A DNA stretch of 41,514 nucleotides from an uncultured Sandaracinaceae bacterium (GCA_964635815.1 CAZWQH010000003.1:1-41514), one strand, 5' to 3'. Numbered from the stretch's first letter, positions 1 to 41,514 are shown. Made by a program: numbers and translations. Notes: a model not told the origin generated them from the sequence alone.

Positions 1-1
1 T

Positions 2-853
2 GCATCCGTCGGACTCGCCTTGATGGTTGCGAGCGGCTGTGCACGCGGTTGGACGTTGCCTCAGTCTCTGCCCGAGGGTGATGCGGCCTCGCACGACGTC
101 TCCTGGTTCCCTCCACCTGGGGGCGACGTGATCTCCCTGGATGCGGGAACCAAGCGCGATGTGAACGTCTCGGATGCGCGGTTGGACGCAACAGATGCAA
201 GGACGGACGCGAACACGCGCGACGCCGCGCAGTTCGACGCACGTGCCTCGGATGTGCGGGCGGACGCGCCCAGGACAGATGCGTCCGCCGACTCCGCGCG
301 CGATGCTCTCGTTGCGAGCGATACTGAAGCCGGTGCTATCACCGAGGACGCCGCTCTGCCTCAGGACGTTCCACGCGATGTCGGAGGCCTTCTCGAATGT
401 CGGGCCCACGCTTTGGAGCTTGCCGAGCGCTGCAGTGGAAATGCGCGTGCCGTCTGCCTTTGGCGTGCGTATGCGGCAATGTGCGAACGCGGGAATCCAA
501 CTTCTCTGATCGATGCGATGAGCTGCTTTGGTGCCAGCGGTTGCGGAACGTTCTCGGGCTCGGAAGCGCAAACGTGTGTTGCGCGCGTCTACGAGACCCA
601 TACGACTGCGTACTCCAGGCTCGCGCAGTTTCGAATGCGGTTCTATTGCTCAAACGACCGCCTCTTCGGGCCCACATCCGAGCTTCAGTGGTCGCACTTC
701 AATCCGGATCAGCTTCTGCGCTCACAGGGCTGCGTCACCGAAGAGTCGAGCTGCTCGACGATCGATGCGTGCTTCCGGCGCGACTTTCCAGAGTTCGTGG
801 CGTGCGGAACAGCCGTCCACGATGTCCGCCAACCGCTCGACTGGTTGTTCTAG
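2..853 (+). CDS. Cys-rich secreted/lipoprotein-like hypothetical protein, probably 5'-truncated by the window edge
   Basis: ORF track gives 20..853. The same frame stays open back to nt 2 and reads ASVGLALMVASGC (hydrophobic stretch plus lipobox-like ASGC), so the true start probably lies upstream of the window. An Asp/Ala-rich low-complexity linker is followed by a Cys-rich C-terminal half. Confidence 0.55.
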   Translation, partial: ASVGLALMVASGCARGWTLPQSLPEGDAASHDVSWFPPPGGDVISLDAGTKRDVNVSDARLDATDARTDANTRDAAQFDARASDVRADAPRTDASADSARDALVASDTEAGAITEDAALPQDVPRDVGGLLECRAHALELAERCSGNARAVCLWRAYAAMCERGNPTSLIDAMSCFGASGCGTFSGSEAQTCVARVYETHTTAYSRLAQFRMRFYCSNDRLFGPTSELQWSHFNPDQLLRSQGCVTEESSCSTIDACFRRDFPEFVACGTAVHDVRQPLDWLF

Positions 854-862
854 ACGCGTGTT

Positions 863-2041
863 CTAGTCAAGGATCACGCGCAGACGTGCGCTTGCGCCAA
901 CGGTCCAAGCACCAGATCCAGCCGACAGAAAGCTCACATCGGGGAGAAGCGCCTCTACAGAAATCGTCTCGCTGAAGCTGTACGAGACGAGCGGTGCGAA
1001 ACGCATCAACGCGGCGACATCGCGGGCGCCTGAAAACGAGATGTACGCTGCGATCTCGAACGTCGCGCCGATATGAAGTGGCGCAGTGAACGGGGTATAC
1101 CCATACGCAACGCCACCGACGATCGCGAGTCCGTTCGTCGCCCCGGCAACGATATCCAGCCCGCCACGAAGCTCGAGCCCGCGCAACGCAGAGATCGCAT
1201 AGCCTAGGCGCACCGGTACCGTTACGAGTACTCCACCCGCGCGTCGCGCGTCCTGTGGGATGACAGCGGAGAAGCCGAAGCCTGCTCCGACCGCCAATAG
1301 CTTCGTCGAGTGCGTGAACAGAATCCGAGCGTTCCAGTCTCGAGTGGCTTGGACCTGCGCTGTCGCGGCTGCGCGCGCAGTGTCCTCACGCGCGCTCACG
1401 GCATCGCGGTCACGCCGAGCTTGCTCTTCACGTGCCAGTGCTTCTCGTGCGAGTTGGTCTCGCTGTGCTTCTGCCGCACGAGCCTCTGCTTCGAGGCGCG
1501 CTCGTTCAGCGGCTTCGCGAGCTGCAGCATCGTCTGTGTTCGCTGGCGAAGTGTCTGCCGTCAAACGAAGCGCATCTTCACCAAGCCCGGATTCGCGCAG
1601 CATGCAGCGGAAGACATCGCGAAGACGCGCTGATTCACTCTCGTCGTCGATCACGAGAACCGTGATCTCTTCGAGACGCCCGCGTGTCGCGTAAAACGCG
1701 CTCGCCGACAATCGGTACTGCGCTCGCAACGGTTGCACGCTCACTGTGACCACCCAGTGCGCGTTCTCTCGAGTCGCGATCGCGGCGAACTCGGGGGACG
1801 TGCTCGGAACGCGTGTTCTCTCGGATCTAACCTGCGAGACGACGTGATTCTCAGCTTGTATGGCGGCGATGACGTGCGCCGCGATCTCGGACCTGGCGGC
1901 GGCGGTCGCTTCGCCCTGTGTTTCGAGGACGACGACGCTATCTGCGTGGGCAGTGCTCGATGTCCCCAAGCACGCGAGGAGGGCCGCACACGACGAGAGT
2001 GTGAAACAGAAACGAGCAGGGATGTGTGAACGGCTAGTCAC
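863..2041 (-). CDS. Secreted hypothetical protein (signal peptide, charged coiled-coil segment, Gly/Ala-rich beta-strand-like C-terminal half)
   Basis: GTG start at 2041. N-terminus MTSRSHIPARFCFTLSSCAALLACLGTSSTAHA looks like a signal peptide. Mid-region EAEARAAEAQRDQLAREALAREEQARRDRD. The C-terminal ~150 aa has alternating hydrophobic residues, outer-membrane-like. No family recognised. Confidence 0.6.
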   Translation of the reverse strand: MTSRSHIPARFCFTLSSCAALLACLGTSSTAHADSVVVLETQGEATAAARSEIAAHVIAAIQAENHVVSQVRSERTRVPSTSPEFAAIATRENAHWVVTVSVQPLRAQYRLSASAFYATRGRLEEITVLVIDDESESARLRDVFRCMLRESGLGEDALRLTADTSPANTDDAAAREAAERARLEAEARAAEAQRDQLAREALAREEQARRDRDAVSAREDTARAAATAQVQATRDWNARILFTHSTKLLAVGAGFGFSAVIPQDARRAGGVLVTVPVRLGYAISALRGLELRGGLDIVAGATNGLAIVGGVAYGYTPFTAPLHIGATFEIAAYISFSGARDVAALMRFAPLVSYSFSETISVEALLPDVSFLSAGSGAWTVGASARLRVILD

Positions 2042-2054
2042 GATGGCCAGAAAC

Positions 2055-2084
2055 TACTTTCTTCCCGACCTGCAAGCAGTCGGG
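2055..2084. repeat. 30-nt hairpin element, copy 1 (TACTTT-CTT-CCCGAC-CTGCAAGCA-GTCGGG)
   Basis: 26/30 identical to the reverse complement of 17756-17785. Stem CCCGAC/GTCGGG. Lies 13 nt upstream of the GTG start of the 863-2041 gene. Confidence 0.6.
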
Positions 2085-2170
2085 AATTGCTCGATGTACC
2101 TGCGGACATGACACAGAGCCGGGCAAACTCCTACGAAACGAGCAAATAGCAAGCCAGGGGCCGCTTCGAG

Positions 2171-3265
2171 CTAGTCGAGAACGCGAGCGAAACGCAGTCG
2201 GAAGGTTGTGCCTTGCCCCACGCGACTCTCCGCAGTGACCTCTCCGAGCATGCGTTGCATGAGGTGTTTGACGATTGCCAAGCCCAATCCCGTGCCGCCT
2301 ACGTCACGCGCGCGACCTGGGTCGACTCTGTAGAAGCGCTCGAAGATTCGGGTGAGCTGCGCCGGAGGAATACCAGGGCCGGTGTCGCTCACTTCGATGA
2401 CGACGTGCTTGCCTTCCAGGCTTGTCCGGATGGTCACGTGTCCGTTGGCTGGTGTGTACTTCACCGCGTTCTCTACGAGATTGACGAGCACCTGGTCCAC
2501 GCCGCGCGCATCGGCGTAGATCTCCGGCTCCTCGAGAGTTCCATCGACGGTGATGCTGATGTTCTTTGCGCGTGCCTGCGGCTCGAGGCCACGAAGCACG
2601 TTCGCAAACGCGGCGCGTACGTCGATCGGTTTTCGCTCGAACGCAATCTCTGGCGATTCCGCGCGTGAAAGCTGAAGAAGGTCTTCGATCAGCGTCTGCA
2701 AGCGCTGAGTGTGCTCGAGAATGCGTTCTAGAAACTTGCGGGACGTCGCGGGGTCGTCGAGCGCGCCATCGCGTAGGGTCTCCGCAAAACCGCGAATCGC
2801 GGTGAGGGGTGTCCTCAGCTCGTGGCTCGCGTTGGCTACGAAATCGCGGCGAACTTTGTCCGCGCGCTTCAGCTCGCTGACATCGTGAAGGACGACGACC
2901 ACTCCGCCGCCTTCCGGCAGCGGCGCGACCTGCGCGGAGAGCGTGCGTGCTTCTTCAGCGGGCGTCTTGGTCTCAATTTGCACGGACTGGGGGAGGCCTT
3001 CGAGCGCGGCATCGAGTGCGTCCCGCAAAGCATCGCTCTGGATGACGTCAGTAGCCGTTCGCCCGAGGACGTTCTCGTGCCCGAGCATCTTTACCAGGGC
3101 TTGATTCGAAAGGACGATCGCGCCGTCCGCATCCGTGACGAACACCGCTTCGACCATGGAGTTGAGGATCGTCCGAAGCTCGCCCTGCTCTTGTGTCGTC
3201 GATCGTAGGGTCAAAGGCGTATGTCTTTCGACGTGAGGTGCGTACGTGCTCGGGGGGCCGAGCAC
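2171..3265 (-). CDS. phoR: PhoR-like sensor histidine kinase (PAS + HisKA + HATPase), apparently soluble
   Basis: PAS-like N-terminus (LNSMVEAVFVTDADGAIVLSNQA). H-box FVANASHELRTPLTAIRGFAETLRDGAL resembles PhoR. ATPase motifs LVNLVENAVKYT, DTGPGI, GGTGLGLAIV. No hydrophobic TM segment in the ORF. Sits 31 nt downstream of the phoB-like gene. Confidence 0.8.
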   Translation of the reverse strand: MLGPPSTYAPHVERHTPLTLRSTTQEQGELRTILNSMVEAVFVTDADGAIVLSNQALVKMLGHENVLGRTATDVIQSDALRDALDAALEGLPQSVQIETKTPAEEARTLSAQVAPLPEGGGVVVVLHDVSELKRADKVRRDFVANASHELRTPLTAIRGFAETLRDGALDDPATSRKFLERILEHTQRLQTLIEDLLQLSRAESPEIAFERKPIDVRAAFANVLRGLEPQARAKNISITVDGTLEEPEIYADARGVDQVLVNLVENAVKYTPANGHVTIRTSLEGKHVVIEVSDTGPGIPPAQLTRIFERFYRVDPGRARDVGGTGLGLAIVKHLMQRMLGEVTAESRVGQGTTFRLRFARVLD

Positions 3266-3296
3266 CCCTCACAGTGCTCGAACGCGATGGCCTCGG

Positions 3297-4016
3297 TCAA
3301 ACTTCTTCGCGAAACCGGTAGCCCACTCCGCGCACCGTCTCGATGTGGTCACCCGCTTCACCGAGCTTTTCTCGCAAGCGTTTGACGTGCGTGTCTACGG
3401 TTCGTGTCTCGGCGCCGGGTGCGTATCCCCAAACGCGCTCCAGCAGGGCTTCGCGTGTTTGCACACGTCCGCGCTTCGTTGCCATATCGAGCAAGAGCTT
3501 GAACTCGAGCGCGGTAAGCATGACGTTCGTATCGCCGACCGTTACGCGATGACGCGCTTCATCGATGACGAGCTTTCCGAACGTGAGACGCGCGGTGGTT
3601 TGAGAGTCAGGCGGTGGAATGCTGGCTCTGCGAAGCAGCGCGTTTACTCGCAGCACAAGCTCGCGCGGACTGAACGGCTTGGTTACGTAGTCATCCGCAC
3701 CGATCTCGAATCCCACGACGCGATCGATTTCCTCAGCGCGCGCCGTTAGCATCATGATGGGCAAGTGCTCGGTTTCTGGATCCTTGCGCAATCGCCGACA
3801 GATTTCCGTTCCGGAGATGTCGGGGAGCATCACGTCGAGAATTACGAGGTCTGGTTGCTGACGACGAATCTCGGCGACCGCAGACGCACCATCCCGCGCG
3901 ATCGTGACGACATACCCCGCGCTCTTCAGGTTGTACTCGACCAGCTCAAGCAAATCGGGTTCATCATCTACGACCAAGACGCGTTCGCTCATCGTCCGGT
4001 CACTATCGAGGGCCAT
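3297..4016 (-). CDS. phoB: OmpR/PhoB-family response regulator (PhoB-like)
   Basis: Receiver domain (VLVVDDEPD, DVMLPD). MLTARAEEIDRVVGFEIGADDYVTKPFSPRELV closely matches the E. coli PhoB segment. wHTH C-terminus VDTHVKRLREKL...VRGVGYRF. Start is ATG 4016 or ATG 3992 (MSERVLVVDD). Confidence 0.85.
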   Translation of the reverse strand: MALDSDRTMSERVLVVDDEPDLLELVEYNLKSAGYVVTIARDGASAVAEIRRQQPDLVILDVMLPDISGTEICRRLRKDPETEHLPIMMLTARAEEIDRVVGFEIGADDYVTKPFSPRELVLRVNALLRRASIPPPDSQTTARLTFGKLVIDEARHRVTVGDTNVMLTALEFKLLLDMATKRGRVQTREALLERVWGYAPGAETRTVDTHVKRLREKLGEAGDHIETVRGVGYRFREEV

Positions 4017-4148
4017 AGCAACAGGGTTGTGCCTCGTGTGTGACAGCCCAGCAAGGTCCCTGACACGTCAGGTGACATGGATTCGCCTTCGTTAACTCGG
4101 AATCCGCCTTGGGCGGAGAGCACCCTCCTGTGCTACGTCCGCGGTCTC

Positions 4149-5252
4149 ATGAGTCTTTCTGTCGGAATCGTCGGTCTCCCCAACGTCGGTAAATCGACCC
4201 TCTTCAACGCACTTTCGTCGAAGCAGGCCGAAGCCGCGAACTACGCGTTCTGTACGATCGATCCGAATGTGGGCGTCGTTCCGGTTCCGGATCCACGGTT
4301 CGACGCGCTCGTGAAGCTAGCGGTTCCCGAGAAGACCGTTCCGGCAACGGTAGACTTTGTCGACATCGCGGGCCTCGTTCGCGGCGCATCGAAGGGCGAA
4401 GGGAAGGGCAATGCCTTTCTGAGTCACATCCGAGAGTGCAGCGCCATCGCGCACGTCGTTCGCTGTTTCGAGGACGATCAGATCATCCACGTCGAGAATC
4501 GCGTCGATCCCGCCGCAGACATCGAGATCATCAATACGGAGCTCATCCTTCGAGACCTCGATACCGTTCAGAAGCGTCTCGATAAATCACGCAAAGCCGC
4601 AAAGGGCGGAAGCGCGGCTGACAAAGTCGCGGTCGCCGTTTGCGAGAAGCTCGAGAAAGAACTCGATCAGGGGAAGCGTGCCGCGCTCGTGAGCTTCGAG
4701 AGCGACGATGAGAAGAAGTTCCTCCAAGAGATCTCGCTGCTCACCGGCAAGCCGATGTTCTACGTCTGTAACGTAAAGGAGTCGCAGCTCAAGGACGCCG
4801 AGAATCACCCGCTCGTGAAGCGCGTCCGGGAAGTCGCAGAGCGTGAGAACACGAAGGCCGTCGTGATCTCAGCGGCCATCGAGGCCGAGATCATGCAGCT
4901 TCCCATCGGCGATCGCGCCGACTTCCTCGCCTCGAGCGGTCTCGAGGAGCCCGGCCTCAACAATGTGATCCGCACCGGCTACGCGATGCTCGACCTCATC
5001 ACGTACTTCACTTCGGGCAAACAGGAAGTTCGCGCATGGACGATTCAGCGCGGTACGAAAGCGCCGGGCGCCGCTGGAAAGATCCACACCGACTTCGAGC
5101 GCGGTTTCATTCGCGCCGAAGTCATTTGGTGGGAAGACCTCGTCACCCTCAAGTCCGAGGCTGCGTGCCGCGCCGCAGGTAAGCTAGCGACGGAAGGTAA
5201 GGAGTATGTCGTTCGAGACGGGGACGTTATGCACTTCCGCTTCAACGTCTAG
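4149..5252 (+). CDS. ychF: Ribosome-binding ATPase YchF (Obg-family GTPase/ATPase)
   Basis: MSLSVGIVGLPNVGKSTLFNAL P-loop at the N-terminus, DIAGLVRGASKGEGKGNAFL, and a conserved C-terminal TGS-like region (FIRAEVI...GKEYVVRDGDVMHFRFNV). ORF track starts at 4077; ATG 4149 gives the canonical N-terminus. Confidence 0.92.
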   Translation: MSLSVGIVGLPNVGKSTLFNALSSKQAEAANYAFCTIDPNVGVVPVPDPRFDALVKLAVPEKTVPATVDFVDIAGLVRGASKGEGKGNAFLSHIRECSAIAHVVRCFEDDQIIHVENRVDPAADIEIINTELILRDLDTVQKRLDKSRKAAKGGSAADKVAVAVCEKLEKELDQGKRAALVSFESDDEKKFLQEISLLTGKPMFYVCNVKESQLKDAENHPLVKRVREVAERENTKAVVISAAIEAEIMQLPIGDRADFLASSGLEEPGLNNVIRTGYAMLDLITYFTSGKQEVRAWTIQRGTKAPGAAGKIHTDFERGFIRAEVIWWEDLVTLKSEAACRAAGKLATEGKEYVVRDGDVMHFRFNV

Positions 5253-5381
5253 TTGTAGCGACTCATTCGCGCTGATCCGGGCTTACGTCCTCCGAACGCT
5301 CGGTCATGTACCAAGGCGTACACTCCCTCGCGGTTCGTGCGGGCGCGCTCCGGCTCAACGCGAAGCAGTTCGCTACAACGT

Positions 5382-6395
5382 CTATGCGTCTTCTTCTGGA
5401 GCAGCCCCGCTCGTAGCGGCTAGATCGGTGCTCGAGATCTTGGAACCGTCGAGCTTGGTTGCTCGCGTTGTCATCGTCTCGAGGAGCTCATCGAAGGACG
5501 GGAGGTCGCCTTTGATGAAGCGGAGCGGATTGATGCGTCCGACGACGAATGCGCGAAGGAACGGGCTCTTGAGGCCCCCGGCTTCGAGCCGCTTGATGGC
5601 CTCGTTGACGGCGTCGTCGAGGTGAACGACGAGCTCGGCTCTTCGTCTGCGCTCGGCTATCGCCTCTTTGAGTGTGCCGTCGACCCACTCATCCACGCGC
5701 TTGAGCACCGATACGTAGGCACCTCCAGAAATACGAGGCCGAGCTTCGTACGCGAATCCGATCGTGACGAGCGAGGGCTCATCGAGCTCGAGCTCGAAAT
5801 CCTTCTCACCCCCCTCGGCCCAGTTTGCGAGATCGATCATCAGCCGTCGAACTTCCGCACCGCGCTCGCGAAGGTTGTGCGCCTTTTCAACGTTGAGGGC
5901 GAGGATCTGATACGCGACCGTGCGATCCGGAACGACGAGCACCGTGATCGATTTCGCACCGAGCGCGCGCATCGCGATCAAACGATGATGGCCGTTCGGA
6001 GTTAGCCACTTGCCGTCGCGCTCGCGCATCACGATCAGGGGATCGAGGAAGCGTTTGCTCTTGCCGATTGCCTGAACGAGCTTCTTCACGTGCGCAGGTG
6101 ACGCATCTCGTTGAAACGACGTTGGCGCCACGTCATCAATCGGAAGCGATGCGAGAAGAAGCGGATGTCCACCCAAGGGATCTCGGTATGCACCGAGCAC
6201 CGCACCCTTGCTTTGCACGACGGCTTCGGCGACTTCCGTGAGATCCGAGTGATCGAATTCCAGCGCGAGCTCCGATGCCTTGAGATCCGTTATGGACGCT
6301 TGAGGCTTCGTCTTTCGCGGACGCTTTGTCGTGGGCGTTGCACCCTTGGCAGGCTTCTTCGCGCGTGCGGGTTTCTTGGTGCTCGTGGTGGCCAT
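5382..6395 (-). CDS. ParB/Srx-superfamily (ParB N-terminal / DGQHR-like) domain protein with Lys/Pro-rich basic N-terminal tail
   Basis: FLDPLIVMRERDGKWLTPNGHHRLIAMRALGAKSITVLVVPD resembles the ParB-N/DndB-type core (xGxHR motif). N-terminus MATTSTKKPARAKKPAKGATPTTKRPRKTKPQ is histone-H1-like. Start chosen at ATG 6395; the ORF track's 6467 is a TTG. Confidence 0.65.
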   Translation of the reverse strand: MATTSTKKPARAKKPAKGATPTTKRPRKTKPQASITDLKASELALEFDHSDLTEVAEAVVQSKGAVLGAYRDPLGGHPLLLASLPIDDVAPTSFQRDASPAHVKKLVQAIGKSKRFLDPLIVMRERDGKWLTPNGHHRLIAMRALGAKSITVLVVPDRTVAYQILALNVEKAHNLRERGAEVRRLMIDLANWAEGGEKDFELELDEPSLVTIGFAYEARPRISGGAYVSVLKRVDEWVDGTLKEAIAERRRRAELVVHLDDAVNEAIKRLEAGGLKSPFLRAFVVGRINPLRFIKGDLPSFDELLETMTTRATKLDGSKISSTDLAATSGAAPEEDA

Positions 6396-6514
6396 GCGTA
6401 TCTCTATCGCGCCGTGTCGGAGCACGCAGCTGTGAACAGGCGTTCTCTCAGCGTCTTTATTAGCCAATCGGTACCGAGGCGAGAATGTGGCATCGTGCTT
6501 GCGTACCGCGACGC

Positions 6515-6937
6515 ATGCTCAAGCGGCTGATCGCGGTGGCCACAATCTCGCTAACCGCGCTTGGCTGCGGCGGCGGTCGGTGTTCGGAACCTGACGCGAC
6601 CGAGGCGCATGTCGCACGAGTTGCTCATCCAGGCGGCCCTCGGTGCACGCCTTCCGATGATCGATGCGAACCGATCGCATACGAGGCCTGCTTTCAGAGC
6701 CGACTGTTTCCATCTGCACCCCGATATGCACGAAACCCGGAGCGCGCCCAGCCTCTGCCAGTTGCGCGTCCCGAGAATGCATGTGTTCACGATGGCGAAT
6801 GCGTGACGACCGGTTGCGGAAACGGTTGCGGGCGCTGGGACGTGGATCATGGGTCAGGCACATGCCTCTACTACACGACGCTTAGCCAGGCGTTCTGCGG
6901 ATGCGTCGAGAACCAGTGCCGGTGGTTCACCCAGTAG
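6515..6937 (+). CDS. Small Cys-rich lipoprotein, hypothetical
   Basis: MLKRLIAVATISLTALGCGGG has a signal peptide plus lipobox (LGC). The C-terminal part has about 10 Cys (ACVHDGECVTTGCGNGCGRW...FCGCVENQCRWF). ATG 6515 lies inside ORF 6485..6937. Confidence 0.6.
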   Translation: MLKRLIAVATISLTALGCGGGRCSEPDATEAHVARVAHPGGPRCTPSDDRCEPIAYEACFQSRLFPSAPRYARNPERAQPLPVARPENACVHDGECVTTGCGNGCGRWDVDHGSGTCLYYTTLSQAFCGCVENQCRWFTQ

Positions 6938-7242
6938 GACCCATCCGCCTCCGGAGCGCGGAATAAGAAACGGCGGACTCGTAGTTATGCGTTCTCACGC
7001 ACGTTACGAATCCGCCGGTCGAGTGACCTCTTATGGAGGAGGCAGTCTCGAGCGCTGTCTGGTTCGGGAGTTGCTGCGGTTGCAACAGCTCCCGAAGCTC
7101 AAACTAGTACTGCTGTGCCCCCAAGAAGAGGTCGATAGTACTGTGCATGTTTGACATTCCTCCCCCGGCAGATGCCGGTGCCCAGATTGTTCGAGAACGA
7201 ACGTCTTTCGACGTCGGCCCCTAGCGTTCGGGCATTCGTAGT

Positions 7243-7270
7243 GGGGACCATCCGCAAGCAATGGGTCCTC
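7243..7270 (+). repeat. Hairpin with CCGCAAGCA loop (member of GCAAG-loop family)
   Basis: GGGGACCAT / ATGG(G)TCCTC stem (9 pairs including one G-U, one bulge), 9-nt loop CCGCAAGCA. The G-U pair only works on the + strand. Confidence 0.45.
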
Positions 7271-7350
7271 GTTAGGTGTGCACCGTCGCGTTCTCGCGAC
7301 TCCGGACCATTCCGGGGCATGACCGTTGCAGACGTTGTGTTTCTTGCTCA

Positions 7351-7391
7351 GGCCCGCAAGCGGCCCTCACAGCTCGGTCCGCAAGCGACCG
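7351..7391. repeat. Two tandem hairpins GGCC-CGCAAGC-GGCC and (C)GGTC-CGCAAGC-GACC(G)
   Basis: 15-mers at 7351-7365 and 7376-7390 are 13/15 identical. The two differences (C7353/G7363 versus T7378/A7388) are a compensatory base-pair change in the stem. Confidence 0.55.
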
Positions 7392-7481
7392 TGCAAACCA
7401 AGCTAACACCAGCTTCTGAATCCGGGAAGATGTAGGCGTGCGAGCCGTGTTGAACTTGCTTCGGCCCGCAGGCGCTAGCTG

Positions 7482-8102
7482 CTACTGCGCTTGGCGCTCG
7501 ACGACGATCGCGTCAGAGCAACGGACGCCAGCCTTCTCGGACAGTGTTTTGTACCAGTCCGCGACTCGATTGGTCGTGTACGGCAGGTGCGCGGCTCCCC
7601 AGATTACGCTCAGAGTGCGCGTCGTATCGGGCGCTGTTTTCGTACGTTGGCTGTCTTTGACCGCGTTGCCGCAGGCGCCGTTGGCATCGAACAAACACAG
7701 CAGCCCATCGACGTCGATGATCTGGCCCCCAGAGTTGAAAACGTAACTGTCTGCCTTACGTGCGACAGCGATTCGATAGGGCGCTTCGGCACGCGTCGCG
7801 CAGACGACAGTGATTGGCAAACCGCTGTGTAGTGAGACCGCGTTGCAAAGGTCCACAGCAAGGTTGATCGAGGGAAACGTGCCCTTCTCCACCGCGCCAG
7901 CCAAGTACTCGGAAGCAGGTTTACCTCGACCTGTCGGCTTGTACCCGCCGAATCGAAGCATTTCACGTACTCGCGTGCGCACATCGTCGGTCGCGCGGAA
8001 CGGAGCTTCGGCGCCCGCGGCATGCAGCGCGGATACGTGACTGGGAACGTTCAGATCGCCGAGTGGCCCCGGAAACTCGGAAACGAAAACGGCCGCAACC
8101 AA
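7482..8102 (-). CDS. B3/B4 tRNA-binding-domain protein (PheT B3_4-like, stand-alone)
   Basis: RVREMLRFGGYKPTGRGKPASEYLAGAVEKGTFPSINLAVDLCNAVSLHSGLPI... matches the stand-alone B3/4 domain family pattern from memory. TTG start at 8102, uncertain. Confidence 0.65.
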   Translation of the reverse strand: MVAAVFVSEFPGPLGDLNVPSHVSALHAAGAEAPFRATDDVRTRVREMLRFGGYKPTGRGKPASEYLAGAVEKGTFPSINLAVDLCNAVSLHSGLPITVVCATRAEAPYRIAVARKADSYVFNSGGQIIDVDGLLCLFDANGACGNAVKDSQRTKTAPDTTRTLSVIWGAAHLPYTTNRVADWYKTLSEKAGVRCSDAIVVERQAQ

Positions 8103-8149
8103 GGAGGGGTGCGGCTGCTGAGTGACCGTCAGGCCTTGCGCCGCGAAGG

Positions 8150-8920
8150 TCAGAGGACGAACTGCTGACCGAGCCGGAGCAGCTCGAAGTTTCGCCCGCG
8201 GATCTCGGCAAGCTCCTTCTCGACGCGCCGCTGGAACACGGGCTTGATGTGATAGAGCAGAATCGGAAGGTCCGCCGGTTTCTTGAGCTTGTGAAGCTCT
8301 CGCTCGAGCGTCTCTGGTGTGTGATGTCCCGATGCTACGGCGAGTGAGAGCTGCTCATCCGGAAACGAAACTTCCATGAGCAACGCGCGAAGGTCGTCCG
8401 TCTTGTTGAGGACCTCCCAAAGGCGTTTGGTGGGACCGGTGTCGCCAGAATACGCGATCGAACCGCCCCCGTTCTGCACGATGAACGCGCACGTGTCGAT
8501 GGTGTGGCTTACCTCGACGGCCTGAACCGTGATGCCCTTGATGACTTCGGTCTTCTTTTCGAGGGGGAGCTCTTTGTAGACGATCGTAGGACCAAGGGGC
8601 GTGTCGATCTTGGTGAAATCCGGCCAAAGCTGATCGTTGAAGAAATGCTTCTTCAATGTGTTGAGCGTTGCCTTCGGCGCCGCGATAACGATCGGCGGGC
8701 CACCTTGCTGGCATCGATTGTCTGCGAGCGACGCGAGGTCGCGCACGTGATCGAGATGCGCGTGACTAACGAGGACAACCTCGATGTTACGCTGCTGCTC
8801 GAGCGCGAGCATGCTCGTTACCGCACCCGCGTCGAGAGCCACTCGGCCTTCGATGAGGAAGCTCGACGTTTTGTGCTTCGGCGTTTCGCCTCCGTGACAA
8901 CCGAGGACCCTTAGTTCCAT
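8150..8920 (-). CDS. MBL-fold metallo-hydrolase, class II 3',5'-cyclic-nucleotide phosphodiesterase-like
   Basis: MELRVLGCHGGETPKHKTSSFLIEG...VLVSHAHLDHVRDL carries the HxHxDH metallo-beta-lactamase motif. The architecture resembles cAMP phosphodiesterase class II. Confidence 0.7.
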   Translation of the reverse strand: MELRVLGCHGGETPKHKTSSFLIEGRVALDAGAVTSMLALEQQRNIEVVLVSHAHLDHVRDLASLADNRCQQGGPPIVIAAPKATLNTLKKHFFNDQLWPDFTKIDTPLGPTIVYKELPLEKKTEVIKGITVQAVEVSHTIDTCAFIVQNGGGSIAYSGDTGPTKRLWEVLNKTDDLRALLMEVSFPDEQLSLAVASGHHTPETLERELHKLKKPADLPILLYHIKPVFQRRVEKELAEIRGRNFELLRLGQQFVL

Positions 8921-8997
8921 GGACGGACGAGACTACGAGTGTGTGGGGTCCACGTCAAAGAGGGTTTTTTAGGCCTCGCGTGCGGAGGCGGCGGAGA

Positions 8998-9570
8998 CTA
9001 CTCGCACGTGACGGCAACAGCTTCGCCAGCACTGCAATCGTGCGTGCCCCATGCCGCGTGTGCGCAGTCGTCCAATCGCGCTTCGGTTCCGCTGCACGCA
9101 ACTTCGTCTAGCCAAAAGGAGCCGGATCCAAACGTGACAGTTCGCGATAAGCCTCTCGCGCCGCTGAATCCGAGCTGCCGGCAAGCGACGCGAGCGTCCG
9201 CCTCGGCGAACCCGTCGTCACAAATCGCGCGCCACTCGCCATCGTGGAAGATTTCGATCGCGCCATCCGTTCCGGCTGCGAAACGTAGAGTTGCACCCGT
9301 TGTATTCACGTCTCTAGGCACGACACGGTCGGCTGGCATCGCGACGTCCGGAAGCGTGATCCGACTGTCCGGCACGAAGTTGGTGCCTCGATCCGAGAGG
9401 ACGATGCTCGAATCCGAGGCCGAGAAGGTCGCGGCATCCGAACCGATTGGCTCGCCAGTTCCGCCGCCGCCCGAGCGTCGGCACGCAGCCGTGAGTAGCA
9501 CCAGCAGTGTGATCGTGAACCGCGCGCCGGTTTTCAGGGATTCCACTCGATGACTTACGGGGTAACGCAC
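8998..9570 (-). CDS. Lipoprotein with a C-terminal SRCR (scavenger receptor cysteine-rich) domain
   Basis: Lipobox LLTAAC. C-terminal ~100 aa LRFAAGTDGAIEIFHDGEWRAICDDGFAEADARVACRQLGFSGARG...FGSGSFWLDEVACSGTEARLDDCAHAAWGTHDCSAGEAVAVTCE follows the SRCR consensus (G.WG.VCDD.W....A.VVCRQLG...FG.G.G.IWLD.V.C.G.E..L..C......H.C.H.EDA.V.C) with 6 Cys. Start is GTG 9570 or GTG 9546. Confidence 0.8.
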   Translation of the reverse strand: MRYPVSHRVESLKTGARFTITLLVLLTAACRRSGGGGTGEPIGSDAATFSASDSSIVLSDRGTNFVPDSRITLPDVAMPADRVVPRDVNTTGATLRFAAGTDGAIEIFHDGEWRAICDDGFAEADARVACRQLGFSGARGLSRTVTFGSGSFWLDEVACSGTEARLDDCAHAAWGTHDCSAGEAVAVTCE

Positions 9571-9587
9571 AACTTCTTCCCTCTCGC

Positions 9588-10322
9588 TTGCGAAGGCCGC
9601 AACGTGCGTGGTACCGAGGCCCTGTGCAACGTGCCGCAGCCCTGGCTTTGATTTCTCTTGGACTCCTGTTCGTTAGCGCAGGTCGTGCCTTTGCTCAGGC
9701 AAATCCAGGGAACACGCGGACCGTCTCGGTCATCAGCGGGCGTCTACTTGAGCGTGGGCGTTCCACGTTTACCTTTCAGGCCGGGTGGCCAGGCGTAAAT
9801 GGCCAACTGACGCTAGCCCCACTCGACCGGTTCAACATTGGTTTGCGCGCGGCGATCTATTACGGGTCTCCCATCATGGGCTTCGCCAACGGGTTTGGTT
9901 CGGCGGCCGAGTTTCCCATGCGAATCGAGGTCTCAGGGGAGGGCGACTGGCACCTGTCCGTCGCTATAGAACCGTCGGTTCTGCTCGCTCAGGGCAGACT
10001 GGTCGGCCAGCGATTCGGCGGTCTCGATAAGCTGTCCATCGCTCCGAGCATTTTTGCGGGTCTCCTTCTTGGGGTGCGTGCGGGCGACATCGTTACGTTC
10101 ACGATCGGTGGACTGCTCGGTGCCGGTCTTCTTCATGCTGTCGATGCGGGCACTACCGAGGGCTACACGGCGGCTCTCGCGCGCGCAGGTCTCGAGTTCG
10201 CGATCACGCGCGACATCGTCATCCACGCCGTTGGTGAGCTAGGATTCGGTGGCTCGAGCACCATGTTGTTCGGCGTAGCGAGCATCGTTCGCGGTTGGTT
10301 CGGGGTTACGCTCGCGATCTGA
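9588..10322 (+). CDS. Secreted Gly/Ala-rich hypothetical protein (outer-membrane beta-barrel-like)
   Basis: Signal peptide ...AAALALISLGLLFVSAGRAFAQ, then alternating hydrophobic beta-strand-like segments. The true start may be GTG 9624. No family recognised. Confidence 0.55.
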   Translation: MRRPQRAWYRGPVQRAAALALISLGLLFVSAGRAFAQANPGNTRTVSVISGRLLERGRSTFTFQAGWPGVNGQLTLAPLDRFNIGLRAAIYYGSPIMGFANGFGSAAEFPMRIEVSGEGDWHLSVAIEPSVLLAQGRLVGQRFGGLDKLSIAPSIFAGLLLGVRAGDIVTFTIGGLLGAGLLHAVDAGTTEGYTAALARAGLEFAITRDIVIHAVGELGFGGSSTMLFGVASIVRGWFGVTLAI

Positions 10323-10344
10323 TCGCGATGAAAAGAGGGGTCGC

Positions 10345-12912
10345 ATGAGTCTTCCCGTAGACATCCGTACGAACATCGAACCGGATGCAGGAGGGTGGTT
10401 CGGTCGTGACGATGACGAAAAGCTCGCAAGCGAGCTCGTGAACGGCTCTCAGCTGGTGACCATCTTCGGAGCTCCGGGTGCCGGCAAGACACGGCTGGCG
10501 CGCAGAGTCGCTCGGCGAGTCGCCGAGGCGAAACCACCTGACGGCGGAGCGTGGTTCTGTGACCTTTCCAGCACCCGAAGCGATTCGGAAGTCGATCAAC
10601 GCATCGCATTTTCGCTCGAGCTCGGCGACGCGAAACAAGCGCTCACTCCAGACGTCATTGGTCGACTGCTTCACGCTCGCGGCGATATGGTTGTCGTTCT
10701 CGACAACGCAGAGCACGTGCTCGATGCCCTTGCTACGCGGCTTGCGCGTTGGGTGGAAACCGCGCCTCTGGTGCACTTCATCGTCACGTCCCGAGAGGCG
10801 CTGAATATCGCGGCCGAGCACCGAGTGTCACTGCTCGGACTCGGTCTCGAGCCTGCGATCGCACTCATGCGAGACCGCGCCGGCTCGCATGTAGAAGACA
10901 GCGCAAGCTTGCGCTCACTCGCGGCCACTCTCGACGGCCTTCCCCTCGCGCTCGAGCTTGCAGGTGCGCGGCTTCAGACGAGCAGCGCCGATCAGATTTC
11001 TGCCGAGCTGAAGGCCGGTAAGCTGGGCGAATCCGGTGTTGGCAAGACCACGCTCGCAGCGACCGTGGACTGGTCCCTTGAGCTGTTGTCGAACGAAGAG
11101 CGCGAATTTCTCGGTGCGATTTCCGTGTTTCCGTTTGCGTTCCACTTGTCGTGGGCCGAATCGGTAAGCGGACGAGCGGACGGCGTTGCGCTTCTGGCGA
11201 AGCTCATTGCGAAGTCTCTCGTGATGCGCGAGCGCGACGCGTTTCGTTTGTACGCGGTCGTTCGAGAGCGAGCGGTGAAGCTTTCCGATCCCGAGCTTCA
11301 CGCATCGATGACGCTGCGGTTTGCTCGTCACATGGTCTCGGTAGGCGAGAGCATCGTCGCGTCGATGCCCTCAGACGGTACGACGGCGGTTGGCGAGTTG
11401 GACCGCGCGTTCTTGTCTCTGTGGCATGCGTTCGACGCGCTCGCAGATGCGAACGAGTGGAACCTAGCAAGCCGGTTGGCCCTCGCGATGGAAGCGATCA
11501 TCGATGCTCGGGGCCCTGCAGATCACTACGCTCGGATGCTCAAGCGTTGCATGGATGCCCATAACAGCGATGAAGTCGACTCCGTCTTCGTACGCCTGCT
11601 GACGAACTACGGCTACGCGCTTCGAGTTCTTGGGAAGCTGGATCTTTCGATCGAGCAACACGAGCGGGCGATTCGCATCGCGCGACTGTTGGTCGCCAAG
11701 GAACCAAGTGACACCTCTGCGCTCGTAAACGTGCTCCAAATGTTGGCGCTCAGTCAGCAGCTCGACAAACGACGTCCGGCCGCTGACCTGATGAAAGAAG
11801 CGCTCGCTCACGTCGCGAACGCGAATATCGAGACGCAGCGGTGTCTATACATTTCCGCCGCCGTCTTTGCCGCTGGCACGAACGACCTTGCCGGCGTCGA
11901 GAGAAATGTCGTCGCCGCGAAAGCCACCGGGATTACACCGCGGAATCGGTTCGCACCGGTCATGACCACCTGCGAAGCGAGCCTGCCGCATGCGGTCGGA
12001 GATATCCGAAAGGCGGAGACATTGCTGCGTGACGCCGTTCGATCGGCTCGCGCCATGAAGTACTGCGTGTCCGAGGCTCAGGCGCTTCGCGGTCTTGCCA
12101 TGTGCGCTGTGCAGCGTGGCGCTGATCTCGATGCAGAGCAGCACCTGCTCGATGCCATTCGGACGTTGGAGGAGAGCGGCCAAGACGTCTCGGCGGTCGG
12201 CATTCGCGTACTTCTCGCGGGACTCTACTTACGTTCGCGTCGCCTACGAAACGCCCACGACGTAGCGATCGAGGCCACTCGTCTGGCGGAGCGCTCCGGT
12301 GTGCAGTACCTGCAGGCGCGAGCGGGCGCTTTGCGGATTGCGATTGGTCACGCGTTGCACGCGGAACCCGACTCGCTGGAACGCTTCGACGCGCAAGTGG
12401 CCACCGTCGATGCAACGCACGCGAGGTCAGCGGATGCACTTCGCGTTCTGCGCGCCCTATTCACGGGTAGCATCGAGACGTCGTTGCTCGAGGACGCGAA
12501 GAAGGCTCAACCGATTGCGCCCGAGACAGCGATCATGGTCGCTTCGGTCATGGGATACCTCAGGCCTGCGACCGCGGAGAAGCCAGTGCGCTTGCGAATC
12601 GCGCCGCGCTGCCTCAGCGTTCAACTCGACGAGGAATCCACGATCGACCTTTCCTCGCGGAGCGCGCTACGACGCATCGTCGCGGCTCTCGTCGATGCGA
12701 GGCTGTCGTCGCTCGGGCGCCCGCTCAGCGTTGCCGACCTGGTGGCGAGAGGCTGGCCAGAGGACCCGATTGGCCCAAAAACCGGAGCGAATCGCGTCTA
12801 CGTTGCCGTGAACACATTGCGCACGATGGGTCTAGACAAAGTGATTATCCGCAATGATGACGGATACTTACTCGATCCAGACGTGGGAATCGAGCTTTCG
12901 TCCGACCCTTGA
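10345..12912 (+). CDS. STAND NTPase regulator: NB-ARC-like ATPase + TPR-like helical repeats + C-terminal OmpR/PhoB-type winged helix
   Basis: Walker A GAPGAGKTRLA, Walker B VVVLDNAEH, GLPLALELAG (NB-ARC GxP motif), and a WH-like segment WSLELLSNEEREFLGAISVFPFAF. A long helical-repeat middle follows. C-terminus SVADLVARGWPEDP...ANRVYVAVNTLRTMGL...IIRNDDGYLL resembles Trans_reg_C. Confidence 0.75.
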   Translation: MSLPVDIRTNIEPDAGGWFGRDDDEKLASELVNGSQLVTIFGAPGAGKTRLARRVARRVAEAKPPDGGAWFCDLSSTRSDSEVDQRIAFSLELGDAKQALTPDVIGRLLHARGDMVVVLDNAEHVLDALATRLARWVETAPLVHFIVTSREALNIAAEHRVSLLGLGLEPAIALMRDRAGSHVEDSASLRSLAATLDGLPLALELAGARLQTSSADQISAELKAGKLGESGVGKTTLAATVDWSLELLSNEEREFLGAISVFPFAFHLSWAESVSGRADGVALLAKLIAKSLVMRERDAFRLYAVVRERAVKLSDPELHASMTLRFARHMVSVGESIVASMPSDGTTAVGELDRAFLSLWHAFDALADANEWNLASRLALAMEAIIDARGPADHYARMLKRCMDAHNSDEVDSVFVRLLTNYGYALRVLGKLDLSIEQHERAIRIARLLVAKEPSDTSALVNVLQMLALSQQLDKRRPAADLMKEALAHVANANIETQRCLYISAAVFAAGTNDLAGVERNVVAAKATGITPRNRFAPVMTTCEASLPHAVGDIRKAETLLRDAVRSARAMKYCVSEAQALRGLAMCAVQRGADLDAEQHLLDAIRTLEESGQDVSAVGIRVLLAGLYLRSRRLRNAHDVAIEATRLAERSGVQYLQARAGALRIAIGHALHAEPDSLERFDAQVATVDATHARSADALRVLRALFTGSIETSLLEDAKKAQPIAPETAIMVASVMGYLRPATAEKPVRLRIAPRCLSVQLDEESTIDLSSRSALRRIVAALVDARLSSLGRPLSVADLVARGWPEDPIGPKTGANRVYVAVNTLRTMGLDKVIIRNDDGYLLDPDVGIELSSDP

Positions 12913-12981
12913 CGAGGTGCGGGTCGCACAACACCCTTCGCGACCGGCGCACACACCATGTTGTTCCGGCCGTGAGTACCC

Positions 12982-14463
12982 GTGCCTTCAAAGTCCGTAT
13001 CCAAGTCTCTCGAATCCAACGCGCCCCAGACGATTCACTTTCTCTCCCTTGGCTGCCCCAAGAACAGAGTCGATACCGAGGTCATGCTCGGTGTCAGCGA
13101 CAACCAGGGATTTCGCCTCGTCGACAAGCCTGACACCGCTGATGTGATCGTCATCAATACGTGCGGTTTTATCGGTGCTGCGAAAGAAGAGAGCGTGGAC
13201 GCCATCCTCGAGATGAGCGCGTTCAAAGAGTCGGGCACGTGCAAGCGACTCGTCGTGTCGGGATGTCTTTCCCAGCGATACTCGGACGAGCTCGCGCGCG
13301 AGATGCCCGAGGTCGACCACTTCCTTGGTTCGAGCGACATGCTGAAGCTCAAGAACGTGCTCGAAGCACCTCTGGGCAAAGAGACCTCCGTCCCCCGAAT
13401 GCTGGTGGGCAATCCCGCCGAGTATACGATTCGAGTGACAGATCCACGGAAGCTCTCCGCGGCGTCTCATTCTGCATATGTGAAGATCGCCGAAGGATGC
13501 AATCGCACATGCAGCTTCTGCATCATTCCCGCGATTCGCGGAAAGCAAAGATCGCGCTCCATAGACGACGTCGTGCGCGAGGCAAAGCTCCTAGTACGTC
13601 AGGGCACCGTTGAGCTCAACTTGGTGAGCCAAGACACTGTGGCGTGGGGCCGCGATCTAAAAGGCGGTGCGGCGAAGGACCGAGAAACGCTCGCAGACCT
13701 GGTAAAGGCGGTTGCGGACGTCGACGGCGTGAAGTGGGTACGGCTGCATTACCTGTACCCCGAAGGTCTGACCGACGAGCTCATCGATTTGCTGGCGAAT
13801 CATCCTCGCGTGCTTCCGTACGTCGACATGCCTCTCCAGCACGCGAGTGACTCCATGCTGCGTCGCATGCGACGTGGACACGGTGGGCCGCGTCTTCGCA
13901 AGGTCGTCGAGACCCTGCGAACGCGCGTTCCCAATCTGGTCTTCCGGACCGCATTCATCGTGGGCCATCCAGGCGAGACCGAAGCTGATTTCGAAGAGCT
14001 ACTCGAGTTTGTGCGATGGGCTGAGTTCGATCGCGTCGGTGTTTTCCGGTACTCCAGCGAAGAGGGCACACGCAGTCACGAAATGGGCGAGCCCGTTCCC
14101 GCGCGAGTCGCGGCGGCGCGGCATCGTAAGCTTCTCTCTGCACAGCGCCCGATCAGCAAGAAGAAGCTGCGGTCGCTCATCGGTCAGGAGATCGAAGTGC
14201 TGATCGACGCGCCGAGCGACGAGAGCGAATTCCTGCTCGAAGGTCGGTACTTCGGGCAGGCGCCGGAGATCGACGGGAAGGTTCACCTTGCCAACGGCGA
14301 GGGAAGCGTTGGACAGTTGCGACGAGCGATCGTCACGCATGCGGCCGACTACGATCTCGTCGCGGACCTCCTCTCCGAGGACGGGGTGCAGGAATCCGCT
14401 GCGCTCCTCGATGCTCCGAAGCGTCGCCGAGGCCCTGTGCGATTGCGCACCTTCGCCGGCTGA
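12982..14463 (+). CDS. rimO: Ribosomal protein S12 methylthiotransferase RimO (radical SAM)
   Basis: IHFLSLGCPKNRVDTEVMLG N-terminal UPF0004 domain, radical-SAM CNRTCSFCIIP, and a C-terminal TRAM-like region. GTG start. Confidence 0.88.
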   Translation: MPSKSVSKSLESNAPQTIHFLSLGCPKNRVDTEVMLGVSDNQGFRLVDKPDTADVIVINTCGFIGAAKEESVDAILEMSAFKESGTCKRLVVSGCLSQRYSDELAREMPEVDHFLGSSDMLKLKNVLEAPLGKETSVPRMLVGNPAEYTIRVTDPRKLSAASHSAYVKIAEGCNRTCSFCIIPAIRGKQRSRSIDDVVREAKLLVRQGTVELNLVSQDTVAWGRDLKGGAAKDRETLADLVKAVADVDGVKWVRLHYLYPEGLTDELIDLLANHPRVLPYVDMPLQHASDSMLRRMRRGHGGPRLRKVVETLRTRVPNLVFRTAFIVGHPGETEADFEELLEFVRWAEFDRVGVFRYSSEEGTRSHEMGEPVPARVAAARHRKLLSAQRPISKKKLRSLIGQEIEVLIDAPSDESEFLLEGRYFGQAPEIDGKVHLANGEGSVGQLRRAIVTHAADYDLVADLLSEDGVQESAALLDAPKRRRGPVRLRTFAG

Positions 14464-14482
14464 CGTAGCCCCTATGCTTCCG

Positions 14483-14510
14483 AGACTTCAGCTTCGAAGT
14501 CTTCGATTTT
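14483..14510 (+). terminator. Weak rho-independent terminator candidate after rimO
   Basis: AGACTTC (14483-14489) pairs with GAAGTCT (14496-14502), 6-nt loop, followed by TCGATTTT. The stem is AT-rich, so the call is weak. Confidence 0.35.
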
Positions 14511-14512
14511 GA

Positions 14513-14872
<360 letters not shown>

Positions 14873-14876
14873 CCGG

Positions 14877-15560
14877 TTGATCGTGCGCTTCGTAGCGCTC
14901 GTCTTTGTGATGGCGTCGACCACGGCGTGTGCCGGTGCGATGCCCACCTTTCTTGGAGGCTCCACCACGCCGCCGTCGCGAGTGAGTCTGTACCTGGGCG
15001 GAGCGGCTCGGATTCCGTTCGCGGAGTTGCGTCCTCAAAGCGATGCGGACGCAAACGCGGTCAGCAGTGGCCTCTCGCCCCTCGCGGCGGTTCGCTATGC
15101 GGTGATTCGAGGCACGGATCTTGGTGTTGCTGCTGTGGGCGCTGTCGCTCACGGCACGCTTCACACGCGTCGAGCGCTCACGTCGTCGCTGGGCTGGAGC
15201 CTGTTGCTCGATGCACACGGTGGAGCGTCCGGAGGCGCCTCGCGGGAGTGGGTTCCCCGCGCGGGGCTTACGACGACGAGCGGTATCACGGGATCGTTTG
15301 GCGGGATCGCAGAAGGGTGGCTCGCGCTTCGCGTCGGGGGCGAGTGGGTCGACAGCGCTTTGCGAATGTCGAGCGCGTCGGGCTCATCGGGCGTCGTTCG
15401 CGTGGGAGCGGTCCTGGGAGTTGGGTTCGGTTTCCGAAACACCTACGTGCTTCTGGAATGCGCTCTCGATCACGAATGGTGGTTCGCGCTCGGAAATAGC
15501 AGCGCCGGTGTCGCTGGTTTCAGCGTCACTCCCGGATTTGCGTTGCGTCTGACACTGTAG
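14877..15560 (+). CDS. Hypothetical lipoprotein / beta-strand-rich exported protein
   Basis: LIVRFVALVFVMASTTACAG (signal plus lipobox-like TTAC). The ORF-track start 14838 would overlap the ferredoxin gene; TTG 14877, GTG 14883 or ATG 14910 are plausible. The 3' end overlaps the convergent gene by 35 nt. Confidence 0.5.
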   Translation: MIVRFVALVFVMASTTACAGAMPTFLGGSTTPPSRVSLYLGGAARIPFAELRPQSDADANAVSSGLSPLAAVRYAVIRGTDLGVAAVGAVAHGTLHTRRALTSSLGWSLLLDAHGGASGGASREWVPRAGLTTTSGITGSFGGIAEGWLALRVGGEWVDSALRMSSASGSSGVVRVGAVLGVGFGFRNTYVLLECALDHEWWFALGNSSAGVAGFSVTPGFALRLTL

Positions 15561-17802
15561 CGGCCGGCGTAGTGCGCGATGAATGCACCAAGGTGATCGC
15601 CATCGCGTACTCCATGAAGGTCGTCATCTTTGTCGAGAGCGCGGCTTCGAAGAGTTGAGTGCGCTCGGAGTCGGTCGCGAAAAAGACGCCTTCGTAGAAG
15701 CTCGCTTCGATCCGCTGCGCCGCAACGTCACCTGCAATCGTGAAGAACACGGCGCGATCGATTTCGTTGACTACGCGTTTGCAGATGGTGCCCCACCATT
15801 CCGTGTCGTGTGACCGTGCCTGAACCACGCTCAGCACCTCAGCGGAAATCGGTTTTCCGCCAAGGCGCGCGGTCGCAGCCGCCCATAGTGCGAAGTACGC
15901 TTGGCGCTCGCGATCGATCGATCGAATGACCATCGCTCGGCGCAGAATCTCCGCCGCGAGCTCCGGTGCCTCGGGGTCCAGGGCCGAGCCTTCCGAGGCG
16001 AGGAACACAAGTACCTGACTGACGCGAAACGAATCCTCGGCGAACGAATCGATGAGATCGCGCAGAGCGTTGCGTGTCGTCTCTATCTCTCCCGCGCGAT
16101 AAGCCGCGAACAGGGAGAGCAGGGTGCTCATGGAGCCCTCCGAGTCCTCTGCCCCTGCGGCCTCGCCAATGAACGCGCGCAAGCTGGTGTTTGCGTCAGT
16201 CGCCGCGCCTCGGTCCTCCGAGTAGAACGCGAGCATTCGAGAAAGCTCGATGATATGCGCTGCCATTCCTGGCTCCTGGCAAATGCGCCTGGCGATTGCG
16301 AGCGCGCTTTGCGCTTGCGCCGGGTGCACCAACATTACGTGGAGCTCCGCGAGCTGGGCGTACGCATCGCACGATTCTTCGCGCTGAGCGCTCAGTCGCA
16401 GGAAACGGTCCGCCGCTTCGGGATCCCCGATCGCTGCCGAAGCCGTTCCCATCGCGAAGTACACGGCAGGCGCGGGAGGATCGGTCGCAGCGTCTTGATA
16501 GCGCGCGAGCCAATCGGTGAGAACGCGATCGCTCGTCGCGACTAGTGCGCGCACGCCGTCACGATCGTTAGCTTGCGCATGCTCGGTGAGTGCTTTGTGG
16601 AAAATTTCGATGGCGCTGCGATGCAAGTCCTGGCTGTCTGTTTCGTCCTCGAGCGCAAGGCCATACCAGAACGACACTGCGCCTGCTGCGTGGGGCTCCT
16701 CAAGCGCGAGCTCTGCCAGACATTTGGCAAACGGAGCTCGATCACGAGCGCGTTCATAGCCAAGCGCGCAAACGCCTTTCGCGGCGGCGATCCTTTCGAG
16801 CCCTTTGTAAGCATTGGCGAGGGTAAGGATCTCGGCGGCGACTTCGTTCGCCCAGCCCTCCGGCGGAAGCTCGAGGAGCTGGTCGAACAGTGTAATCAGT
16901 GCGCGCTCGCCGGCTCCCAGGCGGTTCAATCCACGCAGATACTCTGCGGCTCCCGCAAGATCTCGATGCGCCAAGAATGCGCCCGCCCCGTTGATTGCGG
17001 CGGTGCGATAGTGATGCGCGGCCCGCTGCGGATCCATGGAAAGAACAGCGAACGCAGTGGTCAGCGTCTCGCGCAGCGCCCCGTAGAACCGTCCGAGCTG
17101 CTGGAGCGCGGTTGTGGTCGGAACCAACGCCACGTGCCGCTCCCACACGCGAACGCGGCGCTCGAGTGCAACGAGTGTGTTCGATGCGCCGACCTGAGCG
17201 GTGAGCACATCTTCGGACGAGCGCGCGAGCGACGCGTACTCTTCGGCCTCGGCCGACTGCGATACGCAACCTCCGGGGCTGCTTGCGCAGATGGCCCAAG
17301 CAGCGGCTAGCATGGTGCCTTCGTCGTGACGTGCTTGCGCGCGCTCGTAGGTCGCGCGAGCGAGGGGGCGAATGCGGCTGTCGACTCCACCGCGTGACCA
17401 CTCTGCGGGTGAGTAGAGCTTTGCGATTCGAGCAAGGCTTGAGGCGCGCGCGTTGTGATCTGCTCGTACGACGCGCGCGATGCTCTCCGGGCTAGCGAGG
17501 AAATCCAGGATCTGTCCGCGCAGCGCCTCTCGATCGGGCCCGTCGCTCAAGACCGAAAACCAACGCTCGTGATCTGCGCAGTCCGCTTCGCTCGCGATCG
17601 CGTGCGCACCGAAGGGCGACGGTCGAGAAACGGATGTTGCCGTTGCGGCGCTCGAGCCTCCGCAGTGCATCAGGAGAGCCGCGAGCGTGGACGCAAGAAC
17701 GAAGGAAGCTGGCGGCGCAATTGCCGACCGCTCGTGGGTCGGCAACAGGGTGATCCCCGACGGCTTGCCGGTCGGGAGCAAAGTACTTGCCCGGAGATGC
17801 AT
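15526..17802 (-). CDS. Large alpha-helical (TPR/HEAT-like) exported hypothetical protein
   Basis: 758-aa uninterrupted ORF, Ala/Leu-rich helical-repeat composition, hydrophobic N-terminal segment ...SFVLASTLAALLMHCGG. An alternative TTG start at 17745 gives MPTHERSAIAPP... and places the 30-nt hairpin element in the 5' leader. Confidence 0.6.
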   Translation of the reverse strand: MHLRASTLLPTGKPSGITLLPTHERSAIAPPASFVLASTLAALLMHCGGSSAATATSVSRPSPFGAHAIASEADCADHERWFSVLSDGPDREALRGQILDFLASPESIARVVRADHNARASSLARIAKLYSPAEWSRGGVDSRIRPLARATYERAQARHDEGTMLAAAWAICASSPGGCVSQSAEAEEYASLARSSEDVLTAQVGASNTLVALERRVRVWERHVALVPTTTALQQLGRFYGALRETLTTAFAVLSMDPQRAAHHYRTAAINGAGAFLAHRDLAGAAEYLRGLNRLGAGERALITLFDQLLELPPEGWANEVAAEILTLANAYKGLERIAAAKGVCALGYERARDRAPFAKCLAELALEEPHAAGAVSFWYGLALEDETDSQDLHRSAIEIFHKALTEHAQANDRDGVRALVATSDRVLTDWLARYQDAATDPPAPAVYFAMGTASAAIGDPEAADRFLRLSAQREESCDAYAQLAELHVMLVHPAQAQSALAIARRICQEPGMAAHIIELSRMLAFYSEDRGAATDANTSLRAFIGEAAGAEDSEGSMSTLLSLFAAYRAGEIETTRNALRDLIDSFAEDSFRVSQVLVFLASEGSALDPEAPELAAEILRRAMVIRSIDRERQAYFALWAAATARLGGKPISAEVLSVVQARSHDTEWWGTICKRVVNEIDRAVFFTIAGDVAAQRIEASFYEGVFFATDSERTQLFEAALSTKMTTFMEYAMAITLVHSSRTTPAATVSDATQIRE
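17756..17785. repeat. 30-nt hairpin element, copy 2 (reverse orientation)
   Basis: The reverse complement reads TACTTT-GCT-CCCGAC-CGGCAAGCC-GTCGGG. 26/30 identity to 2055-2084, with a T-A to G-C compensatory change next to the loop. Confidence 0.6.
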
Positions 17803-17837
17803 AAGGGACGTTTAGCATGTGCTAACTCCGCCTCGGC

Positions 17838-18710
17838 ATGAATATGGCGCGCTACCCCGTTGTCGTTGGCTTGGTGCTCTGTATGGGTGCGCAGGTCGGA
17901 TTGCTCTTCGTGCTGGGCGCGCTTGCTCGGCTGCGTGGAGTGTTCGCGACGCAGAATGTTGTGGCCGTCGTTGCGGCAGCGCGCGAAGACCCAGTGAATC
18001 TTATTGCAGCGCAACTGATCGTGTTCTTGCCCATCATCGCGTGGCTGAAACTGCATGCGCGCGACGGCACACTTCGCAACCCGGACGCTGACGATCCGGC
18101 GACGTTCGCATCCGCGCTGCGTCTCCGCCCCGTATCGACTCTCACATTCGTCCTTGCGTTTGTCGGTGGCGCATTCGCGCAGCTTCCACTCACCGAGATT
18201 GCAAATCTGACCGCGGAGCTGGCGCCGATTCCTATCGAAGTTCAGCTTCGGACGATGGCTCTGCTCTCGGGAGACCATCCGTTGCGCCTCGCGTTGGTAT
18301 TCCTAGCCCTGGTCCTGGTGGCACCGCTTTGTGAGGAGCTGCTGTTTCGCGGAGGGTTGCTCCCGCACTTCGAACGACGCCACGGAAAGCGCACGGCGAT
18401 GATCGCGTGTGCCGCACTCTTTGCGCTCTGTCACGCGGCGCACATACCGGCCGTCGTCGCAACGTTCGCAGCCGGACTGGCGCTAAGCGTCATCGCACTT
18501 GAGACGCGTTCGACGTTCGTCTCGATCGCTTTTCACGCTGGCGTCAATACCGTGCCGTGTCTTCTTGGCGCAACGAAGTGGTCGATCGCAGGGCTCAACG
18601 TTGCATCGAGATCACCCACGCACATCCCCCTCGCTCTCACTCTGATCGCGGCGACAAGCGCAATTGTATTCACCACGCTTGCGTGCAGAAATGCCTCACG
18701 CGTTACGTAA
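17838..18710 (+). CDS. CPBP-family intramembrane glutamic endopeptidase (CAAX protease/Abi-like)
   Basis: Multiple TM segments. Motif 1 EELLFRGGL, motif 2 FALCHA, motif 3 FHAGVN. Confidence 0.85.
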   Translation: MNMARYPVVVGLVLCMGAQVGLLFVLGALARLRGVFATQNVVAVVAAAREDPVNLIAAQLIVFLPIIAWLKLHARDGTLRNPDADDPATFASALRLRPVSTLTFVLAFVGGAFAQLPLTEIANLTAELAPIPIEVQLRTMALLSGDHPLRLALVFLALVLVAPLCEELLFRGGLLPHFERRHGKRTAMIACAALFALCHAAHIPAVVATFAAGLALSVIALETRSTFVSIAFHAGVNTVPCLLGATKWSIAGLNVASRSPTHIPLALTLIAATSAIVFTTLACRNASRVT

Positions 18711-18866
18711 CACTGGATATTTCGTGAATAAACGGCCTCGCCGATGACACGAATCTCTTGGCGTGCAAACCGGTGTTGCTTTTTGGATCGCGATCGCCGT
18801 ACAAACGCTCCGCGCGATTAACGCGAAGACTTGGAAGTAATCATTTCCCCCAAATGGAGGCTAGAC

Positions 18867-21800
18867 GTGCACGAGTTCCTGCGTAGATATTCACTAACGA
18901 TGTTGCTTTGCTCCGCTGTCATGGTTGGAGCCAGTGCGTCCTCCATAGGTTGCGGCGGGAACAATCCTCCGAATCCACCACCTGTCGATAGCGGCGGCGG
19001 CGGCACCGATAGCGGCGTAGTCGCTTCGGACGCCGGGGCGGACGCGCGTACGGACGTACCGACCACGGTCGTTCGTCTCATCGCGAATCCGACGACGGTC
19101 CCCGTCACCGAGGGTGCTACTGCAACCTTCACGATCGCGTTGAGCGCACCAGCGCCGACTGCGCTGACCGTGAATGTGGCGAGCAACAACACGGCGGCCG
19201 CGACGGTAAGTCCGGCCACTGTGCAGTTTGCAGCCGGAGACATGGCGGCAAAGACCGTCACAGTCACCGCCCCAGAAGATACGAACATCGCGAGCGAGAT
19301 GGTTACCATCACGGCGATGATCACGGGACTCGATCCCGTCAACGTTCGCGTCGACGTTACGGACAACGACATGGTTATGGTGCAAGCACCGACCATGGCG
19401 ACCGTCGTCGAAGGTCGAACCGCCGAGGTCATGGTGCGACTCAGCGCCGCGCCCACTGGCAACGTGACGATCGCGGTTTCCTCGTCCGCAACCTCGAAGC
19501 TCACCGTTGCTCCGACGACGTTGACGTTCACGCCCGCGAACTTCGCGACGGCGCAGACGATCACACTGACGGGCGTCGCTGACGACGATACCGCGAACGA
19601 CACGGCAAACCTCGTTCTGGCGGCAACCGGCGCTGCACCGGCAACCACGACGATCCCTGTATCGATCACGGACGACGATTCGCAGAACCTCGCGATCTCC
19701 TCCGGCTCGCTCCGCGTTACCGAAGGTGGCGCAGCAGGAACGTTCACGGTCACGCTCACACAGCGACCCGCAGCGAACCTCACGGTCACCATCGGAACGC
19801 GCAACATGCTCGTTGCGACGGGAGCCCCCACGACGCTGACCTTCACCCCGGCCAACTTCTCCACCGCCCAAACGGTTTCCGTGACCGGCGTGCAGGACAA
19901 CGACCTCCGAAACGACGCGACGGACATCACTGTCGATGCCCCCGGCCTCACCCAGCAGGTGGTGCGTGTCGATGTCACCGACGACGATGTTCAGACCATC
20001 GCGGTCCTTCCGGTCGGCGTAATCTCCATCAACGAAGGCTCGAACACCACGATCACGGTACGCCCGACCTTCGATCCAGGCGGCGGAACGTCGATCACGG
20101 CATCGTCCAGCGCAACCGGGAAGCTCACGGTCTCGCCGACCTCTGCACCGTTCAACAGCACGACGTTCACGATGCCGGCGAGCCTCACGCTCAACGCGCT
20201 TGAGGACTCCGACACCGCCAATGACTCGGTGACCGTCACGCTCACCGGCGCGGGCGCGGTCGACGTCACCATCATGGTGAACATCGTCGACAACGATCAG
20301 CAGGGCATCACGCTCTCTCCAGAGACCGCGGTCTCGCTTACCGAGGGCGGCACGACGACCGTCACCGCGCACCTCGACTTTGCGCCAGGCGCAACGGTCA
20401 CGCTCGCAGCAATGACGCAGAACGGCGCAGTCGCGACGATCTCGCCAGCGACCATTACGTTCAACGACGGGAACTACCTTGTTCCGCAGACGTTCACCAT
20501 CACCGCGCCTCCGGATGCGAACGGCGCCGCGGACAGCACGACGATTGCGTTTACGACCGGTAGCATCACCGAGAACCTCACCGTCAACGTCAACGATCGC
20601 GACACGCAAGGCTTCAACGCGCAGCCGAGCACCATTACGATTGGCGAAGGCGCATCCGACTCCTTCACGGTCTCGCTCAATCTCGTTCCCGGTTCGCCGA
20701 TCAACGCGGTCTTCGAGTCCAACAATCCCAAGATCACGGTCAGCCCGCCCAGCGCAACACTGAGCGACACGACACCGGTGACGGTCACGGTCTCCGGCGC
20801 GCAGGATGCGGACGCAGTAGACGAGTCCGCGATCATCACAGTCCGAGACAGTGCGACGACTCCTGCCGCGCCCTCGACGCCCGTCAACGTACGGGTTCTC
20901 GATGACGAGATGCAGCGCATCGTCCTCACGTCGCTCACTGCGCCGGCAGGCACGTCCAGCGGGAACCCGATCGCGGTTCGCGAAGGCTCCGCTCCTGCTG
21001 ACCAGTTCACCGTCGCACTCGCGGCAGCACCGGTCGGCACGGTAACCGTGTCGCTCGCGTCTACGAACACCGGTTCCATTACGGTGTCCTCGACCACGCT
21101 GACATTCGATGCTTCGAACTACATGACCCCTCAGAGCATCTCGATCACCGCGCATGACGACACGAATCTCGTGGACGAAGACGTCGAGATCATCGCGACG
21201 TTGTCGGGCGCGCCGAACAACTCGATTTTCGCGCGTAATCGCGAAGACGACCTACAGGCGATCGTCATCAACCCGAGCGGTACGATTACCGTAACTGAGG
21301 ACGAGAACCCGGCGACGTTCATCGAGGTATCGCTCCAGTATCAGCCAGCGACTACCGTCCAGATCAGCATCGCGTCCAACCAAGCGTACGCAGTCGTCGG
21401 AACAGGAACGCTTCTCTTCACGACGACCGACTACAACATCCCACAGCGCGTTCTCGTGACGACGCCGTCGGATGCTGACCAGATCAATCCAGGATCGGCG
21501 ACGATCACCGCGTCGGTTACCGGCGTTCCGAGCGTCACGGTCAACGTGGACGTGCTCGACAACGACGTTCAGTCGATCATCTTCACGCCGCAATCGCTCA
21601 CGGTCCAAGAAGACGACCCCCCCGGACCGCGCTCGCAGACGTTCGAGGTGAGCCTCGCGTTCGTCCCGACATCTGCGACCGAGACCGTCTCGGTCACCAG
21701 CACGGATACCAACAAGGCCACCGTCTCCACGCCCTCGCTGTCGTTCAACGCGGGCAACTACAGCACTCCGCAGATGGTCACCGTGACGAGCGTCGACGAT

Positions 21801-23999
21801 GTTGACGTGGACAACGAGGACATTTCGGTTCTGCTGGATTCCTCGCTCATTGCCGGCGCGGTTAACGGCACGATTTCGGTTCGCGTTACCGACAACGACA
21901 TCATCAACCTCGACAACAACCCGGTCTCCGTGACGCTGGACGAAGGTCCAGGCGGCACGACCTCGACGGTGGCAACGCTTCGTTTGACGCGCGATCCTTC
22001 GACGCCGTTGACCGTTGCGCTCGTCTCGTCCAACGCGGCCAACGTCGCCGTCTCGCCTGCGTCGCTTACGTTCGATAGCAGCAACTGGATGATCAACCAG
22101 AACTTCACGATTAGCGGCGTCATCGATGCCGACGTTCGTGACGAGCAGGAAACCATTGCGTTGACGCCAGATCGCGGCGGCGTCCCCTCGGGTGTGGTGA
22201 ACGTCACTGTCATCGACCCGAACAACCAAGGCATCGTGCTCGACACCACTTCGGTCACGTTTATCGAAGGCGGAGCCGGCGAGTTCAATGTCTCGCTCGC
22301 ACAAGAGCCGACCAATCCGGTCACGATTACGATCACGTCCGACAACGGAGAGATCGTCCCCGGTGGCCCGTTGACGTTCGACGCATCGAACTTCAGCACC
22401 GCTCAAGCGGTCTCGCTTGGCTCGCCTGAAGACATCGACCTCGACGACGAGCGCGCAAACCTTACGGTATCCATCACGTCGTCACAGGGTTCAGGGTCAC
22501 CGGAAGGTGCCACGAACCGAACGGTCAGCGCTCGCGCACGCGACAACGATACCCAAGGCATCACGGTTACGTTCTCGCCGGTCGGCCTGACCAACTCTGC
22601 ACAGGAGAACGGACCGGCTGTCCGATTCTTCGTCAACCTGACCGCGCCACCGCGCGGACCAGGCAACGACGTCCTCCTGATTACACCGCCAGCGGGTCAT
22701 ACGTTCCTCGCCCCCGGTTCGCTCACGTTTACGGATGGCAACTACGCCACGCCGCAAGAAGTGAGCTGGCAGGCTCTTCACGATGCGGATACCAACTCGT
22801 TTGCCGGGAACTTCCGCCTCCGAGTGGACGAATCGGGCGATCCGGACGGCCCGCACGCAGACGTTGTCGTCGACCATCCAATCGCAGTTCGCGATGACGA
22901 AGGTTACCCCGGCGACATCCAGACCCGTAACTTCAACACGCTCACGGGAGCGACGGAGTTCACACAGCGCGGCAACATCGCGTGGGGCATCGACACCTAC
23001 GCCATCACGGGTCGTGGAACCACCGACCTGATGGCTGCCGTCGACAACCGCGACGTCAGCGGGTCTCCCGCTTTCAGCCCTGCTATCGCGTCCGGTACCA
23101 TCAACGGAAATCCGACAACCGAGATCATCAAATGGAACTCGGATGACGGTGTCTGGGATGTGTTTTCCTCCGATGCGACCGGAATCGTCTATGCGCGCCT
23201 CTCAGCAGATGGTTCCGCGCTCGCGCTCGACCGCACCACGGTCGTCGGCGTAGGGCAAAATCCGACGGACTTCTCCGTAACACGTAACGGTTCGACGTAC
23301 GGTCTGGTCTATCGACGCGACCAAGGTTCGTTCCAGAACCTTTGGTTCACGATGGTGAACACTGGAACGGGCGCAGCGACGACCCCGACTCAGGTCAGCA
23401 CCGCGACGGGCAACACGCACCTTCATCCTCAGATTCACTACGTTGGTGGGTCGGGCTCGACCTATCTCGCAACGGCGACGCCCTGGGTGGTCCTTTACAC
23501 CGAGAGCGGCAGCAGCTCGTTCCGCTGCGTTCGTTTGACGACAGCGGGCGGAAATCTCGCGACCAAGATCTTCTCGGCCGCCGAGCACCGTGGCGACTTC
23601 TCGTCGTCGGTGTGGGACTCTGCGGGAAACCGTCTTGTGTCCGCGCATCACAACCCGGTTCAGGGTCTGGTCGCGACCGAGATCTTCCTTCCGTCGGCTG
23701 GCGCTGATGCGTGTCTCGCAGGAGTCACCGCTCAGCTTCGTACCGCTGTGGGGACGAACTTCATCTCGCCTCCGCAAATCGCGTATAACGGTGTCGAGTT
23801 CGCCGTGGCGTTCGACGACACAGTCGTCGGCGTCCCGTCGGTCGGTGTCGCGACATGGAACGGCGTCTCGGCGCTTGGCCAGAGCAACATTCTTCCCAGC
23901 AGCCCTGGGCAGAACCCCTCCATTGCGTGGGCGTTGGATCGCTGGATCCTCCGCTATGCAACAACGACGAACGTAGTGGTGAAGACCTCCGCGTTCTGA
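18867..23999 (+). CDS. Giant lipoprotein: 12 tandem Calx-beta/cadherin-like beta-sandwich repeats + ~365-aa propeller-like C-terminal domain
   Basis: GGAGG at 18856-18860, then GTG 18867. Signal/lipobox SASSIGCGG. Repeats of ~100-110 aa span 19068-22901. Each has the form ..VTEGG..FTV.L...P...VTV......SP..LTF...N...PQ.V.V....D.D... and ends in an acidic boundary (VTDNDM, ITDDDS, VTDDDV, IVDNDQ ...). The C-terminal 22902-23996 has recurring W/Y-containing blade-like segments. Confidence 0.8.
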   Translation: MHEFLRRYSLTMLLCSAVMVGASASSIGCGGNNPPNPPPVDSGGGGTDSGVVASDAGADARTDVPTTVVRLIANPTTVPVTEGATATFTIALSAPAPTALTVNVASNNTAAATVSPATVQFAAGDMAAKTVTVTAPEDTNIASEMVTITAMITGLDPVNVRVDVTDNDMVMVQAPTMATVVEGRTAEVMVRLSAAPTGNVTIAVSSSATSKLTVAPTTLTFTPANFATAQTITLTGVADDDTANDTANLVLAATGAAPATTTIPVSITDDDSQNLAISSGSLRVTEGGAAGTFTVTLTQRPAANLTVTIGTRNMLVATGAPTTLTFTPANFSTAQTVSVTGVQDNDLRNDATDITVDAPGLTQQVVRVDVTDDDVQTIAVLPVGVISINEGSNTTITVRPTFDPGGGTSITASSSATGKLTVSPTSAPFNSTTFTMPASLTLNALEDSDTANDSVTVTLTGAGAVDVTIMVNIVDNDQQGITLSPETAVSLTEGGTTTVTAHLDFAPGATVTLAAMTQNGAVATISPATITFNDGNYLVPQTFTITAPPDANGAADSTTIAFTTGSITENLTVNVNDRDTQGFNAQPSTITIGEGASDSFTVSLNLVPGSPINAVFESNNPKITVSPPSATLSDTTPVTVTVSGAQDADAVDESAIITVRDSATTPAAPSTPVNVRVLDDEMQRIVLTSLTAPAGTSSGNPIAVREGSAPADQFTVALAAAPVGTVTVSLASTNTGSITVSSTTLTFDASNYMTPQSISITAHDDTNLVDEDVEIIATLSGAPNNSIFARNREDDLQAIVINPSGTITVTEDENPATFIEVSLQYQPATTVQISIASNQAYAVVGTGTLLFTTTDYNIPQRVLVTTPSDADQINPGSATITASVTGVPSVTVNVDVLDNDVQSIIFTPQSLTVQEDDPPGPRSQTFEVSLAFVPTSATETVSVTSTDTNKATVSTPSLSFNAGNYSTPQMVTVTSVDDVDVDNEDISVLLDSSLIAGAVNGTISVRVTDNDIINLDNNPVSVTLDEGPGGTTSTVATLRLTRDPSTPLTVALVSSNAANVAVSPASLTFDSSNWMINQNFTISGVIDADVRDEQETIALTPDRGGVPSGVVNVTVIDPNNQGIVLDTTSVTFIEGGAGEFNVSLAQEPTNPVTITITSDNGEIVPGGPLTFDASNFSTAQAVSLGSPEDIDLDDERANLTVSITSSQGSGSPEGATNRTVSARARDNDTQGITVTFSPVGLTNSAQENGPAVRFFVNLTAPPRGPGNDVLLITPPAGHTFLAPGSLTFTDGNYATPQEVSWQALHDADTNSFAGNFRLRVDESGDPDGPHADVVVDHPIAVRDDEGYPGDIQTRNFNTLTGATEFTQRGNIAWGIDTYAITGRGTTDLMAAVDNRDVSGSPAFSPAIASGTINGNPTTEIIKWNSDDGVWDVFSSDATGIVYARLSADGSALALDRTTVVGVGQNPTDFSVTRNGSTYGLVYRRDQGSFQNLWFTMVNTGTGAATTPTQVSTATGNTHLHPQIHYVGGSGSTYLATATPWVVLYTESGSSSFRCVRLTTAGGNLATKIFSAAEHRGDFSSSVWDSAGNRLVSAHHNPVQGLVATEIFLPSAGADACLAGVTAQLRTAVGTNFISPPQIAYNGVEFAVAFDDTVVGVPSVGVATWNGVSALGQSNILPSSPGQNPSIAWALDRWILRYATTTNVVVKTSAF

Positions 24000-24039
24000 T
24001 CGACTGAGACATTGGAGCGAAAAGCTCCGGATCGAACGA

Positions 24040-24070
24040 CGCCGCGCTTCACAGCGCGGCGTTTTTCTTT
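24040..24070 (+). terminator. Rho-independent terminator after the giant lipoprotein gene
   Basis: CGCCGCGC (24040-24047), loop TTCACA, GCGCGGCG (24054-24061), followed by TTTTTCTTT. Confidence 0.75.
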
Positions 24071-24115
24071 AAGTAGAGGCTGCGTGCAATTTGCACGGCC
24101 CCGGAGGAAGCGTAG

Positions 24116-27058
24116 ATGCGCGTTTCACAGCTGCTTGGATTGGTTAGTTTGTCGGTATTCGTTGCGTTGAGCGGTTGCGGAAGCAACACCGCTCCGCCAG
24201 GTGGAAATAATGACGCTTCGGTGATCAACACCGAAGGCGGTAGTGGCGAGGCTGGCGCGATCGATGTTCGTGTGAATCCGGACGTCGTGGTTCCCGCAGA
24301 TCGCCCGGTTACGCCGGACGTTGTGGTTCCCACGGATCGTCCCGTGACGCCCGACGTTGTGGTGCCCGCGGATCGCCCGGTCACGCCCGCGGACGTCGTG
24401 ATTCCGACCGACCGACCGGTCACACCCTCGGACGTCGTGGTTCCCACGGACCGCCCGGTTACGCCTGTGGACGTCAACGTGGTGCCGCCGGTTGATAGCG
24501 GAACCCCTGCTCCGGACGTAGTTACGGTTCCGGACACGGGCACGCCCTGTACCGAGACCACGTGTGGCGCAAGTTGCGTCGACACGGACGAAGATGTTGC
24601 GAACTGCGGAGGATGCGGAAACGATTGTCGCAACCTTCCGGGCACGGCCTCGGCTAGCGCAACGTGTTCGGACGGCACTTGCGTGATCGCTTGCGCTGCC
24701 GGTCGCGACAACTGTAGCGGCGGCGTGGCGGACGGCTGCGAGACCGACCTCTCGCTTCCTGCGACCTGCGGCGGATGCGGCACATCGTGCAACGAGCCCA
24801 CACCACTGTGCGGCCTCGTCGCAGGTTCGTTCCAATGCTCGAGCGGCTGCGAGGGTCGTACACCCACGCGCTGTGGAGGCAGCTGCGTGGATACTACGAG
24901 CGACCCGAATCACTGCGGCAACTGCGACACGAGCTGCACGGCTCCATCCAACGCGAGTGCGACGTGCACCACCGGTGATGGTTCGAGCACCTGCGGTTGG
25001 GTATGCAATAGCGGCTTCTACCGCTGTGGCGATGCGTGCGTTCCAGTTGCCGTCAACGGCAACTGCTCGGACGGCAACTTGGCTGACGGCGACGGCTGCA
25101 GCGCACTTTGCGCGGTCGAAGACGGATACTCGTGCACAGGGGCGCCTTCTACTTGCAGCACCTCGTGCGGCGACGGCATTCAGGTCGGTACAGAGGCGTG
25201 CGACGACGGCCGACAAGACGACGGCGACGGTTGCGACTCAGACTGTGCGCTCGAAACCGGATTCAACTGCTCGGGCACGCGCCCAACCAACTGCACGGCA
25301 ATCTGCGGAAACGGCTTGCTTCAGGCTGGCGAAACCTGCGACGACAACAATACCGACACGCGCGATGGCTGCGGGTCCGACTGTCGCCCGGAGGGTGGCT
25401 GGACGTGTGATGGAGCATCGCCTTCGACGTGCGTGACGACCTGCCAAGACGGATTCTGGGTCCCCCAGGTCGAAGGCTGCGATGACGGTAATCCGACGGA
25501 CGGTGATGGCTGCTCGATCGGTTGCACTGTCGAAACAGGCTGGGACTGCAGCAGCGGCACCTGCGTTCCGATGTGCGGCGACGGTCTGGTTCGTGGAAGC
25601 GAAACCTGTGACCAAGGTGGGTTCATTCCGAACAGCTGGCCAGGACCTGGTGGTGGACTTCCGCCTCCCACCGGTGGCTGCGATCGCGACACGTGCCAAA
25701 CGCTCCCCGGATACACATGCATGGGGGAGCCCAGTGTGTGCATGACGGGCTGCGGCGACGGCATCATTGCTGGCATCGAACAATGCGACGACGGCAACAT
25801 GGACCTCGGCGACGGCTGTTCGTCTTGCGCCATCGATCTCGGGTTCAGCTGCGCCGGTAGCCCGAGCACGTGTATGACCAGCTGCGGTGATGGCATTCGC
25901 GCGGGCATGGAAATGTGCGACGACGGCAACCCGAACGTTGGCGATGGCTGTACGTCGTGCGATGTAGACAACGGCTGGGGATGCACGGGTTCGTTGCCGA
26001 GCACATGCGCTCCTGTTTGCGGTGACAGCCAGCTTGCTGGCGGTGAAACCTGCGACGACGGCAACCCAGATTCGGGCGACGGCTGCAGCAACTTGTGCAA
26101 CTTCGAACGAGGCTATGTGTGCGGGCCGGAGCTGCCGAGCATCTGCAACGCGTTCTGTGGTGACGGCATCATCGTCGTCGGCCGTGAGACCTGCGACGAC
26201 GTCGGTCGCGTACCCGGCGACGGCTGTAACGCCGACTGCCAGGTCGAAAACAACTGGAGCTGCGCCGGCGAGCCGAGTACCTGTGACCTTTGCGGTAACG
26301 GGTTCATCTTCTCGACTGAGGCGTGCGACGACGGTGGCCTCAACACCGGCGACGGCTGCGACGGTTCATGTCAGCGCGAGCCGGGTTACCGGTGCACCCC
26401 GACGAGTGGTCCTGGACCGAGCGTTTGCGTCGCGACGTGCGGAAACGGGATCGTCGAACCCGCTGAGGGTGAGACCTGCGACGACAACTGGCGCAACATA
26501 CCGGGTGCAACGGGTGGTGGGGGTGATGGATGCTCATCGACCTGCACGATCGAACCGGGCTTCAGCTGCGCAGGTTCCATCTGCCGTGGCTCGTTCACGA
26601 CGACGTCGCCGCTACGGATTCCGGACGCTACGTCGGCGGTCACTCAGACGCTTGTAACCAGTTTGACGAATGCATGCGTGTTCACGGACGTAGACGTGAC
26701 GAACGACTACGACGAGGGGTATTGCACCGGACGCGGATGTGGTCACACGTTCGGCGCGGACTTCTACGTCCAGATCACGAACGGGGGGACGACGACATTC
26801 CTCCACAACCGTGAGCACGGCGGTTTGGATCTTCAGAACGTATTCGTGTACGACGACGCTGCAGCGGTGGCGTGGGGCTCCGCGCCCAACAATGGTGACG
26901 ACGTGGCCGGTGGGACGTACCGTCCCTCTGGCTCCCTCTCCGTCTTCAACAACCTGGCCGCGAACCCGAACTGGGTCTTGACTGCACAGGACACGGTCGG
27001 CGCGGACGAAGGCCAGATCCAGACATGGACGGTCAACGCGCGATGTCGCGTGAACTGA
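24116..27058 (+). CDS. Lipoprotein with Pro-rich tandem repeats, CxxC-rich region, 11 Myxococcus-type cysteine-rich repeats and a C-terminal proprotein-convertase P-domain-like module
   Basis: GGAGGAAG RBS precedes ATG 24116. Lipobox ALSGC. (PDVVVPxDRPVT)x5. Three copies of C..CVDT..D...CG.CG..C. Eleven repeats of the form CGDGI..G.E.CDDGN...GDGCS..C..E.G..C.G.PS.C (about 25055-26587), as in TIGR02232/DUF4215 from memory. The final 156 aa (26588-27055), ...LRIPDATSAV...ADFYVQITNGGTTTFL...GGTYRPSG...WVLTAQDTVGADEGQIQTWTVNA, is P-domain-like. Confidence 0.8.
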   Translation: MRVSQLLGLVSLSVFVALSGCGSNTAPPGGNNDASVINTEGGSGEAGAIDVRVNPDVVVPADRPVTPDVVVPTDRPVTPDVVVPADRPVTPADVVIPTDRPVTPSDVVVPTDRPVTPVDVNVVPPVDSGTPAPDVVTVPDTGTPCTETTCGASCVDTDEDVANCGGCGNDCRNLPGTASASATCSDGTCVIACAAGRDNCSGGVADGCETDLSLPATCGGCGTSCNEPTPLCGLVAGSFQCSSGCEGRTPTRCGGSCVDTTSDPNHCGNCDTSCTAPSNASATCTTGDGSSTCGWVCNSGFYRCGDACVPVAVNGNCSDGNLADGDGCSALCAVEDGYSCTGAPSTCSTSCGDGIQVGTEACDDGRQDDGDGCDSDCALETGFNCSGTRPTNCTAICGNGLLQAGETCDDNNTDTRDGCGSDCRPEGGWTCDGASPSTCVTTCQDGFWVPQVEGCDDGNPTDGDGCSIGCTVETGWDCSSGTCVPMCGDGLVRGSETCDQGGFIPNSWPGPGGGLPPPTGGCDRDTCQTLPGYTCMGEPSVCMTGCGDGIIAGIEQCDDGNMDLGDGCSSCAIDLGFSCAGSPSTCMTSCGDGIRAGMEMCDDGNPNVGDGCTSCDVDNGWGCTGSLPSTCAPVCGDSQLAGGETCDDGNPDSGDGCSNLCNFERGYVCGPELPSICNAFCGDGIIVVGRETCDDVGRVPGDGCNADCQVENNWSCAGEPSTCDLCGNGFIFSTEACDDGGLNTGDGCDGSCQREPGYRCTPTSGPGPSVCVATCGNGIVEPAEGETCDDNWRNIPGATGGGGDGCSSTCTIEPGFSCAGSICRGSFTTTSPLRIPDATSAVTQTLVTSLTNACVFTDVDVTNDYDEGYCTGRGCGHTFGADFYVQITNGGTTTFLHNREHGGLDLQNVFVYDDAAAVAWGSAPNNGDDVAGGTYRPSGSLSVFNNLAANPNWVLTAQDTVGADEGQIQTWTVNARCRVN
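24278..24463 (+). repeat. In-frame tandem repeat, 36/39-bp period x5 (PDVVVPADRPVT units)
   Basis: Five consecutive imperfect units are visible in both DNA and protein. Unit lengths are 36, 36, 36, 39 and 39 nt. Confidence 0.85.
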
Positions 27059-27096
27059 GCGGACACTAAGCGCTAACGCGCGAACACACACGCAAG

Positions 27097-27129
27097 GCCT
27101 CGCCGGAAACGGCGGGGCTTTTGCTTTTC
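27097..27129. terminator. Rho-independent terminator between convergent genes
   Basis: GCCTCGCCG, loop GAAA, CGGCGGGGC (9 bp including one G-U), followed by TTTTGCTTTTC on the + strand. The TetR gene stop at 27133 abuts it. Confidence 0.7.
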
Positions 27130-27132
27130 GAG

Positions 27133-27771
27133 CTACGCAGATGCGACGCGTTCTCTAACGCCGAGGTAGCCAAGAATCAGCTCGCTGAGCTCTTCCACCA
27201 CTTCGTCCGCGCTCTCTTCGACACGTCCATCGACTACCGCAAGGTGGGTCACGGCTTCCACGCTCGCCGTCATCATGAACACTGCGAGCTCGAGGTTCTT
27301 CGGTCGAATCTCGTCCTTGTGTTCCTCGAAGTAGGAGCGAATCAGAGGATCGATCTGGGAGTGCATTGAACGAATGCGCGCGTGGCCACCCAAACGAGGG
27401 AGCTCGGTCGTAAGCGCATTGTGAAGCGCGGGCTTGTGCCTGTGCGCTTCGAGGATCGCGCGGATGTACGCCGGAACGATGACCTCGGGCGGCGCGCCCT
27501 GATACGACGCGAGCATCCCAACAGTGAGCTCGGTCATTTCCTGCATGTGGTTCTCGAGAAGCGCGCTCAGCAGCGCGGTCTTGTTCGGAAAGTATTGATA
27601 AAGGGAACCGACGCTCACCCCGGCGTCCGCGGCGACGCGATTCGTGTTGAGGGCTTCGTAGCCATGCTTCACCAGAATGCGAGCTGCGGACTTGAGAATG
27701 GTGTCCACCGTGTCCCGGGAGCGCTCTTGAGTGGGAGATTTCCGGCGAGTTATCAGCTGTTTTGTGGGCAT
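27133..27771 (-). CDS. TetR/AcrR-family transcriptional regulator
   Basis: ERSRDTVDTILKSAARILVKHGYEALNTNRVAADAGVSVGSLYQYFPNKTALL is a classic TetR N-terminal HTH. ATG 27771 (MPTKQLI...) lies inside the longer track ORF. Confidence 0.88.
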   Translation of the reverse strand: MPTKQLITRRKSPTQERSRDTVDTILKSAARILVKHGYEALNTNRVAADAGVSVGSLYQYFPNKTALLSALLENHMQEMTELTVGMLASYQGAPPEVIVPAYIRAILEAHRHKPALHNALTTELPRLGGHARIRSMHSQIDPLIRSYFEEHKDEIRPKNLELAVFMMTASVEAVTHLAVVDGRVEESADEVVEELSELILGYLGVRERVASA

Positions 27772-27849
27772 GTGAACTTCCTCTCGTGAACGCGAGTACA
27801 CAATGTGAGCAATCGCTCGCATTATGTTCTGCGAGACGGAGACGCGCCA
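27772..27849. promoter_or_regulatory. Divergent TetR/P450 promoter-operator region
   Basis: 78-bp gap between divergent starts. Contains inverted repeat CTCGCA (27816-27821) / TGCGAG (27830-27835), palindrome CACAATGTG (27799-27807) and direct GTGAAC repeats (27772, 27786). The operator assignment is inferred only from position. Confidence 0.4.
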
Positions 27850-29253
27850 ATGACCACGCAAGTCCAAGCCCAGACACCATCGGAAGCTTCTGCTAGTCCG
27901 CGTCCGCTCGTGCGCGCGACGGGACAGCTACCCATCCTTGGAGCCTCCGGGCAGTTTCGAAATGACCCGCTGCAAGCGCTTCGCAAACTGAGTCTCCAGG
28001 GCGACCGCGTCGAGATGAACATGCTCGGGACGCGCGCCGTCCTCTTCTCTCACCCGGACGACGTCCGGGAAGTGCTCGTGACCCACGGTCAACGCTACGA
28101 GAAAAACACGTGGGGCTACCGACGAATGCGCGAGATTTTGGGACGCGGACTCGTGACCTCGAACGGGGGACTGTGGAAAAAGCAGCGCCGCACGATGCAG
28201 CCCGTGTTCCAGCGTCCGCGCATCGATCTGCTCGTTCAGCGTATGAGCGCAAGCGCGATGGAGCTCGCCGAGAACTGGCAGAAGGGCGGCGCACGCTCAC
28301 TCGACGTGGACGACGACATGATGCGCGTGACGCTGCAGATCGTAGGACACACGCTCTTGTCGCAAGACGTGAGTGCGACCGCGACAAGGATGGGACCCGT
28401 CATGGACGAGCTGCTCTCCGGAATGATGGTTCGCATTGCCCGCCCCTGGACGTTCCTCATGCCGTGGACTCGGTCGAACCGAGCTTACTGGCAATCGATC
28501 AGAGCCCTCGACGAGATTGTGTGGCCCATCATTCGCACGCGCCGTGCTGAAGAGCAGACTAGCGGAGCGTCGAAGCGCGACCCGGACTTGCTCGATACGC
28601 TTCTCAGCGCTCGCGATCCAGAGACCGGCCAAGGTATGGACGAAGCCCAGCTTCGAGACGAAGTCATGACCATTTTTCTGGCTGGTCACGAAACGACTGC
28701 GGTTGGGCTCTCGTGGGCGCTCTACCTGATGGCAACACATCCAGAGATTCAGAGTGCGGCGCGAGAAGAGGTTCGACGCGTCGTTGGCGATCGACCGATC
28801 GAACCGAATGACCTAGTTGCGCTGGATCTCGTGGGTCGCATCGTTCAAGAGAGCATGCGTCTCTATCCTCCGGTGTGGTTCATCGCGCGCACGGTGATCG
28901 AAGCCCACGAAGTCGGCGGCATCTCGATGGTACCTGGTGACTGGGCGATGATGTCTCCGTGGACGACTCATCGTCGCGCGGACGTGTGGCCCGATCCGCT
29001 CAAGTTCGATCCAGAGCGATGGAGCAAAGGCCGGCTGACGACAGCGCAGCAGCACGCGTACTTCCCGTTTGCGAGCGGAAGTCGAAAGTGCATCGGCGAC
29101 TACTTTGCACTCACCGAGGCGAAGATCATTCTCGCTACGCTCCTCGGGCGCTTTCGCGTCGAACCCGACGGCCCCTGCCCCGACATTCTCCCTTCCGTAA
29201 CGATCCGGCCGAAGGGGGGCATGCGATTGAAGATTTCCCCAGTCGTTGCCTAG
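27850..29253 (+). CDS. Cytochrome P450 monooxygenase
   Basis: Heme-binding loop FPFASGSRKCIGDYFA (FxxGxRxCxG), I-helix FLAGHETT, K-helix ESMRLYPP. GGAG sits 8 nt upstream of ATG 27850; an in-frame GTG at 27805 is less likely. Confidence 0.9.
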   Translation: MTTQVQAQTPSEASASPRPLVRATGQLPILGASGQFRNDPLQALRKLSLQGDRVEMNMLGTRAVLFSHPDDVREVLVTHGQRYEKNTWGYRRMREILGRGLVTSNGGLWKKQRRTMQPVFQRPRIDLLVQRMSASAMELAENWQKGGARSLDVDDDMMRVTLQIVGHTLLSQDVSATATRMGPVMDELLSGMMVRIARPWTFLMPWTRSNRAYWQSIRALDEIVWPIIRTRRAEEQTSGASKRDPDLLDTLLSARDPETGQGMDEAQLRDEVMTIFLAGHETTAVGLSWALYLMATHPEIQSAAREEVRRVVGDRPIEPNDLVALDLVGRIVQESMRLYPPVWFIARTVIEAHEVGGISMVPGDWAMMSPWTTHRRADVWPDPLKFDPERWSKGRLTTAQQHAYFPFASGSRKCIGDYFALTEAKIILATLLGRFRVEPDGPCPDILPSVTIRPKGGMRLKISPVVA

Positions 29254-29305
29254 GCCAGGCCGTTAGGTTGAGCGAAAGTCGCTCGTCCCTTAAGCTCGCG
29301 GCCGC

Positions 29306-31177
29306 ATGAAATCTCAGCCCAACGCTTTTAGTCTTCTACTCTCACTGCTGCTTCTTGCGGGATGCGCTTCGGAAACGAAGGCGCCCGCCGGCAACGGAAG
29401 CGACGACTTCGCGCTCTCCTCTCTAGCCGAGCTTCGTGAGGGCGTGCCGCTCGCGGCCGACCTTCCGTCGGAAGCGAAGGCCGACGGAATCTATCCGCGT
29501 CAGTTCGACCTGATCGCGACGCAATCGCCGGTGAAGAATCAGGCCAGCCGGGGTGTGTGCACGATGTTCTCGACGACGGCGCTCGTCGAGCATCTCTACA
29601 TCGTCGCCAACGCGCTTCCGAACCCAGACTTCAGCGAGCAGTACCTTCAGTGGTCTTCGAAGGTGCAGCAGCGCGCGTACGCGAGCAGCGAAGGCGGAAA
29701 CAACGACAAGAACCTTCTTGCGATCAACCGTTTTGGAACGGTCGAAGAAGCCGCCTGGCCGTACGAGCCCTCGCCCTGGAGCGAAGCAAACGACCCGGCT
29801 TGCAAGGGAGATAGTCGTCCGACGCGGTGCTACACGAACGGTGAACCCCCCGCGAGCGCTACGTCCGCACAGAAGTTCAATATCGCCACGGGCCGATGGA
29901 TCAGCCCGCAGCGCGCGAGCATTCAAGCGCACATGGCCACTCGCCGAACCGCTGTCGTGGTCGGTCTCGATTTCTTCTATCAGTCGTGGAATCACGGCCG
30001 CTCGACACTCCCGATCTCGCAGGAGTACCTGTCGAACGGATACGTTCTCTATCCGAGCGAGGCGGACAAAGCCGCGAGCCGAATGACCCCTGCCGGTCAC
30101 GGAATCTTGCTTGTCGGGTGGAACGACGATCTCGAAGTACAGCAACTCAACTCAATGGGACTGCCGGCGGTCGATGCGATGGGACGCCCGATCATGCAGA
30201 AGGGGTTCTTCCTGTTCAAGAACAGCTGGGGCACTGCAAAGTTCGGCCGCGCAACACCGGCCGACAAAGGTGGAGCGGGCTACGGCTGGATCTCGTATCG
30301 ATACATCGAGGAGTTTGGCAGCGCGTACGTTTCCACCCCACCGGAAGCCGTTGTTGTCGCCGAGGTCTGCAACGACACGCGTGACAACGATGGTGACATG
30401 AAGATCGATTGCGACGACTCCGATTGCGCATCGAACTCCGCGTGCGGTGGAACAGGCAACATGTTCAGCGCGACGCCGAACGCTGCGATTCCAGACAACG
30501 CAGCCGCAGGTGTCACCAGCACGATCGAAGTTCCGACGGGCACGAACGTCAGCTCGCTCTCGGTCACCGTCGACATCGCGCATACGTACATTGGAGATCT
30601 GACTGTTCAGCTGACCAAGGGCACGCGAACCGTGACGCTTTGGGACAAAGACGGCGGAGGTGATGACAACCTTCAGCGCTCGTTCACACCGCGCGATTTC
30701 GAAGGACAGGCAGCTGGTGGAACCTGGACGCTCAAGGTCATCGACAGCGCTGGCTCGGATGTGGGAACGCTTCGCTCGTGGAGTCTTGCGATCGTTCAGT
30801 CGTCGGGCGGTGGTTCGGCGATGACGCAGACGTACACGAGCACGGCGGGAGCAATCGCGATCCCGGATAATCTTCCGAGCGGTGTGACGAACTCGATTGG
30901 CGTGACTGAGACTGGAATGGTGCGTCGTCTCGCTGTGACGGTTAACATCACGCACCCCGTTCGCGGTGACTTGATCGTGCGCTTCACGAAGCAGGGCGGC
31001 ATGCCCGTGACGCTTTACATGGGCGAGGGCGGAAATCTCCAGAACCTCACCCGTACATTCGAGGTGCCGTCCTACGTTGGCCAAGCGTCCGAGGGGACGT
31101 GGCAGCTGACAGTCGCAGACCGGGCGCGCGGCGATATGGGTTCGCTTACGTCCTGGTCGATGACGATCACTCGCTGA
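29306..31177 (+). CDS. Lipoprotein papain-family (C1) cysteine peptidase fused to a Cys/Asp-rich linker and two proprotein-convertase P-domains
   Basis: Lipobox LLLLAGC. Q79-x5-C85 (KNQASRGVCTMFS), H265 (PAGHGILLVGWND) and N305-S-W (FKNSWG) form the papain catalytic set. Linker CNDTRDNDGDMKIDCDDSDCASNSAC. Two ~110-aa modules (about 30461-30796 and 30827-31174) carry IPDN...V.V.I.H...GDL.V.L....T..L......TW.L.V.D....D.G.L.SWS. Confidence 0.85.
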   Translation: MKSQPNAFSLLLSLLLLAGCASETKAPAGNGSDDFALSSLAELREGVPLAADLPSEAKADGIYPRQFDLIATQSPVKNQASRGVCTMFSTTALVEHLYIVANALPNPDFSEQYLQWSSKVQQRAYASSEGGNNDKNLLAINRFGTVEEAAWPYEPSPWSEANDPACKGDSRPTRCYTNGEPPASATSAQKFNIATGRWISPQRASIQAHMATRRTAVVVGLDFFYQSWNHGRSTLPISQEYLSNGYVLYPSEADKAASRMTPAGHGILLVGWNDDLEVQQLNSMGLPAVDAMGRPIMQKGFFLFKNSWGTAKFGRATPADKGGAGYGWISYRYIEEFGSAYVSTPPEAVVVAEVCNDTRDNDGDMKIDCDDSDCASNSACGGTGNMFSATPNAAIPDNAAAGVTSTIEVPTGTNVSSLSVTVDIAHTYIGDLTVQLTKGTRTVTLWDKDGGGDDNLQRSFTPRDFEGQAAGGTWTLKVIDSAGSDVGTLRSWSLAIVQSSGGGSAMTQTYTSTAGAIAIPDNLPSGVTNSIGVTETGMVRRLAVTVNITHPVRGDLIVRFTKQGGMPVTLYMGEGGNLQNLTRTFEVPSYVGQASEGTWQLTVADRARGDMGSLTSWSMTITR

Positions 31178-31202
31178 ACCAAGCTCATCATTGAGTAGTG
31201 GG

Positions 31203-31234
31203 ACGCGGTCCATGTTCTTCATGGATCGCGTTTC
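31203..31234 (+). terminator. Terminator-like hairpin after the C1 peptidase gene
   Basis: ACGCGGTCCATG (31203-31214) pairs with CATGGATCGCGT (31220-31231): 12 bp including one G-U that only works on the + strand. 5-nt loop. The tail is only TTTC. Confidence 0.5.
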
Positions 31235-31350
31235 TAATTGAGCCACCCCATCAGCGGCGTGTGTAGTCGTGCGAGGAGATCGATGGGCTCAGCGCGATGT
31301 CCACTCTCGGGACGTTGTCCAACGGTACCTAGCGAACCAATGATGTCGCT

Positions 31351-31522
31351 CGCCGGTCGCGGACAGGTGTCTCCTCGGGACGCGGAGTTGCATTCCGGCC
31401 CTGCAAGATGTGACCGCGACGGGCCGGGCAACTCCGCTCGTCGCTCAGCCAATCGGAGACTTCGCCGACCAGCCGATTGGCATTCGCGGCCGCCCTCCGG
31501 AGACACCCGTCCGCGCCCAGCG
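31351..31522. other. Nested inverted-repeat element (three-helix junction); candidate structured RNA or MITE-like element
   Basis: Outer arms 31351-31374 / 31499-31522 (21 of 24 Watson-Crick). Inner hairpins 31382-31437 (10+7 bp) and 31448-31481 (9 bp). See findings. Confidence 0.55.
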
Positions 31523-31595
31523 GTCGCGCCAACCGGGTGCTCTCTGGCCGGGACGCGAGCGCGGGCTAGGTGGGTTCGAGGGGACGCCGCGAGTG

Positions 31596-31627
31596 CCAAT
31601 CGGCACATTGTTTGAGCCTCCGATTGG
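31596..31627. repeat. Second CCAATCGG-N16-CCGATTGG palindrome
   Basis: Same 8-bp arms and same 16-nt spacer length as 31449-31480, with an unrelated spacer sequence. Confidence 0.7.
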
Positions 31628-31847
31628 ACACGAGCGATGAGTGAACCCCGCGCGGCGCTATCCCTGTCAGCTCTCCGCGCCGCATGTGCGGGGTGAACGA
31701 CCCCGAGCGGCCCATCGAGCCAAAGCGAGCGCTAGCCATCGCGCACGCTCCGAATGCTGCTGCAGAAGCCACTCTCGCTGACGCGGGCAAGTAGGACTAA
31801 GGGCGTTAACGACTACTCAAACAAGACTGCTTGGGTGTTGCAACGAG

Positions 31848-32993
31848 CTAGGGGTTGGCGCGGCTGGTAGTGACTGATAGCGTTGCGGGAACGCCGGGGG
31901 CCGCGCGCGTCCGACCGGGACGGCGACCGCGACCGCCGGGTGCAGCGGCCGGTCCGCTGGGCGCGTTGTACGTCCCGACCCAGACATCGTACTGACCCAG
32001 TGCCGGACGCTCAAAATCGAGAGTTGGGTTACGGCTTCCGAAGCTATCGTCGTTGCACACCCAGCGACCGTCGGGCGTATTGATCAACAGCACAGTATCC
32101 GCGGACGACTCGTCGGTCGGCGCCACGTGAAAGCGCAGAAACGTAAACGGGTTTGCCGAGGCCGCGACCACGAATCGGAAATCCGGGCGCTGCGGGATGT
32201 AGCCGTCGTCGCAAACGCTTCCGCTCGAGGCCTCTGTGATGTGCAAGCTCTCGACGACGACCGGGTCTTGGCCTGCGTTGACGCTGAATGTGTGGAGGGT
32301 CGGATCCGGTGCGAGAGGAGCGCGCAGTACGCACGGGGATCGTCCGCCTCGACAACCCGCGTTGGTTCGATCGGACGTGGAGTCGATGCAGACCTCGCGA
32401 TTCGCGTACGTGTGACCACACATTCTCGACCCAGCGGAAGCATTCGCTGCAACTGCAGCGCTTGCCCCCCCCGCTTGCCACGCACTGGAGATGGCTCCCT
32501 CGGGATTTGCGCGGACACCAAGCTCGTAGGCGACGTCGCGGCCCTGCCGAAAGAGGCCCACCCAAACCGGGTACGAGCCTTCGCCCAACGTTACGTCGAC
32601 GCCAGGGTTGTTCGATCCCGCGCTGTCGTCGTCGCACATTGCACCGCCTGGGGTCATCACGGCGATCGTCGTGTCTTCGGCGCTGCGTGCGGCGACTCGA
32701 AGGACGCGTGGCGCGCCATGAACCACGAGAGTGTGGGTGGGCTCGAGCGACCCGTACCCGCGACATCCCGTACCAATCGATGCGTGATTGGCTTCTGCGC
32801 GGATGGTGCCGGTGCGCGTGATGAGCTCGGTCGTTCCTTCTGGAATGTCTATCGGACTCACTACTGCGAAGCGAGGCTGCGCGGCAGGACCGGGGTCGAC
32901 CCCTGTGGGTTTGAACTGCGCGCGACCGGTCCGGGGATGGAAGGACGACGCAATCAAGAGCGAAGTCACTGCAAGGTGCCAACGTGCATTCAT
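31848..32993 (-). CDS. Secreted protein with two copies of a ~110-aa C.DDS.G..NP...G.Y.VWVG module (pre-peptidase C-terminal-like?)
   Basis: ATG 32993 gives MNARWHLAVTSLLIASSFHPRTGRAQ (signal peptide). Module 1 reads ...TTIAVMTPGGAMCDDDSAGSNNPGVDVTLGEGSYPVWVG. Module 2 reads ...TVLLINTPDGRWVCNDDSFGSRNPTLDFERPALGQYDVWVG. The upstream extension to 33281 in the track is antisense to the next gene's promoter region and is unlikely. Confidence 0.6.
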   Translation of the reverse strand: MNARWHLAVTSLLIASSFHPRTGRAQFKPTGVDPGPAAQPRFAVVSPIDIPEGTTELITRTGTIRAEANHASIGTGCRGYGSLEPTHTLVVHGAPRVLRVAARSAEDTTIAVMTPGGAMCDDDSAGSNNPGVDVTLGEGSYPVWVGLFRQGRDVAYELGVRANPEGAISSAWQAGGASAAVAANASAGSRMCGHTYANREVCIDSTSDRTNAGCRGGRSPCVLRAPLAPDPTLHTFSVNAGQDPVVVESLHITEASSGSVCDDGYIPQRPDFRFVVAASANPFTFLRFHVAPTDESSADTVLLINTPDGRWVCNDDSFGSRNPTLDFERPALGQYDVWVGTYNAPSGPAAAPGGRGRRPGRTRAAPGVPATLSVTTSRANP

Positions 32994-33101
32994 GACGGTG
33001 AGAGTGTACACGATCAGGACTCCTGTGCCGCGGCCCCATGGGGTTGCTTTAAGCCACGCGTTCACCCAGCTCGGCAGAGGTGCGGCCCTCGAGAGACGTT
33101 C

Positions 33102-33896
33102 ATGGACTACGCAATATTCCGTCGATTCCCTCAGCGTCCCTTGATTTACGGCCACCGAGGCGCAAGCGCGGTCGAGCCTGAGAACACCATGCGAGCGTTC
33201 GAGCGCGCGTTTCGTGATGGTGCAGACGGTGTCGAGTGCGACGTGAGGCTGACTTCGGGCGGTGAGGTCATCGTTCTGCACGACGTAGACACGCTGCGCG
33301 TTGCCGGCACGAGCGTGCGTGCTCGAACGGCCTCGCTGGCCGACCTACGTCGGATCGACGTGGGAACCGGTGAGCGCATTCCACTTCTCGCCGATCTTCT
33401 GGACCTGGCCTCCGCGCGCGGTGGTCTCGTCAACGTCGAGCTCAAGGGTGACGACGTCAACAGGGCTGCTTTGGTACGAGCGACGATGCAGGTCGTGCGG
33501 GACTCCAAGGCCATGAAAGCTCGCGTCCTCTACTCGACGTTCGACGTAGCCATGTTTCTCATGCTTCGCGCTGCGCGTGTCGCGACCGCCCAAGCTGCGC
33601 CTGTCGGACTTCTTCTTGAGACCTCTTCTGCCGAACGATTTGCGCGACGTGGATGGATGAAGGCGATTTCACCGAACGCCGTACATCCCCCCCATCACGC
33701 GCTGAGCGCGAGCTTCGCGTCACGCATCAAGAGCACCGGCGCGGTGCTCAACGTTTGGACCGTGGATGCAACCGCCGATCTGCTTCGCATGAACGAGCTT
33801 GGCGTGGACGGAGTGGTCTCAAACGACGTTCTGCACGCTAGAACGGTGCTGGGTCCGGGCACGGTCCGAACTTCGGGGCCCGTTTCTGGCGGCTAG
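33102..33896 (+). CDS. Glycerophosphodiester phosphodiesterase (GDPD family)
   Basis: MDYAIFRRFPQRPLIYGHRGASAVEPENTMRAFERAFRDGADGVECDVRLTSGGEVIVLHD carries the GDPD HR...E.T and E.D motifs. ATG 33102 lies inside the 589-aa track ORF, whose first 325 codons are antisense to the previous gene. Confidence 0.85.
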   Translation: MDYAIFRRFPQRPLIYGHRGASAVEPENTMRAFERAFRDGADGVECDVRLTSGGEVIVLHDVDTLRVAGTSVRARTASLADLRRIDVGTGERIPLLADLLDLASARGGLVNVELKGDDVNRAALVRATMQVVRDSKAMKARVLYSTFDVAMFLMLRAARVATAQAAPVGLLLETSSAERFARRGWMKAISPNAVHPPHHALSASFASRIKSTGAVLNVWTVDATADLLRMNELGVDGVVSNDVLHARTVLGPGTVRTSGPVSGG

Positions 33897-33945
33897 AACG
33901 AACGCGCCGCCTTGTTTCTGGCGGCTAGAACGAACGCGCCGCGTT
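33882..33945 (+). repeat. 32-bp tandem duplication (2 copies, 31/32 identical) spanning the GDPD stop codon
   Basis: GTTTCTGGCGGCTAGAACGAACGCGCCGC(C/G)TT appears at 33882-33913 and 33914-33945. Confidence 0.9.
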
Positions 33946-33962
33946 GAGTATGCTACGCGCTC

Positions 33963-35768
33963 ATGCCTTCCTTGACGTGGATGGTCCCAACAGGTCAGCC
34001 GCGACCATTCGCTGTTTACAAAAACGTGACGAGTATCGGCAGTGGCCTCGGTAACGACGTTGCTGTCGATTCCAAAGGGGTCGCCGAGTTCCATGCGCAG
34101 CTCGTGTTCGATGGGAAGGAGTTCAACCTCGAAGAGGTCGACCGCGTCGGCGAGATCTTGCTCAACGGCAAGAAGAAGCGTCGCGGGCGAGTCATCCACG
34201 GCGACCGCATCACGGTCGGCGATGCGGAGCTCGCATTCAGCATCTTCGACATCCCGATGCACGATTCGAACGAGGACGCTGCCTCAGCTCCCGCAAACGA
34301 TCTGAACGGTCTGCGGAAGCTCTTCGACTTCAGTCAGAGCTTGATGATGACGGGCTCCGTCGAGGGCCTTCTGGAGCGCCTTCTCGATTCGGTGATCGAA
34401 GTCACGCACGCGGACAAAGGCTTCTTGATTCTACTCAGAGATGGCGAGCCAAGAGTCACCGTGGCGCGGAACTTGAGTCAGGGAAACCTTCCCGATGGCG
34501 TGAAGCATCTGTCAGACAGCATTCTCCAACGCGTGATCGAAACGCGCCGTCCTCTGATCGTCAGCGATGCCCTTCATGACACGGTCTGGAAGACGAGCGA
34601 GAGCGTCATGAACCTGCAGCTGGTCTCTGTCATGTGCGCACCTCTGGTGGCTCAGGGCGATCTGCTTGGCGTCCTGTATGTTGGAAACGATCGCGTCGTG
34701 AATCTTTTCGAGGAAACGAGCCTCGACGTCTTCACGGTCTTTGCGGGACAGGCCTCGCTAATTCTTCAGAACGCGCTTCTCCTCGATCAGGTCAAGACGG
34801 ATCGCGACGAGCTCAAGTCACAGCTCGAGCGCCAGCAGTTTGGAGACATCGTAGGCGCATGCGCGCCCATGCTCGAGGTCTATCGAAAGGTCGAGAAGGT
34901 CGCGACGACCGACATCAACGTGCTCATTACCGGCGAAACGGGAACCGGAAAGGAGCTCATCGCGCGCGAGATTCACCGTCGCAGTCCGCGCGCGAAGGGG
35001 CCGTTCGTCGTCGTGAACTGCGGGGCAATTCCCGAGAACCTCATGGAGTCCGAGCTCTTCGGACACGTCCGCGGTGCGTTTACCGGCGCGGTCGCGACGC
35101 GCATCGGAAAGTTTCAAGCCGCCAATCTTGGGACTCTCTTTCTCGACGAGATTGGTGAGCTCCCCCTCGCTCTGCAAGTGAAGTTGCTTCGCGCTCTTCA
35201 GGAGCGCGAGATCACCAAAGTCGGTGACTCAAAGTCGGAGCGGATCGACATCCGAGTGGTCGCGGCTACGAATCGCGATCTCGACGCCGAGGTGAAGAAG
35301 GGAGCGTTCCGCGAAGACCTCTTCTATCGTCTCAACGTCGTCAATCTACACTTGCCACCGCTGCGTGAGCGCGGCGACGACGTTCTTGTGCTGGCGAAGT
35401 ACACGCTAGACAAGACTGCGCGCGAGCTGAACTCGCAGGTGAAAGGCTTCACCCCGAATGCCCTCGCGGCGGTGCGTCGGTACGAATGGCCGGGCAACGT
35501 TCGTCAGCTCGAGAATCGGATCAAGAAGGCGATCGTTCTCTGCGAGAAGACCTTGCTAGGAACGGAAGATCTCGAGCTTATGCCCGAGGTGCTCCAGCCG
35601 ATTATGTCTCTCACGCAAGCGCGCGAAGACTTTCAGCGTCGCTACATTGCAGACGTCCTCGAACGCAACGGTGGCAATCGCACGAAAACGGCGCGCGATC
35701 TCGGCGTCGATCCACGCACCATCTTTCGTTACCTTGAGCGCGACGGCGACATCGAAACGCCCGAGTGA
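33963..35768 (+). CDS. Sigma-54-dependent transcriptional activator with FHA and GAF sensor domains
   Basis: FHA-like N-terminus (...VTSIGSGLGNDVAVDSKGVAEFHAQLVFDG...NGKK...L..GD.I.VG). GAF-like middle. AAA+ core GETGTGKELIAREIH, the GAFTGA loop (HVRGAFTGAV), and ...LFLDEIGELPL...LLRALQE. C-terminal Fis-type HTH NRTKTARDLGVDPRTIFRYL. Confidence 0.9.
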   Translation: MPSLTWMVPTGQPRPFAVYKNVTSIGSGLGNDVAVDSKGVAEFHAQLVFDGKEFNLEEVDRVGEILLNGKKKRRGRVIHGDRITVGDAELAFSIFDIPMHDSNEDAASAPANDLNGLRKLFDFSQSLMMTGSVEGLLERLLDSVIEVTHADKGFLILLRDGEPRVTVARNLSQGNLPDGVKHLSDSILQRVIETRRPLIVSDALHDTVWKTSESVMNLQLVSVMCAPLVAQGDLLGVLYVGNDRVVNLFEETSLDVFTVFAGQASLILQNALLLDQVKTDRDELKSQLERQQFGDIVGACAPMLEVYRKVEKVATTDINVLITGETGTGKELIAREIHRRSPRAKGPFVVVNCGAIPENLMESELFGHVRGAFTGAVATRIGKFQAANLGTLFLDEIGELPLALQVKLLRALQEREITKVGDSKSERIDIRVVAATNRDLDAEVKKGAFREDLFYRLNVVNLHLPPLRERGDDVLVLAKYTLDKTARELNSQVKGFTPNALAAVRRYEWPGNVRQLENRIKKAIVLCEKTLLGTEDLELMPEVLQPIMSLTQAREDFQRRYIADVLERNGGNRTKTARDLGVDPRTIFRYLERDGDIETPE

Positions 35769-35769
35769 A

Positions 35770-37209
35770 TCAAGCTGCCGCGGCGCGAGTGGCAGCAGCA
35801 GAAAGCCGCTTCAAACTCTCTTCACGCCCGAGCACTTCCATGACTTCGTAGAGTCCTGGGCTCTGCGATCGTCCCGTGAGCGCGACGCGCGCGGGCTGCG
35901 CCACATCTTTGAGGGCGAGTCCGGACTCGGTCAGCCACGCAGTAACCTTGGCTTCGAGAGCCGCGCGATCGAACGGCTCGACCGTTCCGATCTGCTCCGC
36001 CAGTCCGGTGAGGTGCGTAGCGTTTGCGGGGACAAGGAACTTGGTTGACGCCTTTTCGTCGAAGACGATCGCATCGCGGAAGTAGAAGTCACAGCCGTCG
36101 GCGACTTCGATGAACGTCTGCGCGCGTGTTCGAACCGTTCCCACTGCTGCAATGAGCTTCGGCCCGAGTGTCACGGACAACCCTCGTGCTGCGAAGAACG
36201 GAAGCGCGCGTGTTGCGACGTCTTCATCCGTAAGCTTTCGAAGGTGCTCGCTCTGAACGTGCAGGAACTTCTTTACGTCGTATCGACCGGCGGTGTGCCC
36301 GCAAGATTCCCAGTTGAAGAGCTCGATGAGCTCCTTGCGCGAAAAGATCTCTTGATCGCCGTGAGACCAACCCAGACGCGCCAGGTAATTGAGCACGGAG
36401 TCAGGCAGGTAGCCTGCATCGCGATACTCGAGGGCACTGACAGCAGCGTGCCGCTTGCTCAGCTTTTCGCCATTGGGCGCGAGGATCATCGGCAAATGCG
36501 CGAATCGCGGAGTTGGAAAACCAAACGCTTGATACAGCAGGATCTGAATCGGGGTGTTCACGACGTGATCATCGCCACGCGCGACGAGGTTTATGTTCAT
36601 CGTCACGTCGTCGACGACCGCGCCAAAGTTGTAGAGCGGAACGCCGTCCTTTCGAACGAGGATCACGTCTTGTTGCGCGCTATTCGGAACGTCGATTCGG
36701 CCTTTCACCAAATCGATCCAACCCGTAGAGCCTGACTCGGGCGCCCGAAGGCGGACGACGAAGGGGAGCTCAGGGCGATCGGACCGGCTACGACACTTTC
36801 CGGGGTATCGCCACGCCTGCTTCGAGCCCGTCTTCTCGTGCTCGGCGCGCATCGCGTCGAGGTCTTCCTTGGTGCAGTAGCAACGATATGCGTGGCCCGC
36901 GCGGATGAGTTTTTCGGAGTATTCCGCGTACGTCGCAAGACGTTCGGTCTGCGAATACGGCCCGTGGGGACCACCGACTTCTGGCCCTTCGTCCCAGTCG
37001 AGTCCGAGCCATCGCATCGAGTCCAAGATCGCCTGCACACTGGCTTGCGTGCTGCGTTCGCGGTCCGTGTCCTCGATTCGGAGCACGAAGACGCCGCCCT
37101 TCTGCCGGGCCCACAACCAATTGAACAGGGCCGTACGCGCACCTCCAATGTGTAGGTAGCCCGTGGGGGAAGGGGCGAAACGAACGCGGGGAGCGGTATC
37201 CCAAGTCAT
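35770..37209 (-). CDS. gltX: Glutamate--tRNA ligase
   Basis: RVRFAPSPTGYLHIGGARTALFNWL (HIGH-type motif), VLRIEDTD, KLSKRH (KMSKS-type motif). Length 479 aa. Confidence 0.92.
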   Translation of the reverse strand: MTWDTAPRVRFAPSPTGYLHIGGARTALFNWLWARQKGGVFVLRIEDTDRERSTQASVQAILDSMRWLGLDWDEGPEVGGPHGPYSQTERLATYAEYSEKLIRAGHAYRCYCTKEDLDAMRAEHEKTGSKQAWRYPGKCRSRSDRPELPFVVRLRAPESGSTGWIDLVKGRIDVPNSAQQDVILVRKDGVPLYNFGAVVDDVTMNINLVARGDDHVVNTPIQILLYQAFGFPTPRFAHLPMILAPNGEKLSKRHAAVSALEYRDAGYLPDSVLNYLARLGWSHGDQEIFSRKELIELFNWESCGHTAGRYDVKKFLHVQSEHLRKLTDEDVATRALPFFAARGLSVTLGPKLIAAVGTVRTRAQTFIEVADGCDFYFRDAIVFDEKASTKFLVPANATHLTGLAEQIGTVEPFDRAALEAKVTAWLTESGLALKDVAQPARVALTGRSQSPGLYEVMEVLGREESLKRLSAAATRAAAA

Positions 37210-37240
37210 GGGCGAGCGGTACTTGGCTCTACCCGGGTCG

Positions 37241-37873
37241 TCAATACGGTACGTACGCTGCGCGCGGAGTCTCTACGAACTCGAGCACGGAAGGCCGCTG
37301 CCATTGGTGGACCGCGTACTGGCGCACGTTCTCGTCGATGTTCTCACCGTTCAAGATGAGTCGGTGCAGCATCCAAGAAAGCTCAGAATCCACGATGCTC
37401 CACTCGCCGAACAGGTGAGGTCCGCTCGCTGGAAGTAGATCACGTGTCACACGAATCAGGTTGTCGCGCGCTTCCTTGCCTCCGACGCTGAGCTCGCTCG
37501 TGGCTCTCGAATAGAACATCGTGTTCGTCGGGCGCTCCTCGCGAAGCGCCATCAAGTCGCTCCGCAGCCACGCCATGATCTGACGCGCACGCGCGCGATC
37601 CTTCGGGGCCTTCGGGAGGAGCGGTGCTCCTGCAAATGTCTCGTCGACATACTCCACGATCGCGCTGGACTCGGTGATCGTGAAGCCGTCGTGGTCGAGC
37701 ATAGGAACCCGACCTGTTCCGCTGGCTGCGCGGAAGGCGATCGTGCGCTGCTCATGCAGATGCAGGGCTACAGGAACGACTTCGAATTCGACCTTCTTTT
37801 CCCGCAGAGCAACGTACGTCGAGAAGAAGTACGGGCTGATCCAGAACGCATCACCATAGATTTTTAGCGACAC
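37241..37873 (-). CDS. Glutathione S-transferase family protein
   Basis: VSLKIYGDAFWISPYFFSTYVALREKKVEFEVV...GRVPMLDHDGFTITESSAIVEYV is a thioredoxin-like GST N-domain followed by a helical C-domain. Start GTG 37873 or GTG 37888. The rest of the 520-aa track ORF is antisense to the M16 gene. Confidence 0.75.
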   Translation of the reverse strand: MSLKIYGDAFWISPYFFSTYVALREKKVEFEVVPVALHLHEQRTIAFRAASGTGRVPMLDHDGFTITESSAIVEYVDETFAGAPLLPKAPKDRARARQIMAWLRSDLMALREERPTNTMFYSRATSELSVGGKEARDNLIRVTRDLLPASGPHLFGEWSIVDSELSWMLHRLILNGENIDENVRQYAVHQWQRPSVLEFVETPRAAYVPY

Positions 37874-37978
37874 TGGTTTTAGCGACACGCCTGGTTCGTT
37901 GCACACAAGGTATCGATGTTCCAGGCGCCCTTGAGGGCGATGCTCGTGATAGGGTGCCCGCCGGCACGTCCGAACAAT

Positions 37979-39331
37979 ATGAAGACAAAACGCGCAACCA
38001 CGTTCGTGGAAACGATCCCCTTTGGAGACCACTTCGAGGTCGAGCGTCATCGATTCGAGAACGGGCTGACCGCTCTGATCATGACCGACCGGTCTGCTCC
38101 AGTGATCAGCTATCAGACCTGGTACCGGGTCGGGTCGCGTCATGAAAAACGCGGGAAGACAGGCCTGGCGCATCTCTTCGAGCACCTGATGTTCAACGAG
38201 ACGAAGAGCTTGCCGCGCGGCGAGTTCGACCGGTTGCTCGAGAGCGCGGGCGGGGAGACGAACGCGGCTACCTGGGTCGATTGGACGTACTACTACGAGA
38301 ATGTCCCCAGAGAAGAAATCGGGTTGGTGGTCCGTCTCGAAGCGGACCGGATGACCAATCTCGTGCTTCGTGACCCACAGGTGAAGAGCGAGAAAGAGGT
38401 CGTCGCAAACGAACGCCGCTTTCGCGTAGACGACGAAGTCGAAGGCTCGGTAAACGAGCTCCTCTACAAAACCGCGTTCACCAAGCACCCGTACCACTGG
38501 CCGACAATTGGGTGGATGGCGGACATCGAGCGATTTACAACGGCCGATTGCCGTGAGTTCTACGGTACGTACTACGCCCCGAACAACGCCGTGGTCGTCA
38601 TGGTTGGCGACATCACCGTCGACGAAGCGCTGAAAATTCTTCACAGCCGGTACGACGCAATCGGATCGTCGAAGATTCCTCGCGAGAGGGTCGTCCACGA
38701 ACCGCCGCAGACCAAAGAGCGGATCGTGCGGATTCGTAAGCCGACGCAGACACAGAAACTTCAGCTCGGCTATCGGGCGCCTGCGTTTGGTGAGCGAAAG
38801 CACGCGATTCTCTCTGTGGCGAACGAGATCTTGTTCGGCGGCCGGAGCTCACGCCTTGTGCGAGCGCTCGTTACGGAGGGCGAAGTCGCCGCGGAAGCGC
38901 GCGGAAGTGTGGCCCCGTCGGAGCTCCCCGGGCTGTACGAAATCTGGGTCTCCATGCGCGACAGGCACACAGCCAACGAAGCACTGGCGATCATCGATGC
39001 GGAGTTCGAGCGGCTTGCCAGCTCGTTGGTAAAGCCAAGCGAGCTCGAAAAGGTGAAGAACCGCATGGAGCTTGGGTTCTTGCAGGGACTCGAAACCGCC
39101 AGCGGCAAGGCCGAGCAGATAGGCTTCTACGAGGTTGTCACGGGTGATCCGCGGCGCGTGTTCGAGCGTGTCGAAGCGATGCGTTCCGTGACTCGGGACG
39201 AAATCCGGTCGGCTGTTGCCAACCTATTGGTCCCTCGTGCGCGTACTCGGATTCACGTGGAGCCAAATGCCCCGGTGCGCGCGAAGGCGGACGGTTCGAA
39301 ATCAGGAAAGAGTGCAACCCGTGCCGCGTAA
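37979..39331 (+). CDS. M16-family (pitrilysin/insulinase) zinc peptidase, active subunit
   Basis: Inverted zincin motif GLAHLFEHLMFNETK (HxxEH), downstream ...NAATWVDWTYY. ATG 37979 (MKTKRATTF...). Confidence 0.88.
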   Translation: MKTKRATTFVETIPFGDHFEVERHRFENGLTALIMTDRSAPVISYQTWYRVGSRHEKRGKTGLAHLFEHLMFNETKSLPRGEFDRLLESAGGETNAATWVDWTYYYENVPREEIGLVVRLEADRMTNLVLRDPQVKSEKEVVANERRFRVDDEVEGSVNELLYKTAFTKHPYHWPTIGWMADIERFTTADCREFYGTYYAPNNAVVVMVGDITVDEALKILHSRYDAIGSSKIPRERVVHEPPQTKERIVRIRKPTQTQKLQLGYRAPAFGERKHAILSVANEILFGGRSSRLVRALVTEGEVAAEARGSVAPSELPGLYEIWVSMRDRHTANEALAIIDAEFERLASSLVKPSELEKVKNRMELGFLQGLETASGKAEQIGFYEVVTGDPRRVFERVEAMRSVTRDEIRSAVANLLVPRARTRIHVEPNAPVRAKADGSKSGKSATRAA

Positions 39332-40664
39332 GAGCTCACGTACCAACCCCGCAATCCAGCATCAAACCCAGGCGCGTTCTGGAAAAGAAGCCGAGGTCTT
39401 GATCGAGTCGAATCTCGGCATTCCGCTCGTCGACTTTCAGATCATTTTCCGAGGCGGAAGCCTGGTCGATCCCGTGGGACGCGAGGGCGAAGCGCGTCTG
39501 GCCGCGCGCGTCCTTCGGATGGGAACTCGAAATCTAACGATGCGGGCGATCGACGAGCGTGTCGATGCACTTGGTGGATCGCTCGGGGCCGACACCTCGG
39601 CAACCATGGTGAGGTTTTCGGGCACGGTAATCCGTCGAAACTTCGAGCCTATGATGCGCCTCGTGGGTGAGCTCCTCACCGAGCCTGCGTTCCGTCCACG
39701 CGATTTGGCGCAAGCTAAGCGCGAAGCCTATGCGGCGCTTGCCGAGAGCCTCGACGACGATCGGGGTCTCGCTCAGCGAGCGTTCCGGCAGAGCGTGTTT
39801 CGCGGGCATCCGTACTCGCGACGCTCGTTTGGATCGCGGAAGTCGATCGAGACCGTAACGGTGGCTGGCCTGCGCGCGGTCCACGCACGGACCATCACGC
39901 GAGACAACGTAATGTTCGCGTTCTCCGGCGCCATAACCCGTCGCGAGCTCGATCGCGAAGCCATGCCTCATTTGAGCTTCCCGAGCGCGAAGGGCGCGCC
40001 GCCTCGTATCGATGTGCCAGAGGCAGCTCCGCTCGATCGAATGCGCGTCATCGTTGTCGACAAACCTGAGCGCACCCAGACTCAGATCTTCATCGGCGGG
40101 CTCGGCACCCACGCGCGCGATGCCGACCATCACGCACTGATTGTAGGGAACACGATTTTCGGCGGCACGTTCACTAGCCGTCTTACGCGCGAAGTTCGAT
40201 CCGTACGCGGATGGAGCTACGGTGCGAGCTCGCGTCTCTCGATTGATCGAGTTCGTGAGGCCTGGCAGATGTGGACGTTTCCTTCCGCCAAGGACGCGGT
40301 GCCGTGTATCGACCTGCAGCTCGGGCTCGTGCAGAAGCTCGTTCGAGACGGAGTGACCAAGAAGGAAGTCGCGTTCGCTCAATCGTTCATCTCCAAAGGG
40401 CATGCCTTCGAGGTAGACACCGCGTTGAAGCGCCTCGATCAACGGGTGGAGCAGCGGCTTCTCGAACTCCCGCGAAACTACTTCCCGACCTACGTGGATC
40501 GCATCCGAGCGGTGACAGTCGACGAGGTTAATGCGGCCCTACGAAAGCGTATCGAGCCCCGGAATCTGGTGATAGCGCTCGTGGCAACTGCCGACGAAGT
40601 CGTCCCGTCTCTCGAGAAAATGCTCGGGGCACCGGTCGAAGTGGTTCCCCACGACCGCGATTGA
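39321..40664 (+). CDS. M16-family peptidase, non-catalytic partner subunit
   Basis: Same fold pattern (..GSLVDPVGREGEARLAARVLRMGT..) but no HxxEH motif. GTG 39321 (or 39312) overlaps the upstream stop at 39329-39331, with GGAAAGAG 9 nt upstream, suggesting translational coupling. Confidence 0.8.
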   Translation: MPRKSSRTNPAIQHQTQARSGKEAEVLIESNLGIPLVDFQIIFRGGSLVDPVGREGEARLAARVLRMGTRNLTMRAIDERVDALGGSLGADTSATMVRFSGTVIRRNFEPMMRLVGELLTEPAFRPRDLAQAKREAYAALAESLDDDRGLAQRAFRQSVFRGHPYSRRSFGSRKSIETVTVAGLRAVHARTITRDNVMFAFSGAITRRELDREAMPHLSFPSAKGAPPRIDVPEAAPLDRMRVIVVDKPERTQTQIFIGGLGTHARDADHHALIVGNTIFGGTFTSRLTREVRSVRGWSYGASSRLSIDRVREAWQMWTFPSAKDAVPCIDLQLGLVQKLVRDGVTKKEVAFAQSFISKGHAFEVDTALKRLDQRVEQRLLELPRNYFPTYVDRIRAVTVDEVNAALRKRIEPRNLVIALVATADEVVPSLEKMLGAPVEVVPHDRD

Positions 40665-40674
40665 GGCCTGCTCC

Positions 40675-40704
40675 CCTACCTCATGGTAGGTTGCCGCTCT
40701 TCTT
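40675..40704 (+). terminator. Possible terminator after the M16 pair
   Basis: CCTACC (40675-40680), loop TCAT, GGTAGG (40685-40690), followed by the pyrimidine-rich TTGCCGCTCTTCTT. Short stem, so low confidence. Confidence 0.3.
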
Positions 40705-40715
40705 GGAGGTATCGG

Positions 40716-41514
40716 GTGGCAAGGTTCATCGATGAGTTGAAGCGGACACATTCTTGCGGTGCATTGCGTGAAGGAGACATCGGAAACGAGGTCGTCCTCT
40801 TCGGTTGGGTAGCCAATCGACGCGATCACGGCGGCCTCATCTTCATCGATCTTCGAGACCGAGACGGGATTACGCAGCTGGTCTTCGATCCGAAGGACCA
40901 GGGCGAGGCATTCAAGCTTGCGGACGCATCGCGTCCGGAGTGGGTCATCGGTGTTCGCGGCGTCGTGCGCGACCGCGGATCCATGCGGAATCCCAAGCTC
41001 GACACCGGGGCAATCGAAGTCGTCGCCCAGGAAGCCACGATCTTTAACAAGTCGGACACCCCCCCGTTCGAGATCGCGGACGACATCGACACGAACGAAG
41101 AGAAGCGCCTCGAGCATCGCTATCTCGATCTGCGCAGGCCGAAGCTTCAGCGAAGCTTGCGGATGCGTCACACGCTCAACCAAACGACGCGTACGTTCAT
41201 GTCGGGCAACGGGTTTCTCGAAGTGGAGACGCCTTACCTGGTGAAGTACACACCGGGCGGCGCGCGTAACTTCTTGGTCCCGGCGCGGCTTCACCCGGGG
41301 AAGTTCTACTCGTTGGCCGAGAGTCCGCAGCTCTTCAAGCAGCTGTTGATGGTGGCTGGCTACGAACGGTATTTCCAGATCGTTCGGTGCTTCCGAGACG
41401 AGGCGTTGCGTGTCGATCGTCAGCCCGAGTTCACCCAGCTCGACGTCGAGATGAGCTTTGTCAACCAAGACGATATTTTCGGCATCATGGAAGGCCTCAT
41501 CATCAAGGTCTTCA
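40716..41514 (+). CDS. aspS: Aspartate--tRNA ligase, 3'-truncated by the window end
   Basis: Not in the ORF track because there is no stop before the window end. GGAGG at 40705-40709, then GTG 40716. My translation reads VARFIDELKRTHSCGALREGDIGNEVVLFGWVANRRDHGGLIFIDLRDRDGITQLVF...LEHRYLDLRRP...FLEVETPYL...ARNFLVP...FYSLAESPQLFKQLLMVAGYERYFQIVRCFRDEALRVDRQPEFTQLDVEMSF, a textbook AspS anticodon-binding domain plus class II core. Confidence 0.93.
   Translation, partial: MARFIDELKRTHSCGALREGDIGNEVVLFGWVANRRDHGGLIFIDLRDRDGITQLVFDPKDQGEAFKLADASRPEWVIGVRGVVRDRGSMRNPKLDTGAIEVVAQEATIFNKSDTPPFEIADDIDTNEEKRLEHRYLDLRRPKLQRSLRMRHTLNQTTRTFMSGNGFLEVETPYLVKYTPGGARNFLVPARLHPGKFYSLAESPQLFKQLLMVAGYERYFQIVRCFRDEALRVDRQPEFTQLDVEMSFVNQDDIFGIMEGLIIKVF

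Follow-up and report, generated by a model that had tools for sequence, protein, structure and literature searches.

Genetic setting of the gap

We analysed a contig of 41,514 nt, referred to here in its full length as the window, in which a gap of 670 bp (31178-31847) is flanked by convergent genes. The genes, terminators and structured units of this region are as follows.

29306-31177, + strand: papain-family peptidase with a P-domain, the gene to the left of the gap
31200-31234, + strand: canonical intrinsic terminator belonging to the peptidase gene, with a stem of 13-15 bp and then UUUCUAAUU, upstream of E1
31351-31522, 172 nt: E1, the intact copy, made up of an outer helix, hairpin H1, hairpin C and linkers
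31436-31641: imperfect palindrome of 206 nt, composed of M1 (31436-31522, the right part of E1) and M2 (31546-31641, the left part of E2)
31523-31553: spacer between E1 and E2, 31 nt, G+C-rich, with no promoter-like site
31554-31731: E2, the diverged copy, inverted relative to E1, found as a structure-model match
about 31554-31577 and 31707-31731: outer arms of E2
31595-31628: hairpin C', the E2 counterpart of hairpin C
about 31641-31698 (core 31648-31695): two-tier hairpin H4, the E2 counterpart of H1
31722-31757, - strand: candidate weak terminator, AGCGUGCGC...GCGCUCGCU followed by UUGG, read from the sequence and the fold
stop at 31848, start at about 33065, - strand: 405-aa protein with no Pfam domain, the gene to the right of the gap

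The nearest GltX overall was 73% identical to that of the contig, and the named GltX homologues (63-66% identity) were annotated as Myxococcota, Polyangiales or Sandaracinus. Judged from its encoded sequences, the host is a Polyangiales-like myxobacterium (Myxococcota) from an unsampled lineage. The contig also encodes DUF4215 cysteine-rich repeats and an FHA-GAF-sigma-54 activator, and a tRNA search of the contig found none.

The gap itself is non-coding, in agreement with the initial annotation, which had called it gene-free. Its ORFs had an atypical GC1/GC2/GC3 pattern, unlike that of real genes, a Pfam search with them gave zero matches, and a word-index search returned neither a homologue nor a self-hit; the lone HMMER match of a gap ORF, to an unrelated eukaryote-like repeat protein, was judged to be driven by composition, leaving no credible homologue. 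Scans for promoters found no sigma-70-like site in 31000-32000 and no sigma-54 site in the gap at up to 2 mismatches, both scans being weak tests for a myxobacterium.

The peptidase gene ends in an intrinsic terminator (31200-31234) that starts 23 nt past its stop codon and folds with -29.9 kcal/mol (z -4.6), which shows that U-tract terminators are used by this organism. On the opposite side, the hairpin at 31722-31757 lies downstream of the - strand gene (stop 31848) and overlaps the outer end of E2; the terminator scan did not call it.

Other long convergent gaps of the contig, 5253-5381 and 6938-7481, were also rich in hairpins, with sequences unrelated to one another. The entire 129-nt gap at 5253-5381, between convergent ychF (4077-5252, +) and an ORF at 5382-6467 (-), forms one long imperfect hairpin (MFE -65.2 kcal/mol, z -4.8) closed by GTTGTAGCGA/TCGCTACAAC (5252-5261 / 5370-5379), which is probably a bidirectional 3'-end structure. 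The gap at 6938-7481 (544 bp), between convergent ORFs at 6485-6937 (+) and 7482-8102 (-), contains three strong hairpins (6971-7017, 7063-7096 and 7025-7039/7119-7133; z -4.4); it was among the top MFE outliers of the contig and matched neither an Rfam family nor our models R1 and R2. Since these gaps are filled with hairpins, stable structure at convergent 3' ends seems usual here.

Several further features of the contig were recorded. Beyond the gene to the right of the gap lies an unusually long intergenic region of about 900 bp (33066-33962), between the divergent genes for the 405-aa protein (-) and the sigma-54 activator (+). It contains two tandem 32-nt units at 33882-33945 (GTTTCTGGCGGCTAGAACGAACGCGCCGCCTT, 97% identical), each with a GGCGGC...GCCGCC inverted repeat, which stop 18 nt short of the start codon (ATG) in the gene for the FHA-GAF-sigma-54 activator (33963-35768). 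As the RNA fold of these units was not significant (z -0.9), they are more likely a duplicated DNA site. The DUF4215 repeats belong to a 980-aa protein (24116-27058), in which eight cysteine-rich repeats correspond to DNA repeats of 132-141 nt; near its N-terminus, at 24279-24465, there is also a distinct array made of five repeats of 36-39 nt. The remaining large ORFs included a STAND-type NTPase of 855 aa (AAA_22/NB-ARC/NACHT, 10345-12912), a 758-aa ORF with zero Pfam matches (15526-17802) and a 1722-aa ORF with sub-threshold Ig-like or fibronectin-like matches only (18831-23999).

E1 forms three nested helices

The initial annotation described E1 as a three-way junction, and every helix of that description was recovered at its place. 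The outer helix (31351-31374 / 31499-31522) is complementary at 21 of its 24 positions, the mismatches being 31354/31519 (C.A), 31357/31516 (T.C) and 31365/31508 (A.C), and includes a 17-bp core with one A.C. It encloses hairpin 1 (H1, 31382-31437), with 10 and 7 perfect pairs separated by a 3-nt bulge and a 19-nt loop, and hairpin 2 (hairpin C, 31448-31481), with 9 perfect pairs and a 16-nt loop. The linkers measure 7, 10 and 17 nt (31375-31381, 31438-31447 and 31482-31498). When the 172-mer was folded in isolation, exactly the described junction was obtained, and with the partner copy excluded the outer helix formed with a probability of 0.99 on both strands. None of the 47 model pairs of E1 is a G.U pair on the + strand.

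The structure clearly exceeded what chance would give, as had been claimed. The MFE of E1 was -99.6 kcal/mol on the + strand (z -6.1) and -111.0 kcal/mol on the - strand (z -6.45), with 0/200 shuffles as good, and among all 172-nt segments of the contig E1 ranked first on the - strand (GC-corrected z -5.2) and second on the + strand. Inverted repeats of 24 nt that match at 21 or more positions and are separated by no more than 300 nt occurred twice in the contig, both times in the gap at 31178-31847, compared with a chance expectation of 0.017 (mean of 60 dinucleotide shuffles of the contig).

A diverged, inverted copy lies 31 nt away

Although the element was as the initial annotation described it, a second copy, E2, lying 31 nt away had been missed. 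We built a covariance model of E1 with its three helices (R2) and scanned the whole contig unfiltered. The model matched E2 over its full length on the - strand (40.2 bits, E 1.8e-6), while the next-best match in the contig reached 15.7 bits; the best background score in 1.5 Mb of unrelated DNA was 28.7 bits, for a generic palindrome in locus L006. A sequence-only model (R3) scored 26.4 bits against E2, over positions 47-166.

E2 has kept the helices of E1 in spite of its divergence. On the model alignment, 39/47 pairs were kept; both partners had changed in 13 pairs (terminal helix 5, hairpin 1/H4 8) and just one partner in none, counts that rest on two sequences and on an alignment fitted to the model. 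When the partners were slid by 1-3 columns, pairing was 26-41%, and 0/500 shuffles reached the E2 value. RNAalifold, applied to a structure-blind MAFFT alignment, recovered the outer helix, hairpin C and the inner part of hairpin 1, with 8 compensatory pairs between the two sequences, 4 of them in the terminal helix. Folded alone, E2 gave the same junction (-86.4 kcal/mol on the + strand, -78.9 kcal/mol on the - strand). Its arm duplex on the + strand had an energy of -28.7 kcal/mol (p 0.005), and the H4 hairpin had a z of -2.6 to -2.7. With the partner excluded, the terminal helix of E2 formed with a probability of 0.5-0.6 on the + strand and at most 0.16 on the - strand.

Conservation between the copies was uneven along the unit. 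The identities of E1 and E2 by part were as follows.

Linker 1: 86%
Linker 2: 80%
Linker 3: 71%
Hairpin 2 stem: 17/18
Hairpin 2 loop: 5/16
Terminal arms: 46-50%
Hairpin 1: 49%

The conserved linker blocks read CTCGGG, TCRTCGCTC and TCGCGGC, and the conserved non-stem blocks of the unit can be written as CCAATCGGAGNCT-N(10-13)-GCCGATTGGCAYTCGCGGC. Hairpin C has the form GCCAATCGG-N16-CCGATTGGC; the four 8-mers of C and C' are identical and the loops are unrelated. This 8-mer thus occurs in 4 exact copies within 180 bp, and 8 times in the whole window compared with 1.5 expected. Homology between E1 and E2 ends at the ends of the terminal helix, with no significant likeness between the outer flanks (p 0.3-0.6) or between the halves of the spacer (p 0.56). 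A direct (tandem) repeat relation of E1 with the downstream region was not significant, and neither was a larger palindrome reaching past the unit; the relation is strictly inverted. The gap holds a two-member family with a conserved fold, of which E1 is the intact and E2 the decayed member. It is a genuine and statistically robust feature, with more structure than was first described.

The two copies together form a competing palindrome

Because the copies are inverted and only 31 nt apart, a palindrome competes with the junction. The imperfect palindrome at 31436-31641 gave a BLAST self-hit of 182 nt at 67% identity and a global alignment score of 50, compared with -18 +/- 10 for shuffles; its MFE was -134.4 on the + strand and -124.3 on the - strand. 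In all contexts that contained both copies, on either strand, the palindrome formed with a probability of 0.99, the outer helix and hairpin 2 fell to 0.00, and hairpin 1 was the sole helix of E1 that survived. The three-way junction proposed initially therefore holds for isolated E1 and is lost (probability 0.00) once 31523-31660 is included.

If transcription read through into E1 and E2, a stem of about 90 bp, including about 20 continuous base pairs, would be expected. Such a stem could plausibly serve as a barrier to exonucleases and as a substrate of RNase III.

Strand sense

The outer helices carry a hint of strand sense. Both A.C mismatches in the outer helix of E1 become G.U on the - strand, as had been pointed out, and the terminal helix of E2 contains three G.U pairs when read on the + strand, equivalent to the - strand of E1 since E2 is inverted. 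All 5 wobble positions of the outer helices thus favour one common sense (two-sided p ~0.06), and the energy gaps between the strands were 11.4 kcal/mol for E1 and 7.5 kcal/mol for E2. Wobble pairs within the palindrome were split 10 to 6 between the strands and were uninformative.

The hint had been taken to mean that E1 folds in the 3' region of the transcript of the 31848 gene, and this was not supported. Read-through from that gene crosses E2 first and therefore would not form the junction: with E2 passed first, the palindrome replaces it (P of the outer helix 0.00). No U-tract follows any helix of the unit, and no terminator lies past either copy in the favoured sense.

Searches for relatives and for mobilising genes

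The searches for further members of the family gave chance matches or nothing. In the 41.5-kb contig, neither BLAST nor R2 found a third copy of the unit; zero further copies in 41 kb limit the family only to roughly <700 copies per 10 Mb (Poisson estimate). The arm core GGAGACACCYGTCCGCG gave 111 single chance matches in 185,579 GTDB species genomes, 118 single matches in JGI metagenomes and 2 chance matches in IMG/VR; as this core is a covarying part of the unit, it is a poor probe, and the block of linker and hairpin 2 would suit better. BLAST of the gap against all 229 fetched genome and metagenome loci gave no extension past the seed, and the 486-nt gap core, searched with blastn in plasmids and in phages, gave nothing. 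The conserved block GCCGATTGGCAYTCGCGGC had no match in IMG/VR. R1 and R2 found no credible copy in the loci of relatives or in 1.5 Mb of unrelated loci.

The pattern of hairpin C gave at least 120 matches in IMG/VR, of which 61 came from one unrelated phage family and the rest were chance-like. These 61 viral loci (L234-L353, e.g. L235 926-956), mostly from sample 3300045988 and on contigs mostly of about 65-185 kb, all carry CCAATCGG-TTTGTGTTTATCATC-CCGATTGG, the spacer being identical throughout, and represent a conserved palindrome of a single phage family unrelated to the window.

At gathering thresholds, no Rfam family matched over the window, in line with the initial annotation, which had recognised no known RNA family. 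A search of Rfam 15 over the gap at E<=10 returned only far sub-threshold models of plant miRNA precursors, which we attribute to the long palindrome. The hammerhead core motif was absent from the unit region, as was the motif GTTRRRY on either strand, and GTAG was absent from both strands of 31340-31740.

Among the ORFs of the 41.5-kb contig that were scanned, none was found to encode a transposase, a RAYT, an integrase or a reverse transcriptase. GTCGC occurs at 31345-31349 and 31523-31527, the left copy lying one base off the repeat, and E2 has no such pair. The proteins encoded by the window had no database record of their own. An orthologous locus was not found, because in the nearest relatives gltX synteny breaks down on the side in question; homologues of the neighbouring gene (31-34% identity) were not syntenic and had downstream gaps of 108-133 nt. 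A literature search on MITE, REP or REPIN elements in myxobacteria found nothing relevant.

Comparison with known systems

The unit shares most with the REP/BIME/REPIN elements of E. coli and Pseudomonas, which are mobilised by RAYT. Like the unit, these are extragenic and typically lie between convergent genes. Their conserved stem and variable loop are matched by hairpins C and C', and the larger hairpin formed by alternating copies is matched by the M1(+)/M2(-) palindrome at 31436-31641. REP elements act as folded single-stranded DNA, and their transcribed copies protect or end mRNA 3' ends; by analogy, the unit may do likewise. REPs occur in tens to hundreds of copies per genome together with a cognate RAYT gene, and proteobacterial REPs carry a conserved GTAG next to the hairpin. 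By contrast, the unit, known in two copies only, is far larger (about 175 nt, with three helices) and lacks GTAG, the contig yielded no RAYT, and the terminal and H1 helices of the unit covary while their sequence is not conserved.

Bacterial MITEs (Correia/NEMIS, ERIC/IRU, RUP and Nezha) resemble the unit in being 100-200 bp long, non-coding and intergenic, in having terminal inverted repeats (TIRs), and in their very stable folds, often beside terminators or each other. They differ from it in that the terminal repeats of the unit are just 46-50% identical between the copies, its putative target duplication GTCGC is ambiguous, being one base out of register, and neither a parent IS nor dispersed copies were found. 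The MITE reading of the initial annotation stands for the 24-nt TIRs, the 172-bp length, which lies in the 50-500-bp range of such elements, and the non-coding nature of E1. A classical MITE is not supported, because the terminal repeats are unconserved, the target duplication is ambiguous and dispersed copies are not shown.

Two further systems were rejected. Retron msr-msd RNA, classic in myxobacteria, has long a1/a2 inverted repeats that enclose two stem-loops over 150-250 nt and is known from Myxococcota, all of which is alike. However, no reverse-transcriptase gene is adjacent to the unit or present in the scanned contig ORFs, its flanks being a peptidase and a 405-aa protein without Pfam domain; there was no Rfam msr match, and the unit occurs as an inverted pair in a convergent gap. 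Integron attC sites are likewise single-strand sites that conserve structure over sequence, are strand-specific and, when long, have branched tips. The unit, however, lacks the R'/R'' core (RYYYAAC / GTTRRRY), and no integrase was found in the scanned contig ORFs; it also lacks cassette ORFs, and its orientation is inverted, not uniform.

Intrinsic and bidirectional terminators, including the repeated palindromic terminators of G+C-rich bacteria, are similar in placing strong G+C-rich hairpins at convergent 3' ends. They differ in that no U-tract follows the helices of the unit, the + strand gene already has its terminator at 31200-31234, and the architecture of the unit is far more elaborate than termination requires.

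Interpretation of the unit

The initial annotation had offered a structured RNA and a MITE as readings; both remain leading explanations, and neither is proven here. We tentatively favour the reading that the unit is a non-autonomous palindromic repeat of the REP/BIME/MITE class, which would act through folded single strands. This reading is suggested by the fact that the unit was copied without its flanks and with no promoter-sized upstream region, and by the retention of the C stem while the other stems have diverged by about 50% and the C loops agree at 5/16 positions. A constant stem whose loop is free to vary is typical of REPs and suggests that a DNA hairpin or duplex is recognised by its sequence, as is established for REP-RAYT and the ends of IS200/IS605. 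The almost purely Watson-Crick pairs, with no one-sided G-C/G-U intermediates, argue in the same direction, as do the alternating orientation and the extragenic position between convergent genes, as in BIMEs. The absence of a promoter-like site, a sigma-54 site and an Rfam family, together with the loss of the junction in transcripts covering both copies, also favours a palindromic repeat. The gaps of only 108-133 nt downstream of homologues of the neighbouring gene are consistent with inserted DNA at this locus.

Against a palindromic repeat, only two copies are known and these are adjacent, searches elsewhere gave chance matches or nothing, and the scanned contig ORFs encode no mobilising enzyme. 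The terminal repeats are the least conserved part (46-50%), the opposite of a transposase-bound TIR, and there is neither a clean target-site duplication nor GTAG. Conserved junction linkers with covarying helices are the classic signature of a functional RNA fold, and the linkers of the unit are conserved (86%, 80% and 71%) next to covarying helices; the five wobble positions, moreover, share one sense.

As a palindromic repeat, the unit would have been copied as a discrete piece of DNA, presumably through mobilisation. Hairpin C would then likely be the sequence-specific recognition site of a protein encoded elsewhere and acting in trans, while H1/H4 and the terminal helix would be kept as shapes only. 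The unit would have been placed in a safe site between the own terminators of the two genes, and on read-through each copy, or the palindrome, would yield a very stable RNA end.

A new three-way-junction structured RNA in two paralogous copies is the main rival, which we consider less likely. In one variant each copy would be transcribed separately, E1 on the - strand and E2 on the + strand, diverging from the spacer, and continued transcription would run antisense to the 3' ends of the neighbours; in another, each convergent gene would have one copy at the end of its 3' UTR. The functional core would be formed by the conserved junction strands. The fold favours an RNA in that E2 retains all three helices and 39/47 pairs, with 13 compensatory changes, against 26-41% in the slid controls, and in that RNAalifold found helices on a structure-blind alignment too; those comparisons are, on the other hand, between two sequences only, with one alignment fitted to the model. 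The single-stranded linkers are the best conserved parts (71-86%, compared with 46-50% in stems), E1 has a z of about -6, and without the partner the fold forms with a probability of 0.99 for E1 and 0.5-0.6 for E2 on the + strand. Both copies also agree in wobble sense at 5/5 positions, with energy gaps of 11.4 and 7.5 kcal/mol; with five positions, however, the two-sided p is only ~0.06, and G.U pairs are almost absent. Recognition of an RNA would not usually leave a C stem perfectly conserved and its loop free. Expression poses a further difficulty: there is no promoter-like site, the 31-nt G+C-rich spacer is too short for two divergent promoters, the copies share no upstream homology, neither copy has a terminator behind it in the favoured sense, and read-through from either gene would give the palindrome and not the junction. 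Rfam matches and the hammerhead core motif are both absent. The more specific proposal that E1 and E2 are paralogous genes or cis elements of a lineage-private three-way-junction RNA, with the core CUCGGG/UCRUCGCUC/UCGCGGC or its complements, E1 on the - strand and E2 on the + strand, is in our judgement rather unlikely.

The same pairs could also have arisen without selection, although we consider this improbable. A one-off inverted duplication by template switching, its stems maintained by hairpin-templated (quasipalindrome) correction, would contribute stable structure to the convergent gap and serve no other function. It would account for there being only two copies, adjacent and inverted as template switching produces them, and arm-to-arm correction of DNA fits the Watson-Crick-only pairs, the two-sided changes and the lack of G.U intermediates; the other convergent gaps of the contig, hairpin-rich without shared sequence, also fit. 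Such correction cannot, however, keep the C stem or the linkers alike between the copies, and these were kept while the loops and the other stems diverged by about 50%; in addition, homology does not continue past the edges of the unit, and the spacer lacks symmetry. Very improbable, finally, is a duplex-DNA protein site or switch, with GCCAATCGG-N16-CCGATTGG operators forming two dyads 147 bp apart for a looping regulator, or with the 24-bp repeats flanking an invertible segment of 124 bp. The four exact 8-mers within 180 bp (8 in the window, 1.5 expected) would suit operators, and inverted repeats around 124 bp resemble the geometry of an inverton. The position at convergent 3' ends, by contrast, offers neither a promoter nor a downstream gene to regulate, no recombinase was found on the contig, half-sites 16 bp apart are widely spaced for a dimer, and the covarying H1/H4 and outer helices would be left unexplained.

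Implications

When a striking helix set is found in a convergent gap, a nearby inverted partner copy should be looked for, because such a partner explains the apparent structure and competes with it. If the RNA reading were true, the unit would represent a previously undescribed junction-type fold whose two copies provide an internal control for covariation, and transcription continuing past the units would produce RNA antisense to the 3' ends of the two convergent genes. If the unit is a palindromic repeat, it would be the first REP/MITE-like element described in this poorly sampled branch of the Myxococcota, and the retention of its shape without that of its terminal sequence, which would be an unusual trait, could point to a mobilising enzyme that reads structure.
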